Source of the DNA: an uncultured Desulfovibrionaceae bacterium | Lineage (GTDB): Bacteria > Bacillota > Dethiobacteria > DTU022 > UBA8154 | Assembly (NCBI GenBank): GCA_964603615.1 | Contig: CAZRVU010000002.1 | Coordinates: 9,677 to 73,676 of the forward strand | Reading direction: 5' to 3' | DNA length: 64,000 nucleotides | Shown: positions 1 to 64,000 of the stretch, piece after piece | Layout of the letters: each line of letters opens with the position of its first letter | Numbering within the stretch: the first letter of the stretch is position 1 | Made by a program: the position numbers and the translations under genes | The notes under the pieces: model-generated | Database searches by the model: none | What the model was told of the DNA's origin: nothing | What the model saw: the letters and a program-made list of their open reading frames with translations, nothing else

Positions 1-921
1 ATAGTCTAGAAGACTGCCGGCCAGCACCTGGGCATTTTTTAGGACCTGTTCCTGGTAAAGCACAAATTCCTCCCCTTGGGCCTCTTTAAAGGCAACTGCC
101 TTGCCTGCAATAGCGTGCACTAAAGGCCCTCCCTGGATCCCCGGGAAAACAGCCCGGTCTATAGCTTTTGCATATTTTTCACGACAAAGGATAAGCCCCC
201 CCCGCGCACCCCGCAAAGTCTTATGAGTGGTGCTGGTCACAAATTCAGCATGAGGCAGCGGATTGGGATGCAAACCGGCAGCAACCAAACCTGCAATATG
301 CGCCATGTCAACCATCAGGTAAGCGTTAATCTCCCGGGCAATGGCTGCAAAAGCTGCAAAATCAATTTTGCGGGGATAAGCACTCGCCCCGGCAATAATG
401 AGGCGCGGCCTGTATTTATCCGCCAAAAATTTTACTTCTTCCAGATCGATATAGCCCGTTTCAGGATCCAGCCCGTAGCTTTGAAAAGAATAATAATGCC
501 CGGAAAAATTGACCGGGCTGCCATGTGTCAGGTGCCCGCCATGAGCCAGGCTCATGCCTAATAATAGATCGCCCGGCTGCAGGCAAGCAAAATAAACAGC
601 CATATTGGCTGTGGCTCCTGCATGAGGCTGGACATTGGCGTGTTCCGCCCCAAAAAGTTTTTTGGCCCGCTCAATGGCCAATGATTCAATCACATCCACA
701 AACTCACATCCGCCATAATAGCGCTTGCCGGGATAACCCTCAGCATATTTGTTGGTCAATACCGAACCCTGCGCTGAAAGCACACCTCTGCTGGCGTAAT
801 TTTCGGAGGCAATCATCTCAATTTTCCCCTGTTGCCGCCGGATCTCTTGCTCTATCGCCCGTGCTACCTGAGGGTCTATTCTCGCCAAAAAACTACTACC
901 GCTACACTCTTCTATGGGCAT
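1..921 (-). CDS. glyA: Serine hydroxymethyltransferase (N-terminal ~307 aa; C-terminus runs off the window start)
   Basis: Minus-strand translation gives MPIEECSGS...IASENYAS...[20 protein letters not shown]...[11 protein letters not shown]...[15 protein letters not shown], the hallmark SHMT motifs. ATG is at 921. The listed plus-strand ORFs here are antisense artefacts. Confidence 0.9.
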
Positions 922-1010
922 GGTCAGGCCTGATTTACGATCTAAACCAGGCACACCTCTCTTTCTTCATGAATTAGCTGCTACTTTTCCCCCGGCTGGA
1001 AAAATTCCTG

Positions 1011-1460
1011 TTATCCCCGGGCTTGTTCTTCCAATTGTTTAATTTTTTCCACCCTTATCAAGTGCCGCCCGCCCTCAAAAGGGGTCTTCAAAAAAATGTT
1101 GACGATCTCGCAGGCCAACTCTTTCTGCAAAATCCTGGCACCCAAAGTCAAAATATTGATATCGTTATGCGCCCTGGCATAATGGGCAGAGAACAAATCA
1201 TTGCATGGTGCCGCACGGATCCCCCGTAGCTTGTTGGCAACAATCGCCATACCAAGGCCCGTACCGCAAACCAAGATACCACGGGTAAATTCACCCTGCT
1301 GCACGGCACGTGCCACCCGGCAAGCAGGATCCGGGTAATCTACGGGCTCCGGATCATACGGGCCCATATCGACACAAGGTATTTCTTTTTCCGCCAGGAA
1401 ATCCTTGATATCCTCTTTTAACACATAACCGGCATGATCGGCAGCCAAAACAACTTCCAA
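1011..1460 (-). CDS. rpiB: Ribose-5-phosphate isomerase B
   Basis: 149 aa, starts MEVVLAADHAGYVLKEDI and contains GILVCGTGLGMAIVANK, typical RpiB/LacAB. Synteny ywlE-rpiB-glyA as in Bacillus. Confidence 0.9.
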   Translation of the reverse strand: MEVVLAADHAGYVLKEDIKDFLAEKEIPCVDMGPYDPEPVDYPDPACRVARAVQQGEFTRGILVCGTGLGMAIVANKLRGIRAAPCNDLFSAHYARAHNDINILTLGARILQKELACEIVNIFLKTPFEGGRHLIRVEKIKQLEEQARG

Positions 1461-1545
1461 TGTTTAGCTCTCCTTTATTCTAGTGAACTTATCCTTATCT
1501 AAAAGGTTCGCTTTGCTTATATTTATTTCCTGCGGCTACTTAACA

Positions 1546-2064
1546 TTATTCTTTTTTTTCCTGTTCTTTTTCATCATTGCCTGCAATAGGATCCCAACGC
1601 TTTACAATTTTGTCTAAAGCTTCCCTAATCTCCACGGCAGCCTTGCGATAGGCAGTCAGGCCCTCCTCAAAAGGATCGGAGATCTCCGCACTGCTTCCAT
1701 CGGCATACTCTTTTAAAAGCCATACCTTTTCTTCCGCTTCCGGATAGTGTTTCAAAAGGTAATCCTTTTGCCCGTGGGTCATCGTAAAAATGTACTGGGC
1801 TTGCCCTACCAAATCCGGTGTTATCTTATTGGAGCGGTGCCCGCTAAAATCGATCCCGTAGCTGCGCAGTACCAACAAAGCTTCCTCACTGGCCCTCAAC
1901 CCCTTGATCGTCGATACCCCCGCAGATAAAACCTCTACCTGCTTATCTTCCTTTGAAACCGTTTCCCACATTTCCTCCAAAAAAGCTTTGGCTAAAACGC
2001 TGCGGCACGTATTGCCTGTACATACAAAAAGCACATTGAGCTTACGGTTCATCTTTCCACCCAC
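1546..2064 (-). CDS. Low-molecular-weight protein tyrosine/arginine phosphatase (YwlE-like)
   Basis: P-loop CTGNTCRS near the N-terminus (VLFVCTGNTCRSVLA); 172 aa; sits between tsaC and rpiB as ywlE does. Confidence 0.8.
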   Translation of the reverse strand: MGGKMNRKLNVLFVCTGNTCRSVLAKAFLEEMWETVSKEDKQVEVLSAGVSTIKGLRASEEALLVLRSYGIDFSGHRSNKITPDLVGQAQYIFTMTHGQKDYLLKHYPEAEEKVWLLKEYADGSSAEISDPFEEGLTAYRKAAVEIREALDKIVKRWDPIAGNDEKEQEKKE

Positions 2065-2086
2065 CTTCTTTCTATTCCCTTTCCGC

Positions 2087-3205
2087 TTACATAATTTTTG
2101 TCGCGGCCTTCCGCAAGCGGTTCATAACCGCCCGCCCGATATCCTCCTCTTCAAAACCCTCCACCACAATCACATCCACACCGCTAACTTCCATTTTGCG
2201 CAGGACGCCAAAAAGCCGTTCCGCTGCGCCGCGGGGATCTTTGCGTGAACTCAAGACTTCTACCAACGGCCGGGGGGTAAAAGATACGGCTGGAGATGTA
2301 CTTTGGAAAAGAAAAAGGTCCTGCGACTCTGCAAAGGAAACGATTCCGACCTCGTGGCCCTCCGCCATTAGATTTTTACAGAGGGCAGTTAAGCGCCGTC
2401 CTTGTTCAGGCCCCGCCCCTTCCACCAAATAAAGGGGAATAGAGGGGGCATAATGTTTGTATTTCATGCCCGGCGAAGGAGAGGCACCTTCAAAATCATC
2501 TTTTTTTTCGCCCTGTCTACTAAAATCGAGGATTTTCCCACCAAACGTTTCTTCCAATTTTGCCAGGCTGATTCCCCCCGGGCGCAATAAAACCGGTGGG
2601 GATGATAACAGGCTGAGCACAGTTGATTCTATCCCAATTTTACAGGATCCCCCGTCGAGCACTGCCGCAATTTGGCCGCCGAGATCTTTCACTACATGCT
2701 CCGCTAAAGTGGGACTGGGACGCCCGGATAGGTTGGCGCTGGGCGCGGCCAAGGGAAACCCTGTTGCCCGGATCAATTTTAAAGCCAGGGGGTGCGCCGG
2801 GACGCGCACAGCCACGGAAGAAAGACCTGCCGTAACAATATCCGGAACAATCTCTTTTTTAGGAAGGATTAGCGTTAAAGGGCCGGGCCAAAAATGCCGC
2901 GCCAGCCGGATGGCCTCCGGCGGCATATTCTCTACCAGTTCACCAGCCTGCTTTAAACCTGTAACGTGGACGATCAGGGGATTATCCGCCGGCCTCCTTT
3001 TAACCTTAAAAATCCTATCTACGGCCTCCGGATCGAGCGCATTGGCTCCTAAACCGTAAACCGTTTCTGTGGGAAAGGCAACCAGCCTCCCTTTTTGTAG
3101 AAAGCTTGCGGCAACCTGCAAAGCCTTTCTTTCTTCTTCCTGCGTAGGGCCTGCCCGGAGAAAAACGGTTCCTTTAATTTGCGGCCATAAAAAAGGCAAG
3201 ATCAC
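2087..3205 (-). CDS. tsaC: L-threonylcarbamoyladenylate synthase (Sua5/TsaC type with C-terminal Sua5 domain)
   Basis: YrdC motif LVAFPTETVYGLGANAL..NPLIVHV plus a ~150-aa C-terminal Sua5 extension; 372 aa. Confidence 0.85.
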   Translation of the reverse strand: MILPFLWPQIKGTVFLRAGPTQEEERKALQVAASFLQKGRLVAFPTETVYGLGANALDPEAVDRIFKVKRRPADNPLIVHVTGLKQAGELVENMPPEAIRLARHFWPGPLTLILPKKEIVPDIVTAGLSSVAVRVPAHPLALKLIRATGFPLAAPSANLSGRPSPTLAEHVVKDLGGQIAAVLDGGSCKIGIESTVLSLLSSPPVLLRPGGISLAKLEETFGGKILDFSRQGEKKDDFEGASPSPGMKYKHYAPSIPLYLVEGAGPEQGRRLTALCKNLMAEGHEVGIVSFAESQDLFLFQSTSPAVSFTPRPLVEVLSSRKDPRGAAERLFGVLRKMEVSGVDVIVVEGFEEEDIGRAVMNRLRKAATKIM

Positions 3206-3386
3206 ACCCCCGGTGAAACTTTCTCTTTATATTATCATATAAACCTTTTTTTTGATATAATCACTTCGTGCGGAAAAGGGCTGACTACCGCTTATAAAAA
3301 AAACAGGCCTGCCAGAAGTAAAACATTTTGGCTGACCCTTGACATACGAAAAACAGGAAAATATTTCATAAAAACATTTTATAAAT

Positions 3387-4967
3387 CTAGAACCCGTCGG
3401 TGACCACCTGTGCCAGGTTTACAGCATGATCGGCCACCCTTTCCAGGTTGCTTAAAATATCCAAATAAACAACGCCCGCCTGTGGAACACATTCCCGGCG
3501 ATTAACCCGATCGATATGGTTTTTTCTTAAAATACGCTCGCGTTCGTCCACATTATTATCCCGCTTGATGACCTTCCTGGCTTCTTTAATACTCTCCCCT
3601 ATTAATGCCGCAATTGCTTCCCCTAACATCACGTCCACTTCTTCAAAAAAACTATAGATCTCTTCCTTGGCCTTGGCGGTAAATGGAAGCTTGTCTTCAA
3701 TAACCATTTCGGAAAGATAGACAATATTGCAGGCATGATCGCCAATCCGCTCCAAATCGTTGGCCGCACTCATCACGCCAGAGATAATCGTAGATTGCTG
3801 GTGGTTTAAGGAATGCTGCGATAACTCCCTAAGGTAAACATTGATCTCCTTTTCCAGGCTATCAACCAACTCCTCCATTTGTAAAAGCTGGGGCATTTTT
3901 TTAAGGTTATTATTACAAAAAACGTCCATCGCTCCCTTAACCATCTCCCGGGACATATTGGCCATCCGGATCAACTCCATCCTGCTGGCCTCGATCGCTG
4001 CTGCGGGAGCCTTTAGCATTCTTTTATCCAGATATTTGGGACCCAGGTCCAACGCAGGTTCTTCCCCGGGCACAGCCCACTGCACAAAATAGACAAAATA
4101 TTTAAAGAAAGGAAAGATAACGATCGTATTTAAAACGTTAAAAAGTGTATGTGCATTGGCTACCTGCCGGACAATAGTGGGAGAAGTATATAAAACAAGT
4201 GCCGTAAAAGGTTTCAGAAAAATAAGCGCAAGGATTATACCGCTGATATTAAAGATAACATGCGAAAAAGCAGCCCTTTTTGCCGATAAGGAGGTCCCCA
4301 TGCTCGCTAAAACCACTATAATACAGGTTCCAAGGTTCGTTCCTAGAACTATAGGAATGGCAGCCTCCAGGGTTAATAAGTTCTGCAAAGTAAGAGCCAC
4401 CGCAATACCTGTTACGGCACTACTGCTTTGAATTAAAGCTGTAAACAAAGCGGCACAAAAAATGCCTAGCAAAGGCTGTCTACTGAACCTCACCAATAAA
4501 TTGATGAAAAAAGCGTTATTCCTAAGTGGAAGCATCGCCTCGGACATGATCTGCATCCCTAAGAACAAAAGCCCGAGGCCGAGGATCGTCTGGCCTAAAT
4601 AGCGGTAGAGTTTACGGCGTCCAAAGTAATTTAAAAGCCCGCCCAGGCCAATACAAGGTGCAATCAACAGTTCAAATCTAAAAGAAACAATCTGGGCCGT
4701 AACAGTCGTCCCAATGTTCGCTCCCATAATAGCACCAATGGCTTGCGATAAACTCATCAAACCAGCATTGACAAAACCTACGAGCATAACCGTGGTTGTG
4801 CCGCTGCTTTGAATCAGGACCGTTACGGCTATACCCGTTAATACCCCGATAATTGGCTTTCCAGTTAAAACCTCCAAAATACGCCTTAATTTTTCCCCGG
4901 CAACCTTCTGCATCCCCGAAGCCATCATCTGAATACTATAAAGAAATAGCCCCAGGCCACCAAACAT
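3387..4967 (-). CDS. Na+/phosphate cotransporter family protein with C-terminal PhoU-like domain
   Basis: 526 aa; N-terminal multi-TM region matches NptA-type Na/Pi cotransporters (LIQSSGTTTVMLVGFVNAG, a repeated QSSSA motif); C-terminal soluble PhoU-like repeats. Confidence 0.8.
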   Translation of the reverse strand: MFGGLGLFLYSIQMMASGMQKVAGEKLRRILEVLTGKPIIGVLTGIAVTVLIQSSGTTTVMLVGFVNAGLMSLSQAIGAIMGANIGTTVTAQIVSFRFELLIAPCIGLGGLLNYFGRRKLYRYLGQTILGLGLLFLGMQIMSEAMLPLRNNAFFINLLVRFSRQPLLGIFCAALFTALIQSSSAVTGIAVALTLQNLLTLEAAIPIVLGTNLGTCIIVVLASMGTSLSAKRAAFSHVIFNISGIILALIFLKPFTALVLYTSPTIVRQVANAHTLFNVLNTIVIFPFFKYFVYFVQWAVPGEEPALDLGPKYLDKRMLKAPAAAIEASRMELIRMANMSREMVKGAMDVFCNNNLKKMPQLLQMEELVDSLEKEINVYLRELSQHSLNHQQSTIISGVMSAANDLERIGDHACNIVYLSEMVIEDKLPFTAKAKEEIYSFFEEVDVMLGEAIAALIGESIKEARKVIKRDNNVDERERILRKNHIDRVNRRECVPQAGVVYLDILSNLERVADHAVNLAQVVTDGF

Positions 4968-5178
4968 GCCGGCAATTAAAAGCCAGATCTCCAGGGTAAT
5001 CCCCCCATCTTACAAGTCAATCAACCTTTTAGAAACTCTTCATTATAAAAGAATTCTCGATCCCTTATTTCATTTCCTTTATAAAGAGACTAAAAAGCAC
5101 ATGAAACGATAATTTCGTAATCTTTAAAAGGGTGTGAATGTTTATACATCGACCGGCAGATTCGTTTATTTTATAATC

Positions 5179-5356
5179 TGATTCTACTGCATAAACTCTA
5201 TTTGCCAGGCATTCGCTGCAATCAGCATCCCTTCGACTGACTATTTTTTGCCCGGGCCTAATTGAATGTCCTCTTCAAAAGGCCCTAAAATGGCGTCCTG
5301 CCATTTTAGCTTCAAAATTGTGGCGTCTTCATGGGCTGATTTTTACAGCTACCGCC
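5179..5356 (+). repeat. MITE-like repeat, copy A (3'-truncated, ~178 bp)
   Basis: Begins TGATTCTACTGC and is near-identical to the copies at 51181, 52357 and 53294 through ...GATTTTTACAGCTACCGCC. It lacks the last ~50 bp and ends within 8 bp of the spoIIR stop codon. Confidence 0.75.
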
Positions 5357-6287
5357 GCCTCTTTTTCGTTATAACATCCCACAACCAGAAGCGCCACTTG
5401 TATGACGGTTTTTCCTGCTCGACGAGATCAACACTGTCTTTTTTTTGCGCTTTTTTACTGTTTTTTTTACCTGCGGCAGCAGGAGCATAATCTGCTCCAG
5501 TGTTTTTCCCACCGGCAGAACCGCCCGTAAGCAAGCCCTCCTGCTTGCCATCTTCCTGTTTTTGTTCTTCATCTCCCGTAACCAAAGGGGAAATAGAACT
5601 AAAACACAACGGGGGGAAAAGCACACACCACCAGTTTTCCCCGCGTCCCTCCCCCATGATCAGATAAAGAGCTGTGTACTCGCCTGCCGGGAAGAGCCTC
5701 CCTTCATAGCAACGGGCCGGGAAAACATCGCGGCTTAACGAGGCCTCTACATCGTATGCACATCCATAATCCCGCATGATTTCCCGGGCCACCTCTTCCA
5801 GCGCGACCCTATTTTCTGTTAAAAAGTGGGCTAATTCGTCACTGTTCCGGCAATTGCTCCATTCCTGCTGGTAATGAACAAGCACTCTTTGCGCCACTAA
5901 ATTTTTAATTTCTTGATCCCGCGGGGAGTTACTGTGAGCACGAACATGAAAACGAAGCATATCTTGCGTTTGGATCTGCTGGGCGTGCGAATAACCTGCA
6001 CACCCTAAATTGCTAGCGTTTGGCCCGCTAGCGCTTTGTTTAGAACAACAATCCGGAGCGCCTTCCATACGGTTGCCGGGCAGACTTCTTTCCATCCCCC
6101 GGGGCACCTGTAACAGGTCAACAGTAAATTGTTGCCCCGTTAAAAATGTTAACCTGCCCGGTAGGCAAAAGGTTTTTAGGGCAACAAGAACAAGAACAAG
6201 CATAAAAACAGTAAACGCCCATCCTTTATTTCTCCAGATAGAAAGCAAATATCTTGCTTTTGCCAATAATTGCTTATAAATACGCAT
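5349..6287 (-). CDS. spoIIR: Stage II sporulation protein R (start codon uncertain; true start likely internal near 6203)
   Basis: LRFHVRAHSNSPRD, FPAGEYTALYLIMGEGRGENWWCVLFPPLCF and a K/E-rich tail ending WRFWLWDVI match B. subtilis SpoIIR (RILANSDSDQD, ANWWCVLFPPLCF, tail ending HFFLFDWI). Confidence 0.85.
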   Translation of the reverse strand: MRIYKQLLAKARYLLSIWRNKGWAFTVFMLVLVLVALKTFCLPGRLTFLTGQQFTVDLLQVPRGMERSLPGNRMEGAPDCCSKQSASGPNASNLGCAGYSHAQQIQTQDMLRFHVRAHSNSPRDQEIKNLVAQRVLVHYQQEWSNCRNSDELAHFLTENRVALEEVAREIMRDYGCAYDVEASLSRDVFPARCYEGRLFPAGEYTALYLIMGEGRGENWWCVLFPPLCFSSISPLVTGDEEQKQEDGKQEGLLTGGSAGGKNTGADYAPAAAGKKNSKKAQKKDSVDLVEQEKPSYKWRFWLWDVITKKRRR

Positions 6288-6294
6288 TGCTTAT

Positions 6295-7137
6295 TTACCA
6301 CTCCCCGGCTAGCGAATTCTTTTGGTCTTCTGCCTGCAATTTAGCGCCCTCCGGCCCCTGGTAATATTCACGTATAAAGAGCAAAGCCGCTTTCTCTATT
6401 CTGGATATCTGCGCCTGGGAGATACCCACTAGCCTGGCTACTTCCATCTGGGTTTTTCCCTGAAAAAAACGGGCCGAAATAATAAATCTTTCCCTTGCAT
6501 CCAGTCTCGCCAGGGCCTCTTTTAGGGCGATCCTTTCCAGCCAGCTCTCATCTTCATTGAGCATATCCGGCAAAAGATCGATAATCTGCAAAGGATCTGT
6601 GCTGTCATTAAAAACCGGTTCGAAGAAAGATACGGGTTCTGCATTGGCATTATAGACAAAAACAATCTCCTCCGGAGTTAAGTCCACTTCCCCGGCCAAC
6701 TCTCCCAAGGTGGGCTCTCTTTGATTTTTTTGTAAATAGCTGTCGCGAACACTTTGAATTTTTTGAGCCATATTTTTCAGCGAGCGACTGATATGAATAA
6801 AATTATTATCCCGCAGGTGGCGTTTAATTTCCCCTATAATCATGGGAACAGCATAGGTAGAGAAATTTACACCGTGTTCCAAAGAAAAATTGTCAATGGC
6901 CTTCATTAAACCAATACAGCCGATTTGGAAAAGATCATCCATGTTTTCATTGCGATAGGTAAATTTTTTCAATACGCTTAACACCAATTTTAAATTACCT
7001 TTAATTAGCTCTTCCCTTATGCCTGTTTCACCGTCCGCTAACCTTTGAAAATAAACTTTCATCTGCTCCCAGGGTATGGTCGGCAGGTCACAGGTTTGCA
7101 CGCCGCTGATCTTTACTTTTTTAAAATATTTAGGCAT
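6295..7137 (-). CDS. Sporulation sigma factor, SigF/SigG family (closest to SigG)
   Basis: 280 aa. VKISGVQTCDLP, DLFQIGCIGLMKAIDNF, STYAVPMIIGEIKRHLRDNN, EPVSFFEPVFNDSTDP and RFFQGKTQMEVARLVGISQAQISRIEK are nearly identical to B. subtilis SigG regions 2-4. Strong RBS GGGGGAGG upstream. Confidence 0.85.
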   Translation of the reverse strand: MPKYFKKVKISGVQTCDLPTIPWEQMKVYFQRLADGETGIREELIKGNLKLVLSVLKKFTYRNENMDDLFQIGCIGLMKAIDNFSLEHGVNFSTYAVPMIIGEIKRHLRDNNFIHISRSLKNMAQKIQSVRDSYLQKNQREPTLGELAGEVDLTPEEIVFVYNANAEPVSFFEPVFNDSTDPLQIIDLLPDMLNEDESWLERIALKEALARLDARERFIISARFFQGKTQMEVARLVGISQAQISRIEKAALLFIREYYQGPEGAKLQAEDQKNSLAGEW

Positions 7138-7269
7138 AATTTACCTCCCCCGGATAAAAGTACCTTCTATACTGTAGTATGCACTATATTTCCATTTTTT
7201 AGACATTGAAAAGTGTGTTATAATATGTGGTAGGGATCTTAGCGGTAAAAAAACTGGGGGTTGTTGCCG

Positions 7270-7689
7270 ATGCCTGAACTCGTCCGTTTTGGGGTTTCAA
7301 TAAGTGCAGGGCTGTTAGAATCATTCGATAAAATTATTGAAAAAAAAGGTTATCACAGCCGCTCAGAAGCAATTCGCGATTTGATTCGCAACCAACTTGT
7401 GAAAATGGAATGGGAGAGCGAAGACGAAGAAGTGGCCGGCACCATAACACTGGTCTACGACCATCATGTACGGGGGTTAAGTAACCTGCTTTTAGAGGTC
7501 CAACATGATTACCATGATTTAATTCTTTCCACCATGCACCTGCACCTGGATCACCACAACTGCCTGGAAGTGCTGGCCATTCAAGGGATAAATAAAAAAA
7601 TCAGGGAAATAGCCGAACGCCTAATCAGCATTAAAGGCGTTAAGCACGGACAGTTAACCATTACTTCTACCGGTAAAAACCTGCCCTAA
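7270..7689 (+). CDS. nikR: Nickel-responsive transcriptional regulator NikR
   Basis: N-terminal ribbon-helix-helix ([14 protein letters not shown]) plus a C-terminal metal-binding domain with His/Cys cluster ([22 protein letters not shown]), as in E. coli NikR. The ORF opens at 7261; 7270 is preferred as the start. Confidence 0.8.
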
Positions 7690-7706
7690 TTTTTGCTCAC
7701 CCGGCG

Positions 7707-8597
7707 CTACTTCCGGCCACTAAAAGTCACAACCCGTTCCTGGCCGGCCAGATCTGGCACAATTTCAGCTTTGGCAAACCCGGCCTGATACCCCAGAGCT
7801 AGAACATCTGCAGCTTGATTGTTTCCTACCTCCAAAGCCAATAATCCCGGCGAAAAGAGTGTCTCCTGCACAAAAGAAAAAATTGTGCGATAAACATCCA
7901 GCCCGTCTTCTCCCCCATCGAGGGCCAAGCGGGGTTCTTTTTGTACTGCGGGAGGTAAAAAAGGCAGCTCTGAACGGGGAATATACGGGGGGTTAGAAGC
8001 AATAGCATAAAAGAGCCGTTTGTTCTGAGCAAAAAAAGCCCCAAAATCACCGCAAAACAGCTCCACGCGGTTTTTTACACCATTTATTTCGGCATTTTGC
8101 CGGGCCAGCTCCAGCGCGGTTGCGCTTCTATCCACCCCTACAACAAAAATTTCGGGCAAATAGTAAGCCAAAGACACGGCAATATTGCCGCAACCCGTCC
8201 CCAAATCGAGAATGTAGAACTGCTGCCCGCCTGACATCCCCATCAAAATACCCCGGCTCCACTGGCAAACCGTCTCCACCAGATGCTCGGTCTCCGGGCG
8301 GGGAATGAGGACCCCTTCTTTTACAAGAAAGGGTAGGCCCATAAATTCTTTTTTTCCTGTAAGGTAGGCAAAAGGAGTGTTTTCGCCGCGCTGCTGCAGC
8401 ATTTTTTCGTACCCGGCTTTTATCTCCAAGGGGAACTCCTCTGCACCGTGAACATAAAGGTAGGTCGTCTCCCTTGCCAGCAAAAAGGCAAGCAGCAACT
8501 CGGCCTCGCGACGTGGTGCGGCGATGCCCTGCCGGCGTAAAAAAGAAGCGGCCTTTCGCAAGGCCTCTTTTATACTACCCATACTATTTTCCTCCAA
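7707..8597 (-). CDS. prmC: Release-factor glutamine N5-methyltransferase PrmC/HemK
   Basis: SAM-binding LDLGTGCGNIAVSLA and catalytic IASNPPYIP (NPPY) motif; directly downstream of prfA. Confidence 0.9.
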   Translation of the reverse strand: MEENSMGSIKEALRKAASFLRRQGIAAPRREAELLLAFLLARETTYLYVHGAEEFPLEIKAGYEKMLQQRGENTPFAYLTGKKEFMGLPFLVKEGVLIPRPETEHLVETVCQWSRGILMGMSGGQQFYILDLGTGCGNIAVSLAYYLPEIFVVGVDRSATALELARQNAEINGVKNRVELFCGDFGAFFAQNKRLFYAIASNPPYIPRSELPFLPPAVQKEPRLALDGGEDGLDVYRTIFSFVQETLFSPGLLALEVGNNQAADVLALGYQAGFAKAEIVPDLAGQERVVTFSGRK

Positions 8598-8599
8598 AT

Positions 8600-9667
8600 T
8601 TACGTGGCATATTTCAATTGTTCGGCCCGTTCATAAGCAATCAAAGCTTCGATAACAGCATCCAAATCGCCATCCAGAACCTGTTCCAAGCGGTGCAGGG
8701 TTAAGCCAATGCGGTGATCGGTGACCCTGTTCTGCGGAAAATTATAGGTACGAATGCGCTCGCTGCGATCCCCGGAGCCAACCTGGCTGCGTCTTTCCTG
8801 TGCTTGTTCCTCCTGCTGATCGGCAATCATTTTTTCCATAAGCCGCGCCCTTAAAACTCGCATGGCTTTTTCACGGTTTTTGAGCTGTGATTTTTCATCC
8901 TGACAAGAAACAATCGTATTCGTAGGGAGATGTGTAATCCGCACTGCAGATTGAGTGGTGTTGACACTTTGACCGCCGGGCCCCGTAGAGCAAAAAGTAT
9001 CAATGCGCAGGTCCTGGGGGTTAATCTTTAATTCAACCTCATCAATTTCCGGCAAGACGGCTACCGTCGCCGCCGAAGTATGGATCCGCCCACCTGATTC
9101 TGTCACAGGAATCCTTTGTACGCGATGCACACCTTTTTCAAATTTTAACTGGCTATAAGCGCCAGGCCCCTTAATGGCAAAAATAATCTCTTTCATCCCG
9201 CCGATATCCGTCGGACTAGAATCCAGAACTTCCATGCCCCACCCCTTACGTTCCGCAAAACGCAGGTACATGCGCAATAAATCTGCAGCGAACAAAGCAG
9301 CCTCTTCACCGCCAGTACCGGCACGTATTTCTATGAGCACATCTTTTTCATCATTAGTATCCTTGGGCAGCAACAGGATCTTTAAATTTTCCTCTAGCTT
9401 CTCTTTCCTAGCTGTAAGTTTGGTAATTTCTTCGCGCAGGTAGAGCTGCATCTCGTTATCCAGCTTTTCCCTGGTCATTTCCCTGGCTTCTGCTAGTTCC
9501 TCTGCTGTTTTACGCCAAAAGCGATAGTTATCCACTAATTCGCCCAGCCCGGCATGCTCCCGTGCATACTTTTGCCATTGTGGCTGATCTTTGATGATCT
9601 CCGGATCACTTAGTTTCTCTTCCAGGAAACCGTAATGAGCCTCCAGGGTTTTTAACCGATCCCACAT
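8600..9667 (-). CDS. prfA: Peptide chain release factor 1
   Basis: 355 aa; GGQ motif ([23 protein letters not shown]) and RF1-type tripeptide region [23 protein letters not shown]. Confidence 0.95.
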
Positions 9668-9790
9668 CGTTTCTTCTACCTCCGCTTACAATTCTATTTA
9701 AAAGGCCGGCGGTTACTTTGCAGAACCAGAATAGACACAGTACCAGACGCGGAAAAGCTTGACAGTGGAGCACTACTTTAGATATGAATT

Positions 9791-10705
9791 TCAGTTTTTT
9801 ATCTCTACATCAGGCAAAACCGCCTGTAAAGCACAAATAGCCACTTCCACCTGATCGTCAGCCGGATTTTTTGTCGTAAGCAACTGCAGCCACAAACCGG
9901 GTTGAGAAATAGCTCTGGTCAGAACATTGTCTTTGGCGCTGGCCAATTTGATGCCCTCGTAAGAGATCCCCGCCACCAATGGTAAAAGCAAAAGCCTGAT
10001 TACAATCCTTTGCCAGAGTGGGGGCCAGCCAAAAAAAGAAAAGAGCAAAATACTAACAACCATGACCACTAACAAAAAATTGGTTCCACAGCGCCTATGC
10101 AGCGTGCTGAAACCGCGGGCATGTTCCACCGTCAGCGGGCAGCCCGCCTCATAACAGGCTATCACCTTATGTTCTGCTCCATGGTATTGAAATACCCGCT
10201 CTATCTCTCCCCAACGGGAAATGGCAAAAATATAACTAAGAAAAATAACCAGACGCAGAACACCTTCTCCTAAATATAGTAAAAACGGCGTCTCTAACCA
10301 ATGTTTTAAAAAACCCATTAAAACGGTTGGTAAAAGAATAAAAAGGCCCACCCCTGCTGCCAGGGAAATAATTAACGTCAAGGGTAACTCCCATCCCCGG
10401 AGCTCCTCCTGCTCTTCCCCCAGCGCTTCTTCGGCAGAAAGAGAAAGGGAACGATACCCCAGGATCAAAGCTTCAATAAAAGCAACCCCGCCCCTAAAAA
10501 GCGGCCACTTCAAAATGCGGCAACGCCCGGCAAGCGAGTTAAATATTTTTTTTTGTACGGTAATGAGCCCTTCCCCCTGCCTCAGGGCAATGGCAATTAG
10601 GGAATTGTTACGCATCATCACCCCTTCAATGACAGCCTGACCGCCGATATTATGCCTTTTCCCGGACATCCCTTCACCCACCGCCTTTTTACTGCTGTGC
10701 GCCAT
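9791..10705 (-). CDS. DUF1385 family protein (YqhQ-like), start trimmed to internal Met
   Basis: Membrane protein with IGGQAVIEGVMMRNN and GAEHKVIACYEAG, signature of DUF1385; commonly between rpmE and prfA in Clostridia. The ORF extends to 10816 but would overlap rpmE. Confidence 0.7.
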   Translation of the reverse strand: MAHSSKKAVGEGMSGKRHNIGGQAVIEGVMMRNNSLIAIALRQGEGLITVQKKIFNSLAGRCRILKWPLFRGGVAFIEALILGYRSLSLSAEEALGEEQEELRGWELPLTLIISLAAGVGLFILLPTVLMGFLKHWLETPFLLYLGEGVLRLVIFLSYIFAISRWGEIERVFQYHGAEHKVIACYEAGCPLTVEHARGFSTLHRRCGTNFLLVVMVVSILLFSFFGWPPLWQRIVIRLLLLPLVAGISYEGIKLASAKDNVLTRAISQPGLWLQLLTTKNPADDQVEVAICALQAVLPDVEIKN

Positions 10706-10802
10706 CCCCGCCTTCTCCCGGCCAATACTATTGCCGGCAAGCAAAGTCATATCTTTTACCTTACCGGCAAAAGCAGGGCTGCAAGGAGCCCTGCCGAAAT
10801 TT

Positions 10803-11003
10803 TTATTCAAGTCCATACTTGCGTTTAAACCTTTCTACACGGCCTCCGGTATCCACAAATTTTTGCTTACCAGTAAAGAAGGGGTGACAATTGGAACAGA
10901 TCTCCACCCGCAGTTCTTTTTTGATAGAAGCTACATCATAAACCGAGCCGCAGGCACAGATGATTTTACTTTTCATATATTCAGGATGGATTCCTTTTTT
11001 CAT
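10803..11003 (-). CDS. rpmE: 50S ribosomal protein L31
   Basis: MKKGIHPEY...[11 protein letters not shown]...[13 protein letters not shown], a classic zinc-ribbon L31. Confidence 0.9.
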
Positions 11004-11192
11004 TTTGTTCACCTCTTTTCTAATTGCACTGCCACCGAATTTCCTGGATCCGGGGTTTCATACCCGGAAACTGATCCCCTATTTGGTAGAACCCGGCCGG
11101 TTTAAGAAGACAACCTTCAAGGTGCCCCCACCAGGTGATCTCCCCTCTCGGATAACATAAGTTGCAAAATAGCGCAAACTAGATAATAACAC

Positions 11193-11232
11193 AAAAATGC
11201 GGCCTTTGGCAAGATCAAGGCCGCATTTTTTC
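11193..11232 (-). terminator. Rho-independent terminator (hairpin ATGCGGCCTT/AAGGCCGCAT flanked by A-run and T-run; bidirectional)
   Basis: A 10-bp perfect GC-rich stem with a 10-nt loop, followed by a U-run on both strands; lies between the LysM/M23 gene and rpmE. Confidence 0.6.
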
Positions 11233-11249
11233 GCCCGCTCGTTCCGTTT

Positions 11250-12407
11250 CTAATTCCCGCTGCCGGGCAGAAAAGTCAAAGGATCAAAGCGTTGTTCGCC
11301 ATGGATAACTTCCCAGTGAAGATGAGGGCCGGTAGCATTGCCAGTCGCTCCAATCAAAGCAACGGGCTGTCCCCGGGACACTTTTTCATCTTCTTTCACC
11401 AGCAAACGGGAACAATGCGCATAAAGTGTTCTCCATTCGTTAGCATGCTCAATCACGAGCGTGAGCCCGTAACCCTGTTTTGTGCCGGTTTCCAGCACTG
11501 TTCCCGCTGCCGCAGCCTGAATCGTACTACCGTGGGGAATGGCTATATCCAAACCATAATGAAAGTCTCCCTTGCGCCAGCCATAAAGAGAGGAAAGCCT
11601 CCCTTTTACCGGCCAATCAAAGGAAGGGCACGGTGGCAAGGATCCCCTCAGCCCAAAACGGGAAGCTATGAGCGTAGCCTGTGCGGCCTTCCTTTCCAGG
11701 GTGGGCAGCACGCCCCCGGGGATCACCAGTTTTTGCCCGGGAACTAAAAGGGGCGTTCCTTCAAGAAGGTTAAAGGCGGTAATTACCTGCGAACTACTTT
11801 GGTAGCGCCCGGCAATAGATTTTATAGTATCACCCTCACAAACTATATGCATCGCCCCCGGTATGGCTAAAAGATCTAGAACCTGTCCGGGAAAAATTAA
11901 ATTGGGGTCATTTATCCTGTTCCAGCAGATTAAAGCTTCAAGATCTACCCGGTAAGAACGGGCAATATGGGTCAGCGTTTCGCCCGGGTGCACAGTATGT
12001 TGCAGCAGCGCTTTTTTTAAAGTTTCTTCTCTTTTTAATCTTGCCTGGTCTTCTTTGTACTTTTCAGCTTCAACGCTGTATTTCTCCAATTGCTGGAGGT
12101 AAAGGGGCTGCACCAGACCTGCCGTTTTGGTGTGATTTTCTAATTTGGCACCAGCTTCCGCTTTCATGGGAAAACACATGCTACAAACCCCCGCCAGCAG
12201 TAATACTAGACAAGCCGGCAGCAAAACTTTTCTTAATAGAAAAACAATAATTTTCTTTATAGTAAGAAGCAAGCCGGTGTTACTAGCAGATACAAGGCAA
12301 ACTCGCAACATTACCGAACACTCTCCATCTATTGGAATGCTACTAGTTTTTACCCTTGTTAAAAAAAATATACACATTTGTCCAAAAAAAGCATGGTTTA
12401 GTGCCAC
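11250..12407 (-). CDS. LysM-domain peptidoglycan hydrolase, M23 peptidase family (start uncertain)
   Basis: Two LysM repeats (HPGETLTHIARSYRV...; EGDTIKSIAGRYQSS...) and a C-terminal M23 domain (HYGLDIAIPHGSTIQAAAAGTV...GPHLHWEV). The N-terminal ~40 aa of the ORF are probably not translated. Confidence 0.8.
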   Translation of the reverse strand: MALNHAFFGQMCIFFLTRVKTSSIPIDGECSVMLRVCLVSASNTGLLLTIKKIIVFLLRKVLLPACLVLLLAGVCSMCFPMKAEAGAKLENHTKTAGLVQPLYLQQLEKYSVEAEKYKEDQARLKREETLKKALLQHTVHPGETLTHIARSYRVDLEALICWNRINDPNLIFPGQVLDLLAIPGAMHIVCEGDTIKSIAGRYQSSSQVITAFNLLEGTPLLVPGQKLVIPGGVLPTLERKAAQATLIASRFGLRGSLPPCPSFDWPVKGRLSSLYGWRKGDFHYGLDIAIPHGSTIQAAAAGTVLETGTKQGYGLTLVIEHANEWRTLYAHCSRLLVKEDEKVSRGQPVALIGATGNATGPHLHWEVIHGEQRFDPLTFLPGSGN

Positions 12408-12470
12408 AGGACAGCTAGATCCGTCCTAAAAAAATGATTCTACCTTAAATTTATTTAAAGGGGTCCTTCT

Positions 12471-13715
12471 TTATAAATTATGAAGGTTGGAAAGAAAGGA
12501 GGCATTATTTTCCGTTTTTTTAAGGCGTTCGATTAAAGCCTCCAAAAAATCTGTGGAAGAGGTAACATTCATCGTCCGCCGCAAGGCCCACATCAGCTCG
12601 ATAGTCGCATTGTCGAGAAGCAATTCTTCCCGCCGCGTCCCGGAACGCGGGATATCGATCGCCGGAAAATAACGGCGCTCGGCAAGTTTGCGATCCAGGT
12701 GCAGTTCCAGGTTGCCCGTACCCTTGAATTCTTCATAGATCACATCGTCCATACGGCTCCCTGTCTCGATCAAAGCCGTGGCCAGCATCGTCAGGCTGCC
12801 CCCTTCTTCAATGTTGCGGGCTGCCCCAAAGAAACGCTTGGGTTTGTAAAAAGCCGCCGGATCGATCCCCCCGGAAAGCGTCCTGCCGCTGGGGGGAATT
12901 ACAAGATTATAGGCACGGGTCATTCTAGTAATACTGTCGAGGAGGATAACGACATCCAGACCCTGTTCGATCATGCGTTGTGCCCTTTCTAGCACGAGTT
13001 CAGTCAAGCGAATATGATTTTCTGGCCGTTCATCAAAAGTGGAACTTAACACTTCCCCCCGGACAGAGCGGCGCATATCCGTCACTTCTTCCGGTCTTTC
13101 ATCAATAAGTAAAACGATCAGCTCTAAATCGGAATAATTTTCTGTTAAACTATTGGCAATTTTTTTTAATAACATCGTTTTACCCGCCTTGGGGGGTGAA
13201 ACGATCAACCCCCGCTGCCCTTTGCCGACAGGAATGAGTAGATCGATAATGCGCGTGGCATAATCATCCGTATTTTTTTCCAAAATTAGCTGTTCCTGCG
13301 GGTGAATCGGTGTCAACTCCGTAAAAAAAGGACGGCCAGCCGCTTTCTCCGGATCCTCTTTATTCACCGCTTCTACCTGTAAAAGAGCAAAATAACGTTC
13401 GTTTTCTTTGGGCGGCCGCACTTTGCCGGCAACCAGATCCCCGGTCCGCAACCCAAAGCGCCGGATTTGCGAAGCGGAGATATAAATATCGTCTTCATGA
13501 GGCAAATAATTGACCCGCCGTAAAAAACCATAACCATCGGGCATAATTTCCAGGACGCCCTGTGAAAATATGAGTCCTTCCGCTTCTGTTTCCTGCCTGA
13601 GTAGGGCGAACATCAACTCCTTTTTTTTCATCGTGCTAATCCCTTTAATTTCGTTTTCCTTGGCTACGCTGTGCAACTCTTCTAAATTCATCGTTTCCAT
13701 TTCACTTAAACGCAT
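12471..13715 (-). CDS. rho: Transcription termination factor Rho
   Basis: 414 aa; Walker A (SPPKAGKT), RecA-like core and C-terminal [35 protein letters not shown]. Confidence 0.95.
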
Positions 13716-13764
13716 AAAAAATTCTCCTACCTTCTAACCTGTTATATGCCTTTTTTCCACTTTT

Positions 13765-14748
13765 TTAACGCGCCGCAAAAAGAAAGACCAGTGTAAATAT
13801 ATAGCTGATAATAATAAAATACGAGGTGATACCCATTCTTAAAAAATGCCGCCGTAAAGGAAAAAGAAGGCTGATTAAAATCACCAAAGAGAGAAAAACT
13901 CCCATCAAAGCCACAATTAAATTTTGAGGGGAAAAATGAAGAGTTAGGGGGCCCTGTCGGTAAAATAGATCGGCAATAAAAAGAATGAACACATCCAGAA
14001 AATTGGCACCGAAAACATTGGCCACAGCCATCTCCACAAAGCCGAGACGGACTGCAGTCATCGTTGTCACCAACTCCGGCAAGGAGGTGGTAATTGCAAC
14101 AAAGATTACGCCTGCTAAGGTTTGGCCCAAACCTGTTTCTGTGGAAATAGAAGCGGCAGTATCAGTCAAATTGGTACCCGCTAAGAAAATAACCAACGCC
14201 GCCAGGCCAAAAAGGAAAAGACTACGGAAAAGTTCTTTACCACGACCGGTTATCTTGTCACTTTGCACCGTCTTAGAGCGATTTTTTTCCAAGCTCATAA
14301 TCGCCCCGCCACCCAACAAATAGACGGCGAGAATGGCTAGACTGTCCAGGCCAATCCATCCCAGGCGATAAGGCAGCGCCAACGTGAAACCGATGATGGA
14401 GACGACAAGGATGAGCATGCTCATCAGGACCGTCAACAATAGCGTTCTTTTGCGTCGCGCTATTAGAGGCCCCCGTCCCTGCAGGAGATCGATCAGCGCA
14501 ATGAGGGTTAAATTGAAGAGAATACTACCGTAGATATTACCGCCAATTAAATCTGGAGCGGCGATTAAAGCTGCCCGGAGAGAAGTGACCAACTCTGGTA
14601 GCGATGTGGCCAAAGGCAAAAGAAGTGCTCCTGCCCAAGTTCGGCCCAAGCCAAGACTTACCGCGATTTTTTCAGCATTTTTTGTTAATTGCATGCCGGC
14701 TAAAACAATAAGAGCGGCATCAAGAAAAAATAACAGCCAGATGTTCAA
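13765..14748 (-). CDS. Ca2+/cation antiporter (CaCA/YrbG family) membrane protein
   Basis: 327-aa multi-TM protein with two alpha-repeat motifs (ATSLPELVTSL and TTSLPELVTTM). Confidence 0.8.
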   Translation of the reverse strand: MNIWLLFFLDAALIVLAGMQLTKNAEKIAVSLGLGRTWAGALLLPLATSLPELVTSLRAALIAAPDLIGGNIYGSILFNLTLIALIDLLQGRGPLIARRKRTLLLTVLMSMLILVVSIIGFTLALPYRLGWIGLDSLAILAVYLLGGGAIMSLEKNRSKTVQSDKITGRGKELFRSLFLFGLAALVIFLAGTNLTDTAASISTETGLGQTLAGVIFVAITTSLPELVTTMTAVRLGFVEMAVANVFGANFLDVFILFIADLFYRQGPLTLHFSPQNLIVALMGVFLSLVILISLLFPLRRHFLRMGITSYFIIISYIFTLVFLFAAR

Positions 14749-14986
14749 TATTTTGCCCCGGTTGGCCCCGAATTATAAGCCCGTTGGCACCAGGTCCTAC
14801 CTCCTGATGTTCAAAATTAAAGGCGGTAGACGCGCTTGCAGCCTGGCCAGATCTGTGGTTTAACCCCACAGGTTTTTAGGGCACAGGAGTTAAGGCTTTC
14901 ATCCAATACTCTACCGGACTCTACCGGGCAGCTCCGCCTCGGATTTCGCTAAAATCTTACAGCACCAATCATTACAGCCAAAATAT

Positions 14987-15982
14987 CTACCGATCCCTGG
15001 CCACACAATCCCTGGCCACATAATGAGGTTTAATATCCAGGCGGTGTGTAGCCTGTACAAAACGCACTGTCCCGGTCATACTTCTCATTACCACCGAGTG
15101 GGTTTTCGCCCGCTGGCCACTATACCTTACACCCTGTAAAAGATCGCCGTCAGTAATCCCGCTTGCAGCAAAAATAACATCATTCCCTTGGATAAAATCC
15201 TCCATGAGTAACAGTTGCTCGGGTTCCTCAAGCCCCATGGACTTGATTCTGGCAACATCTTTTTCATTTTCCGGAATAAGACGCCCCTGTATCTCCCCAC
15301 CCAAACACTTCAGTGCCGCTGCAGCCAAAACCCCTTCCGGCGCGCCACCGATCCCAAAAAGGATATCCACATCGGACCAATCTGCCGCAGTAGCAATTGC
15401 CGCAGAAACATCGCCGTCAGTAATCAGTTTTACCCGTGCGCCAAGTCGGCGTAGTTCTTGAATAATGTGCTCATGCCGCGGGCGATCGAGGATAATAGCT
15501 ACGACATCCTCCACCTTTTTATCCAGAGCCTTGGCTACCTGTTTAACATTTTCCTCCACAGAAGCATCGAGGCTAATCAGGCCTTTGGCCCGGGGGCCTA
15601 CTGCTATTTTATCCATGTAAATATCCGGAGAATGCAACAGGCAATTACGTGGCGCCACTGCTAAAACAGAAAGGGCATTGGGCAAACCTTTGGCCACCAA
15701 ATTCGTGCCCTCCAGGGGATCCACGGCCACATCTAGCTGCGGGGGCATCCCCCCGCCAACTTTTTCACCGATGTAGAGCATCGGAGCCTGGTCGATCTCT
15801 CCTTCACCGATAACCACTACGCCATCGATATAGACTGTATTAAATGCTGTACGCATCGCCTCTACTGCAGCAGCATCGGCAGCTATTTTGTCCCCTCGTC
15901 CCATAAACCTTCCCGTAGCTAATGCGGCGGCCTCAGTTACACGAACAAATTCCAAGGCTAGCTCGCGTTCCATAAGAGCCAT
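14987..15982 (-). CDS. glpX: Fructose-1,6-bisphosphatase class II (GlpX)
   Basis: [41 protein letters not shown]...[21 protein letters not shown] matches GlpX; preceded by RBS GGGGGGAAG. Confidence 0.9.
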
Positions 15983-16045
15983 GCTCTTCCCCCCTGACAT
16001 AATTGCTCTTATCAAAGCATTGCTTAGGAATATTACTGCGAAGAC

Positions 16046-16717
16046 CTACTGATACTTATGCTTCCAATCTGCCAAAAAACGTTCCACGCCAAGATCGGTA
16101 AGCGGGTGCCGCGTCATCTGCTTGAGGACGCTAAAAGGAACAGTAGCAATCTGTGCTCCAGCCAGGGCTACATCCTGAACATGACGGGGATGACGTATAC
16201 TGGCCGCAATAATTTTTGTGTCTAGAGCCTGTACTCTGAAAATAGCGGCCATTTCCCGGACTAAACCCACACCATCCCAACCAAGATCGTCTATCCGCCC
16301 AATAAAGGGGCTGACATAACGGGCCCCTGCCCGTGCCGCCAGTAATGCCTGGTTGGCAGAAAAAACAAGGGTTACATTACAAGGGACTATCTTGGAGGTC
16401 CGGCTTAGATTATAAACAGTTTTTAAACCCTCCACTCCCATCGGTATTTTAATGACGACGTTCGGCGCAATTTCCGCCAGGAGACGTGCTTCTTTCTCCA
16501 TCTCTTCAGACAAGGTAGATAAAACCTCAACACTAACCGGCCTACTTTCCCCCAACAATTGGCAAATTTGCCGGATCAAACTATCAAAGGAGCCGGTTTC
16601 TTTAGCTGCCAGCGTGGGGTTGGTCGTTAAACCGCTAATCACTCCCCAGGAAAGAGCCTCTTCAATTTCTTCTAGGTTGGCTGTATCAAGAAAAAGCTGC
16701 ACTGTCTTTTCCCCCAA
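16046..16717 (-). CDS. tal: Transaldolase (short Fsa/TalC subfamily)
   Basis: 223 aa; LFLDTANLEEI...GLTTNPTL...VSPFIGRIDD...ADWK matches B. subtilis Tal. Confidence 0.9.
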   Translation of the reverse strand: MGEKTVQLFLDTANLEEIEEALSWGVISGLTTNPTLAAKETGSFDSLIRQICQLLGESRPVSVEVLSTLSEEMEKEARLLAEIAPNVVIKIPMGVEGLKTVYNLSRTSKIVPCNVTLVFSANQALLAARAGARYVSPFIGRIDDLGWDGVGLVREMAAIFRVQALDTKIIAASIRHPRHVQDVALAGAQIATVPFSVLKQMTRHPLTDLGVERFLADWKHKYQ

Positions 16718-16726
16718 TGAAGTCTT

Positions 16727-17581
16727 TTATGCCTTACCGGAACAACCAAAAAGACGCATTTTTTCTTTAATCACTTTCTTCGCCGCTTCTTTCCCCGGGC
16801 CAAGCATATTGCGAGGATCGATGTTCTCCGGATTGGCCTGCATATAATCCATAACCGCCCGGACAAAAGCCTGCCGGATCTCCGTATCGATGTTCATCTT
16901 GGTGACCCCCAGGGCTGCCGCCTGCCGGATGGCTTTATCCGGAACCCCGGAGGAACCATGCAGCACGATAGAAGCGTTACAGCGCTCCTTGATCTGCTTC
17001 AAACGAGGAAAATCCAACTCCGGTTCCCATTTATAGGGGCCGTGTGCAGTACCTATCGCCACTGCCAAGGCATCTACTGCTGTTTCTTGCACAAAGCGTT
17101 CCGCTTCTGCCGGATCGGTAAAAAAAGCATCCCGCTCCTCCACGGTAACATCATCCTCTGTGCCCCCGATTTTACCCAGCTCCCCTTCCACAGAGACACC
17201 AACGGCACGGGCAATCTCCACCACACGCCGCGTCATGGCAATATTTTCTTCTAAAGGAAGTTTGGAGCCATCATACATCACGGAGCTAAACCCGTAACGG
17301 ATACAACGCAAGACCTGTTCAAAATCAGTCCCATGGTCTAGATGCAGGACAACGGGTACTTTCACGCCCGCGGCTGCAGACTTGACCAATCCCACGATAA
17401 AATCCAGTCCGGCATATTTGATTGCGCCCTGGCTGGCTTGCACGATCACTGGAGAGTTTTCTTCGGCCGCAGATTCAATGATTGCCTGCACAATCTCCAT
17501 ATTGTTGGCATTAAAAGCTCCTACGGCATAACCTCCTTTTGCAGCGGGTTCCAAGACTTCATTTAAGCCCACCAGATTCAT
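16727..17581 (-). CDS. fba: Fructose-bisphosphate aldolase class II
   Basis: 284 aa; GGYAVGAFNANNMEIVQAI, PVVLHLDHG and GVTKMNIDTE, the class II FBA motifs. Confidence 0.9.
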   Translation of the reverse strand: MNLVGLNEVLEPAAKGGYAVGAFNANNMEIVQAIIESAAEENSPVIVQASQGAIKYAGLDFIVGLVKSAAAGVKVPVVLHLDHGTDFEQVLRCIRYGFSSVMYDGSKLPLEENIAMTRRVVEIARAVGVSVEGELGKIGGTEDDVTVEERDAFFTDPAEAERFVQETAVDALAVAIGTAHGPYKWEPELDFPRLKQIKERCNASIVLHGSSGVPDKAIRQAAALGVTKMNIDTEIRQAFVRAVMDYMQANPENIDPRNMLGPGKEAAKKVIKEKMRLFGCSGKA

Positions 17582-17665
17582 TATTCTTGCTCCTTTCTCC
17601 TCGTAAAATAATTAAATTTTACTGCAACCGGACAATTTCTGGAAAAAGCCCGGCCGATCCCTTTT

Positions 17666-18352
17666 TCAAAACAAAACATTCCCACCCGGTAGTTTTTCTA
17701 TAAACTGCACCATCAAAGGAAACAAAAACACGATCACTAACATAAGAAAAAGAATTATCGCTCCCAAAACAGCCAAAACGGGCAGAAAATAAGAAAGCGC
17801 CGCCCGCCCCCAGGAAAACTCGTGGACGACCCGTAAACCACCAATCTTCAGCCACAAAGACCATAAAAGGGCCACGGTTGTCAAAAAGCCAATCGTATTA
17901 AAGGCCATATAGCGGTTTAAAAGCCCTCCCAAAGCAACGACAACGTAGGGAAGCTGCCCATATCCTAAAACCGCTCCCAGAGCAAAAACATGACCCCTCC
18001 CTCCCAAAAGCTCAGCGGCAAAGTTTCTGACGGCCACCATTAATAAAAAATATAACGGTCCAAATACAAGTTGTGTTAGTAGGGTGGCCAAAGGAAAGAA
18101 ACGGGATACATTTTCCTCCATTTCCGGAGAAAAAAAAGAGGCAGCTTCCGGTGGCATCATAAAAGCACCTTGTCCCAACCCGCCGTTTAGACTAATATTA
18201 TTAATATTAATTGTAGCCAAAGAAACAATTATGCTCACCGATAAATAAACAGCCAACCCGCTCCAAATGTTTCTGGTCCGGGCAATGCGGGGCAGGCCTT
18301 TAGAATAATTGAATAATATATCAAAAAAATCATCAAAAACTTCTTTAAACAT
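17666..18352 (-). CDS. Integral membrane protein (Yip1/DUF1282-like, tentative)
   Basis: 228 aa, about five predicted TM helices and Gly-rich segments; no catalytic motif recognised. Confidence 0.45.
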   Translation of the reverse strand: MFKEVFDDFFDILFNYSKGLPRIARTRNIWSGLAVYLSVSIIVSLATININNISLNGGLGQGAFMMPPEAASFFSPEMEENVSRFFPLATLLTQLVFGPLYFLLMVAVRNFAAELLGGRGHVFALGAVLGYGQLPYVVVALGGLLNRYMAFNTIGFLTTVALLWSLWLKIGGLRVVHEFSWGRAALSYFLPVLAVLGAIILFLMLVIVFLFPLMVQFIEKLPGGNVLF

Positions 18353-18371
18353 AGCGCCTCCTCATTTTTCT

Positions 18372-19244
18372 TTATTGAACCAGCAGGCTCCGCTCCCGCA
18401 AGAAAGAAGGAAAAAAATTGTTCCCCCCCTGTGAACCCGCCAGCATCATATTCCAGAATCCCCGGCGGCCATAACGGTATATTTGAGGTTTTCCTTCAAT
18501 GCCAGCTTTTTTAGCAGCAATATCCAAGGCATCATAAAGATTGCCCAGTTCGTCAACCAACCCCACCTTCAGAGCCTGTTGGCCGGTTAAAACCCGCCCA
18601 TCGGCATAAGCCAACACTTTTTCACGACTTAATCCCCGCCCCTCTGCGACGATATCTACAAATTGTTCATAAATATCCATGACCATCGTCTCCAACAGTT
18701 CTTTCTCTGCAACAGTTAGGGGGCGGGCAGGGTTTAAAGTATCCTTATAAATACCACTTTTAATTACCTCATAATCAATGCCCAACAGATCATACAGCCC
18801 CTGTAAATTGGTGGCGTCGATGATTACGCCAATACTCCCTGTAATAGTAGCCGGATTAGCCACGATGTAATCAGCAGCACAGGCAATCATATATCCGCCG
18901 GAAGCAGCCATATCGGCCATAGAAACAATGACGAGTTTGCCTTTTTGCCGGACTTTTTGCAGCTCCGCATATATTTCTTGTGAAGCAGCGGCAGATCCAC
19001 CCGGGCTGTTAATCCGTATAACTAAAGCTTTAATCGGGTCTTCCCCGGCCTGGCGGATATCCGCCAAAAGACTGTCTCCTCCAATTACCTCTGAAAACAG
19101 CCCTGCCTCCCCGGCAGAAATCGTGCCCTGAACAGTAATTAAACCAATCGTATTTTCAGTAGCGGAAAAGGTTTTACGCCCCCTTAGAGCAGAAGGGGAA
19201 AAAAATTCCTTCACACCTAAAAAGACAGCAAATAAGAGGAGCAC
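18372..19244 (-). CDS. sppA: Signal peptide peptidase SppA (S49 family, 36K type)
   Basis: S49 peptidase core GSIGVIIDATNLQGLYDLLGIDYEVIKSGIYKD and MADMAASGGYMIA. The start is non-ATG (GTG or an upstream AUC with RBS AAGGGGG). Confidence 0.8.
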   Translation of the reverse strand: MLLLFAVFLGVKEFFSPSALRGRKTFSATENTIGLITVQGTISAGEAGLFSEVIGGDSLLADIRQAGEDPIKALVIRINSPGGSAAASQEIYAELQKVRQKGKLVIVSMADMAASGGYMIACAADYIVANPATITGSIGVIIDATNLQGLYDLLGIDYEVIKSGIYKDTLNPARPLTVAEKELLETMVMDIYEQFVDIVAEGRGLSREKVLAYADGRVLTGQQALKVGLVDELGNLYDALDIAAKKAGIEGKPQIYRYGRRGFWNMMLAGSQGGNNFFPSFLRERSLLVQ

Positions 19245-19475
19245 AAAGACAACGGCACTGATAATATATTTCCGGCTGATAAAAAGACCCCCTTTTTACC
19301 ATTTCACTTCTTAATTGAAACCTGCCGCAACCTTCACCGCCCTGTACTAGATACTATTTCTCCTTTTGTAAATTCATTCCTGCCAATTATTTAAAAATCC
19401 TTTTTCAACCCCCACGATCTTTAGTACCCTTCGACCTTAAATATCTCCCACCCGGGAAAAAAATATCCCCGCTCT

Positions 19476-21101
19476 TTAAAGAGGGGGAAGGTTCAACTGG
19501 GTATTGATAAAATCCATAAAAAGCGGGTGCGGCCTGTGCGGGCGAGATTTAAATTCGGGATGAAACTGCGTCGCCAGATACCAGGGATGGCCTGCCAACT
19601 CCACGATCTCCGCCACCTGATCTTCCGGGTGGAAGCCGGTGACAAACAAGCCGGCTGTTGCCATGTTTTCTTGAAAAGAGTAGTTAAATTTATACCCGTG
19701 CCGGTGCCTTTCGTCGACGATATCTTTTTGGTAGGCCTGGTAAGCGCGGCTATCACGCAGCAGCGTGCAGGGATAGGTTCCCAGCCGCATCCTCCCCCTG
19801 TAAAGAGATAGCTCCTGTTCTTCGCCCCCCGGCAAAGGCTCGATCACTGCTTGCGGGGTTTTGGGATCAAATTCCAGCGAGTGGGCCTTTTGCAGGCCGC
19901 CAACATTTCTGGCCACCTCGATGATCGCACAATGCATGCCCAGGCAAAGCCCCAAAAAGGGTACCCTTTTTTCGCGGGCAAAACGCGCCGCTTCAATTTT
20001 ACCTTCAATACCCCTTTCGCCAAACCCCCCGGGCACTACAATCCCCTGAACGCCAGCAAAAAGTGCCTCGCGCTCCTCTTTTGTGGCCAGCGCCTCGATC
20101 TGCTCCGCCCCGATCCAGCGAATCTTCACCTTCACATCGTGACAGGCTCCGGCATGACTTAGCGCTTCAACCAAGCTGGTATAAGAATCCTTATACGCGG
20201 TATATTTTCCTACGAGGGCAATCGTCATCTTTTTCTGCAGCCTGTTAATCCCCCGGACCATCTTCTTCCAGGCAAAAAGATCGGCTTTTTTGCGGGGCAA
20301 CCCAATTTTCTCCAGCACAATTTTATCCAGGCCTTCCTCCTTGAGAATCAAGGGCACCTCATAAATATTGTTAGAAGTTTTATTTTCAATTACTTCCCGG
20401 GCATTGATATCGCAGAAAAGAGCAATTTTATCCTTGATCTCCCCGGTCAGGGGGTGCTCTGTTCTGCAGACAATCACATCCGGTTGGATACCGATGCCAC
20501 GCAGTTCTTTCACACTGTGCTGCGTAGGTTTTGTTTTAAGCTCCTCGGACGGTTCTAAATAGGGGATCAGGGTCACATGGATATAACATACATTTTCCTT
20601 GCCCTGATCTGTTTTCATCTGGCGGATCGCCTCTAAAAAAGGAAGGCTCTCGATATCCCCAACCGTCCCCCCTATTTCACAGATGATTACCTCCGCACCC
20701 GCATCCCTGGCTGCACGCTTAATGTTCGTTTTAATTTCATTGGTAATGTGCGGAATAACCTGGACCGTTCCCCCCCCGTATTCGCCGCGGCGTTCTTTAT
20801 TCAGCACCGACCAGTATATCTTCCCGGTCGTCACGTTGTTATTTTTTGTTAAGTTGGCGTCAATAAACCGCTCATAATGTCCCAGATCCATGTCCGTTTC
20901 CGTCCCATCGTCGGTCACAAATATCTCCCCGTGCTGGTAAGGGCTCATCGTCCCCGGATCTACGTTGATGTAGGGATCCAGCTTTTGAATGGTGACTTTA
21001 AAACCACGGCTCTTTAACAAGCACCCTAAAGAAGCTGCTGTAATGCCTTTACCCAGCGAGGACACTACCCCCCCGGTGATAAAAACATATTTGGCAACCA
21101 T
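19476..21101 (-). CDS. pyrG: CTP synthase
   Basis: 541 aa; [20 protein letters not shown], a glutamine amidotransferase domain with GLCLGMH and the C-terminal HPEF motif. Confidence 0.95.
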
Positions 21102-21152
21102 GTTTTTCGTCTCCTTTTCCCCGGTTTTCGATGCCCGGGAAGCTAATAAAAA

Positions 21153-22019
21153 CTATAAAAAGGTGAGCAGTGCCTCGCGTATCATTTTTGCTCCCAATAA
21201 AGCTGTAATCTGTGCCTGGTCATGGGGCGGGCAGATCTCAACCAGATCAAAAGCAACTATCTGCTCCTTGTAATCCTCCAACAAACTAAAAACCTCCAGC
21301 AGTTCTCCCGGGAAAATGCCCCCCGGTTCCGGGGCAGCTACGCCCGGAGCAAAAGCCGGATCGATTACATCTAGATCCAAACTAATATACAAAGCAATAT
21401 CTTTCAAAAGGGGCAAGGTTCTTTGGAGGGGCTCCACCAAAGAAAAAAATGATATTGCACCTTCCTGCAATCCGGCTAGCTCCTCTCTTTCGGCCGAACG
21501 CACCCCAAACTGGTAAAGGGTTACCCCGGCCAACTGCTGCAGAAGATAAGCCACGGAGGCATGGGAAACAGCCACCCCCCGGTAGGCAGGGCGTCTGTCG
21601 GCGTGGGCATCCATCATTATTACAGCCATCTCACGGTGTACTGCCAGAGATCCCTTTACGGCTCCAAAAGTCAGCGTGTGTTCGCCACCGATCAAAAAAG
21701 GTTTTTTTCCCCGTTTTAAGAGGTAATCAACACTGGCAGCGATCGTATCTAACGATGAAACGGTATCCCCGGGCGGCAAAACGAGATCACCGGCATCATA
21801 AAAAGACAGGTCTCTTAAATCTTTTTGACGATAGATGCTGTACTCCTCCAGTGCTTGGGAGGCAGCACGCACGGCCAGCGGGGCAAACCGGCTCCCCGGC
21901 CGGAATGAACTCGTATCGTCCAAAGGAACGCCTAAAATTACCCCCTCGCCTGCCCTGCTATTATCCGCAGCCAGAAAGGCTCCTGCGTTTTCTGTTGGAG
22001 GGAACCCTGCTAAGCTCAA
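21153..22019 (-). CDS. speB: Agmatinase (arginase/ureohydrolase family)
   Basis: GGEHTLTFG, DAHADRR and SLDLDVIDPAFAPGV, the Mn-binding arginase-fold motifs; downstream of speE. Confidence 0.85.
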   Translation of the reverse strand: MSLAGFPPTENAGAFLAADNSRAGEGVILGVPLDDTSSFRPGSRFAPLAVRAASQALEEYSIYRQKDLRDLSFYDAGDLVLPPGDTVSSLDTIAASVDYLLKRGKKPFLIGGEHTLTFGAVKGSLAVHREMAVIMMDAHADRRPAYRGVAVSHASVAYLLQQLAGVTLYQFGVRSAEREELAGLQEGAISFFSLVEPLQRTLPLLKDIALYISLDLDVIDPAFAPGVAAPEPGGIFPGELLEVFSLLEDYKEQIVAFDLVEICPPHDQAQITALLGAKMIREALLTFL

Positions 22020-22198
22020 TATACTACCCCACCGCCTCTCTCGTCCCGGAAAACCCTGCCAGGGCAGCTCCTCCTGGGAAAAAGGCTGCTCCGGTCTTTA
22101 GATAATATTCTTCTTTCATAACTAGAACCTTAAACTTAGCTATAACCTTGGTTTATCCTCCCGTTTTCAAGCAGGTCTTTCCGGGATAAAGGCAAAAC

Positions 22199-23026
22199 CT
22201 AATCATCTAACAGTTCCTGCACAAAACGCGGCAGGGAAAAAGAACTTTTATGAATCTGTGGCGTGTAATACCTGGTGCCTCCCGGCAAGAGCTTCCCTTC
22301 CGGTTTTAGGGGATGATAATATTTTGAGCCCAGGGTAAAACTCCAAAGCCCCCCGGGGTAAGTGGGAACCGGTGCCAGGTAAAGATGGGTATGGGGGAAA
22401 ACCGCCTTGATCCGGCGGAAAACAGTGCGAATAAGCTCCGCATTCAAAAACGGCGACTCGGTCTGCGCTACCAGGATCCCTCCCGGCTTTAAAGCACGGG
22501 ATACCGACTCATAAAAGGAGGAGGCAAAAAGGCCAACCGCAGGCCCGACCGGTTCCGTGGAATCTACGATAATAATATCATACGCCTCCTGCAGGGAACG
22601 GACATATTCAATTCCATCGGCAATTTTGATCTCTAGACGAAAATCTCCTAGTGCAGAGCTGAGCTCCGGTAAAAAGCGTTTGGATGCCTCCACTACCTGA
22701 AGATCAATCTCTGCCAGCGTAATTTTCTCTACCTGCGGGTATTTGCTTATTTCCCGCACGGCGCCGCCATCCCCCCCGCCAATCACTAAAACGGCACGGG
22801 GGTGCGGGTGCGTCCGTAGTGGAATATGCACGATCATTTCATGGTAAACAAATTCATCGGCCACTGTCGCCTGCACCATACCATCAAGCACGAGCATGCG
22901 CCCGTATTGAAAAGTATCCAGAATGGCTATTTCCTGGTAATCTGTCCGTGCCCGGTATAAAGTTTCTTTTATTTTACAGGTGAGCCCTAAATCGGGGGTC
23001 TGCTTTTCTGTAAACCATAGCTCCAT
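22199..23026 (-). CDS. speE: Spermidine synthase
   Basis: MELWFTEKQT..., VLVIGGGDGGAVREISKY and DIIIVDSTEP. Start set at MELWF with RBS GGAGG 9 nt upstream; the ORF extends to 23104. Confidence 0.9.
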   Translation of the reverse strand: MELWFTEKQTPDLGLTCKIKETLYRARTDYQEIAILDTFQYGRMLVLDGMVQATVADEFVYHEMIVHIPLRTHPHPRAVLVIGGGDGGAVREISKYPQVEKITLAEIDLQVVEASKRFLPELSSALGDFRLEIKIADGIEYVRSLQEAYDIIIVDSTEPVGPAVGLFASSFYESVSRALKPGGILVAQTESPFLNAELIRTVFRRIKAVFPHTHLYLAPVPTYPGGLWSFTLGSKYYHPLKPEGKLLPGGTRYYTPQIHKSSFSLPRFVQELLDD

Positions 23027-23136
23027 TTTATTGCCTCCGCCAGCGATCAAAAATTTGCCCGTATTTTTTCCTTCCATCACATCTTCCGCAGATTTCCCGC
23101 ACATTTCCCGGAGATCTTCCGCCTGCGCCCTTACCT

Positions 23137-23643
23137 TTACCAGAGGGCCACCAGGGCAATTGCCGCCCCGGCTTTCTCCACCCTGTGCTCGATGCTTTTT
23201 ATTTTCATCCCTTTTAAGGGCAGGCCGCGATTTGAAAATGCCTCTACGAGCATTGCCTCTACCTTGGCCCGGGCCGTCTCTGCAGGACAGGATCCGGCAT
23301 GTTCCATGATCACCCCAAAGCTCTCTTCAGTAAAACCGATCCCCACCGCAGCGGCGATGCGCTCCCCCTTTATTTCACTGGAGACTGCCCCGTAAGCAGT
23401 GGGTACAAAAGAGCCGGGCGGAAAATTGATCCCGTTTTCTGCCTCCCGGCAGCCGGGAGGTAGAATGCTGCTCAACCTGACCAGATTTACATTACCGAGA
23501 CCGGCTTTCAAAAGAGCTGCATCAAATGCTGTTAAAGCATGATCGGCTCCTGCTGCTGCCGCGACGATCATAAAACGTTGTGGTTGGACAAGTTTCACCG
23601 GGCCACCTCTTTCCATTTCCTTGAATTTGGGTATAAAGGACAA
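23137..23643 (-). CDS. pdaD: Pyruvoyl-dependent arginine decarboxylase
   Basis: 168 aa; aligns with M. jannaschii PdaD including the self-cleavage site VNLVRLSS|ILPP (Ser-Ser) and the C-terminus VEKAGAAIALVALW. Confidence 0.8.
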   Translation of the reverse strand: MSFIPKFKEMERGGPVKLVQPQRFMIVAAAAGADHALTAFDAALLKAGLGNVNLVRLSSILPPGCREAENGINFPPGSFVPTAYGAVSSEIKGERIAAAVGIGFTEESFGVIMEHAGSCPAETARAKVEAMLVEAFSNRGLPLKGMKIKSIEHRVEKAGAAIALVALW

Positions 23644-23886
23644 GCCAGTTGCTTATGCAAATATACTGGAGCAATTATAACAAAATGTGCCCTAAAAATA
23701 AACAAGGGATCGGCCCGGATTCATTAATTTTATAAATGTTTTTCATAAAATAAAAAAGGTAACTGCTTTCGGACCAGCCTGTGTAGTGTGTAAAACCTTG
23801 GAACAATCGTTTTATCTATTTTCGATGGCCACAATCTGTAACATCCTGTTGTTGAAGTTATGATATACTTGAACAATCACTATCCC

Positions 23887-23950
23887 GAAAACACCAGGCG
23901 TAGGATTTTTAAAACGTATTTGTTAGACAAAACTTGTCCTGGTGTTTTTT
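23887..23950 (+). promoter_or_regulatory. Terminator-like hairpin in the antiporter 5' leader (possible attenuator or riboswitch expression platform)
   Basis: AAAACACCAGG...(38-nt loop)...CCTGGTGTTTTTT ends 14 nt before the antiporter RBS (AAGGAG) and ATG. Two TTGAACAATC direct repeats lie upstream (23800-23875). Confidence 0.4.
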
Positions 23951-23964
23951 AAGGAGTACGGCCA

Positions 23965-25179
23965 ATGGGTAATTTCCCTGGTCAATTTAATAATGCGGCG
24001 TCTGTTCTTTTATCCCTGTCCGCAATTCTGTTCGCCGGGTTTCTGCTCACGCGCCTTACAAAACTTGCAAAATTGCCCAACGTAACCGGTTATATTATAG
24101 CCGGCATCTTAATCGGCCCCTATGTGTTAAATATAATTCCTGGCGAAATAATTGAAAAAGCGGAATTTATCAGCGATATTGCCCTGGCCTTTATTGCCTT
24201 TGGCGTAGGCCGTTATTTTAAAAAAGAAGTTTTTCTAGAAACAGGTTTTGGTGTCATTGCCATCACTTTGCTGGAATCATTGCTGGCCGGAATATTAGTA
24301 ACCCTATCCATGCATTTTTTCTTCCATTTGAATTGGGATTTTTGTTTGCTTTTGGGGGCAATTGCAACGGCAACAGCACCCGCCAGCACGATGGTTACTA
24401 TTCGCCAATATCGTGCCCATGGAAATTTTGTAAATATCTTACTGCAAGTCGTTGCCTTTGATGATGCAGTATGTCTTATCGTCTTTAGCACAGCCATCGC
24501 TATCATCAATGCCGATACCACAGCAAATATTTCTTTTTCTGAAATCGCATTGCCTTTGGTTTACAATATTGGCGCTCTGGTCATGGGCTTTGCTAGCGGT
24601 GCTATACTAAGCAAGCTGATTACCCCCAAAAGGCATGAAGATAACCGGCTGATCCTGACAATTTCATTACTTTTAGGTATTACAGGCTTATGTGCCGCGG
24701 TAGAGGTTTCACCTTTGCTGGCCTGTATAGTTTTTGGCACCACTTATATCAACATGACTAAAAACAGAAAGCTATACAAGCAGATCGAAAGATTTACCCC
24801 GCCAATTTTAGCGGTGTTTTTTGTAGTTTCGGGAATGAGCCTGGATATGAACTCCTTAAACACCTTGGGAATAGTAGGCACTTCTTATTTTATAATCCGC
24901 ATTGCGGGTAAATATTTTGGCGCTTATTTGGGCTGCGTGCTGGCTAAAACAACAAAAGCTGTGCGTAATTATTTGGGGTTAGCCCTGATCCCCCAGGCCG
25001 GTATAGCCATTGGCCTTGCCTTTTTAGGCAAAAGAGTGCTGCCCGCTGCGATGGGCAACAGCCTGCTGGCGATAATACTATCCTCTTCGGTTTTATATGA
25101 GCTGATTGGTCCGGCAAGCGCTAAAATAGCGCTGCTCTATTCGGGTTCAATTAAAAAAAATGAACGGTTCAAACTATGA
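23965..25179 (+). CDS. Cation:proton antiporter (CPA/Na+-H+ exchanger family)
   Basis: 404 aa, about 12 TM helices; N-terminal region similar to KefB/NapA-type exchangers (TGYIIAGILIGPYVLNII). Confidence 0.75.
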   Translation: MGNFPGQFNNAASVLLSLSAILFAGFLLTRLTKLAKLPNVTGYIIAGILIGPYVLNIIPGEIIEKAEFISDIALAFIAFGVGRYFKKEVFLETGFGVIAITLLESLLAGILVTLSMHFFFHLNWDFCLLLGAIATATAPASTMVTIRQYRAHGNFVNILLQVVAFDDAVCLIVFSTAIAIINADTTANISFSEIALPLVYNIGALVMGFASGAILSKLITPKRHEDNRLILTISLLLGITGLCAAVEVSPLLACIVFGTTYINMTKNRKLYKQIERFTPPILAVFFVVSGMSLDMNSLNTLGIVGTSYFIIRIAGKYFGAYLGCVLAKTTKAVRNYLGLALIPQAGIAIGLAFLGKRVLPAAMGNSLLAIILSSSVLYELIGPASAKIALLYSGSIKKNERFKL

Positions 25180-25198
25180 TGTTAAAACCAGACCTAAG

Positions 25199-25262
25199 CT
25201 GGCAACTGCACACACACGGGAAATGATGTTTCGTCAGTGCAGCGCCGGCGCCAGCCTTTTTA
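25199..25262 (+). terminator. Putative intrinsic terminator (imperfect GC hairpin + CTTTTT)
   Basis: GCTGGCAACTGCAC...GTGCAGCGCCGGCGCCAGC followed by CTTTTTATT, in the convergent gap between the antiporter (+) and MBL (-) genes. Confidence 0.4.
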
Positions 25263-25275
25263 TTCCAACCCCCGG

Positions 25276-25902
25276 CTAAAAGGAGCCCGTCAAAAAAGGA
25301 TTATAGCGCCGCTCATCACCAACGGTGGTTGGCGGGCCGTGGCCGGGAAAAACCTCTGTGTCATCGGGATAACTTAAAATTTTTTCCTTAATACTTTGAA
25401 TCAACCCCGGGAAAGATCCTCCCGGAAAATCAGTCCTGCCAATCGAACCGGCAAAAAGAGTATCCCCCACAAAGAGAACCCCGTTAATATCTAACGTAAT
25501 CCCTCCGGGGGAATGCCCGGGTGTTTCCAGCACTTTGATTTTGAGAGTACCCACCTGGAGAAGATCCCCTTCTTTCAAGTAACGATCCGGGGGCGCCGCC
25601 TGCACTCTTTTCCCAAAAAGCACCGAACTGGCCTGGGGGCTGCGGTATCTGGATAGCTCCGCCGCATGAGCCAACAGGGGAACCGTAAAGGTGGCCCTCA
25701 GCTCTTCATTGGAACCGATATGATCGATGTGCGCATGCGTATTTACCACATATTTAACCTGGAGCTTTAAATCCTGCACCCGTTTGATAATCCGCCTCCC
25801 CTCATCCCCGGGATCAATAATCACCGTTTCCCTCGTTTCCGGGCAAGCAACTAGATAACAATTGGTAGCAAAGGGGCCTACTTCTATTCTATCCAAAAGC
25901 AC
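25276..25902 (-). CDS. MBL-fold metallo-hydrolase (glyoxalase II-like)
   Basis: 208 aa; HxHxDH motif (VVNTHAHIDHIGSNEE) plus downstream His/Asp ligands. Confidence 0.8.
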   Translation of the reverse strand: MLLDRIEVGPFATNCYLVACPETRETVIIDPGDEGRRIIKRVQDLKLQVKYVVNTHAHIDHIGSNEELRATFTVPLLAHAAELSRYRSPQASSVLFGKRVQAAPPDRYLKEGDLLQVGTLKIKVLETPGHSPGGITLDINGVLFVGDTLFAGSIGRTDFPGGSFPGLIQSIKEKILSYPDDTEVFPGHGPPTTVGDERRYNPFLTGSF

Positions 25903-26215
25903 TTTAACGCCTTTTCCTGTCTAGAGCCTCATCTGTCACAGAAAAAGGCTGCCCTCCTCATCTTATATTTTTCCAGCGCACTGCTTCAAAATTATTTTAG
26001 CAAGCTTTCTTTTAACTCGTTGCTGTGCCGGCAGTTTGGCGTGCCAAGTTGCCGTTGAAACCCATAACGCGACCCGTAGAGATTACGCCGCATCCTATGT
26101 GCTGATTATATCATAAGAAAATTGTTTTTTACCTGAAGTTGCTATTATTTATTGTAAAAAACATCTCCCACCCTTACTGGAGTATGTTATAATTAACAAA
26201 AGAATAAAGGGGGCT

Positions 26216-27193
26216 TTGTCCTTGAAAGAAAACCTGTTAGAAGCAATTGGGAATACCCCTTTAGTAAAGATTAGCCGGCTCAATCCTAACCCCCGGGTAA
26301 CTATAGCAGTAAAACTGGAGGCTACAAACCCTGGTGGAAGCGTTAAAGACAGAATTGCATATTATATGATCACTATGGCGGAAAAATCTGGCGAGCTGAC
26401 CAAAGATAAAATTATTCTAGAGCCAACCAGCGGCAATACCGGCATAGGACTGGCCCTGGTTGCTGCAGTCAGGGGGTACCGCCTGGTCGTCACCATGTCC
26501 GAATGGATGAGCGAAGAACGGCGTAAAATACTAGAAGCATTTGGAGCAGACATCATTTTAACCCCGGGTGAAAAAGGCACGGATGGAGCTATCGAAGAAG
26601 CCCACCGGCTTCACTCCCAAAACCCCGAACGCTATTATATGCCCAACCAGTATAATAATCGCAGCAACGCCCTGGCCCATTATGAAACTACAGCCCCCGA
26701 AATCTGGAAACAAACTAAAGGTAAGCTAACTCATTTTATAGCAGGAATGGGGACAACAGGAACCCTCATGGGTTGTTCACGACGCTTAAAAGAGCTCAAC
26801 CCCAAAATACAAATAATTGGCGTTGAGCCTTACAAAAGTCACAAAATCCAGGGTTTAAAAAATATGGAGGAAGCACTCGTCCCGGATCTGTACGATCCCT
26901 CTTTAATCGACGAAAAGATAAATATCTCCGATGAGGATGCTTTTTCCATGACAAAACGGCTGGCCAGGGAAGAAGGTATTTTCTCTGGCATGAGCGCCGG
27001 TGCAGCTTTTCATGTCGCTGTAGAGCTGGCCAAAAAGCTTGAAGAAGGTTTAATCGTAACCCTGCTTCCGGACCGGGGCGAAAAATATATGTCCACTCCA
27101 TTGTACTGTTTGAAACCCTGCGAGTACAGAAGTGAGCTCTGTGTCATTAAAGAATTGGCCCAAAAACATGTGGATTCAAATGTGTTGCCCTAG
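26216..27193 (+). CDS. Cysteine synthase family PLP-dependent enzyme (CysK/CysM-like)
   Basis: PLP-lysine motif NPGGSVKDRIA and the glycine loop GMGTTGTL; global similarity to CysK. Extra C-terminal Cys-containing tail (CLKPCEYRSELC). The start may be the TTG at 26222. Confidence 0.8.
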   Translation: MSLKENLLEAIGNTPLVKISRLNPNPRVTIAVKLEATNPGGSVKDRIAYYMITMAEKSGELTKDKIILEPTSGNTGIGLALVAAVRGYRLVVTMSEWMSEERRKILEAFGADIILTPGEKGTDGAIEEAHRLHSQNPERYYMPNQYNNRSNALAHYETTAPEIWKQTKGKLTHFIAGMGTTGTLMGCSRRLKELNPKIQIIGVEPYKSHKIQGLKNMEEALVPDLYDPSLIDEKINISDEDAFSMTKRLAREEGIFSGMSAGAAFHVAVELAKKLEEGLIVTLLPDRGEKYMSTPLYCLKPCEYRSELCVIKELAQKHVDSNVLP

Positions 27194-27224
27194 TTCACAT
27201 CTACATCTACGTCTGCTTTGGCTT

Positions 27225-28733
27225 TTATTCATTTTGCAGTAAATAACGTTTGAAATTGAAAACTTTGCGGAAATGGTGCCCGTAGACAGCAAAAGTGATT
27301 GCTTCCGGCAGAAACCGCGGGTATTTAATCAGGGTCTGAAAAAGCAACTTCCAGTAATAACGGCGCCCTTTTTCCTTGACCCCCAGGACATACATCGACT
27401 GGAAAAGGGCCCTGGCATAGCTAAAACGGAGCGTAGAAAGACCACGCTTGTAAACAGGTTTAAACTCCTTAAAAAATTCTAGAACACGGGCATAATAGTG
27501 CTGCGGTTCATAAATGGTCGTAACGATCTTCTGATACCCTTCCAAAAGCTTTTGCATATTCATCTTGGGAATAAAATTGGTGCTTAGATCTGTGTTGCTA
27601 CCGCTGAAACTAGGATCTGACAGCAAGCGTTTTTCTTTTTTTAGGCGCTTAAATAACCTCGTTCCCACCGGGGCCTGCAGCAAGCCCACCATCGCTGTAA
27701 CGATCCCGCTTCTTTGGATAAAATTGATCTGCCTCTCAAAGATTGAAGGCGTATCGTTATCGAACCCCACGATAAACCCGCCGCTGACCTGCATCCCAAA
27801 ATTTTGGATCTTCTTCACGCAGGCAATCATATCCCGGTTAACATTTTGAAACTTATTGCACTCTTTTAGGCTGTATTCGTCAGGTGTTTCAATGCCCACA
27901 AAGACAGAGATAAATCCCGCCTTTTGCATCATCAACATCAGTTCTTCGTCGTCGGCCAGGTTAATCGAAGCCTCCGTGATATACCAGAAAGGATTTTTGT
28001 GTTTTTCCATCCAACCGATCATTGCTGGCAGAATCTCCCGCTTGAGGTGAACTTTATTACCAATAAAATTATCATCAACAATAAAAACACCGCCCCGCCA
28101 ACCTTGGGCATAAAGGGCTTCTAGCTCGCGTAGGACATGTACGGCCCCCTTTAGGCGGGTTTTATGTCCAAATAAAGCGGTAATATCGCAAAATTCACAG
28201 TCATAAGGGCAGCCACGGGAAAACTGCACATTCATCGTTGCATAATCCCGCAGGTTGATTAATTCCCACAGCGGCACCGGCGTTTTATCCAACAGGGGTC
28301 GCTCCGTTGTAGTATAAACAGGCCTGGGACACCCTTTTTCCAGATCATCCAAAAAAACAGGCAGCGTGACCTCCCCTTCATTAAGGACGAGATGATCCAC
28401 TGCCTCATATTTTTCCGGTTCTGCTGTAAAAAGCGGCCCTCCGGCGATCATCTTTACCCCCAGTTTTTTACAGCGGGCGATCACCTCCCGCACGGACTGC
28501 TGCTGGATGGACATGGCGCTGAGCATGACGTAATCTGCCCATTTCAGATCATCATCCTTAAGTTTATGTACATTCATATCTACCAACTTTTTTTTCCATT
28601 CCTGTGGCAACATAGCAGCAATACTGAGCAACCCCAACGGCGGAAAAGCAGCCTTGAGCCCGATAAACTTTAAAGCGTATTTGAAACACCAAAAAGTTTC
28701 AGAGTACTGCGGATAAACCAACAGAATTTTCAT
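27225..28733 (-). CDS. B12-binding domain radical SAM protein (DUF4070-type C-terminus)
   Basis: N-terminal cobalamin-binding Rossmann region (MKILLVYPQY...), then a CxxxCxxC cluster (FSRGCPYDCEFCDI); 502 aa. Function not assignable. Confidence 0.85.
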   Translation of the reverse strand: MKILLVYPQYSETFWCFKYALKFIGLKAAFPPLGLLSIAAMLPQEWKKKLVDMNVHKLKDDDLKWADYVMLSAMSIQQQSVREVIARCKKLGVKMIAGGPLFTAEPEKYEAVDHLVLNEGEVTLPVFLDDLEKGCPRPVYTTTERPLLDKTPVPLWELINLRDYATMNVQFSRGCPYDCEFCDITALFGHKTRLKGAVHVLRELEALYAQGWRGGVFIVDDNFIGNKVHLKREILPAMIGWMEKHKNPFWYITEASINLADDEELMLMMQKAGFISVFVGIETPDEYSLKECNKFQNVNRDMIACVKKIQNFGMQVSGGFIVGFDNDTPSIFERQINFIQRSGIVTAMVGLLQAPVGTRLFKRLKKEKRLLSDPSFSGSNTDLSTNFIPKMNMQKLLEGYQKIVTTIYEPQHYYARVLEFFKEFKPVYKRGLSTLRFSYARALFQSMYVLGVKEKGRRYYWKLLFQTLIKYPRFLPEAITFAVYGHHFRKVFNFKRYLLQNE

Positions 28734-29076
28734 ATTCTTACCCCTTTTTTAATTCTATGCTATCACATTTTAACAATAAAGTAAAACTATTGCCAATCAC
28801 CGTTTGTTAGCTGACTTTTTATGTCTCCCTGTTGCAACCAGGCTAAAAATAACACGCCAGCAGGAAATGTTTACCCGGGCTGCGAATATCTACTGCAATA
28901 GTATTACATCCGGAACTGCAACTAAGGGGCTACATGCACCAACAAGCTGTAACCTTAAAACGGTTGTTGGCAGGTACCTTCTTCTACGGTGTCAGCACAC
29001 ATAAAGAATTGAAATGAAACCCCAAGTTGCAGTCATGTTACACAGGTCTATATTTAACTATTGGGGAGATGTTGCT

Positions 29077-30186
29077 ATGAAAATTATTGTTTTGGGCGGG
29101 GCTGGTGAAATGGGTTCGGCAACCGTGCGGGATCTACTCGAGTTTACCGATGTACAGCAGGTTACCATTGCCGACTACAACACCGTAGCCGCTGAAAACC
29201 TGGCCTCTGCACTGAGCGACGAGCGCATCGCCGTACAAAAAGTGGATGCTACTTCGCACACCGCCCTGGTCGATATTATGCAGGGGCATGACGCCGCCGC
29301 CGGGGCCTTGGGTCCGTTCTACCGTTTCGAAAAGCCATTGGTAAAAGCAGCCCTTGACGCCGGAGTAGACTATGTGAGTATCTGCGATGATCACGACGCC
29401 GTACAAGCTGTGCTGCCCCTGGACCGGACGGCAACGGCAAAAGGACGCCGGATCCTTACCGGACTGGGCTGGACACCGGGCCTCACCAATATATTGGCAC
29501 GTAAAGGCTATGACGAACTGGAAAACGTGGAAAAAATTAAGATATATTGGGCCGGCAGTGCCGGTGATTCCGCTGGTTTAGCTGTCATCCTGCATACCCT
29601 GCATATTTTCACCGGTAAGGTTGTTTCCTTCAAGGAGGGTGAGCTTATCGAAATTCAAGCCGGCTCGGGGTCTGAAATCGTTGGTTTTCCGGCGCCACTA
29701 GGTAAGGTTACTGTCTTTCACCTGGGCCACCCGGAACCGGTCACCCTGCCGCGTTACCTGCCGGGAGTACGGGAGATTAGCCTCAAGGGAGGTCTGGCTG
29801 AAAACTACCTGCACGCTCTTGCCAAGACAATCGTAGCGCTGGGCTTAACCTCTACGGTTTCCCGCAAGCAAAAGCTAGGCCGGCTCCTGAAAATTGTACT
29901 GCCCCTCTTGCCCACTCCCCAAAAACGCCGCTTTTCGGGAGCAAGGATAGACATCACCGGGATGCGTGGCGGCAGTAAAATCCAGATCACTTATGCAACC
30001 GTTGACCGGATGAAAAGGCTAACCGGGATCCCACTGAGCATCGGTGCCCACCTGCTGGCCCGGGGAAAAATAAAACGCCTGGGCGTCTTCGGCCCGGAGG
30101 CCGAAGGAGCGGTTGATCCTGACGATTTCTTACGGGAGTTAGCCCGCCGCCAGATCAAAATCGAACGCCGGGAAACGATACTTTAG
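29077..30186 (+). CDS. Saccharopine dehydrogenase-like NAD(P)-binding protein
   Basis: MKIIVLGGAGEMGSATVRDL (GxGxxG Rossmann), 369 aa; RBS GGGGAG 7 nt upstream of the ATG at 29077. The ORF opens at 29014. Confidence 0.75.
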   Translation: MKIIVLGGAGEMGSATVRDLLEFTDVQQVTIADYNTVAAENLASALSDERIAVQKVDATSHTALVDIMQGHDAAAGALGPFYRFEKPLVKAALDAGVDYVSICDDHDAVQAVLPLDRTATAKGRRILTGLGWTPGLTNILARKGYDELENVEKIKIYWAGSAGDSAGLAVILHTLHIFTGKVVSFKEGELIEIQAGSGSEIVGFPAPLGKVTVFHLGHPEPVTLPRYLPGVREISLKGGLAENYLHALAKTIVALGLTSTVSRKQKLGRLLKIVLPLLPTPQKRRFSGARIDITGMRGGSKIQITYATVDRMKRLTGIPLSIGAHLLARGKIKRLGVFGPEAEGAVDPDDFLRELARRQIKIERRETIL

Positions 30187-30206
30187 CCGGCCACACAAAC
30201 TGCCTT

Positions 30207-30262
30207 GAACTGCTCAACCGCTCGAACAATACCAGCCGTTCCCGCGGTTGAGCAGTTTTAAT
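30207..30262 (+). terminator. Bidirectional intrinsic terminator
   Basis: A perfect 14-bp stem GAACTGCTCAACCGC / GCGGTTGAGCAGTT with a T-rich tail, between the convergent sacDH-like and rlmH genes. Confidence 0.65.
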
Positions 30263-30280
30263 CATTTTGAGTATTTTTAG

Positions 30281-30751
30281 CTATTTATGATAGGGTTCGC
30301 CCCTGATAATCTTAAAACTGCGATACAGTTGTTCCAACAGGATCAACCGGGCCAGGCGATGGGGAAATGTTAAGGTAGAAAGGGAAAGGCAAAGATCTGC
30401 TTTATTTTTAATTTTTTCGGCTAGCCCCAGGGGCCCGCCAATTATAAAGTCTGCTTTCACTTTTCCGTCAATCAGTTGCTTTGCCAGGTTAGAAGCAAGC
30501 TCCTCGGAAGTCATTGCCCGGCCTTCGGCAGCAAGGGCGATAATCCGGGCACCCTCCCGGGTATTTCTCCAGATAATCTCCGCTTCTTCTTTTAACGCTT
30601 CTCCTTTTTTTTTCCTTTTGGACTCTGGAAGCTCAATTATCTCCAAAGTGCAGTAAGGTTTAAGCCTGATCAAATAGTGCTCCAACCCCATTCGATAAAA
30701 ATGTTCCTTGATCTTGCCCATAGCTAGAATGCGGATATTTATGGAAGGCAC
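30281..30751 (-). CDS. rlmH: 23S rRNA (pseudouridine1915-N3)-methyltransferase RlmH
   Basis: 156 aa SPOUT protein; INIRILAMGKIKEHFYRMGLEHY and the C-terminal knot GGPLGLA...LSLSTLTFPHRLARLILLEQLYR. Confidence 0.85.
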   Translation of the reverse strand: MPSINIRILAMGKIKEHFYRMGLEHYLIRLKPYCTLEIIELPESKRKKKGEALKEEAEIIWRNTREGARIIALAAEGRAMTSEELASNLAKQLIDGKVKADFIIGGPLGLAEKIKNKADLCLSLSTLTFPHRLARLILLEQLYRSFKIIRGEPYHK

Positions 30752-30863
30752 CCCACTTTTCCCTGGAAACTAATACTGCAATATATATATTACCATTTAC
30801 AGGCAAATCCTGGCATTTTAGGGTTTTTGCCTAACCGGGTTCTCCCCACCGGCACTGCTACCT

Positions 30864-32057
30864 TCAACTTTCAGGCATTTTTTCAAGGGTTACCTCTAAA
30901 AATACTTCTTTATTTTCACGGAAAACAGTAACCTTAATTTTTTGACCGATATTGAATTGGTAGAGGGCATGCTGTAGCTCGGCACTGTTTACGATTTTTT
31001 TATTATCTAGCGCCACGATGATATCCATCGCCTTAATACCGGCCCGGGCAGCGGGGCTGCCAGCAACGACATCCTTAACCAGTACGCCATAATCCACGCC
31101 CAGTTCCAGGCGCTGTGCATCCAGGGCCGAGAGCGTGCCGATGGAAACGCCTATCCAGGGGCGGACAACGCGTCCGTTTTCAATCAGATCGGCAGCAATC
31201 TGCTTGACGGTGTTGCTGGGGATGGCAAAACCCATACCCTCCACTCCCGAAATTTTTATCTTGGCAGTGTTGATACCGATAACCTGCCCGTTGATATTTA
31301 CCAGGGCACCACCACTGTTGCCATCGTTAATCGCTGCATCTGTCTGAATAAAATTGAATATTTGTTCCTGTATGGTGATAGAGCGCTCACGAGCACTGAC
31401 GACGCCTTTGGTTACAGACTGTTGAAAGTCAAGCCCCAGCGGATTGCCAACGGCTAACGCCGGTTCGCCCACCCGCAACTTATCAGAATCGGCAAATTCT
31501 GCTGCCGTCAAATCTTTTTTATCAACCTTGATCACCGCTAAGTCAGTGGGAAAATCCGCCCCGATCACCTTTGCCTGGAGCTCTTCCCCGGAACCCAGGC
31601 TGACAGTGAGTTCCCGTGCATTTTCAATAACATGGTAGTTGGTAACGATATACCCTTCACTGCTAATAATCACTCCTGAGCCGGTAGCCCTTTCCTGCAG
31701 CTTACTCCTGCCCCATAAGTCAAAGACAAGCCCGTAATTGCTGATCCCCACCACCGCAGGGGTAATTTTTTCGGCAGCCTTGATCACAGCCCAATAATAA
31801 TCTTGGGCACCCGGTGAAAGAGCAAGCGGATTATCGTCTTGGCGATCATTTTCCTTGGTATCGTTTTTTTCTTCCCAGGGCAAAACAGGCTGTTGCTGAT
31901 CTAGAGCCCCGTTTCTGGACCCGTGCGGGAAATAATGAAAAAGCGTAACCAGTAGCAAACACATAATGACACTGCCTAGCAGCAAGCCTTTCCAAAAGGA
32001 AGACGGCCGTTTAGGCTTTTCGGAATAATCTTGGTAAAAGTCTTGCATTGCTCTCAC
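30864..32057 (-). CDS. htrA: Trypsin-like serine protease with PDZ domain (HtrA/DegP family; YyxA/HtrC-like)
   Basis: N-terminal TM anchor, a catalytic triad region (TNYHVIENA; GNSGGALVNINGQVIGIN) and a C-terminal PDZ; positioned at the end of the walRK-yycHI cluster. Confidence 0.85.
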   Translation of the reverse strand: MRAMQDFYQDYSEKPKRPSSFWKGLLLGSVIMCLLLVTLFHYFPHGSRNGALDQQQPVLPWEEKNDTKENDRQDDNPLALSPGAQDYYWAVIKAAEKITPAVVGISNYGLVFDLWGRSKLQERATGSGVIISSEGYIVTNYHVIENARELTVSLGSGEELQAKVIGADFPTDLAVIKVDKKDLTAAEFADSDKLRVGEPALAVGNPLGLDFQQSVTKGVVSARERSITIQEQIFNFIQTDAAINDGNSGGALVNINGQVIGINTAKIKISGVEGMGFAIPSNTVKQIAADLIENGRVVRPWIGVSIGTLSALDAQRLELGVDYGVLVKDVVAGSPAARAGIKAMDIIVALDNKKIVNSAELQHALYQFNIGQKIKVTVFRENKEVFLEVTLEKMPES

Positions 32058-32150
32058 CCCTAAATTATAAAATAATAATTAAATTCTTCCCTCCAGTTTA
32101 ACCAAATTGTAACTCAAAGTAAAGAAGGGAGGTAATCTTTTGTAGATATG

Positions 32151-32177
32151 CAGGGGCGGGGTTCTACCCCGCCCCTG
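32151..32177. repeat. Perfect GC-rich hairpin (11-bp stem, 5-nt loop)
   Basis: CAGGGGCGGGG TTCTA CCCCGCCCCTG in the htrA upstream/intergenic region; immediately followed by the palindrome at 32179-32197. Confidence 0.7.
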
Positions 32178-32178
32178 T

Positions 32179-32197
32179 TTGACAAGTTTCTTGTCAA
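32179..32197. promoter_or_regulatory. Perfect 8-N3-8 palindrome TTGACAAG-ttt-CTTGTCAA (candidate operator upstream of htrA)
   Basis: An exact inverted repeat about 130 bp upstream of the htrA start, on its promoter side. Confidence 0.4.
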
Positions 32198-32268
32198 AAT
32201 ATACTGTTATAGGCTATTTTTTCAGAAACGAGTGCTCCGGGGCAGATCCGCCCACTAGCAAGAACAAC

Positions 32269-32910
32269 CTATCCCCGTCCCAAATGGCAGGTATCATTAA
32301 ACAATATCAAACGCTTTCTCGCCGAAAAGTCCCCCTCTAAAATTGTAAGAGAAGCCGGCAAAAGCGAAAATGGCCAATACCCCCGGTAATTGTACTTTAA
32401 AAAGTGAATAATAAAAGCCTGCAGGAAGCGCCCGTGGCTAACGATTAAAACCGGCCGTCGCGTCTGGTTGCTCTTATTTTCCAGGCGTGATAAAAAAGAA
32501 TAAAAAATTTTTACCCGCCGGAAAAGACGGGCCAGCCCTTCGGCGCCTGGTATTGTCGCATGATAGAAATCTTGCTGCAGGCGGTAATGAATTAAAGGAT
32601 GCTCCTTGATAATCTCGTTTCTTGTCAATCCTTGAATTGTCCCCCAGCAATATTCTTGAAGAAGAGTCGAATAAAGCGGGGGCGGTCCATTTCTCAACAT
32701 GTTAATCACGCCTGCTGTCTCCTTTGCCCGCTGCTGGTTACTGCTAAAAAAGGCAGCAAAAGGTTGCTTCTCCAGTCGCCGGGCCAGACACAGCGCTTCA
32801 CGGCGCCCCTGCAAGCTCAAAGGGTATTCTAGCCGCCCCTGCAGTCTCCCTTCCAGATTAGCTTCTGTGGTTCCGTGACGAACAAGCCAGATTTCCATTC
32901 GCATCACCAC
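32269..32910 (-). CDS. Histidine phosphatase family protein (phosphoglycerate mutase-like)
   Basis: N-terminal catalytic RHG motif (IWLVRHGTTEAN) and a later SHG; about 210 aa. Confidence 0.75.
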   Translation of the reverse strand: MVMRMEIWLVRHGTTEANLEGRLQGRLEYPLSLQGRREALCLARRLEKQPFAAFFSSNQQRAKETAGVINMLRNGPPPLYSTLLQEYCWGTIQGLTRNEIIKEHPLIHYRLQQDFYHATIPGAEGLARLFRRVKIFYSFLSRLENKSNQTRRPVLIVSHGRFLQAFIIHFLKYNYRGYWPFSLLPASLTILEGDFSARKRLILFNDTCHLGRG

Positions 32911-32934
32911 TGTTAACAGGCAAAATAAAACAAA

Positions 32935-34233
32935 TTATTTCCCGGGAAATACATCCTTCGTCATAATCCTACGTTCAATTTTTGCCCCTAGAAGATTTAA
33001 ACGTTCCTCAAAATGTTCATAACCCCTGTCGATATGCTCGACTCCTTCCAGAATAGTTTCTCCATGAGAAAGCATCCCGGCAATAACCAGCGCTGCCCCG
33101 CCGCGTAAATCAGTAGCCTTGATTGGAGCGCTGATCAACTCCCGTCCGCCTTCAATGATAGCTGTACGCCCTTCCAATTTGATACGTGCTCCCATCTTTC
33201 TCAGTTCATCGACATGACGGAAGCGCCCCTCAAAAACATTTTCAGAAACAAGACTAATCCCCGGCGCTTGCGTCAAAAGAACGATTACCGGCGCTTGTAG
33301 ATCTGTCGGGAAGCCAGGATAAGGAAATGTTTTCACATCAGCAGGAAACAAAGAATTGCCGGGCAGCACCCGGACCCAGTCGGAACCGGTTGTCAAAGAT
33401 ACACCGATTTCTTTTAATTTAGCTATCACTGGATCCAGATGTTTGGGGATGATATCTTCCACTAAGAGCTCACCCCCCGTTGCCGCCGCAGCGATCATAA
33501 AGGTTCCCGCTTCAATGCGATCCGGGATTACAATATGTTCTGCCCCGCCCAACTCCGGCACGCCCTGGATCCTGATTATATCCGTTCCCGTGCCGATCAC
33601 TTGCGCCCCCATGGCATTCAACAAGTTTGCTACATCTACAACCTCCGGTTCCTTAGCTGCATTTTCGATAATTGTTTTGCCTTCAGCCCGTACCGCAGCC
33701 AGTATAATGTTGATCGTAGCCCCTACGCTGATCACATCTAAATAGATATGTGCTCCCTTTAACTGCTTGGCCCTGATTTTGATTAGGCCTTGTTCTAACT
33801 CAACCTTGGCCCCCAAAGCTGTAAAACCTTTGATATGCTGATCGATCGGGCGCGGCCCTATGTTGCAACCACCGGGCATGGGAATCTCCACTTGCCCAAA
33901 GCGGCCCAGCAGCGCACCCATGAAATAATAAGAAGCTCGGAATTTGTCAACAAGTTCCTGCTGGGGTGTAAAACTGTTTAAAGCGGAAGAATCGATCTGC
34001 AGATTGCCTCCTTCTTTCAACGACACCTTTGCACCAAGGTTATTTAAAATCTTAACCAACAAATTAATATCGGTGATGTCTGGTAAATTTTCTATATTTA
34101 CGCAGGATTCTGTTAGCAAGGATGCCGGGATTACTGCTACAGCAGCATTTTTGGCACCGTTGATTTTAATTTTCCCTTTGATTTTTTGTTTTCCTTTGAT
34201 TATCAGGTGCTCCAACGCGGTCTGCCTCCTCAA
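32935..34233 (-). CDS. murA: UDP-N-acetylglucosamine 1-carboxyvinyltransferase
   Basis: 432 aa; KINGAKNAAVAVIPASLL, the catalytic Cys region (MPGGCNIGPRPIDQH), and GATENLLM-like and RHVDEL segments typical of MurA. Confidence 0.9.
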   Translation of the reverse strand: MRRQTALEHLIIKGKQKIKGKIKINGAKNAAVAVIPASLLTESCVNIENLPDITDINLLVKILNNLGAKVSLKEGGNLQIDSSALNSFTPQQELVDKFRASYYFMGALLGRFGQVEIPMPGGCNIGPRPIDQHIKGFTALGAKVELEQGLIKIRAKQLKGAHIYLDVISVGATINIILAAVRAEGKTIIENAAKEPEVVDVANLLNAMGAQVIGTGTDIIRIQGVPELGGAEHIVIPDRIEAGTFMIAAAATGGELLVEDIIPKHLDPVIAKLKEIGVSLTTGSDWVRVLPGNSLFPADVKTFPYPGFPTDLQAPVIVLLTQAPGISLVSENVFEGRFRHVDELRKMGARIKLEGRTAIIEGGRELISAPIKATDLRGGAALVIAGMLSHGETILEGVEHIDRGYEHFEERLNLLGAKIERRIMTKDVFPGK

Positions 34234-34277
34234 TTGTACTATCTGGAAAAGTGCCGAATCGGTTTGGCAGGCAAAAA

Positions 34278-35192
34278 TTATCTTTCTAAATTACCCGTAA
34301 AAGCATTAACGTAATATACTTCACCATCGTCCAAACGAATCCTCCATACCGGAGGAATTTCCCACCTCTCTGCATCATAGCCAGGGCTATAAAAACCAAG
34401 CACAATTTCGGTAATGTTCTTTTTTTTAGCTGTATCCGGCTTTTCTTTGTGTATTGCAGGTTTGTAGGCTTCTAAAAAACGCAGTAGCGCGGCTGCCGGG
34501 GAAATAATTTCACGCGTCTGGGCAGCAAAATTTAGGGGTTCCAAACGGTAAAGAAAAATCACAACGCTATCCTCCCCGTCTAACAGCAGCTTTGCGTAAC
34601 CACCGTAAAGAGGATATTCCTCATATTCTTGCCTGTAATGAAATACATGCAGATGATCTGTTTCCTGTGCATAGTCAAAGATAAAGTCCTGCAAAAAGGG
34701 CATTTTCTGTGTAATAATCTGGGCTATTTTTAGGATATACTCTTTATTGTTCATTTCCTGCTCAAAAATCTTTTTTGTTTTCATTTTAAAAACCAGCAAA
34801 CCTTCTTCTTCAACATGCAGGCTGTATTCCCCGCAAGAATACGTCTTTCCCCTTTCAGCTCCCCCGTTGCCCTCATTATTAACCTTCTCCGTCACCGGCG
34901 GAAGGTCTTTTTCCTTCTCCCATAAAGTCCAAAAAGTTGAGATAAGTTCTGCCGCGTCAAATTGCCAGGGTTCAACTACGAGGTGTGCTAAGCGCATACC
35001 TCCTTTCGGCAGGGAGGTTCCCAGGGAAAAGCCTGCGGTGCTTAGTGCCATTTCCAGGCGCGTCTCCTCTTCCTTCCGCCCCGGGAAAATAAAACCGCTA
35101 CGATCCACATCCTGCCATATTTGATATAACAGGAAAATATTTAAAAATAAAAACATGCCGATGAGCACTGTTCTAGCCCTGGAAAAATCCAT
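34278..35192 (-). CDS. yycI: WalRK two-component regulatory protein YycI (WalI)
   Basis: MDFSRARTVLIGMFLFLNIFLLYQIW parallels the B. subtilis YycI N-terminus ([25 protein letters not shown]); a single TM plus an extracellular domain; follows yycH. Confidence 0.75.
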   Translation of the reverse strand: MDFSRARTVLIGMFLFLNIFLLYQIWQDVDRSGFIFPGRKEEETRLEMALSTAGFSLGTSLPKGGMRLAHLVVEPWQFDAAELISTFWTLWEKEKDLPPVTEKVNNEGNGGAERGKTYSCGEYSLHVEEEGLLVFKMKTKKIFEQEMNNKEYILKIAQIITQKMPFLQDFIFDYAQETDHLHVFHYRQEYEEYPLYGGYAKLLLDGEDSVVIFLYRLEPLNFAAQTREIISPAAALLRFLEAYKPAIHKEKPDTAKKKNITEIVLGFYSPGYDAERWEIPPVWRIRLDDGEVYYVNAFTGNLER

Positions 35193-35267
35193 AGATACAC
35201 CCGCCCCTATTTTTACCTGCAACCTTACTGTATTTTCTAAACAATAGATGATTGTTCTTTAAATAAT

Positions 35268-36725
35268 TTACAGTTGCTCCAACGTAGAGCAATGCAGGTA
35301 AATTACTTCGGTTTCCGCAAAATTTACCTCCCAGGCCGGTATAGCCCGCTCCTCACTCCCTGCAGGCAGGTAATAAACCGGCCTTAGAGATAACAAGGTG
35401 GCTTTTCCTCCCTGCAAGCGTTCCTGCTGCAAGATTAAGGCTCGTTCAAGAGCTTGTTCAAAAGGGCAAAAAGGTTGGCCTGCACCAACCTCCGTTCCCC
35501 CTAACCAGAAATTCCTACGTAAAAAAGATACCCCTTGCCCCTCGAGAAGCATTTCGCAACCAGCATTCTCCCCTTCCAAAACAAGACCATTGACTATCCG
35601 GCGCCAGATCAACCTGCAACCGCCTTTTACCTCCCGGGCATCACACAAATAAGTATCCGGCAAAATGCCGCCGTAAAGACTTTGGCTTTCGGCACCCTTT
35701 TGTAAAAACAGAGCATAAGAAGGATGCTGCCGGAAAGTGTTTTCTGGCCGGGGAGCTGTAAACTCTACCAGACCGGAAGCATAGATGCGCAAACCCTTTT
35801 CACCATTAGTAAAGTAAACCGCTCCATCCTTTTCTTCAATGCGCCGCGCCAGGGATAAGTCCAGGAAAAAAGACTTTATCAACTCGTCCCGCGGTATCTT
35901 TTTCTTTTCTAGAAGAATTTCTGTTGCGAACAGATCATCTTTCTCCACAAATATATGATGAGGAACGCTGATCTCCCAGTTGCCTGTCAACGGGGAGCCT
36001 GTATTATCTGTAAACGTTAAAGTATATTCCTGACTGCTTTTGCCCGGAAGCAACCCGCCAGCTTCTTGTGAATCCTTGCTTTCCATGGCAGTATCGGCAA
36101 CATCAGGCCCGCCTGCAGCACTGAAAGACAACGTGCGGGGTAAGGGGAAACAAAAATTATTTTTAACCGGTTGTAGTTTATCTGTCACACCTTTTTCTAG
36201 ATTAGTCAGGCCGAAGGTCTCTTCTCCCTCCAGCAAAACAGTACAGTTGTCCTTGTCCCACAAAAAAATAATTTCAAGAATTTTTGTTTCCCCTGTCGCC
36301 TGCCAATCGCTGATATATTCCAAGGGAAGCGGTGGCTGAAAGGGGAAAATAAGCTTACAAGCAGCGGTTTCCCGGACTATCTCCAAATCATAGCTATCAC
36401 TGCGTTTTACTTTTTCCCATTCCGCCTCCTGCGTTAACACCCGCCAGGCTTGATCCCACAATCGTTGGTACTCTTCATCCCCGCGGCGAAAGAGGTGTAC
36501 TTCTTCCCCGCTCCAAAAAACTACTTCCGCAGGCTGGACAATTTCGGAAACAAGAGGTAAAGGAGTAAAATAAACATATTCATAACGGGGCACCGTTCCT
36601 TCTTCCAGGGACGGACGGCCAAACCATAAATGGTAGGTCAACAACATACTGGAAAAAATCATAAAAACCAGGCAAGCTGTTTTAAATTTTTCCCACAAAG
36701 AACCACACCTCTTTACACAACACAC
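35268..36725 (-). CDS. yycH: WalRK two-component regulatory protein YycH (WalH)
   Basis: N-terminal TM (LVFMIFSSMLLTYHLWFGRP, cf. YycH VILALLVMTSLVLTWNIW) then a ~430-aa extracellular domain; directly follows walK. Confidence 0.7.
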   Translation of the reverse strand: MCCVKRCGSLWEKFKTACLVFMIFSSMLLTYHLWFGRPSLEEGTVPRYEYVYFTPLPLVSEIVQPAEVVFWSGEEVHLFRRGDEEYQRLWDQAWRVLTQEAEWEKVKRSDSYDLEIVRETAACKLIFPFQPPLPLEYISDWQATGETKILEIIFLWDKDNCTVLLEGEETFGLTNLEKGVTDKLQPVKNNFCFPLPRTLSFSAAGGPDVADTAMESKDSQEAGGLLPGKSSQEYTLTFTDNTGSPLTGNWEISVPHHIFVEKDDLFATEILLEKKKIPRDELIKSFFLDLSLARRIEEKDGAVYFTNGEKGLRIYASGLVEFTAPRPENTFRQHPSYALFLQKGAESQSLYGGILPDTYLCDAREVKGGCRLIWRRIVNGLVLEGENAGCEMLLEGQGVSFLRRNFWLGGTEVGAGQPFCPFEQALERALILQQERLQGGKATLLSLRPVYYLPAGSEERAIPAWEVNFAETEVIYLHCSTLEQL

Positions 36726-36740
36726 AGCCTGGCTGTGTGC

Positions 36741-38606
36741 TTAGTCTACGACATCCCTAACATCAAGGGCCGGCAAACAAAAAGTAACTTTTGTCCCTGC
36801 CCCCAATTCACCTTTTAAGTGAATCGTTCCTTCATGTGCCTCGATGATCTGCTTGGCAATAGGCAAACCTAAACCCGTACCGCCAGAATCGCGGGAACGC
36901 GTTTTATCGACGCGATAAAAACGTTCAAAAACCCTCTCTATTTCTTCCGGGGGCACGCCCGCCCCTGTATCGCTGATCGTTACACAGATATAATCTTTTT
37001 GGGGAAAGACCTCCACTGTAATCCTGCCGCCGGCAGGTGTAAAATTAAAGGCGTTGTCTAACAAGTTCAGCACCACCTGGCGCATTTTATCTTTATCTAA
37101 ATAAACCTGGCGCCTTTCCGGCCACAACTGCACTACAAGGGAAATATTCTTTTTTCTGCATACTGGTTCAAACTGTTGCAAAACCTCATCAATGAAAAAG
37201 CCAAGATCCGCCTTTTCTTTGCTCCAGTGTGTTTCCTTATAATCGAGACGGGAAAGAACCAGGAGATCATTTACCAGCTTGACCATACGTTCTGTTTCTT
37301 GGGATACTACTGACAAAAAGCGTGACCGCACCGCAGGTTCCTCCTGGGCCCCGTCTAACAATGTTTCGGTATAATTTTTGATAGTCGTCAAAGGAGTCCG
37401 TAGTTCATGCGAGACATTGGCTACAAATTCCTGCTGTAAGCGAGATAACGCCCTCTCTTTGGTCACATCATGCAAAACCACGAGCTTGCCCTGCTGATCC
37501 CCGCTTTCCTTGAAAGGAGCAACATAAACCTGCAGTATTTTTTCCGGTGTGGCCCGCAGGCGGACTTCTTTAATCGTAGGGCCTTCCCGCTGAAAAAGGG
37601 AGGACAACTTTTCTTGTTCGAAAAATTTACTGAAAATAATTTCAAAAGAAAGAGCCTGCCCGATCGGCAACCCTGCTGCCAACAATATTTTTTGGGCCGC
37701 GGGATTAATATGAACAACTTGCCCTTCTTGGTTAAAAGCAATAATGCCGTCCGTCATATAGTTTAAAATTGCTTCAACTTTATTTTTTTCTGCGGAGATT
37801 TCTTTTAAGGTTTCCTGCAGGCGTTTAGTTAAAAAATTGAACATCCTGCCCAGTTCCCCAATTTCATCCGTAGAACGAACTTCTATCGACCGGGAAAAAT
37901 CTCCTTTGGCCAGGGCGGCAGCCCTTAAAGTAACTTCACAAATTGGCTTTGTAATTGTTCTGGTCAGCAAAAAGCTGATGGCAATGGCAATAAGGATGAC
38001 AACGGCCCAGCCACTGATCAACATCAGCTTAATCTCTTTGAGCATCAGATAGATATGATCTAAAGAACCCCTCATAAAGATTACGCCGACAATATCGGAC
38101 ATATTTTTAACGGGCAACGCTAAAATATAATAGCGTGCTCCTGTCTCCGGATCAATCCTAATCGCCTCCACCTTATTCCCGGTAAGGGCTAGCAGGATAT
38201 CATCCTGAATCACCCGTTCTTTAAGAAAAGAAAGCGACTTCTGTTCGGGACCTCCTAAGAAACGGCCTTGACGATCCAAAACTATTGTTTCCGTCCCCAT
38301 TTCGCCTCCCCCAAATTCTGCAGCAAGACCGGCAATAAGTTCACCCTGATCTTCGTCATCCTCCAGCAGGTAACGGCGGATAAAACTGCCTAGCAGCTCC
38401 CCCTGGGCTAGCTGGTTATTGGCATAATTTCGCAAATAATAATTCTCTAAAGATTTCACGAGGTAAACGCCGCTTAGCTGCAGGGCAAAAAGAACCAGTA
38501 AAGAATACAAGAGGACTATTTTCCCTTGCATACCCCAACGCATTTTTGCAGTTCTTTCCCGTATTGTTTCGCCCGGAAACGAAACTGAGCCCCCTGCATT
38601 CGGCAT
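36741..38606 (-). CDS. walK: Cell-wall homeostasis sensor histidine kinase WalK
   Basis: 621 aa; two TM helices, HAMP, PAS, HisKA (HELRTPLTTIKNY) and HATPase_c (G-box GGTGLGLPIAKQIIEAHEG). RBS GGAGG 9 nt upstream; the start abuts the walR stop. Confidence 0.85.
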   Translation of the reverse strand: MPNAGGSVSFPGETIRERTAKMRWGMQGKIVLLYSLLVLFALQLSGVYLVKSLENYYLRNYANNQLAQGELLGSFIRRYLLEDDEDQGELIAGLAAEFGGGEMGTETIVLDRQGRFLGGPEQKSLSFLKERVIQDDILLALTGNKVEAIRIDPETGARYYILALPVKNMSDIVGVIFMRGSLDHIYLMLKEIKLMLISGWAVVILIAIAISFLLTRTITKPICEVTLRAAALAKGDFSRSIEVRSTDEIGELGRMFNFLTKRLQETLKEISAEKNKVEAILNYMTDGIIAFNQEGQVVHINPAAQKILLAAGLPIGQALSFEIIFSKFFEQEKLSSLFQREGPTIKEVRLRATPEKILQVYVAPFKESGDQQGKLVVLHDVTKERALSRLQQEFVANVSHELRTPLTTIKNYTETLLDGAQEEPAVRSRFLSVVSQETERMVKLVNDLLVLSRLDYKETHWSKEKADLGFFIDEVLQQFEPVCRKKNISLVVQLWPERRQVYLDKDKMRQVVLNLLDNAFNFTPAGGRITVEVFPQKDYICVTISDTGAGVPPEEIERVFERFYRVDKTRSRDSGGTGLGLPIAKQIIEAHEGTIHLKGELGAGTKVTFCLPALDVRDVVD

Positions 38607-39293
38607 TTACTGTGGCCTCCTCAAAAAATAACCTGCACCCCGCCTGGTGCAAAGATAGGAGGGATTGCCCGGATCATCCTCGATCTTTTCCCTCAAGCGC
38701 CTCACTGTCACATCGACAGTGCGTACATCACCGACATAATCATAGCCCCAAACTTCCTCCAAAAGTTTTTCACGGCTAAAAACATAACCCGTATGTTTCA
38801 ACAAAAAGGAAAGCAGCGTGAATTCCCGATAGGTCAGCTCCACCTGCCTATCTCCTTTTTTCAGTTCCATTTTACCTAGATTTAAGGTTAAAGACCCGCA
38901 GGTTAGCTGTTCCGGATCCTTTTCCTGCATTTTTGTACGGCGCAGAGCCGCCTTAATCCTGGCCAGTAGCTCGCGAATACTAAAGGGTTTGGTCACATAA
39001 TCATCCGCCCCCAGTTCCAAACCAAGCACTTTATCGATCTCCGTTTCTCGCGCCGTAAGCATAATAATCGGTATATCGAGCTTTTGACGTATCTGGCGGC
39101 ATACACTAAACCCGTCCAGGCGGGGGAGCATAATATCCAATAAAATAATATCCGGCTTTTCTGCAAAAGCAAGCTTTATAGCTTCCTCCCCGTCATAGGC
39201 AACTAATACTTCAAAGCCATCTTTTTCTAAATTATATTTTAAGATCTCGGCAATAGGCTTTTCGTCATCAACCACCAGAATCTTATCCTTCAT
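38607..39293 (-). CDS. walR: OmpR-family response regulator WalR
   Basis: [29 protein letters not shown]...[17 protein letters not shown]...[24 protein letters not shown] is nearly identical in motif content to B. subtilis YycF/WalR. Confidence 0.9.
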
Positions 39294-39521
39294 TTTCTGC
39301 CCCCCCTCATAAACAGACGCAAAACCTTTCTTCTATCTTTTCTTTTGGCTCAAATTACTCCTGTAATAATAAAGATACACCATTAAAGCTTTAATCAATA
39401 TTTCCGTACCGGTGCGTAAAATTCCTTCCCTCTTCCCGTTGACAGCATTGATCCTTTTCACCAAAAACAAAAATTAGCCCGGTCAATTGTGGAAAACCGG
39501 GGCAAAGCCGTAATATTTTTG

Positions 39522-39553
39522 AAGAAAAAAAAACGTGACGGCAAAGTCACGTT
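39522..39553 (-). terminator. Intrinsic terminator for the M23 peptidase gene
   Basis: On the minus strand, AACGTGAC-TTTGCC-GTCACGTT (perfect 8-bp stem) followed by nine Ts; about 270 bp downstream of the 39824 stop, inside the 530-bp walR upstream region. Confidence 0.55.
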
Positions 39554-39823
39554 ATAAAATGAAACAATATGTTAAGAGGGGGTCAACTCACTCTTATTCT
39601 ACAGGCTTAATGTTACAGAAAGGTTACAAGAAGCTTATTTTCTAGTTACAATTAGCTAGAACAGGGAAAAGATTCGAAACCACTAAAAAACTCCAGCCAG
39701 GCATCTGGCCTGGCGAAACAAATTTTGGAAATCCCGGGGTTCAAATGTTAAAGGAAGATCCTTCGCTGCGCTTAGGATGACAAAAATATTATATACCTGC
39801 AGCTACGGACAGCTCCTTGCTTT

Positions 39824-41236
39824 TTAGGGGCTAAAATAATTTAAGGGATTGATAGAAGATCCATAGATGCCGCCGCTGCGAATTTCAAAATGAAGATGTG
39901 AACCCGTGCTCTGACCTGTCGAGCCAACGGCCGCAATCGTCTGCCCTTTATTGACTGCCTGTCCTGTCTCCACCATGTTCTTAGAATTATGGGCATAACG
40001 AGTATAAAAGTGGCCATGATTGATCACCACGCTCAACCCATAACCCCCGTCCCAACCCTGAAAAACCACGACTCCACTATCGGCTGCCACCACAGAAGTT
40101 CCCTGAGGTGCAGCAATATCCACCCCCGCATGGAACCCCCCGCTGCGCCAACCATAGCCAGAAGAAATACGTCCTCCCCCTTTAACAGGCCAGATAAAAC
40201 TACCAGTTCCCCTGGACGGTATATTGGCAATACCGGCTGCGATAACCCGCGCTTCCGGCTCTTTTACAACGTTTTCCTTTATTGCTTCTCGCTTAACCTC
40301 CAGGCCATTTTCCCTTGTAATCTGGTAAACAACCTCTTTTTTTCCCAGCACCCCATTTTTGATCACTTTTGACTGCGTCCTCCATAGGTTGCTGTCATAT
40401 TGATATTCGGTTTCAAAGGGTATACCCTCTTCCGTCACTAGCCGCTCCACTGTTTTAACATTCACCAGCGGTTCGGCCACAATAAGATTGATTTCGTCAC
40501 CCTCCCTGATCAGATCACCGTTTAACTGGGGGTTTGCCTCCTGCAAGTTTTCCACGGAAAGCTGGTTGTCCCTGGCTATTTTCCAAAGGGAATCCCCGCG
40601 GGAAACCAAATAAATTTCCCGGCGGTCCGTTCCTCTTAAAAGAGTAGAGGCCAGGGACTCTACTTCGCAAAGCTCCTCCGGGTAGACACAACAGTTCCGG
40701 GAAGAAATAGTTTCGCCTATCTGTATCTCTTCTAGAACAACGTTATCCTGGGAAGGAGTATAAGCTCCTTTGACCATCTCAACCACACAATCTACTTCAA
40801 CTTCGTTGGCCACCGGGTAAATATCGCGTCCATCCACCGTCACCATCATTGCTTCAACTTTATAGCTCAACATCCGGCGCAACTTGGAGTAAATTTTTTG
40901 CTGATCGGCCTCTGCCGCCGGACGGAATACTTTCTCCAGAGCAACCTTTTCGACAGCCTTCACCGGCAAACCATAGTGGGCCTCCGCCTCACCTTGTAGG
41001 GATTCCATAAGCGCATAGAAGTCATCCTCTGTATTAATCAGACCTATCTCCAAACCATCAACGTAAGCCACATAAAAATAACCGGTACAAAGGTTATAGA
41101 TACTTAACACGGCCCCAAGTGTGACTGCGCTGAAGATCACGAACAATAGCCTGGCATGTTTTTTTAACCAAACGCGATCAATACAGCCCCTTAATAACGC
41201 CATCAAGCGTGCCTTCTCCTTCAGAAAATTCAACAT
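39824..41236 (-). CDS. LysM-domain M23 family peptidoglycan metalloendopeptidase
   Basis: 470 aa; N-terminal TM, LysM (VSRGDSLWKIARDNQLSVENL) and a C-terminal M23 (HAGVDIAAPQGTSVVAADSGVV...GSHLHFEI). Confidence 0.85.
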   Translation of the reverse strand: MLNFLKEKARLMALLRGCIDRVWLKKHARLLFVIFSAVTLGAVLSIYNLCTGYFYVAYVDGLEIGLINTEDDFYALMESLQGEAEAHYGLPVKAVEKVALEKVFRPAAEADQQKIYSKLRRMLSYKVEAMMVTVDGRDIYPVANEVEVDCVVEMVKGAYTPSQDNVVLEEIQIGETISSRNCCVYPEELCEVESLASTLLRGTDRREIYLVSRGDSLWKIARDNQLSVENLQEANPQLNGDLIREGDEINLIVAEPLVNVKTVERLVTEEGIPFETEYQYDSNLWRTQSKVIKNGVLGKKEVVYQITRENGLEVKREAIKENVVKEPEARVIAAGIANIPSRGTGSFIWPVKGGGRISSGYGWRSGGFHAGVDIAAPQGTSVVAADSGVVVFQGWDGGYGLSVVINHGHFYTRYAHNSKNMVETGQAVNKGQTIAAVGSTGQSTGSHLHFEIRSGGIYGSSINPLNYFSP

Positions 41237-41441
41237 GCACCCCCCAAACAGGCCCTTATTACCTAAAAATTAGATAGGTTTTGCAGCATATTGGCCGAAC
41301 CGGCCTTTATATAATATGTTCAACAATTGTTAAGTTTGTTAAGAGACCTTAATATTAATTATTATTTCGACCCTGAAAGAGAAAATCCTGCTATTTTTTA
41401 CTGTCATAAAAAATATTTTTACTTTTCAGTATATGCATCGC

Positions 41442-42776
41442 TTACGCTTCCTGGTAAGAAAGGCTGACAAATTTATTATAACGATCCATAAAATAAAGCT
41501 CCACTTTTCCTGTTGGTCCATTTCTTTGTTTAGAAATGAGGATCTCCGTTACATGTTTTTTTTCTGTCTCCGGATTATAATAATCTTCCCGGTAGATAAA
41601 GATCACCATATCCGCGTTAGCCTCAATCCCACCAGAATCCAGGAGATCGCTTAAAATGGGCCGCTTGTCCTGGCGCTGTTCAACAGCCCGGCTTAATTGT
41701 GAAAGCGCAATTACCGGACAATTTAACTCTTTAGCCAAAGCTTTTAGTGAACGTGAGATACCCGATATCTCCTGTTGCCTGTTTTCTGCCCGTTCGCTCC
41801 CGCGCATGAGCTGTAGGTAATCAACAAAAATGGCACTTAGGCCTTTTTCCAACTTCAGACGGCGGGCTTTTGCCCGCATCTCCATCACCGATATAGCCGG
41901 TGTGTCGTCAATATATAAGGGAAGCTCCGAAAGCGGGCCCACCGCTTGTGTGAGGCGTGGCCAATCTTCTGAAGATAAAAAACCCCGGCGTAATCTTTGT
42001 GCATCTATCTCCGCCATAGCACAAAGCAACCTTTGCGCTAGCTGTTCGCTGGACATCTCCAAACTGAAAAAAGCAACCGGTTGTGTTTCGGCCTCAGCCA
42101 TCTGCCGGGCAATATTGGCTGCAAGTGTGGTCTTACCCATGCTCGGCCGGGCCGCAATGATAATCAAATCGGATTCCTGTAAACCGGCGGTAATATTATC
42201 CAGATCGGGAAAACCTGTAGACAACCCGGTCAGGCCGCTTTTCCTTTCATAAAGCCTCTCCAATTTTTCAAAAGTTTGTTCCAGGGCATCACGCAAGGGC
42301 ACAAAACTGCGCGAGTCTTTTTTCCGGGCAATATCAAAAATCAACTGTTCCGCGTCATCCAAAAATTCTTCGATGTTATCCACATAACCATAAGATTTTT
42401 CAATAATCTCTGTAGAAGAGCGGATCAAAGCTCGCAGCAAAGCTTTTTCCTTGACAATCCCGGCATAATAACGGGCATGGGCAGCAGTAGGGGTCATATT
42501 GGCCAAAGTAGCTAAATAGGCAGCGCCACCCAACTTATCTAGCAAACCTTTATTTTCAAGTTCCTCGCAGACCGTAACCAGATCGACTGCTTCCCCTTTG
42601 TTAAAAAGATCCATCAAAGTTTGACAAATATGTTGGTGCGTCTCCCGGTAAAAATCCCGTGGAATCAGTATTTCGGCAACTTCAATGAGTGCTTCCTTGT
42701 CAAGCAACATCGCGCCCAAAACAGATTGTTCCGCCTCCATGTTTTGTGGCGGGAGGCGTTGTGCAAGTTCTTTCAT
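41442..42776 (-). CDS. dnaB: Replicative DNA helicase DnaB
   Basis: 444 aa; PPQNMEAEQSVLGAML N-terminus, Walker A (ARPSMGKTT) and the RecA fold (GISRSLKALAKELNCPVIALSQLSR). Confidence 0.95.
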   Translation of the reverse strand: MKELAQRLPPQNMEAEQSVLGAMLLDKEALIEVAEILIPRDFYRETHQHICQTLMDLFNKGEAVDLVTVCEELENKGLLDKLGGAAYLATLANMTPTAAHARYYAGIVKEKALLRALIRSSTEIIEKSYGYVDNIEEFLDDAEQLIFDIARKKDSRSFVPLRDALEQTFEKLERLYERKSGLTGLSTGFPDLDNITAGLQESDLIIIAARPSMGKTTLAANIARQMAEAETQPVAFFSLEMSSEQLAQRLLCAMAEIDAQRLRRGFLSSEDWPRLTQAVGPLSELPLYIDDTPAISVMEMRAKARRLKLEKGLSAIFVDYLQLMRGSERAENRQQEISGISRSLKALAKELNCPVIALSQLSRAVEQRQDKRPILSDLLDSGGIEANADMVIFIYREDYYNPETEKKHVTEILISKQRNGPTGKVELYFMDRYNKFVSLSYQEA

Positions 42777-44767
42777 TTTGTGTTCTCCTCAACCAGGACA
42801 AGGGGAAGCACTTCCTCAACATTGTCCAGATAATTAATCTTCATATCTTTTAAGATAACAGATAACCCACAGCGGTTTTCCCTGGGCAAAATCACTTGGC
42901 GAATGCCAGCCAGCCTCGCCCCGTATAATTTTTCCACCAGGCCCCCGACAGGTTTTAGTTTTCCCTGCAAAGAAAGTTCACCGCTAACTGCAATATCTTG
43001 GCGCAGCGGCACCCGCTTTAGGGCACTGTACAATGCTAAAAAGAGTGCCACGCCGGCAGAAGGCCCTTCGATATTGGCGCCGCCGATGATATTAATATGT
43101 AAATCATATTCGCTAATTTCCAGGCCGCTCAATTTGCGTAAAACGGAAGCTGCATTGAAAACAGAATCACGCGCCATTACGCCGGCGGCTTCATTAAAAC
43201 GTATTTTACCCTTTCCAGATTGTGAAGCGGGGAAGGAGATGGCTTCGATCTCTAAAACTGTGCCCCAATACCCCGCTGCCGCCAGACCATAAACCTTCCC
43301 TATCTCCGCTCCCAAAGTGTTACGGGAAAAAGCCATGGGAAGCAAACGGTTGTTTTGAATAACTTCTTCGATAAGCCTGATATCCAACACAACTTTATTA
43401 TTCTTTTCTGCCCTTTTATTTCCAAGCAAAGCTTCCTTTTTATCCCCGGGGAATCCGTTCGAAAAACAGCGGCTTTGTTTTTTCCCGGTAAAACTGCTGT
43501 AAAGAGCCAGTCCATAAGCATCGGCTAAAAGGTTTATTGCCCCCCTGCCCTCGTTCGTGTAGCGGCAAATTATTTTTTGGGCGCCGGCAGTCAGCTTCAC
43601 ACCTATTTTTTTGGCCGCATTTTTTACGATCTTTTGAATATCATCCGGAGAGAGCGGTTCAAAATAAACCGCACTGCAGCGCGATCTTAATGCCGGCGAA
43701 ATTTCCGCCGTAGTTTTGGTCGTCGCTCCAACCAGGATAAAATCGGCCGGGGCACCTTCTGAAAACAGTTTATGAATATATTGGGGCACCTGCGGAGCAG
43801 AAGGATCGTAATAGGCAGAATCAAAAAATACGCGCTTATCTTCCAGAACTTTGAGCAATTTATTTTGCAGTTGCAAGTCCAATTCGCCAATTTCATCGAT
43901 GAAAAGCACACCCCCATGTGCTTCTGTCACCAAACCAAGTTTTGGCTCGGGGATACCTCCTTCACTTAGTTCCCGCTTAGCCCCCTGGTAGATTGGATCG
44001 TGCACTGAACCTAGCAACGGGTTGGCAGTTTCCCGGGGATCCCAACGCAAGGTTGTAGCATCGACCTCTACAAAGGGTGCCGTGCTCTTCAGAGGTGTAT
44101 AGGGCGTATTTTTTGCAGTTTCCAGCGCCAGGCGGGCTGCCGCCGTCTTTCCTACGCCCGGCGGCCCATAAATTATGAGATGTTGGGGGAAAGGCGAGGC
44201 CAACTTGGACATTAAAGCCCGGATACCTTTCTCTTGTCCAATAATTTCTTCCAAAGCAGAAGGCCTAAAAAATTCCCTGGCCGACCGGGATAGACTGGTC
44301 GCCGACATTTTCTCCAAAAGCGCATATTTCTTTAAGGTCTGGGAATTCTCTGGCCCCCCTTCTTCTTTCAACAACTGTTCCTTTACTTCACGGATATATT
44401 CTTCGTGCCGTTCCTGCAGCTTTATATTAACTTTCTCCTCTAGTGAATCCTCCAGCAAGCGACGGGTCAAAACTTCAGCCGCCTGTTCCTCCATCTCATC
44501 CAATAGTGTCGGAATTTGAGGATATGGAGCTGTTTGTTCCAATACCGGATCTTCAAACACTAATTTTTGCATCCCCAGGACCTGGTTTTCTAATTTTGAG
44601 GACTGCAGCAGTTCCAAAGCCTCAAATTTTGCAGCTTTTAAAATAAGGTTGTCTGCACCATAGATGGTCACCAGTAAATCATAAAAAGCCTTAACTCTTC
44701 TTTGCAGGTTTTCTTCGTTAGTGGCGGGCATAAATGCAATCGGATTCTTTGACAGCTTAGACATCAC
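42773..44767 (-). CDS. Lon-like ATP-dependent protease (AAA+ plus S16 peptidase domain)
   Basis: 664 aa; Walker A (IYGPPGVGKTAAARLA) and a C-terminal Lon protease domain with catalytic GPSAG (NIEGPSAGVALFLAL) and the Lys-containing GGLVEK; 4-bp overlap with the dnaB start. Confidence 0.8.
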   Translation of the reverse strand: MMSKLSKNPIAFMPATNEENLQRRVKAFYDLLVTIYGADNLILKAAKFEALELLQSSKLENQVLGMQKLVFEDPVLEQTAPYPQIPTLLDEMEEQAAEVLTRRLLEDSLEEKVNIKLQERHEEYIREVKEQLLKEEGGPENSQTLKKYALLEKMSATSLSRSAREFFRPSALEEIIGQEKGIRALMSKLASPFPQHLIIYGPPGVGKTAAARLALETAKNTPYTPLKSTAPFVEVDATTLRWDPRETANPLLGSVHDPIYQGAKRELSEGGIPEPKLGLVTEAHGGVLFIDEIGELDLQLQNKLLKVLEDKRVFFDSAYYDPSAPQVPQYIHKLFSEGAPADFILVGATTKTTAEISPALRSRCSAVYFEPLSPDDIQKIVKNAAKKIGVKLTAGAQKIICRYTNEGRGAINLLADAYGLALYSSFTGKKQSRCFSNGFPGDKKEALLGNKRAEKNNKVVLDIRLIEEVIQNNRLLPMAFSRNTLGAEIGKVYGLAAAGYWGTVLEIEAISFPASQSGKGKIRFNEAAGVMARDSVFNAASVLRKLSGLEISEYDLHINIIGGANIEGPSAGVALFLALYSALKRVPLRQDIAVSGELSLQGKLKPVGGLVEKLYGARLAGIRQVILPRENRCGLSVILKDMKINYLDNVEEVLPLVLVEENTK

Positions 44768-44838
44768 CGGCAGCAGAATATATGGCTACCTGGCCACCAT
44801 ATATTCTGCTGACCTCCTTTCTGATACATCTTATTCTG

Positions 44839-44877
44839 TGATTCTACTGCAGAATGTAGCTTTTGCAGTGGAATCAT
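44839..44877 (+). repeat. Mini-copy of the MITE-like element (TIR pair only)
   Basis: TGATTCTACTGCAGAATGTAGCTTTTGCAGTGGAATCAT keeps only the two terminal inverted repeats and a short linker; it forms a 12-13 bp hairpin, and its terminal TCA (TGA on the minus strand) is the rplI stop codon. Confidence 0.65.
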
Positions 44878-45320
44878 TCTGTTTTTTCCACTAAAACCAG
44901 GATCGAAGCAGTTACCTCCGGGTGCAGTTTAATCTGCACCGTATAATCACCCAATGCTTTAATGGGTTCCTCAAGAATTATTTTTTTCTTGTTAATATTA
45001 ATTCCACTTTTGGTAAGCCCTTGCGCAATATCTGCAGAAGTGACTGAACCGAACAAACGGCCGCCTTCGCCGGCCTTTACTTTAATAGTTATTTTTTCTT
45101 CCGCTATCCTTGCAGCCAGATCCTCTGCCGCTTTCAGCTTTTTAGCCGCTTTTTGGGCACGAATATCGTCTTGCATTTTTAGATCCTTAAGGTGGCCGGC
45201 AGTTACTTGCTGGGCTAAATTTTTGGGAATCAAGTAATTCCGGGCGTAACCAGCGGCCACCTCCTTAATTTGGCCCTTTTCCCCTACATTAGGAACATCC
45301 TTCAAAAAAACAACCTTCAA
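44874..45320 (-). CDS. rplI: 50S ribosomal protein L9
   Basis: LKVVFLKDVPNVGEKGQIKEVAAGYARNYLIPKNLA matches the L9 N-domain; start assigned to TTG at 45320 with RBS GGAGG 8 nt upstream. The ORF opens at 45344. Confidence 0.85.
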   Translation of the reverse strand: MKVVFLKDVPNVGEKGQIKEVAAGYARNYLIPKNLAQQVTAGHLKDLKMQDDIRAQKAAKKLKAAEDLAARIAEEKITIKVKAGEGGRLFGSVTSADIAQGLTKSGININKKKIILEEPIKALGDYTVQIKLHPEVTASILVLVEKTE

Positions 45321-45520
45321 CCTGGCAACCTCCTTTCCAAACAACAGGTTACAAAAATAAACACGCAGCTAAGTTGGTGTTCATCTCTTGAGTCACGACA
45401 TTGGCATAAAATATAACTTGAAAAATAGTGCCTGTCCTACCAGTTAAATTTTCGCTGCCTTTCTTTGATTTCCTGCTTATCAAGTCAGTAGAATTAAATA
45501 CCAGATAGGCAGATCTACAC

Positions 45521-45563
45521 CCAAAAAACAAGCGGCAACCTTGCTTACTGCGGCTGCCGCTTG
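45521..45563 (-). terminator. Intrinsic terminator downstream of rpsR
   Basis: On the minus strand, CAAGCGGCAGCC..loop..GGTTGCCGCTTG (about 11 bp, one mismatch) followed by TTTTTTGGG, immediately after the rpsR stop at 45568. Confidence 0.5.
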
Positions 45564-45567
45564 AGCA

Positions 45568-45795
45568 TTATTCAGACGTATATGGTAACAAGGCCATCTG
45601 TCTGGCCCTTTTGATGGCCGTCGTAAGTTGCCGCTGATGTTTAGCACAATTTCCAGAGATACGGCGCGGCAAAATTTTACCTCTTTCCGTGATAAACCTT
45701 CGCAATCTATCAGCCTGCTTATAATCGATGTACTCTACCTTATCCACACAAAAAGCACAAATCCTTCTTCTGCTTCTGCGTTTTTCCCTACGCAT
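45568..45795 (-). CDS. rpsR: 30S ribosomal protein S18
   Basis: [26 protein letters not shown]...[22 protein letters not shown], the canonical S18; start trimmed from the ORF's 45852. Confidence 0.9.
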
Positions 45796-45896
45796 ATTTT
45801 CATAGCCCTGCCACACAAAGCAAAGCACCTTTATGGTAACATTTGCTTCCAAGGGCCGGCAAAGCCTCCTTTCTACACCCTATTCGTTTTTTCCCT

Positions 45897-46304
45897 TTAA
45901 AAGGGGACATCGTCTTCTTTGATCTCTGAATCTTCTTCCATAAAAGAATCACCATAACCATTTTGTGTATCAACCGGTTGTTCCCGACGACTGCCAAGGA
46001 AATGAACGCTCCGCGCCACAACCTCTGCCGTCATACGGCGAATCCCTTCCCGATCATCATAAGAACGAATCTGCAGGCGTCCTTCCACCGCCACCTGCCT
46101 TCCTTTGGTAAGATTACTGGCACAGCTTTCTGCCAGCTTTCTCCAGGTGACAATCCTGATAAAATCTGCTTCTTTTTCGCCTTTCTGGTTAAGAAAAGGC
46201 CGGTTCACAGCTAATGTAAAATTCGCCACGGCCACCCCTTCACCCGGGGTATATCTCAACTCCGGATCCCGCGCCAGATGTCCGATTAGAATAACATTAT
46301 TCAA
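45897..46304 (-). CDS. ssb: Single-stranded DNA-binding protein
   Basis: MNNVILIGHLARDPELRYTPGEGVAVANFTLAVNRPF (OB fold) and the acidic C-terminus ending DDVPF. Confidence 0.9.
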   Translation of the reverse strand: MNNVILIGHLARDPELRYTPGEGVAVANFTLAVNRPFLNQKGEKEADFIRIVTWRKLAESCASNLTKGRQVAVEGRLQIRSYDDREGIRRMTAEVVARSVHFLGSRREQPVDTQNGYGDSFMEEDSEIKEDDVPF

Positions 46305-46341
46305 TATTTTAGCCCCCCAAGCTATTCATCTTTATAAAAGC

Positions 46342-46857
46342 CTATTCGACTTCCGTTTCTAAATCAGCAGCCCGCTCTTCTGTAGAGCTACCTTCAACAT
46401 CGCCGGCATCATTTTTTTCACCCTGAACACCTTCTGCAACTTGGACACCCTCTGCAACAGCTTCATCTACAGGTACATCTTCTGGGGGGGATTCCCCTGC
46501 ATTTGTAACACCTGTATCTCCTACAGGCATATTATTCGCAGAGGTGTCAGTTGACTTCGTTTCCAGTTTATCTTTCTCTAAACGAATCACAATATAGCGT
46601 AAATAACCCTCATTCACTTTAAAAAAGTGTTCCAGGACAGGAATGAACTCTCTACCAGCCTGTACATTAAGAAGAACGTAGGAGCCTTCCCGAAAATTAT
46701 TGATCGCATAGGCCAGCCTACGTTTCCCCAACTTTTTTAGTAAAACAATTGCACCTTTTTCGTTTTCTATAACCTGTTTGACTCTTTGAACGGCTTCATC
46801 CAGGGCTTCCCCTTCCCAATCAGGCTGTACGATAAACATGATTTCGTATAACTGCAT
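46342..46857 (-). CDS. rpsF: 30S ribosomal protein S6 (with ~70-aa acidic C-terminal extension)
   Basis: MQLYEIMFIVQPD...GKRRLAYAINNFREGSYVLLN is a typical S6 core; an E/D/V-rich tail follows. Confidence 0.9.
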   Translation of the reverse strand: MQLYEIMFIVQPDWEGEALDEAVQRVKQVIENEKGAIVLLKKLGKRRLAYAINNFREGSYVLLNVQAGREFIPVLEHFFKVNEGYLRYIVIRLEKDKLETKSTDTSANNMPVGDTGVTNAGESPPEDVPVDEAVAEGVQVAEGVQGEKNDAGDVEGSSTEERAADLETEVE

Positions 46858-47066
46858 TTATTTTCTCACCTCCCTCTGGTCTAAGCGGCCCCCATTAATC
46901 ATGAAAGCAGGGATAATTTATTACTAATGTTAACACACCAAAAACGGTAAAGCAAGTTGCCTGGTGAAATTTAACAAAGCAAACACTTGAAGCCAACTCC
47001 GGATTAACCGCTAATAAATCGAAAAGGCAGAACCCGTAATTCTTTGCAATAACATTACTTATTACA

Positions 47067-48119
47067 TTATTTAATCACGCCCGGCTCGACATCCCGGCTT
47101 TTTTGTTCATCCTGCACATACTCAAGCAGGCTCCTTATTATCCCGGCAATAGGCACACCAAGAATCATACCCAGCGTCCCGGCCAGTTGCTGGCCTATCA
47201 ATAAACAAACGATAACAGTAATTGGCTTCAATTTGACTGCTTTACCCAAAAGCAGCGGGGATAAAATTATCCCGTCCACCGTTTGCACGACAACATAAAT
47301 AGCCACCGTCACAAAAACGGAGGGCGTGCTGGCTGAAAAACTTAAAATAACTGCCGGGATAGCAGCAATATAAGGACCGATATATAAGATAATGTTTAAA
47401 ATTCCAGCGATAATCCCCAAAAGAAAGGAGTAAGGCATGCCAAAAATTGAAAGTAAAACCCCCGTAAAAATGCCCACTAAAGAACAACGTATAATATTAC
47501 CCCGGATATAGCCGCCCATATTGCGATCAATAATCTGCATAATATCGCGGGCGTAACGTTCATAAGGGGGAGGTACCAACCTGACAATCATTTGACGCAC
47601 ATTTTGAAAATCATAAAGTAGATAAAAAACAATGAATAGAATGAAAAAAATATCCACCATACTAGAAACCAAGGAGACGCTGTAAGATGCCAGCTCCTCA
47701 AGTGCCGGTTGCACCTTTGCCGGCAATTGTAAAAGTGCCTGCATGAGCTCCGGGCTTAAATCAATTGTTGTGAGATAATCTGATAGTTTTTCTAGATAAA
47801 ACTGCGCCTGCCTTACATAAAAAGGGAAATCCCTGACGACGTCCTTGGCTTCTCTTTGTACAATCGGAATAATGATACTGAGTATTGCAGTAATCAGCAG
47901 CAAAAAAACCAAAAAAGATATCGCTACCGCCAAAAAGTGGGAAATATAGCGTCGTTTCTTGAGCCACTCTGCAATCGGAGAAAGAACATAAACAATTAAC
48001 AGACTGATCACAACAATTTGTATTACCCAGGAAATACGGTTTAAAAACCAGAGCATCGCCACGAATAATATAATCCATAAGAAAAACTTTGTGACCTCTT
48101 TTGGTGCTATGCTACCCAT
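47067..48119 (-). CDS. AI-2E family transporter (UPF0118/PerM-like membrane protein)
   Basis: 350 aa, about 8 TM helices with the conserved central loop (GGYIRGNIIRCSLVGIFTGV). Confidence 0.8.
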   Translation of the reverse strand: MGSIAPKEVTKFFLWIILFVAMLWFLNRISWVIQIVVISLLIVYVLSPIAEWLKKRRYISHFLAVAISFLVFLLLITAILSIIIPIVQREAKDVVRDFPFYVRQAQFYLEKLSDYLTTIDLSPELMQALLQLPAKVQPALEELASYSVSLVSSMVDIFFILFIVFYLLYDFQNVRQMIVRLVPPPYERYARDIMQIIDRNMGGYIRGNIIRCSLVGIFTGVLLSIFGMPYSFLLGIIAGILNIILYIGPYIAAIPAVILSFSASTPSVFVTVAIYVVVQTVDGIILSPLLLGKAVKLKPITVIVCLLIGQQLAGTLGMILGVPIAGIIRSLLEYVQDEQKSRDVEPGVIK

Positions 48120-48149
48120 CTCTTTTTCGCTATCCTTTCCATCCCCTGC

Positions 48150-49247
48150 TTAGACTTTGAAACGAAAATAGATCACATCCCCGTCCTGAATCTGATAGTC
48201 TCTTCCTTCTAAACGCAAAATTCCTTTCTCTTTTGCAGCTACCACCGATCCAGACTGCAGCAGTTCCTCCCAGTTAATCACCTCCGCGGCGATGAACCCT
48301 CTTTCCATATCACTGTGCACCTCTCTGGCACCGCGGCGCGCCGGCGTTCCCCTGGGAACTGCCCAGGCCCGGGCTTCCTGACCCTTGATGGTAAAATAAG
48401 TAATCAATTGCAAAAAATCATACCCTATTTTAACCAACCTGTTTAAACTTGTTTCCTCCAGTCCATATTCTCGAAGGAATAATACCTTGTCCTCTTCATT
48501 CATTTCCTCCAGTTCGCCCTCCAAGGATGCACAAATACTAATAACTGGTGCTCCCTCTGCCTCCGCCAGCCTGCGTACCGTTTTAACCGGCACTGGTTCC
48601 TCCAAAAAGAGATCTCCCTCATCGATATTGACGACATAAACCACCGGTTTGGATGTTAGCAGTTGCAGCTCCTCCAGTATCTTTTTTTCTTCTGCTTCGA
48701 TCTCCAAACTGCGTGCGGTCTGCCCCTTGCTTAGATGTGCATAAACTTTTTCTAAAAGTTCTTTCTGCGCAAAGGCCTCCTTAGTAGCACCTTTAACGCT
48801 CCGTTGTGCCTTCTCCAGCCTTTTTTCGAGAACAGCAAGATCGGAGAGAATTAGCTCCAGTTCTACAATTTCAATGTCTTGCCGGGGTTCCGGGACCCCG
48901 ACTAAATGCGGAACGTCTGGCGCGTTGAAACCCCTCACAACATGCAGAAGTAGATCCATCTCCCGGATATGAGCTAAGAAACGATTGCCCAGACCTTCCC
49001 CTTGACTGGCGCCCTTTATCAAACCGGCAATATCGACGATAGACAAGGTTACCGGGGTTACTTCCGTGGAAGAAGCTAGGGCCGCAACCCTTAAAAGACG
49101 TTCATCTTTAACCGGAACAACTGCTCTATTCGGTTCAACTGTAGCAAAAGGATATTTTGCTCTCTCCACCGGTAGGCTGGAAAGAGCAGTAAATATCGTT
49201 GATTTACCAACATTGGGTAAACCAACCAATCCACATTTAAAACCCAT
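48150..49247 (-). CDS. ychF: Redox-regulated ATPase YchF (Obg-family GTPase)
   Basis: MGFKCGLVGLPNVGKSTIFTAL (G1), DIAGLIKGASQGEGLGNRFLAHIRE (G3) and a C-terminal TGS domain. Confidence 0.95.
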   Translation of the reverse strand: MGFKCGLVGLPNVGKSTIFTALSSLPVERAKYPFATVEPNRAVVPVKDERLLRVAALASSTEVTPVTLSIVDIAGLIKGASQGEGLGNRFLAHIREMDLLLHVVRGFNAPDVPHLVGVPEPRQDIEIVELELILSDLAVLEKRLEKAQRSVKGATKEAFAQKELLEKVYAHLSKGQTARSLEIEAEEKKILEELQLLTSKPVVYVVNIDEGDLFLEEPVPVKTVRRLAEAEGAPVISICASLEGELEEMNEEDKVLFLREYGLEETSLNRLVKIGYDFLQLITYFTIKGQEARAWAVPRGTPARRGAREVHSDMERGFIAAEVINWEELLQSGSVVAAKEKGILRLEGRDYQIQDGDVIYFRFKV

Positions 49248-49262
49248 GTTTTTCTCCTTTTA

Positions 49263-49454
49263 TTAACAACTTTCTCCGGGTTCTTCGACGATCTCCTTTA
49301 CTTTACGTTCGAACTTTTGTCGTGACAAAAGCACGCTCCGACCGCATTTTAAACACTTGATACGAAAATCCATACCAATACGTATAATGCGCCAAAGTTC
49401 CCCGCCACATGGATGATTTTTCCGCATACGCACTATTTGACCTAACTTATACAT
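49263..49454 (-). CDS. DUF951 family small protein (YyzM-like)
   Basis: 63 aa with HPCGGELWRIIRIGMDFRIKCLKCGRSVLLSRQKFERKVK, matching the DUF951 CxxC zinc-ribbon pattern; adjacent to ychF as in Bacillus. Confidence 0.75.
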   Translation of the reverse strand: MYKLGQIVRMRKNHPCGGELWRIIRIGMDFRIKCLKCGRSVLLSRQKFERKVKEIVEEPGESC

Positions 49455-49534
49455 ACTTTCATCCCCTGAAAGCTTCCCTAATCATAATACTACGCTCAAC
49501 GGTCTAACTGCAAGCTATCTTTAGAAACTATTTA

Positions 49535-51148
49535 GGGCTTTCTGCACAACCTGTCATTTTTAACAAACTAAGCTGCAGCAGGTAAAACCCGGCTTGCCCT
49601 TGGCAAAAATAATGCCTTGAAAACGTAAAAAACGCTCTTTGAAAAAAAGACAAAAAGAAGCCTAAGTAAATAGGCAAGATTCATCACAATGAGGTTAATA
49701 GCAATCACCGCTTCGCTGGTTTCCTGCAGCTTTGTTTTAACTAAGTTCAGCCCATACTTCCTTTTCCCTTCGCCGAACTTACCTTCAACCCAGTTGCGAT
49801 CGAGTGCATCCTCGTGGGCCTGTTTTCTAGCGTTGGGATCTGGGTTTTTCGGTGGCCGGCCCAGCCTTGGCCCGCTGAGGCGGATACCGCGTTTAGTGCA
49901 GTAACGAATGTTGTCACGCGTACGGTAAATCTTATCGGCATGAACTGATACCGGATAGAAACCATGGCGGAATCTGTATCTTTCAACCGTTTCCATGAGG
50001 GTGACCCCTTCATGGAAGTTATCCCAGGAGAGCTTCTCCAGGTAGGCCAAACCGTCTACGATGCTAATGGCCAGCTTGGCACCAAATTCTACGTTTGTCC
50101 GGGCCTTGCCCCGTACAATCGGCCTCACATGAGGTTGGCTGATGCTCACGATACGGTCTTTGATGTGATGGGTCTGATGATCGTACATGTACTTTTGTTG
50201 TTGATAAAGTTTTTGGATGGTCTTGAGTTCTTTAGACTGCTTGGGGGTAAGGGGGCTTTCAAGATGCTGCCCTTCCAGTTTGGCGATACTTTTTAGGTTG
50301 CGATACAGATAAGCAAGCTGTTTTTTGATTGCTCTTCGTAGTTGTTTTTTACGCGGCTTGCGCATCTTGGCTATCTTTAGATATTCTTTCCTGGCAATCT
50401 GGCGATAGGTACGTGGCTTTTTAATCCTACCTTGCAGCGGCAGGTAGAGGGTATCGATGTGCTCTTCGGTTTTTTCCCGTGCTTCGTTTAAGAGGCCAAG
50501 ATCAGTGGGGTAGCGGATATCAGCCGGAACACAGGTGGCATCCATGATCAGCTTGCCTTTGTTTTCTGTAGTTTTAGCAGGGTTCTTCGGTTCTTTGCTT
50601 GTGGCCAAAGGAGGGTCATCATCGTCTTTTTTATCCTTTGCACAGATGGTTTCGTTGATCGTGTTGAGTTGGTCTACGCTAAAGCGCTGGCGAAAGCGGG
50701 CCATCAGTGATGGGTCGAAGAGCTTTTCGTTTGTGTATTCTTTGAAACCGAGGAAGTATTGCAGGTAGGGGTTCTCCCGGATCTGCTCGACTGTTTCTTC
50801 ATCGGAAAGGCCTAAGGTCTCCTTGATGATTAAAGCACCTAGGGCTACCCTGGCCGGTTTTGCTACATTGCCGGTATTGCTGGGAAAAAGATCTGCATAG
50901 CTGTCTTCAATTTCGTCCCAGGGGATCATTTTAGCTTTGATCACCCAGCGGTTATTGGCTGAAAGGGCACCGCTGAAGGGCAGGATGAAATCATCAATGG
51001 TGAGCTGGTTGTCTTTTTTTCGATACATTTTTGTCACCTCATGTGCAAGGTTTTGGAGGGCTTGTGATTGTTTTTCTTGCACTTATTATACCATAAATGT
51101 GGGGTAAATGCAGTAATTATCGGGATCTGTGGGTTGTGCAGGAAGCCC
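49535..51148 (-). mobile_element. Intact insertion sequence (IS1182/IS5-like) with 17-bp terminal inverted repeats
   Basis: Left end GGGCTTTCTGCACAACC (49535-49551) and right end GGTTGTGCAGGAAGCCC (51132-51148), a 16/17 inverted match. Both flanks read (C)TATTTA, a probable 6-7 bp target-site duplication. Carries a single transposase gene. Confidence 0.8.
49568..51082 (-). CDS. IS1182/IS5-family DDE transposase
   Basis: 504 aa; N-terminal InsH/DUF772-like region (LGLSDEETVEQIRENPYLQYFLGF), a basic linker, and a C-terminal DDE domain. Confidence 0.8.
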   Translation of the reverse strand: MQEKQSQALQNLAHEVTKMYRKKDNQLTIDDFILPFSGALSANNRWVIKAKMIPWDEIEDSYADLFPSNTGNVAKPARVALGALIIKETLGLSDEETVEQIRENPYLQYFLGFKEYTNEKLFDPSLMARFRQRFSVDQLNTINETICAKDKKDDDDPPLATSKEPKNPAKTTENKGKLIMDATCVPADIRYPTDLGLLNEAREKTEEHIDTLYLPLQGRIKKPRTYRQIARKEYLKIAKMRKPRKKQLRRAIKKQLAYLYRNLKSIAKLEGQHLESPLTPKQSKELKTIQKLYQQQKYMYDHQTHHIKDRIVSISQPHVRPIVRGKARTNVEFGAKLAISIVDGLAYLEKLSWDNFHEGVTLMETVERYRFRHGFYPVSVHADKIYRTRDNIRYCTKRGIRLSGPRLGRPPKNPDPNARKQAHEDALDRNWVEGKFGEGKRKYGLNLVKTKLQETSEAVIAINLIVMNLAYLLRLLFVFFSKSVFYVFKALFLPRASRVLPAAA

Positions 51149-51180
<32 letters not shown>

Positions 51181-51409
51181 TGATTCTACTGCCTAAATTT
51201 TATTTGCCAGGCATTCGCTAAAATCGGCAGCCATGCGACTGGCAATTTTTCACCCGGGCCAATTGAACGTCCGCTTCAAAAGGCCCTAAAAATGTCGTCC
51301 GGCCATTTTTGCTGCAAAATTGTGGCGTCTTCATGGGCTAATTTTTACAGCTTCGCCCCGGGCAAATTGCGCTTTATGCAGCAGAATGTAATTTTTGCAG
51401 TGGAATCAT
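51181..51409 (+). repeat. MITE-like repeat, copy B (full length, ~229 bp)
   Basis: TGATTCTACTGC...GCAGTGGAATCAT; the termini are imperfect 13-bp inverted repeats, and the copy ends on the adk stop codon. Confidence 0.75.
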
Positions 51410-52062
51410 TAATTAACTATTTTTTTTAAAAGGTCGGCAATATCCGTAAATACATCATTAATCGGGCGCGAACCATCCACACTATAATAAAGATCCTTCT
51501 GTTTATAATAATCAATAATGGGCATGGTTTGCTTACAATAAACAGACAGTCTTTCTTTTACAGCATCAACATTGTCATCGCTTCTTTGATATAATTCACC
51601 GCTGCAATGATCACAAATATTACGCACTTTGGGAGGGTTAAATTTTAAATGATACGATGCACCGCAATTACGGCAGACTCTTCTTCCTGTTAAACGATCC
51701 GTCAACTCTTCTTCCAAAACATCTATATTTACTACTGCATATATTTTTAATTGGAGCTCATCTAAAATTTCATCAAGAGCCTGGGCCTGTTCTACTGTCC
51801 GGGGAAACCCATCCAAAAGAACTCCGTTACTGCTACCATGTTTTGCCAGGTAATCTTTAACTAAAGAAATCACCACTTCATCCGGGACTAGTTTACCTTT
51901 ATAAATATATTCTTTTGCTTTATTGCCTATTTCCGTTCCCTCTTTAACAATATTGCGGAAAATTTCGCCGCAGGAAACATGAGACAACGCAAAACCCTTG
52001 GCTAATTTTTCCGCCTGTGTACCTTTACCGGCACCAGGGGCGCCCATCAAAACAATAAACAT
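51409..52062 (-). CDS. adk: Adenylate kinase (zinc-lid type)
   Basis: MFIVLMGAPGAGKGTQAEK (P-loop), LLDGFPRTVEQAQAL, a zinc lid CRNCG...CDHCSG and LYQRSDDN; about 55% identical by eye to B. subtilis Adk. AT-rich codon usage relative to neighbours. Confidence 0.9.
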   Translation of the reverse strand: MFIVLMGAPGAGKGTQAEKLAKGFALSHVSCGEIFRNIVKEGTEIGNKAKEYIYKGKLVPDEVVISLVKDYLAKHGSSNGVLLDGFPRTVEQAQALDEILDELQLKIYAVVNIDVLEEELTDRLTGRRVCRNCGASYHLKFNPPKVRNICDHCSGELYQRSDDNVDAVKERLSVYCKQTMPIIDYYKQKDLYYSVDGSRPINDVFTDIADLLKKIVN

Positions 52063-52356
52063 AAGAAAACCTCCCTTTTAGTAAAAAGATTCTGATAACA
52101 ATGCTTGGATTTTCATAAGTTTCACTAATAATTGAATATAAAAAATTACTTATTCTTTCAGCTACTTCTGGTCAAAACACGCTTAAATGTAATTATTTCT
52201 CCGTAATTATTCAAAATCCTGCCTTACTAACACATATATTTCTAACTTTGAGCCATAATGAATAAAAGCACAATAAAAACTTAATTTTAAATAATTTAAA
52301 ACCGGGCCCTAACTAGAACTGGATCTATTGTTTCTCATCTTTTTATTGCCTATTCA

Positions 52357-52585
52357 TGATTCTACTGCCTAAATTCTATTTGCCAGGCATTCGCTGAAAC
52401 CAGCAGCCCTTCGACTGGCAATTTTTCACCCGGGCCAATTGAACGTCCTCTTCAAAAGGCCCTAAAAATGGCGTCCGGCGATTTTTGCTGCAAAATTGTG
52501 GCGTCTTCATGTGCTGATTTTTACAGCTCCCGCCCGGGCAAATTGCGCTTTATACAGCAGAATGTAATTTTTGCAGTGGAATCAT
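52357..52585 (+). repeat. MITE-like repeat, copy C (full length)
   Basis: Same element as copy B; about 90% identical across 229 bp; ends 22 bp upstream of the yyaC start. Confidence 0.75.
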
Positions 52586-52607
52586 TCATGCGAAAGGAAC
52601 TATTAAG

Positions 52608-53201
52608 ATGCACCCTTCGACAACAAAAAACGCTGAAAATTTTTACTTCCCCTTGCCAGCAACGATCTTTCCCCATACAAAGGGAGCCTTGACTACTTTT
52701 ACACAAGTCCTGGGCTCTTTGTTGACTAAACTGCAAAATTACCACACACAACTAATCATTCTTTGTATTGGCAGCGATCGTTCCACCGGTGATTCCCTCG
52801 GGCCCCTGGTCGGTAGCGTTTTACAAGAGTTCCCTTTACACAACATTACTGTACTGGGCACACTTTCCCAACCTGTCCATGCTTTAAACCTTCCCGATAC
52901 CCGCGAATTATTATCAAACCATTATAAAACCGCTGCCATTCTTGCTATTGATGCTTGTTTGGGTCAAAAAAGCAAGGTGGGTTGCCTTGAAATTGGTAAA
53001 GGAAGCATCTACCCTGGCGCGGCTGTAAAAAAGTCTATTCCTCCCATTGGCGATCTCTTCATTACCGGTATCGTCAACGTAGGGGGTTATATGGAGCCAC
53101 TAATTTTACAAAACACACGCCTTGGAATCGTTTTTCCCCTGGCTAAATTTATTGGTTTGGGCGTTTATAAAGCCATCTGCGCGACAGAATGGCTTCTTTA
53201 A
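52608..53201 (+). CDS. yyaC: Sporulation protein YyaC (GPR-like spore protease family)
   Basis: LIILCIGSDRSTGDSLGPLVG, HALNLPDT, AIDACLG and ITGIVNVGGYMEPLILQNTRL align with B. subtilis YyaC (VVVCIGTDRSTGDALGPLVG...). Confidence 0.85.
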   Translation: MHPSTTKNAENFYFPLPATIFPHTKGALTTFTQVLGSLLTKLQNYHTQLIILCIGSDRSTGDSLGPLVGSVLQEFPLHNITVLGTLSQPVHALNLPDTRELLSNHYKTAAILAIDACLGQKSKVGCLEIGKGSIYPGAAVKKSIPPIGDLFITGIVNVGGYMEPLILQNTRLGIVFPLAKFIGLGVYKAICATEWLL

Positions 53202-53293
53202 GGAGGCCGAATATGTGGAATCATCAGTCTATATGGTGACAAATAAGGAAATATCGCGAGGATTTCGTGGTAAGGGCTAGCTCAAAACATTTA

Positions 53294-53522
53294 TGATTCT
53301 ACTGCCTAAACTTTATTTGCCAGGCGTTCGCTGAAACCAGCAGCCCTTCGACTGACAATTTTTCGCCCGGGCCAATTGAACATCCTCTTCAAAAGACCCT
53401 AAAATGGCGTCCGGCCATTTTTGCTACAAAATTGTGGCGTCTTCATGGGCTGATTTTTACAGCTACCGCCCCGGCAAATTTCGTTTTATGCAGCAGAATG
53501 TAATTTTTATAGTGGAGCCATT
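53294..53522 (+). repeat. MITE-like repeat, copy D (3' TIR degenerate)
   Basis: 5' TIR TGATTCTACTGC intact and internal sequence conserved; the 3' end reads TATAGTGGAGCCATTT. Confidence 0.7.
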
Positions 53523-53638
53523 TATAAATTATCACTTAAGGTGATGTCCCTGAGGCTGGCAAAACGTTCCTGGAACAAAACCGGCCCTTAAAACAATGCA
53601 AACAAAGATGGCGCCTTGCCCAGTATTCCTAGCCCCTT

Positions 53639-53654
53639 TGTTTCACGTGAAACA
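53639..53654. promoter_or_regulatory. parS centromere site
   Basis: TGTTTCACGTGAAACA is a perfect 16-bp palindrome matching the Firmicutes parS consensus tGTTnCACGTGAAACa, 11 bp downstream of the parB stop. Confidence 0.8.
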
Positions 53655-53664
53655 TTATCGCTTT

Positions 53665-54540
53665 TTACTTAAGCAGCAACGTCAATAATCTTTCCAAATC
53701 TTCTTCACCGTAAAAAGATATTTCCACCTTTCCTTTACGTCTTCCTGCTTTAATCTTAACCTTAGTACCATAAATATCCCTCATTTTTTCTTCATATTCT
53801 TTGATCTGTTGCTGCGATTCTTGCTTTTCAGCGCTAGTTTCCCCCTGTAATGCCTCTTTTTCCTGTCTATTGATTTGTCCCTTCACCAGTTTTTCTACTT
53901 GCCTGGCGCTAAGCTTTTCTTCTATTACTTTTAAGGCAATCCTCTTCTGTTCCTCGCCGTTGCTCAAAGCCAGTAAGGGCCGGGCCTGCCCTGCCGTAAT
54001 AGAGCCATCCGCAAGATAGCTTTGCACTTCATCTTCCAGGGCTAACAAACGAACGGTGTTAGCGATCGTCGAGCGACTCCGCCCTAGTTTTTGCGCTAAA
54101 TCATCTTGTAGGTATTCAAATTCCTCCAATAATTTTTTATAAGATATTGCTTCTTCAATGGGATTCAAATTTTCCCTTTGCAAATTTTCAACCAGTGCGA
54201 TTTCTACCGACTGCCGGGAGCTATATTCTTTAAGGATAGCCGGTATTTTATCTAAACCGGCCATTAAAGCAGCGCGATATCTTCTTTCCCCGGTTACCAG
54301 ATAATAGTATCCCTCTTTTTTTTGTAATATTACTGGTTGTAGCACCCCATATTCTTTGATTGTATCAGATAGTTCCTTTAATTTTTCTTCATTAAAATTT
54401 TTTCTAGGTTGGTGCGGGTTGGGTTTTACCAAATTTAAAGCAATCTCTACCACACCTTTTTCAGCAGGGATCTTCTCTTCATTAATTTCAGGTATTAGTG
54501 CCCCCAGACCTTTACCCAATCCAAGTTTTTGCTTACTCAT
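53665..54540 (-). CDS. parB: Chromosome partitioning protein ParB (Spo0J)
   Basis: ParB box (GERRYRAALMAGL), an HTH (SRSTIANTVRLL) and a C-terminal dimerisation domain; overlaps parA by 4 bp. Confidence 0.9.
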   Translation of the reverse strand: MSKQKLGLGKGLGALIPEINEEKIPAEKGVVEIALNLVKPNPHQPRKNFNEEKLKELSDTIKEYGVLQPVILQKKEGYYYLVTGERRYRAALMAGLDKIPAILKEYSSRQSVEIALVENLQRENLNPIEEAISYKKLLEEFEYLQDDLAQKLGRSRSTIANTVRLLALEDEVQSYLADGSITAGQARPLLALSNGEEQKRIALKVIEEKLSARQVEKLVKGQINRQEKEALQGETSAEKQESQQQIKEYEEKMRDIYGTKVKIKAGRRKGKVEISFYGEEDLERLLTLLLK

Positions 54541-55295
54541 CTTCTAGCAACCTCCTCTGCCATAATTTTATAGACCTCCGCCCCTTTGCTGCGCGGATCA
54601 TATTCAATAATTGGCTTACCATGGCTGGGGGCTTCACTCAGCCTGACGTTCCTGGGTATAACAGCATCAAAGACAATTGCTCCAAAATAATTTCTTACTT
54701 CTTCCGCAACCTGAGCAGCTAAATTAGTCCGGCTGTCATACATTGTCAGAAGAACACCACCAATTTTTAGCTTACTGTTAAGATGCTTTTTAACCAGATT
54801 AATCGTTTTTACTAGTTGGCCTAATCCTTCCAGCGCATAATACTCACATTGAATCGGAACTAGTACCGTATCGGCTGCAGTCAATGCATTTAAGGTAAGC
54901 AACCCCAAAGAAGGTGGGCAATCAATAATAATATATTGAAATTTATCTTTTAGGGGCCTGAGCATCCGGCGCAATCTCATTTCACGCGAAATTGTCGGGA
55001 CTAATTCGATTTCAGCCCCGGCTAATTGTATAGTAGCCGGAATAACAAAAAGGTTATCCTGTTTTGTAGAATAGATTACTTTTTCTAACGGTATTTCATT
55101 AATTAAAGCATCATATATACATGTTTTAACCTTTTCTTTGTCCAAGCCAATCCCGCTAGTAGCATTTCCTTGAGGATCAATATCTAACAACAACACTTTG
55201 TTACCCAATTCGGCTAAACAGGCGGCCAAGTTAACGGCTGTAGTTGTTTTTCCTACCCCACCCTTTTGGTTGGCAACTGCTATAATTCCTTGCAC
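54537..55295 (-). CDS. parA: Chromosome partitioning ATPase ParA (Soj)
   Basis: Deviant Walker A KGGVGKTTTAVNLAA and the downstream ParA motifs (DCPPSLGLLTLNAL). Confidence 0.95.
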   Translation of the reverse strand: MQGIIAVANQKGGVGKTTTAVNLAACLAELGNKVLLLDIDPQGNATSGIGLDKEKVKTCIYDALINEIPLEKVIYSTKQDNLFVIPATIQLAGAEIELVPTISREMRLRRMLRPLKDKFQYIIIDCPPSLGLLTLNALTAADTVLVPIQCEYYALEGLGQLVKTINLVKKHLNSKLKIGGVLLTMYDSRTNLAAQVAEEVRNYFGAIVFDAVIPRNVRLSEAPSHGKPIIEYDPRSKGAEVYKIMAEEVARR

Positions 55296-55478
55296 CTCTC
55301 CACCCCATTATTATCCCGATTGGAATATTTTGAGACACCTTCTATATTCGTTAAACGTTAAAATAGTTCCTTCTACAAATTAACATTGCCGGGTTATTCT
55401 ATTCCCTTAAAAACAAAAAGCTGCTTATTCGAAACAGCAGCGTTATCTTTTTATAATCTTCTTCTTTTATAATGGCCT

Positions 55479-56312
55479 TTATATTTGATCTTTAGGCATG
55501 CGAATTCTTATTTCCCAAAAATTTTCATGTTCTATCTCCTCCACGATAGGCTTTAAACCGGCATTTCGAATTATACCTAATGCTTGTCTGATCGTGTTTA
55601 AAAATATCCTTAGATCTTTAATAACTACCTTTCTTTGCCTCTTGAGGCCGCCCCTCTTTTTTTCGTTTTGTTTAAATTTTTTAATTATTTCTTCGGTTTC
55701 CTTAACAGTTAAATCCATTTCTAGTATAATATTTACTACTTCCATCTGTTTTTCCACTGAGTCAAGCTTTAATAGTGCACGTGCATGACGTTCGGTGAGT
55801 TTTCCCGCAAGCAATATTTCATTAATTTTTGCAGGCAGCTTCAATAACCTCATTTTATTAGCAATCGTAGATTGACTTTTACCTAATCTTTGTGCCAGGA
55901 CCTCTTGCGTTAGATCGAATTCTTCCATTAGCCGCTTGTATCCTTTTGCCTCTTCCATATAATTTAAATTTTCTCTTTGCAAATTTTCGATCAGGGCTAC
56001 TGCTGCCAATGAACTACCGCTATAATCCCTCACAATCGCAGGTATTTCCGACCAATTAAGCAGTTTACATGCCAGGAAACGTCTTTCACCGGCAACGATA
56101 CGATAACCGTTCTGCTCTGTTGTAAGGAGTATTGGTTGCAGCAAACCATATGTTTTAATCGACTGCGCCAGCTCTTTTATCTTTTCATCTTCAATGTTTA
56201 TTCTTGGTTGATAAGGATTATTCGTTATAAGTTCCGTTTTTACATTACGCACATCTTCCCTCACTTTACTATTACGTTCTAAAGGTATCTTTTTACTTTT
56301 TTCTGACCACAT
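55479..56312 (-). CDS. ParB-family paralog (Noc-like nucleoid occlusion protein)
   Basis: ParB box (AGERRFLACKLL) and an HTH (SQSTIANKMRLL) but a divergent C-terminus; position upstream of parAB matches noc. Start set at MWSEK with an RBS; the ORF opens at 56360. Confidence 0.75.
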   Translation of the reverse strand: MWSEKSKKIPLERNSKVREDVRNVKTELITNNPYQPRINIEDEKIKELAQSIKTYGLLQPILLTTEQNGYRIVAGERRFLACKLLNWSEIPAIVRDYSGSSLAAVALIENLQRENLNYMEEAKGYKRLMEEFDLTQEVLAQRLGKSQSTIANKMRLLKLPAKINEILLAGKLTERHARALLKLDSVEKQMEVVNIILEMDLTVKETEEIIKKFKQNEKKRGGLKRQRKVVIKDLRIFLNTIRQALGIIRNAGLKPIVEEIEHENFWEIRIRMPKDQI

Positions 56313-56397
56313 TTCATCACCCCGGTATACATTTGATTCTAGTAGCCTTTTGTAGCGCAATATTTCTTTCTTAATTTATGAATAGGCCATCTTTGTG

Positions 56398-57174
56398 CTA
56401 ATTTTTGTATTTGTTGTAATTATTCGACATAGTGATTATTTTTCCTGCCCCTTGCTCAGATATTTTATTATACCAGGGCCTTTTTTGTGGTATGCCGTCT
56501 CTGCGGGGGAATTTTTCTTCTGCTTTATTCACTTTTTTAATGATGAAGATCATCCTATCTTTTCCACAATCCGGCAACCTGTAAGACTTAACGTCCACAA
56601 GTTTGCCGCCACAACGCAGTAATATATCCCTGGCCCGGCCTAAATCTTGTAAACCCTTTGGCCCCTGCCAGGACCAAAATTCACCCCCCACCCCTACAAG
56701 GGGCAAGGCTAATTCCAAAATAACAGCCAGCGGTGCTACAGCGCGCGCCACAACCCAGGGAAATTTTTCCCTCATCTCTCCCCGCGCTAAATATTCAGCC
56801 CTTTGCTGCCATAAAGTAACCTCTTGCAGTTTTAAATCCCGCACAACTTTTTTTAAAAATAAAACTTTTTTCCCTGCCGCCTCCACTAAAAACAGTTTTA
56901 TCCACGGCAATAATATTTTTATAGGTATCCCGGGGAAACCTGCGCCACTTCCTAAATCTAATAATTTTTCCCCGTAAGGCTCGCTCCCCAGCCCGTACAA
57001 AGAATCATAAAAATGTTCTTCGATGATTGCCGCTTGCTCTATAATACGTGTCAGGTTGTATTTTTTATTCTCTTGCTGCAAAATTTTTATGTAGCGCTGG
57101 AAAAGAATTACTTGATTATCGTCTAAATCAATACCATATTTTGCAAACACGTCTTTAATTGCTTTAATCTCCAT
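56398..57174 (-). CDS. rsmG: 16S rRNA (guanine527-N7)-methyltransferase RsmG (GidB)
   Basis: SAM-binding LLDLGSGAGFPGIPIKIL and the RsmG fold; 258 aa. Confidence 0.9.
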   Translation of the reverse strand: MEIKAIKDVFAKYGIDLDDNQVILFQRYIKILQQENKKYNLTRIIEQAAIIEEHFYDSLYGLGSEPYGEKLLDLGSGAGFPGIPIKILLPWIKLFLVEAAGKKVLFLKKVVRDLKLQEVTLWQQRAEYLARGEMREKFPWVVARAVAPLAVILELALPLVGVGGEFWSWQGPKGLQDLGRARDILLRCGGKLVDVKSYRLPDCGKDRMIFIIKKVNKAEEKFPRRDGIPQKRPWYNKISEQGAGKIITMSNNYNKYKN

Positions 57175-57283
57175 TTTATTTAATCTAACCCTGTTATTTT
57201 ATTCTTAACTACCCCGCGTATAAAGGATAGGACTGTTCAAGACTAAAGCAGCTCTTTCTTTTTTTCCTATATTTATTTGTAAG

Positions 57284-57330
57284 CAAATTCCGTTTTATGC
57301 ATCAGAATGTAATTTTTGCAGTGGAAACAT
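57284..57330 (+). repeat. MITE-like repeat, 3'-terminal fragment (copy F)
   Basis: AAATTCCGTTTTATGCATCAGAATGTAATTTTTGCAGTGGAAACAT matches the last ~47 bp of copies B and C; lies 5 bp from the mnmE stop, in the mnmE-rsmG gap. Confidence 0.65.
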
Positions 57331-57335
57331 TTTTA

Positions 57336-58763
57336 TTATTTACCGATACAAAACTTTTGAAAAACATTTTCTAGCACATCCTCACCGACCTCTTGCCCGA
57401 GCAGCTCCTCTAAATGCTTTTTTGCCCGTCGCAAATCAATGCCGATCAAATCTAATGGAATATTACTATTAAAAGCTTCCCTTGCTTCCTCTAAATTTAC
57501 CTTAGCTTTTTTTAGCAGTTCTTCTTGTCTGGCTTCCATAATAAAGGCACTCTCTTCAGCAACGATCATTCCTGAATATACCATCTCACCAATAGCTTCC
57601 TCCAACTTACTAAGCCCGGCCCCGTTTTCTAGTGATGTTTCGAGCACCAACCTTCCTGGAAACGCCTCCTTTACCTCTTGCGGCGATATCCTCTGCTTTA
57701 AATCTATTTTATTAAGAATAATAATCAGATTCGCCCCCGGACTGCCCTCTTGTTCAATATTATGATAAATCCAGCGATCATCCGTTGAGATCCCCCTTGA
57801 TGCATCTAATATCAATAAAATCAGATCTGCTTCCGCCAGGACCCTTCTAGATAATTCCATGCCTATTTTTTCTACTTCGCCCCCGTTGAGATGTAAACCT
57901 GCCGTATCAATTATTTTTAAAGGAACACCTTGAACATTTATATATTCCATTAATAGATCACGCGTTGTCCCTGGTATATCTGTGACAATAGCGCGTTCCT
58001 CCCTTAGAAAATAATTATACAGGGAAGACTTACCAACATTGGGACGGCCAGCGATCACTGTTTTAACTCCCTCTTGCAATATTTTTCCCTGAAATCTTTT
58101 TTGCAGCAGCAAGTTAATATTTGATAACATATTTTCTATTTTTAAAGCACTATCCCTGGCCCCTTCCAGCTCTCTTTCTAGATCAGGATCATCGTAGGCA
58201 AAGTCTACCTCCACTTCAATCTGCCCCAGAAGGGAAATTAGTTCAGCGCGCAGCGCTTTAATTTCATCTGAAAGTGACCCTTTGAGTCCTAATAGCGCAC
58301 CATGCAAAGCTTTATCTGTCTTGGCTTTAATCAAAGTTAAAACGCTTTCAGCCTGCACCAAATCTAACCTTCCGTTCAGATAGGCTCTTTTCGTAAATTC
58401 CCCCGGTTCAGCTAAGCGGGCACCTTTATCTAGCACAGTCCTCAATATATTTTTTAAAACAACAGCACCTCCATGCGCGTTGATCTCTACAACATCTTCA
58501 CAAGTATATGAATGGGGGCCGGGCATAAAACTCAAGAGTACTTCATCGATTTCATTCCCCTGCCCGTCTAGAACATAGCCGTAATAAAGCTTTCGCGCTC
58601 TTAGGAAAAAGCTTTTATTAGATGTTTCTTTACGTTTGTCTTTACGAACAAATATTTTTAAGGAAATATTTAAAGCATCTTTACCGCTAAGGCGTACAAT
58701 ACCAATGCCCCCTTCACCGGGGGGTGTGGAAATAGCTGCAATTGTTTCTTCGGGGTCATTCAT
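57336..58763 (-). CDS. mnmE: tRNA modification GTPase MnmE (TrmE)
   Basis: MNDPEETIAAISTPPGEGGIGIVRLSG N-domain, G-domain (GRPNVGKSSL, DTAG) and the C-terminal CIGK. Start at the ATG at 58763 with RBS AGGTGA; the ORF opens at 58781 with GTG. Confidence 0.95.
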   Translation of the reverse strand: MNDPEETIAAISTPPGEGGIGIVRLSGKDALNISLKIFVRKDKRKETSNKSFFLRARKLYYGYVLDGQGNEIDEVLLSFMPGPHSYTCEDVVEINAHGGAVVLKNILRTVLDKGARLAEPGEFTKRAYLNGRLDLVQAESVLTLIKAKTDKALHGALLGLKGSLSDEIKALRAELISLLGQIEVEVDFAYDDPDLERELEGARDSALKIENMLSNINLLLQKRFQGKILQEGVKTVIAGRPNVGKSSLYNYFLREERAIVTDIPGTTRDLLMEYINVQGVPLKIIDTAGLHLNGGEVEKIGMELSRRVLAEADLILLILDASRGISTDDRWIYHNIEQEGSPGANLIIILNKIDLKQRISPQEVKEAFPGRLVLETSLENGAGLSKLEEAIGEMVYSGMIVAEESAFIMEARQEELLKKAKVNLEEAREAFNSNIPLDLIGIDLRRAKKHLEELLGQEVGEDVLENVFQKFCIGK

Positions 58764-58883
58764 CTGCTCTTTCACCTGCACAGACCTTTATTCATATTCT
58801 TTATCTCACACTCTTAAAAAATAAGGAGTTCATTAGAACTCCCTCTTTTTACCACTACTGTTTCATTTCCCTGGAAATATTTT

Positions 58884-59513
58884 TTAGCGTGGTGAAATAA
58901 CAATTTTACGGTAAGGTTCTTCCCCCTGACTAGAGGTAACTACATCCCGATTATTTTTCAAAGCCAAATGAATAATTCTCCTTTCCTGCGGATTCATTGG
59001 CTCTAGGGCTACTTCTTTTCTAGTCCTTAAAGCTTTTAAGGCTAAATTTCTAGCCAAATTTTCTAATGTTTTTTTTCGCTTATAGCGGTAATTTTCTATG
59101 TCGAGAATAATCCTTTGTTTTTGTGCTGCAAATTGTCTATATAAGACAACATTAGCCAGGTATTGGATGGCATTTAAGGTGTTGCCCCGTTTACCAATTA
59201 AAATACCTAAATTTTCTCCTGTAATTTCATAATGCAGGTTTTCTTCATCATTTTCTTCAGAAGTAATCTTAATCGTTCCCTCTACTCCCATAATATTAAC
59301 TATATTTTCCAGAAACTCCTGAATGTATTCATCAACCTCTTTGAGTACGGTCAACCTTAATTTGGCCTGTTTAGAGCTGATAAATTTTAACAGTCCTTGC
59401 GCCGGTTCGCTCAAAATCTCTATTTGAACATTTTCTTTTTTTACACCTAATATTTTTAAACCTTCTTCCAGCGCATCCTCAATTGTCTTAGCGCTAACCT
59501 CAATTGTATTCAT
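58884..59513 (-). CDS. jag: Jag protein (KH + R3H RNA-binding, SpoIIIJ-associated)
   Basis: 209 aa; Jag_N, KH (GKRGNTLNAIQYL) and R3H (ERRIIHLALKNNRDVVTSSQGEEPYRKIVI); overlaps the yidC stop. Confidence 0.85.
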   Translation of the reverse strand: MNTIEVSAKTIEDALEEGLKILGVKKENVQIEILSEPAQGLLKFISSKQAKLRLTVLKEVDEYIQEFLENIVNIMGVEGTIKITSEENDEENLHYEITGENLGILIGKRGNTLNAIQYLANVVLYRQFAAQKQRIILDIENYRYKRKKTLENLARNLALKALRTRKEVALEPMNPQERRIIHLALKNNRDVVTSSQGEEPYRKIVISPR

Positions 59514-60337
59514 CTTTTCTTTTTGGCCCCTTTCTTCTTACCTTTAGCCACCTTTTTTTTAATTTTGGGGGCATTTTTGTCCGTCTTTAACGTTTTTTTA
59601 TCTTTCCCTGTTTCAATTTTACTGAGGCCTTTAACTTTTTCTGGTTCTTTTATTACAGATTGTTTAACTTGGGCCATCTTTTTCTCCTGCATCTTTGGTT
59701 CGTTTTTATCCTTTTCCCCTTTACCAAAAATAAATAATTGATTACCTATCGAAAATATCGAATTTGTAAACCAATAAAGAACCAGTCCCGCGGGAAATTT
59801 AATACTAATGGCTGCAATCATCACCGGGAAAACATATAGCATTGTCTTTTGACGGGGATCTGTAATAACCATGCGCTGATGAAAAAAAGTTGCAGCGGCA
59901 GCTAAAATAGGCATAACATAAAAAGGATCTTTTTCGGTTAAATCTAGCCAAAGAAAATTTGGATTAAAAGTTTTTCCTATTGCCTCAGCAATTTGAGCCG
60001 GTTCCCGCAGAAGAGTAAAGACGGCAATCATAATTGGAAACTGAATTAAAAGAGGTAGACAACCCCCTAAAGGATTTACTTTATTCTCTCGCATATATTC
60101 CATTGTAACTCTGTTATAAGCTTCCTTATCGTTCTTGTATTTTTCTTGTAGTTTTTTTAGTTCCGGCTGAATATCTTGCATTTTTTTTGAAGATTCTAGC
60201 TGTTTTTTAGTCAAAGGAAACATAATAATATTAACGAGAATAGTAAGCATAATAATAGCTAAACCATAACTTTCCCCTGCTATATTATATAAATAACTTA
60301 ATATTATATTTATATACCCACTAAGGGCCTGTATCAT
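59510..60337 (-). CDS. yidC: Membrane protein insertase YidC/SpoIIIJ
   Basis: FPLTKKQLESSKKMQDIQPELKKLQEKYK, NPLGGCLPLLIQFPI and a Lys-rich C-terminal tail; 275 aa. Confidence 0.9.
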   Translation of the reverse strand: MIQALSGYINIILSYLYNIAGESYGLAIIMLTILVNIIMFPLTKKQLESSKKMQDIQPELKKLQEKYKNDKEAYNRVTMEYMRENKVNPLGGCLPLLIQFPIMIAVFTLLREPAQIAEAIGKTFNPNFLWLDLTEKDPFYVMPILAAAATFFHQRMVITDPRQKTMLYVFPVMIAAISIKFPAGLVLYWFTNSIFSIGNQLFIFGKGEKDKNEPKMQEKKMAQVKQSVIKEPEKVKGLSKIETGKDKKTLKTDKNAPKIKKKVAKGKKKGAKKKR

Positions 60338-60374
60338 GCCGATTCCTCCTTTTTAGCCTTCCATCCCGTATTTT

Positions 60375-60584
60375 TTAAGGTAAAGGATCGTAGCCACCTG
60401 CGTTAAAAGGATGGCAACGTAATATTCTGTTTATACTGAGCAAAGCCCCTTTAATAACTCCATATTTAGCGATAGCCTCAAAACTATAGCGGGAACATGA
60501 TGGATAAAAACGGCAATGTGGAGGAAACAACGGAGAAATCGCCCTCATATAAAAATTGATGATCCCCAGCAACAGATACCTCAT
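60375..60584 (-). CDS. yidD: Membrane protein insertion efficiency factor YidD
   Basis: 69 aa with [19 protein letters not shown]...[17 protein letters not shown], the DUF37/YidD signature. Confidence 0.85.
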
Positions 60585-60735
60585 TAAAAAACATCCTCCT
60601 ACACTTTGACCAAACCTCTTAGCTTACAAAATACAACACCAAGGTTTTCTTATATTTACTTTATTCTTAATATAATAGCTAAAGTATATTGTGTACAAAA
60701 ATTTTAACATTTTTTAACGCTTTGTTTTTAGGTAA

Positions 60736-61113
60736 TTATGATCGTAGCAGTTTCCCTTTTAACAACAAACTTTGTAGATCATGAAGTATTTCCCAATACG
60801 AAAGCTGATCTGCACCTTTTCTGGCAATAATCACTAAATCAAAACCAGTTTTTAAATGTTGCTGTAAACTACGCATTGCTTCACGATAAATTCTTTTTAG
60901 CCGGTGACGTATAACACTTTTCCCCACTTTTTTACTAACAACGATACCCAAGCGATTAATTGTTTTCCTATTCCTTTTAAAGTAAAGAACCGTTTTGGCC
61001 GTAGCTCGCGATCTACCCTTCCTGTAAATATCCTGAAACTGATAATTTTTACTCAATCTTTCTATCTTTTGTTCTTGAGCTTTTTTTTTAATACTAGTAT
61101 TTTCTTCCATCAT
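60736..61113 (-). CDS. rnpA: Ribonuclease P protein component
   Basis: Basic 125-aa protein; VVSKKVGKSVIRHRLKRIYREAMR is the RnpA RNR-like motif; immediately follows rpmH. Confidence 0.85.
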   Translation of the reverse strand: MMEENTSIKKKAQEQKIERLSKNYQFQDIYRKGRSRATAKTVLYFKRNRKTINRLGIVVSKKVGKSVIRHRLKRIYREAMRSLQQHLKTGFDLVIIARKGADQLSYWEILHDLQSLLLKGKLLRS

Positions 61114-61114
61114 C

Positions 61115-61249
61115 CTAAGCTGACAGCCTGTTTTTTTTCTTTTTTCTTCTCCTTTGTAAAATTCTTCTACCTCCTGGTGTGGACATTCTTTTCATAAAAC
61201 CATGCACTCTTTTTCGCTTTCTTACCTTCGGTTGATATGTTCTTTTCAT
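61115..61249 (-). CDS. rpmH: 50S ribosomal protein L34
   Basis: Translates to [44 protein letters not shown] (44 aa); the ORF is below the 60-aa track cutoff. Confidence 0.85.
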
Positions 61250-61668
61250 CATGCAAAATCCTTTCTTTTAGGTAAATTAGAGTTACATTTACCCCTTCAA
61301 ACTCTGAAACTCATTATAACGCATCTATTCTAGACATGCAACACAGTGCAGCAGCATTTTTATGTAGTTATTAACATCTTGCGCAACACATTTTTTATTA
61401 ATAGTTGCCACTATTTTCCCCTGTGTTCAACCTTAAACTTTTTTTATATAATTAAGCTCCTTTACAATCTGCTCTATCCTTAAAATTCTGACAAATTGAA
61501 AATATTCCACGACTTAGCTTTTATTTAATCCTCACTTTAGATATTGCTGTGAAAGATGGCATCTGTTATTATATATGTTGCAGGTATTCGCACTTTTAGG
61601 TTATCCACAGCAAATGTGGATAACCTAAAATAACTGTGGATAATTATTTTTTGATGGAGGTTCAATTT
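61250..61668. promoter_or_regulatory. oriC part 1: DnaA-box cluster and dnaA promoter region
   Basis: Three consensus DnaA boxes, TTATCCACA/TGTGGATAA, at about 61591-61599, 61606-61614 and 61635-61643, within AT-rich sequence upstream of dnaA. Confidence 0.7.
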
Positions 61669-63027
61669 ATGGAAAACCGTTTACCTACCATCTGGTATTC
61701 AGTTTTAGCTGAAATGGAAAAAACATTAAGCAAACCAAGTTTTGAAACCTGGTTAAAAACAACCAAACTGATTGACTTACAAAATGATAAAATTATTGTA
61801 GAAGTACCAAATGAATTTACCCGCGACTGGTTAAAAAACCACTACAATAAATTTTTAAGTAATGCCCTCGATAAAATTAGCGATAACCGGTATTACATAC
61901 ATTTTGTTACACCTCAAAATATCTCTTCTAAGAATAGTGGATTTTCTTCTGCTACTTTACCGCTGCAAAAAACTGAAAATAATATGGATAACGCTCTATC
62001 TTTAACTTGTAAATGGCTCAATCCAAAATATACTTTTAGCAGTTTTGTAATTGGAAATGGTAACCGTCTAGCACATGCTGCTTCCCTGGCCGTCGCAGAA
62101 GCACCCTCCAGGGCTTATAATCCCCTTTTCATCTATGGTGGAGTGGGACTAGGTAAAACCCACCTGATGCATGCCGTTGGCCACTATGTTGTCTCTCAAA
62201 ATACAAGTGAAAAAGTAAAATATCTCTCTTCTGAAAAATTTACAAATCAGTTTATCAATGCTATACGGGATAATAAAACAGAATTATTTCGTAATAAATA
62301 CCGTAATGTAGATGTGCTCCTGATCGATGATATCCAGTTTTTAGCAGGAAAAGAACAGACACAAGAAGAATTTTTTCATACTTTTAATGCCCTTCATGAA
62401 AATAACAAACAAATTGTCGTTTCTAGTGACCGCCCGCCCAGGGATATTCCTACGTTAGAAGATCGACTACGTTCACGTTTTGAATGGGGTTTAATAACAG
62501 ATATTCAGGCTCCCGATCTGGAAACTAGAATTGCCATCCTCCGTAAAAAAAGTTCTCAAGAAAGAATCATACTAAGCGATGATGTCCTTTTATTTATCGC
62601 CCAAAAAATTAAAAACAATATCAGAGAATTGGAAGGAGCTTTAATCCGCATTATTGCCTTTGCCTCTTTGGAGGATCGCAAGATCGACTTAGCTCTATCA
62701 GAAGAAGCACTGAAAGACTTTCTTAGTCCCCAACAAAGAAATTTAAACTCAGAAAAAATCATCGCTGTTACGGCTTCTTATTACAAAATATCGGTTAAAG
62801 ATATTAAATCACAAAGGAGAACTCAAAACATTACCTTACCGAGACAGGTTGCTATGTATCTTTGCCGCGAATTAACTGATCTTTCCCTGCCAAAAATAGG
62901 AGAAGAATTTGGCGGAAAGGATCATACTACTGTTATTCATGCCCATCGTAAGATAACTTCACATCTAACCAAAAATAATACGCTTTTGCGTCAATTGAAT
63001 GAAATTAAAAATCTTTTAAATTATTAG
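61669..63027 (+). CDS. dnaA: Chromosomal replication initiator DnaA
   Basis: [30 protein letters not shown]..., AAA+ ([17 protein letters not shown]) and the C-terminal HTH ([20 protein letters not shown]) are near-identical in motifs to B. subtilis DnaA. RBS GGAGG 8 nt upstream; the ORF opens at 61636. Confidence 0.97.
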
Positions 63028-63301
63028 TCGTGGACAACCCTGTGTTTTGTTTTGTGTATAAGTTAATAAATCTGTGCCTAATTCACAGTATTTTTATCTA
63101 AAATTATTTTTTTGTGTATTATGTTTATAACTTTTCCACCTTATCCACATCTTATCCACATACGAAATATTGATAGGTAGGTAAATTTAATCACTTATAC
63201 ACATATTCACAACCCCTATTACTTCTTTTATTATATTTTAATTAATTATATTAAATAATAGATAATCATAGCTTGTGAAATATCTTTAAGGAGAGATGGA
63301 G
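63028..63301. promoter_or_regulatory. oriC part 2: DnaA boxes plus AT-rich unwinding region between dnaA and dnaN
   Basis: Tandem TTATCCACA TC TTATCCACA (about 63139-63158), degenerate boxes (TTATACACA), then an AT-rich stretch of over 80% AT (about 63200-63280). Confidence 0.7.
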
Positions 63302-64000
63302 ATGCACCTAGTATTTAAAAAAGAAGTTTTACTAGAAAGTATATCTTTTTTGGAAAAAATCATCCCTAACCGTACGCCTATTCCTTTATTAAAAGGTGTT
63401 AAACTAGAAGCAAAAGATAATAATTTAATCTTAACTAGCAATAACCTAGAAATGAGTCTTAAAGCTATTTATGAAGCAGCTATTTATGAAGATGGTAGTG
63501 TGATCTTACCAGAAAAATTTTTTGATATTATTAGACAAGCTCCCGCAGAAGAAATTGAAATAAAAATGCCCATTGAAGATTTTCGTGCAGAAATCAAGAG
63601 TGGAACAGCAAATTTTTTTCTTTATGGTGCCGATGCCGAACAGTTTCCTTTATCTACAGAGGAACAATTATGGCGTAACTGGACAAAGATAAGCTTTCCG
63701 GCCCTCGAACTAAGAAATATACTGCAAAAGGTTTATTTTGCGGCATCTCAAGATGAAAGCAAACCTTCTTTTAAGGGGATACTATTAGAGATTGAAGCGG
63801 GACACCTGCTTTGCTTGGCTTCCGATACATACCGTTTAGCTTGTTTTAAAAAGGTTTTTCCACAAAAAGATCTATCTTTACCCTACCGTCTATTGATTCC
63901 GGGCAAAACATTAGGTGAAATGACCAAAATGCTCACAGATGCCGCGGCAAATGTGGACTGCTATTTTCAAGAAAATGAAATTATCTTTGTTCATAAGGAA
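63302..64000 (+). CDS. dnaN: DNA polymerase III beta subunit (5' portion; continues past window end)
   Basis: MHLVFKKEVLLESISFLEKIIPNRTPIPLLKGVKLEAKDNNLILTSNNLEMSLKA... is a beta-clamp domain I; RBS AAGGAGAG 7 nt upstream. Confidence 0.9.
   Translation, partial: MHLVFKKEVLLESISFLEKIIPNRTPIPLLKGVKLEAKDNNLILTSNNLEMSLKAIYEAAIYEDGSVILPEKFFDIIRQAPAEEIEIKMPIEDFRAEIKSGTANFFLYGADAEQFPLSTEEQLWRNWTKISFPALELRNILQKVYFAASQDESKPSFKGILLEIEAGHLLCLASDTYRLACFKKVFPQKDLSLPYRLLIPGKTLGEMTKMLTDAAANVDCYFQENEIIFVHKE

Follow-up and report, generated by a model that had tools for sequence, protein, structure and literature searches.

Bacterial MITEs, such as Correia of Neisseria, RUP of Streptococcus pneumoniae and bcr1 of Bacillus cereus, are ca. 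100–300 bp long, intergenic, bordered by terminal inverted repeats and flanked by short target-site duplications, TA for Correia and RUP and a fixed TTTAT for bcr1. The repeat described here, found in a 64-kb stretch of DNA (the whole of it referred to below as the window), is an ordinary element of this well-known kind that forms a new family. It resembles Correia, RUP and bcr1 in being small, non-coding and intergenic, in its terminal inverted repeats, AT-rich target and long hairpin, and in having many diverged copies together with truncated and internally deleted derivatives. It differs in its target-site duplication, which is 5–6 bp long and variable in sequence, and has no sequence similarity in the searched collections beyond one MAG. 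With REP, BIME and REPIN sequences it shares the intergenic location, repetition and palindromic character; however, REP units are ca. 20–40 bp in size, carry no target-site duplications and occur in association with RAYT (IS200-like) genes, whereas the element is ca. 227 bp long and has both inverted repeats and duplications, so the initial annotation was right to regard it as too long and too structured for a REP sequence. The element is very probably a MITE of a new family, a ca. 227-bp non-coding derivative of a DDE-type insertion sequence.

Six loci of the element are present in the window, comprising three full copies, one 3'-truncated copy, one 5'-truncated copy, and one deletion derivative, all on the plus strand:

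5179..5356, + strand: copy A, 3'-truncated, consensus positions 1-177 (nhmmer E 4.6e-61)
44839..44875, + strand: mini copy, 37 nt, the left-end 12 nt joined to the right-end 25 nt
51181..51407, + strand: copy B, full length (nhmmer E 2.3e-79)
52357..52583, + strand: copy C, full length (nhmmer E 1.1e-81)
53294..53519, + strand: copy D, full length (nhmmer E 3e-80)
57283..57328, + strand: fragment, 5'-truncated, right end only, consensus positions 181-227 (nhmmer E 2e-08)

The same six loci and no others were recovered from the 64-kb window by repeat finding, alignment, blastn, and an nhmmer profile search, in agreement with the initial annotation, which had reported a ca. 230-bp repeat at six loci with copies over 85% identical and in one orientation; the pairwise identity among the long copies is 85.2–93.4%, with B and C being the closest pair (93.4%). 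The loci it delimited are upheld, while the final one or two bases of its boundaries are better read as target-site duplication; for all boundaries given here the element ends are drawn as TGATTC...GGAATC. Similarly, the mini copy is indeed a small derivative, although it does not consist of the inverted repeats alone, as had been proposed. In the alignments the similarity between copies stops exactly at the inverted repeats, and within the window no copy forms the end of a larger element. A reading of copy A and the 57283-57328 fragment as halves of one split copy (1-177 plus 181-227) was rejected, since the sequences bordering them on the outside, ATAATC and ATTTTT, are no matching duplication and the adjacency of gidB and mnmE is ancestral.

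The termini, TGATTCTACTGC on the left and GCAGTGGAATCA on the right, are complementary save for one T/C position and form inverted repeats of 12–13 bp, extendable to 25 nt at 80%. With up to two mismatches allowed, the window contains 11 matches to TGATTCTACTGC and 15 to GCAGTGGAATCA, where 3.5 and 4.1 would be expected; such counts were not reached in any shuffle. This bears out the imperfect 13-bp terminal inverted repeat described earlier. Over its full length the element is imperfectly palindromic, its self reverse-complement score being 58 versus −12 ± 17 for shuffles. Terminus-like sites are also found in subterminal positions, one at 192-209 matching the left tip in 14 of 18 positions and another at 51-68 matching it in 11 of 18. 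The motif (G/C)ATTCNRCTG seems to be present twice at each end, in a terminal and a subterminal position, although the excess of internal terminus-like matches (four, compared with 1.0 ± 1.1 in shuffles, p ca. 0.04) supports this weakly.

Perfect AT-rich duplications of 5–6 bp flank five of the seven complete copies, and the flanks of the remaining two differ by one mismatch:

Copy C: ATTCA, 52352-52356 and 52584-52588, perfect, 5 bp
Copy D: ATTTA, 53289-53293 and 53520-53524, perfect, 5 bp
Mini copy: ATTCTG, 44833-44838 and 44876-44881, perfect, 6 bp
Copy B: ATTATT at 51175-51180 (where an (ATT)n run ends) and ATTAAT at 51408-51413, 5 of 6 positions matching
Copy L002: ATAGTA, perfect, 6 bp
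Copy L004: TATAA, perfect, 5 bp
Copy L001: ATATA and ATATC, one mismatch

A flank repeat of at least 5 bp at a fixed boundary is met by chance at 0.27% of random window positions and 0.73% of those in AT-rich flanks, which gives a binomial probability of ca. 1e-10 to 1e-12 for its presence in five of seven copies. The bases outside TGATTC differ between copies and make up the duplication; for copy C, where it had been guessed to be ATTCAT or TTCA, ATTCA is present on both sides. As the tips are ambiguous with nine copies to compare, the length of the duplication depends on how they are drawn, being 5–6 bp for TGATTC...GGAATC, 4–5 bp for TG...CA, and 6–7 bp for GATTC...GAATC. The ends of IS21-family or Tn552/Mu-type elements have TG...CA tips and several transposase-binding repeats each. 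If the ambiguous tips of the element are TG...CA, its 4–5-bp duplications and the terminal plus subterminal motif at each end (p ca. 0.04) would resemble such ends; genes of the IstA/IstB or Tn552 type, however, were not seen.

The initial annotation proposed a search for copies elsewhere, and three further full copies, 87–90% identical, were found in the MAG Bacillota bacterium AS23ysBPME_345. They lie between unrelated housekeeping genes (MFS/TrmO, MsrAB, and AddA/radical SAM), at sites non-syntenic with those of the window and with flanks showing no similarity to it. In scans of species-representative genomes and JGI metagenomes, performed once each with the right-end pattern, these three copies were the only real matches, the match L003 in the genomes and both metagenome matches being due to chance. 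The whole element gave no blastn match in plasmid and phage collections, its left 40 nt gave none in plasmids, and viral contigs yielded nothing either. Checks of the literature, of Rfam, and of the plasmid and phage collections were all negative, and it is in relation to these that the element is called new. Among named homologues of the proteins encoded in the window, the closest are from Dethiobacteria MAGs; the second genome carrying the element was deposited simply as "Bacillota bacterium".

In three relatives with YyaC 73–79% identical (L008, L010, and L015) the gene order is kept and the element is absent from all the syntenic sites. The sequence at the site of copy C is contiguous in L008 and L010, the yyaC–parB spacer, occupied in the window by copy D, measures 117 nt in L010 and 205 nt in L015 and lacks the element in both, and the gidB–mnmE spacer, which holds the fragment, is 37 nt long in L010, while in L015 the two genes abut. 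A strain 99.3% identical (L014), on the other hand, retains copies C and D at the same places.

The window copies are situated between housekeeping genes close to the replication origin. The insertions have survived in intergenic DNA only, often precisely at a stop codon, with a junction that spares the host protein. The right end lies 0–16 nt from a stop codon in five of nine copies, and three host genes terminate at a stop codon that arose at or next to an element junction. The mini copy sits within the rplI stop codon, the TGA of the filled site being formed at its junction; removal of the mini copy and one duplication in silico leaves an ORF coding for an identical protein and ending with TAA, which agrees with the pattern of filled and empty sites in relatives. 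The last 8 nt of copy A overlap the 3' end of spoIIR (5349-6287, minus strand) and provide its TAG stop; the SpoIIR C-terminus reads KKRRR* in the window versus KKRR* in relatives. The adk stop codon (51409-51411) falls in the right flank repeat of copy B, copy C precedes the yyaC start codon by ca. 24 nt, copy D is between the convergent yyaC and parB, and the 57283-57328 fragment is 7 nt from the mnmE stop codon. The clustering of copies around adk and yyaC was noted before, and the identities of these flanking genes are upheld by PF00406 and DUF1256, respectively (YyaC is named a spore protease). Several copies begin directly after the stops of minus-strand genes.

The earlier suggestion of a MITE-like non-autonomous transposon is well supported by the inverted repeats, the duplications, dispersal in two genomes, the empty sites, the lack of coding capacity, and the truncated and deleted derivatives. 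In the proposed mechanism, the parent would be a DDE-type insertion sequence of the cut-and-paste or copy-paste kind, whose transposase, encoded outside the window, would bind the terminal inverted repeats TGATTCTACTGC.../...GCAGTGGAATCA and probably also the second, subterminal copy of the motif at each end. The element ends would then be linked to AT-rich DNA cut in a staggered manner, and the short target-site duplication would result from repair at the cuts. To judge from their 7–15% divergence, the truncation of two of them, and the persistence of C and D in the 99.3% identical strain, the copies look old and are probably inactive. Against the MITE reading count, besides the negative search for an autonomous parent described below, the uniform orientation of the window copies (6 of 6) and the proximity to stop codons (5 of 9), neither of which is predicted by simple random insertion.

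It is very unlikely that the element is instead a structured non-coding RNA or a terminator/attenuator module spread by recombination and kept for a role at the RNA level, e.g., as a 3'-UTR hairpin, which was the fallback offered in the initial annotation. The element can indeed form a long hairpin (plus strand, −72.8 kcal/mol, z −2.85), the sole mismatch of the terminal stem would be a G-U pair on the plus strand, and the position of several copies right after minus-strand stops would suit such a role. However, the minus strand folds equally well (−73.5 kcal/mol, z −2.7), as any DNA palindrome should, and only one of the three full copies has a terminator-like hairpin; matches to terminator and promoter signals exist at the consensus level only and at about chance frequency, and such a function was rejected. 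Rfam gave nothing at gathering thresholds for the whole window and noise alone at E up to 10 for 51100-53600. Among the six full copies compensatory changes were found at 0 of 78 predicted pairs and the covariation score equalled that of shuffles (RNAalifold and pair counting, with limited power), 22 of the 78 pairs departing by unpaired cells alone. Moreover, recombination does not yield target-site duplications, and one copy in AS23ysBPME_345 is oriented opposite to its flanking genes. A protein-coding role finds no support either, in line with the earlier statement that the repeats contain no ORF: no frame is open in every copy, and indels between copies shift the frames. A hidden ORF in frame +0, open in B, C, and L002, was rejected since it is broken in D, L001, and L004, and the substitutions in it are mostly non-synonymous, with no synonymous bias.

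Local segmental duplication of intergenic sequence at adk/yyaC by unequal recombination or gene conversion, with no transposition at all, would account for the presence of three copies inside 2.4 kb and for B and C being the most alike, but its probability is practically negligible. It is refuted by the AS23ysBPME_345 copies at unrelated loci and by the distinct duplication flanking each copy, and it also disagrees with the copies 46 kb away and with the exact end of similarity at the inverted repeats. An element of a non-DDE type, e.g., a palindrome-associated one of the IS200/IS605 type moved as single-stranded DNA, would explain the uniform orientation near the replication origin, since the six window copies are co-oriented on one replichore (dnaA lies at 61636-63027, with minus-strand genes to its left) and the element is rich in hairpins. 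IS200/IS605 elements have no terminal inverted repeats, produce no target duplication, and insert 3' of a fixed short target. The element, in contrast, has inverted repeats and variable duplications, and its flanks vary with no fixed 4–5-nt target on the left, making this alternative extremely unlikely. Orientation bias, furthermore, has been reported in Firmicutes for many DDE insertion-sequence families as well (PMC3971601). Rather unlikely, too, is a mobiliser belonging to an uncatalogued lineage of insertion sequences, either with an IS1380-like transposase acting on ends without CC tips or with two binding sites per end and insertion in one orientation at AT-rich 3' ends of genes. The latter, if true, would mean orientation-specific, stop-codon-proximal targeting and not a plain AT preference combined with selection.

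As to the parent of the putative MITE, the search for an autonomous element sharing its ends was negative in the 64-kb window, in the plasmid, phage, and viral collections, and in the species-representative and JGI metagenome scans. The IS5-family transposase encoded beside copy B (49568-51082) was rejected as the parent because the inverted repeats there, 19 bp long, bear no relation to the ends of the element. A weak lead, based on a comparison of end sequences, points to the IS1380 family, for which the ends of ISEcp1, IS1678, ISSsu5, and IS1247 were fetched. The ISEcp1 IRL, CCTAGATTCTACGT, and IRR, ...ACGTGGAATTTAGG, have the cores GATTCTAC and GTGGAAT in common with the element ends, and display the same left/right T/C asymmetry. 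The common core is 8 nt long and could be due to chance, roughly estimated at a few per cent given the many insertion-sequence ends compared. The duplications of ISEcp1 and IS1247 are 5 bp long (PMC6061673; PMC3281130). Compared with the 4–5 bp of the IS1380 family, the element has duplications of 5 bp (C, D, and L004) or 6 bp (mini copy and L002), values that vary with the choice of tips. In contrast to the inverted repeats of ISEcp1, IS1678/ISSsu5, and IS1247, which start with CC(T/C)R, the element has no CC tips, and its duplications adjoin T/GATTC directly. When the element was aligned over its whole length to these insertion-sequence ends, the scores were no better than those of shuffles, and no IS1380-type transposase was found near any copy. 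The parent transposase, if found, would bear on the occurrence of ISEcp1-like ends outside the canonical IS1380 family.

With this element, a further MITE family becomes known from an uncultured and little-studied lineage of spore-forming Bacillota. The practical effects are modest. The insertions at rplI, adk, and spoIIR illustrate that a stop codon can receive a MITE with no harm to the gene, and the copies mark strain and species boundaries. The repeats also break short-read assemblies of these organisms: the sole public contig with the exact Adk protein of the window, a Logan contig of 1,056 bp, ends inside two copies.

The ca. 227-bp repeat is very probably a MITE, as the initial annotation proposed, and represents a new family within a well-known class of elements; this reading is supported by target-site duplications, dispersal, empty sites in relatives and the restoration of rplI. 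The repeat search over the whole window gave one main family, with members at 5179 (copy A), 51181 (B), 52357 (C) and 53293/4 (D), and shorter families adding loci 44842 (the mini copy) and 57283 (a fragment). MAFFT alignment, blastn and an nhmmer profile search all agree on these six loci and on no others in the 64 kb, so that the six-copy family originally described is real. The long copies share 85.2–93.4% pairwise identity, and all window copies are intergenic. Except at one T/C position, terminus TGATTCTACTGC is the reverse complement of terminus GCAGTGGAATCA, in keeping with the imperfect inverted repeats claimed; with up to two mismatches they occur 11 and 15 times in the window versus 3.5 and 4.1 expected, counts reached in no shuffle. 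At 80%, the inverted repeat extends over 25 nt. Copy A comprises consensus positions 1–177, the fragment (57283–57328) positions 181–227, and the mini copy the left-end 12 nt fused to the right-end 25 nt. The two truncated copies, 5179–5356 and 57283–57328, are complementary in consensus span and both are broken at a CCGCCCCGG stretch; they were rejected as halves of one insertion, their outer flanks not matching as a duplication, and the breakpoint that they share is possibly a hotspot for deletions.

The following genes were identified by Pfam in the window, the origin region of a genome from a spore-forming member of the Bacillota (44.9% G+C).

Genes of the window (coordinates, strand)
61636–63027, +, dnaA
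60736–61113, -, rnpA
59510–60337, -, yidC
58884–59513, -, jag
57336–58781, -, mnmE
56398–57174, -, rsmG/gidB
55479–56360, -, noc/parB-like
54537–55295, -, parA
53665–54540, -, parB
52608–53201, +, yyaC
51409–52062, -, adk
49263–49454, -, DUF951
48150–49247, -, ychF
44874–45344, -, rplI
42773–44767, -, lonB-like
5349–6287, -, spoIIR

YyaC and SpoIIR have their closest named homologues in Dethiobacteria MAGs. A perfect parS-like palindrome, TGTTTCACGTGAAACA, lies at 53639–53654, 10 nt downstream of parB, and keeps the same place in two relatives (L010 and L015).

Flanks were read with the element bounds TGATTC...GGAATC in the window and at L001, L002 and L004, three full copies in the MAG Bacillota bacterium AS23ysBPME_345.

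Flanking sequences of complete copies (left / right)
Copy C: ATTCA / ATTCA
Copy D: ATTTA / ATTTA
Mini copy: ATTCTG / ATTCTG
L002: ATAGTA / ATAGTA
L004: TATAA / TATAA
L001: ATATA / ATATC
Copy B: ATTATT / ATTAAT

Perfect duplications thus border five of the seven complete copies, and that of copy C, ATTCA, agrees with the initial suggestion of ATTCAT or TTCA. Since a flank repeat of at least 5 bp at a fixed boundary occurs at only 0.27% of random window positions (0.73% with both flanks AT-rich), the probability of this result is ca. 1e-10 to 1e-12. Left duplications start with A in 6/7 cases and a T follows the right one in 7/7; three tip models therefore fit equally: GATTC...GAATC with a 6–7-bp duplication of the form AT..AT, TGATTC...GAATC with 5–6 bp, and TG...CA tips with 4–5 bp.

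The ends of three host genes lie at or within a junction. The mini copy sits in the rplI stop codon, its TGA being composed of the duplicated T and the GA of the element tip; in-silico removal of 37 nt and one ATTCTG yields an rplI ORF that ends in TAA and encodes the same 156 residues (...LVEKTE), the L9 C-terminus of a relative being ...LVEKKE. The adk TAA stop lies within the right flank repeat of copy B, and truncated copy A supplies the spoIIR TAG stop and last Arg codon (...KKRRR in the window versus ...KKRR in relatives). SpoIIR has 312 aa in the window versus 231–277 aa in relatives and 329 aa in the more distant P0128, and its N-terminal and linker regions are long and poorly conserved.

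The relatives L008, L010 and L015 (79, 78 and 73% YyaC identity, respectively) keep the gene order dnaB-lon-rplI-...-ychF-DUF951-adk-yyaC-parB-parA-noc-gidB-mnmE, and their contigs have no match to the element.

Spacer lengths (relatives; window)
DUF951–adk: 82 / 74 nt; 1,954 nt (IS plus copy B)
yyaC–parB: 117 / 205 nt; 463 nt
gidB–mnmE: 37 / 0 nt; 161 nt
lon–rplI: 72 nt; 106 nt

At site C the bases just outside the element align to unbroken yyaC upstream sequence in L008 and L010. A scan of 185,579 species-representative genomes, extending the search beyond the window as had been advised, found further copies, the three in AS23ysBPME_345, which are full and 87–90% identical. These lie in the MFS transporter/TrmO gap, upstream of msrAB and in the addA/radical-SAM gap, loci with nothing but the element in common with the window; L001 1300–2900, ca. 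1.6 kb upstream of the MFS gene, holds no ORF of at least 80 aa. A metagenome scan gave two matches only, both by chance. The range so far comprises the window's organism, the strain contig L014, which has 99.3% identity to the window, and this one other species-representative MAG. L014 has copies C and D at the same positions, and its 16 differences from the window do not cluster within copies. L007 (Logan SRR8925753, 1,056 bp), the one public contig that encodes an Adk protein identical to that of the window, ends within copy C at one side and copy B at the other; the repeats therefore break short-read assemblies of this organism.

No frame is open across all copies, which bears out the claim that the element lacks an ORF, and nearly every substitution between copies B and C would alter an amino acid. 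A structured RNA or terminator module, the alternative first offered, was not supported. Folding is strong for either strand (z ≈ -2.8 and -2.7) because the element is an imperfect palindrome over its full length, but no Rfam family matches it, and among the six full copies none of the 78 predicted pairs shows compensatory changes, 22 depart by unpaired cells only, and the covariation score equals that of shuffles. A terminator-like hairpin was called in one copy only, and promoter-like matches are roughly as frequent as chance would give. REP- and CRISPR-type repeats were rejected, as in the initial annotation, and an IS200/IS605-type element is incompatible with the inverted repeats and duplications.

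For the MITE, the mechanism with the best support is mobilisation in trans, by a transposase of the DDE type; we infer that such an enzyme would recognise the element ends and cut AT-rich DNA with a short stagger. No transposase for the element was found. The IS5-family one beside copy B was rejected as parent, as it belongs to a separate element whose inverted repeats are unrelated to those of the MITE. This complete insertion sequence (ca. 49534–51149; transposase ORF 49568–51082, minus strand; NF033578; Pfam DUF772 and DDE_Tnp_1_2) is bounded by 18–19-bp inverted repeats, (T)AGGGCTTTCTGCACAACC, and its flanks show what appears to be a 4-bp duplication (ATTT); it has inserted into the DUF951–adk interval, and L008 and L015 lack it. 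An (ATT)n microsatellite of ca. ten units (51151–51180) separates it from copy B and may have grown from the left duplication of that copy (ATTATT versus ATTAAT at the right).

The case for an IS1380-family parent is not strong. The ends of ISEcp1 (IRL CCTAGATTCTACGT; PMC6061673), both read from pC15-1a, share with the element two cores, GATTCTAC and GTGGAAT, as well as the left/right T/C asymmetry, and ISEcp1 and IS1247 make 5-bp duplications (PMC6061673; PMC3281130). However, ISEcp1, IS1678/ISSsu5 and IS1247 all start with CC(T/C)R, which the element lacks, and the whole element aligned to their ends scores no better than shuffles. The motif (G/C)ATTCNRCTG seemingly occurs twice per element end: positions 192–209 match the left tip at 14/18 and 51–68 at 11/18, with four internal terminus-like matches against 1.0 ± 1.1 in shuffles. 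Two sites per end, TG...CA tips and 4–5-bp duplications are features of IS21-/Tn552-like transposons, which would fit the element, although as a candidate parent these are likewise not strong.

Divergence among copies is 7–15%, truncation has affected two of them, and a second strain shares C and D, so that the family appears to be old and probably inactive. The window copies are not clearly nearer to one another than to those of the MAG. All window copies have the same orientation; among the copies whose two flanking genes are co-directed, five (A, mini, B, the fragment and L001) lie antisense to these genes and one (L004) lies sense. An insertion-sequence-type orientation bias, documented for many families in Firmicutes (PMC3971601), and selection against polar insertions explain this equally well, nine copies being too few to tell them apart.

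In relatives without the MITE, the same spacers hold different repeats that are rich in GC (L008 9130–9830, adk–yyaC; L015 2640–2845; ends of L020–L023), including ca. 100-bp units with CCCTTTGGAGGTGGCG...GTGCAGC and a hairpin-like TGTGTGAAAA...CACTCTG repeat, where several contigs end; these are possibly further mobile repeat families.

Follow-up and report, generated by a model that had tools for sequence, protein, structure and literature searches.

Known bacterial MITEs include the Correia elements of Neisseria, RUP of Streptococcus pneumoniae and ERIC/IRU of enterobacteria. MITE-flanked composites are known as well, among them integron mobilization units and the MITE-bracketed class 1 integrons of Acinetobacter, in which one duplication flanks the unit as a whole and which are found at variable loci. 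The 64,000-nt stretch of DNA analysed here, referred to as the window, contains an adenylate kinase gene (adk) between two direct copies of a MITE-like repeat. We consider it likely that this adk was inherited vertically in the slot typical of its lineage, that the MITEs arrived later and independently, and that adk underwent faster, AT-biased evolution on this branch.

In its canonical position adk is part of the spc operon, with the order rplO-secY-adk-map-infA as in Bacillus subtilis (PMC8046335), and Brandis 2021 (PMC8046335) reconstructed secY-adk-map as the order in the ancestral Bacilli and Proteobacteria. The window Adk belongs to the same enzyme family, in its long form with a Cys4 zinc lid, but its gene is located between yyaC and DUF951-ychF, about 10 kb from dnaA, and this placement is clade-wide. 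As the initial annotation had pointed out, the gene is thus found outside the canonical arrangement; secY and map are not its neighbours.

Loss of the canonical copy, which had been suggested for this genome, appears to be lineage-wide. In the proteome table of the cultured relative Dethiobacter alkaliphilus AHT1 (PMC10376724, supplementary file 3) the relevant accession numbers run from S5 (..6295), L30 (..6294) and L15 (..6292) through SecY (..6290), Map (..6289), a KOW protein (..6287) and IF-1 (..6285) to L36 (..6283), S13 (..6280) and an ECF ATPase (..6271), the gene order being read from this numbering, which in RefSeq follows the canonical cluster, and not from coordinates. Since the numbers of SecY and Map are consecutive, with none free for an adk between them, the spc-operon adk appears to be missing in the lineage. 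One adenylate kinase is listed in the same table, ..7377, between YkuS (..7374) and S6 (..7384); it is an abundant protein, detected with 66.5% coverage and high intensity (PMC10376724). This neighbourhood is the origin-proximal one also observed in two of the relatives described below (L008 and L069). By parsimony, the origin-proximal gene is presumably the sole adk in the window's genome.

The adk gene and its locus in the window and in relatives

The window adk (51409-52062, minus strand) is a complete gene for a zinc-lid adenylate kinase of 217 aa near oriC between repeat copies B and C, in agreement with the initial annotation. Its product matches the NCBIfam equivalog NF001380 over the full length with 302.4 bits (cut-off 251) and TIGR01351 with 260.6 bits (cut-off 168), and the Pfam scores are 183.8 for ADK and 67.6 for ADK_lid. 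The lid contains the Cys4 pattern CxxC-x16-CxxC, and inspection of the sequence together with an alignment of 118 homologues revealed that the P-loop GxPGxGKGT, the GFPR motif and the catalytic arginines (FR, GRR, QRSDD, KER) are kept. The solved structures that match best are Firmicutes-type adenylate kinases, including reconstructed ancestral enzymes (5G3Y, 280 bits) and Bacillus-type ones. A strong ribosome-binding site (Shine-Dalgarno, AAGGGAGG) is located 5′ of the adk ATG. By these matches the product is a long zinc-lid adenylate kinase and a predicted ATP:AMP phosphotransferase. The deviation noticed earlier in the NMP-binding motif is present: it reads HVSCGEIFR, with Cys31 at the position where 118 of 118 other homologues have Thr. 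In a second sample (L070, 99.35% identical DNA) the Adk is identical over the 133 N-terminal residues covered and repeat copies C and D are present, so that neither the arrangement nor the unusual residues are an assembly artefact.

The order of genes and elements in this region is LonC, rplI, ssb, rpsF, AI-2E, ychF, DUF951, an IS5-family element, a (TTA)n microsatellite, MITE copy B and adk, followed by a spacer, MITE copy C, yyaC, MITE copy D, parB, parA, noc, rsmG, mnmE, jag, yidC, rnpA and dnaA (61636-63027); the eight genes from parB to rnpA thus separate the yyaC-adk pair from dnaA. The conserved divergent neighbour of adk, yyaC (52608-53201, plus strand; spore protease YyaC, DUF1256), was assigned by its TIGR02841 match of 177 bits and by synteny. 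On the downstream side, the conserved neighbours DUF951 (49263-49454, minus strand) and ychF (48150-49247, minus strand) were identified by profile matches and by synteny with the relatives. MITE B, the microsatellite and the IS5 element now lie between them and adk, and the distance amounts to about 1.9 kb (MITE B plus IS5), vs. 38-97 bp in the loci of four relatives; in two others (L008 and L069) mscS intervenes.

The adk gene has a GC content of 37.9% and a GC3 of 0.303, the fourth lowest among 56 ORFs (z about -2.1; window mean GC3 0.45). The low GC3 reported before therefore stands, whereas the description of the neighbours as roughly 50% GC was overstated: the values are 47.6% for ychF, 47.5% for the IS5 transposase gene, 44.4% for yyaC, 40.8% for parA and 40.0% for parB. 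Moreover, GC3 is below that of most ORFs in adk but similarly low in the genes from parB to dnaA, with 0.27-0.42 in all of them and 0.27-0.36 in seven of nine. In the relatives, too, parA, parB and noc are lower than ychF in composition.

The region upstream of adk is AT-rich, as had been described. It corresponds to the native divergent yyaC/adk spacer (52063-52356, 294 bp, 27.6% GC), recognized by alignment with the spacers of relatives, with which it has a conserved block in common (about 50-70 nt; window about 52213-52262). In the direction of yyaC this block resembles a forespore-type promoter, ACATA-17 nt-CATAATG. When MITE C is removed, the distance from the conserved block to the yyaC ATG becomes about 110 nt, similar to that in L006. 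A search of the whole 64-kb window against Rfam matched no family, and no tRNA genes were found in it.

Among 5.8 billion proteins, the closest homologues of the window Adk belong to uncultured Bacillota and share 71-75% of its residues. Nine homologue contexts were fetched, including P0011, P0002 and P0014 (71-74%), L011 (71%), Dethiobacter, Dethiobacteria and P0079. Identity to the window Adk is 71-75% for L002-L007 and L011, 67% for the Dethiobacter sp. MAG L008, 62% for the Dethiobacteria MAG L009 and 59% for the sister-clade sequence P0079/L069. A scan of genome contigs with Adk peptide patterns, which proved too query-specific, recovered a single close relative, L011; the host itself lies outside the species representatives.

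In all nine related contexts adk adjoins a divergent yyaC, and the genes after it are (mscS)-DUF951-ychF-AI-2E-rpsF-ssb-rpsR-rplI-lon; in most of them parB, parA and noc are located beyond yyaC. The repeat was not found at any of the relatives' adk loci examined. Because these relatives carry adk at the same locus without repeats, a situation that the initial annotation had itself named as speaking for an ancestral copy, acquisition is not supported. Neither acquisition nor a recent relocation of the gene agrees with the shared locus, the homologous spacer and a synonymous divergence (dS) that is not raised. Judged from the synteny of the relatives and the SecY-Map junction of D. alkaliphilus, the departure of adk from the spc operon is old and lineage-wide.

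The flanking genes show L004 and L006 to be the nearest relatives of the host, at identities of 86/82% for ychF, 80/77% for AI-2E, 82/76% for rplI, 82/80% for ssb and 92/84% for DUF951, respectively. The phylogenetic check proposed earlier gave the same picture: in Adk trees, which were built by neighbour-joining only, the window protein joins the L004/L006 group in 89 of 100 bootstraps, against acquisition. The discordance expected of a horizontally acquired gene is not seen in these trees. The adk at 51409-52062 is the ancestral syntenic copy, and it is fast-evolving in this species.

The MITE family and the IS5-family element

Six pieces of the repeat, more than had been listed before, were found in the 64-kb window, all in one orientation (plus strand). 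Repeat comparison revealed three copies around adk and yyaC: copy B (51181-51408, 228 nt), with its right end abutting the adk stop codon (51409-51411), copy C (52357-52584, 228 nt), located in the leader of yyaC with 23 nt between it and the ATG, and copy D (53294-53521), located where yyaC and parB converge, between their 3′ ends. Copy A (5179-5356) is truncated at its 3′ end and overlaps the stop codon of a spoIIR-like ORF, a mini copy of 39 nt (44839-44876) consists of the two ends only, and a right-end fragment (57283-57331) lies 4 nt from the mnmE stop codon. The claim that B and C are direct repeats was borne out by 213 identical positions of 228 (93%). A 21-nt core of the element occurs four times in the window, with none expected from shuffles. 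Right ends are located 0-5 nt from a stop codon in four of the six pieces.

The element has terminal inverted repeats TGATTCTACTGC and GCAGTGGAATCA that match at 11 of 12 positions, and it pairs end to end as a hairpin (-40 kcal/mol as DNA, -74 to -78 as RNA, z about -3). It is non-coding, with no Pfam match for the ORFs overlapping it. Target duplications, the length of which is 4-7 bp depending on the element ends chosen, are seen at copy C (TTCA, or ATTCAT with the ends drawn 1 nt further in), copy D (TTTA or ATTTAT) and the mini copy (TTCTG or ATTCTGT). The flanks of copy B showed no recognisable duplication; on the left this copy adjoins a (TTA)9.7 microsatellite (51152-51180). At the mini copy, rplI now takes its stop codon from the terminal TCA of the element, which reads TGA on the minus strand, and removal of the element with one duplication restores the rplI end '...GAA TAA'.

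In 1.03 Mb of fetched loci the element was not found, save for fragments from the same species. A metagenome scan with the invariant 21-mer gave eight matches, all of them a fortuitous agreement over 22 nt with part of a coding gene from an unrelated organism, so that no copy was found outside this species, and comparison with plasmid records and Rfam families gave no match and no similarity, respectively. A short non-coding sequence with terminal inverted repeats, per-copy duplications and multiple copies, which the relatives lack at their orthologous sites, is a MITE, and the family is apparently undescribed. Because a separate target duplication accompanies copy C within a native, conserved spacer, the copies must have been inserted independently.

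Each MITE left end contains a weak, outward-directed promoter-like sequence, CTGGCA-16-TAGAAT. A scan for promoters and terminators over 49.2-53.7 kb gave 11 and 6, respectively, vs. shuffled expectations of 8.8 and 6.4, and hence no enrichment; because such sites are not enriched over shuffles, we regard the promoter-like sequence as a mere lead.

Between DUF951 and the microsatellite lies an insertion sequence of 1616 bp (49534-51149, minus strand). It is a member of the IS5 family, with a DDE transposase that matches NF033578 with 440 bits (cut-off 275), 19-nt terminal inverted repeats, a 4-bp duplication (ATTT) and a presence that varies between strains. The site is empty in the conspecific strain L071 (99.7% identical), where it reads GAAACT-ATTT-ATTATT and where the microsatellite is shared. 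An exact look-up of the transposase with two alternative start codons found no record. In a search for an autonomous partner of the MITE, the transposase gene of this element (49568-51082) was the sole one found nearby, and its ends (AGGGCTTTCTGCACAACC…) are unlike and unrelated to those of the MITE (TGATTCTACTGC…); the IS5 element is thus not the parent of the MITE.

The initial annotation read the arrangement as a composite mobile unit, MITE-adk-MITE, which had brought in or moved a second adk. Two direct, 93% identical MITEs do bracket adk and its promoter region, and the gene has a low GC3 and lies outside the spc operon. Against this, relatives without repeats keep the locus, the internal spacer is homologous to the spacers of the relatives, the Adk phylogeny is host-like, and no matching transposase was found, the IS5 inverted repeats being unrelated. 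Copy C has a duplication of its own, and on the outside B (…TATT) and C (TTCA…) are flanked by different sequences, which excludes transposition of B-adk-C as one unit. We give hardly any credence to a composite unit. With insertions that are dense and independent, the two-repeat bracket is a coincidence and does not constitute a transposable unit.

The sequence of events that we favour, vertical inheritance with later insertions, would then be as follows. In a broad, Dethiobacter-related clade of Bacillota adk would have moved away from the secY-adk-map position at an early date. The 228-nt MITE would have inserted repeatedly and independently, and in this species alone, into short origin-proximal intergenic regions, one copy landing after the adk stop codon, one in the yyaC leader and one downstream of yyaC. 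The IS5 element would subsequently have entered between adk and DUF951 in some strains. As to possible effects on expression, MITE C would put a 228-nt hairpin into the yyaC leader.

Evolution of adk in this species

The host Adk is 73 and 70.5% identical to those of L004 and L006, which share 89% with each other. In the neighbour-joining tree its node-to-tip distance is 0.232 vs. 0.087-0.124 for the others, i.e., the host branch is 2-3 times longer than those of relatives. Tajima tests counted 33-36 host-unique Adk sites vs. 7-11 for L004 (p 1e-3 to 1e-5); the same tests were balanced for ychF (not significant), yyaC, rplI and DUF951. Non-synonymous divergence (dN) of adk is 0.16-0.19 for the window vs. 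0.055 between L004 and L006, about threefold higher. The adk dS, 1.06-1.73 overall, is within the range of most neighbours (window vs. L004: adk 1.06; ychF, AI-2E, yyaC and rplI 1.14-1.48; ssb and rpsF 0.62-0.74), a comparison limited by dS being near saturation. The resulting dN/dS is 0.11-0.15 vs. 0.04 between L004 and L006. The ORF is intact and adk is still under purifying selection.

Where at least 90% of the 118 homologues agree, the host Adk departs from the consensus at ten sites (P8A, T31C, D33E, A38I, M53I, G66S, R71Y, D76G, C77S and T167A), vs. none for P0002, P0014 and P0011. The window-specific changes spare the lid and are densest at residues 31-105; a search for mosaic structure inside adk gave no clean breakpoint, the changes being spread along the protein outside the lid. 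GC3 of adk is 0.13-0.17 below that of its orthologues (0.30 vs. 0.43-0.47), the largest drop among the neighbouring genes. With L003 as the outgroup, quartet sites in Adk place L004 and L006 together, apart from the window, in an 8:2:1 pattern. Neighbouring genes give a three-way split that is uninformative on the topology, and because of this the Adk pattern does not conflict with them.

An exchange of the gene in place was considered as one source of this divergence. Here the segment between B and C would have been replaced, as an allele, by recombination with an unsampled relative of lower GC that had adk at this position, with the MITE copies or the flanking genes as possible anchors for the recombination. 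The excess divergence and the GC3 drop are indeed limited to adk, with normal values for DUF951 (92%) and yyaC (78%), and the 8:2:1 quartet pattern would be in line with such an event. Nevertheless, dS of adk is not above that of its neighbours, Adk groups with L004/L006 (89/100 bootstraps), the closest match among the 5.8 billion proteins is 75% identical, and clade-invariant residues are changed that an ordinary foreign orthologue would keep. The quartet pattern is not in conflict with the three-way split of the neighbouring genes. The anomaly is confined to the B-C segment and dS is close to saturation, so we leave this replacement a small probability and regard it as very unlikely.

The rise of dN/dS from 0.04 to 0.11-0.15, the change of ten conserved sites including Thr31Cys and the lower GC3 could also reflect relaxed selection through redundancy, if another adenylate kinase were encoded elsewhere and the origin-proximal copy were drifting to AT. 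We find this unlikely. The ORF is intact, with the strong ribosome-binding site, and the P-loop, the catalytic arginines and the Cys4 lid are kept; omega is far below 1, the second strain is identical over 133 residues, and in the cultured relative just one Adk, an abundant protein encoded at the same locus, is seen.

Under vertical inheritance the low GC3 and the odd residues would come from faster, AT-biased evolution of adk, in which non-synonymous change went up about threefold and synonymous change did not. Judged from the sequences, the low GC3 and the motif deviations fit faster evolution in place better than import, and the pattern fits a gene-specific relaxation or shifted constraint combined with AT-biased mutation. 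As for what set it off, the boxing-in by MITEs might have triggered an accelerated and partly adaptive evolution of the sole, essential Adk (Cys at Thr31, R71Y), its gene being detached from DUF951-ychF and the hairpin co-transcribed. We hold this to be distinctly unlikely; if true, it would mean that MITE insertions altered the expression of, and the selection on, a core housekeeping gene.

Comparison with described systems

No general principle is changed by these results, and the points that emerge are modest. A gene with an odd GC content that lies between repeats may look captured though it is ancestral, and synteny together with per-copy duplications settles the point. A class-level lineage, Dethiobacter and its relatives, keeps adk near the replication origin and not in the stable secY-adk-map position. 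A normally slow-evolving enzyme shows a burst of change in one species. Finally, this uncultured species harbours an active MITE family, apparently undescribed, whose insertions tend to lie directly at stop codons or next to them; the stop codon itself can be provided by the TGA ends of the element.

Like Correia, RUP and ERIC/IRU, the window element is about 230 nt long and non-coding, has inverted repeats and forms a hairpin over its whole length. It shares with them short duplications, several intergenic copies by gene ends and truncated or end-only derivatives. Unlike the known MITEs, it has no similarity to an Rfam family or a plasmid record, its six pieces in the window lie in one orientation, and four of six right ends are located 0-5 nt from a stop codon. 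With the MITE-flanked composites the locus has in common two direct MITE copies around a functional gene, here adk. It differs from them in that copy C has a duplication on both its inner and its outer side, adk is syntenic in the relatives, and the spacer is native.

Position of the MITE pieces relative to gene ends

All six pieces of the 228-nt terminal-inverted-repeat element (MITE) in the window have the same orientation, and five of them lie within the 12.5 kb adjoining the origin. For four of the six, the right end is located 0-5 nt from the stop codon at which a gene on the minus strand terminates, namely rplI (piece 44839-44876), a spoIIR-like ORF (5179-5356), adk (51181-51408) and mnmE (57283-57331). 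The rplI stop codon is now the terminal TGA of its MITE piece, and the stop TAG of the spoIIR-like ORF (5349-5351) falls within the truncated MITE. This 312-AA ORF (5349-6287, minus strand) carries a SpoIIR domain in residues 108-232 only, and its C-terminal tail extends into the same MITE copy, copy A.

IS5 element and microsatellite beside MITE copy B

The presence of an IS5 element (49534-51149) differs between strains; an empty site with a single ATTT was observed in a 99.7% identical conspecific contig from another sample (L071:1-60). Between IS5 and MITE copy B, a perfect (TTA)9.7 microsatellite occupies positions 51152-51180; contig L071 ends in this microsatellite as well.

Base composition and the yyaC-adk spacer

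GC3 is about 0.27-0.36 in parB, parA, noc, mnmE, jag, yidC, rnpA and dnaA (53665-63027) and 0.34-0.58 in the genes at 1-47 kb of the window, with at least 0.42 in all but one of these. In relatives, parA, parB and noc are low too. The low GC is a regional trend towards oriC.

A conserved block of the yyaC-adk spacer (52213-52262) is common to five relatives' loci with adk beside yyaC (L003, L004, L006, L008 and L009). It resembles a promoter of the forespore sigma-F/G type that would serve yyaC. In the closest relative, L004, a different repeat family of 85-105 nt flanks yyaC on both sides (L004:1-300 and L004:973-2127), and its yyaC-adk spacer, enlarged by these repeats, reaches 1155 bp. Small repeats seem to have inserted repeatedly into the spacers around yyaC.

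Location of adk in Desulfurispora thermophila

The adk homologue of Desulfurispora thermophila (L010:5001-5645), 58% identical, immediately follows spoIIIAH of the spoIIIA operon and does not follow secY. In this further lineage of Bacillota, too, adk is not part of the spc operon.
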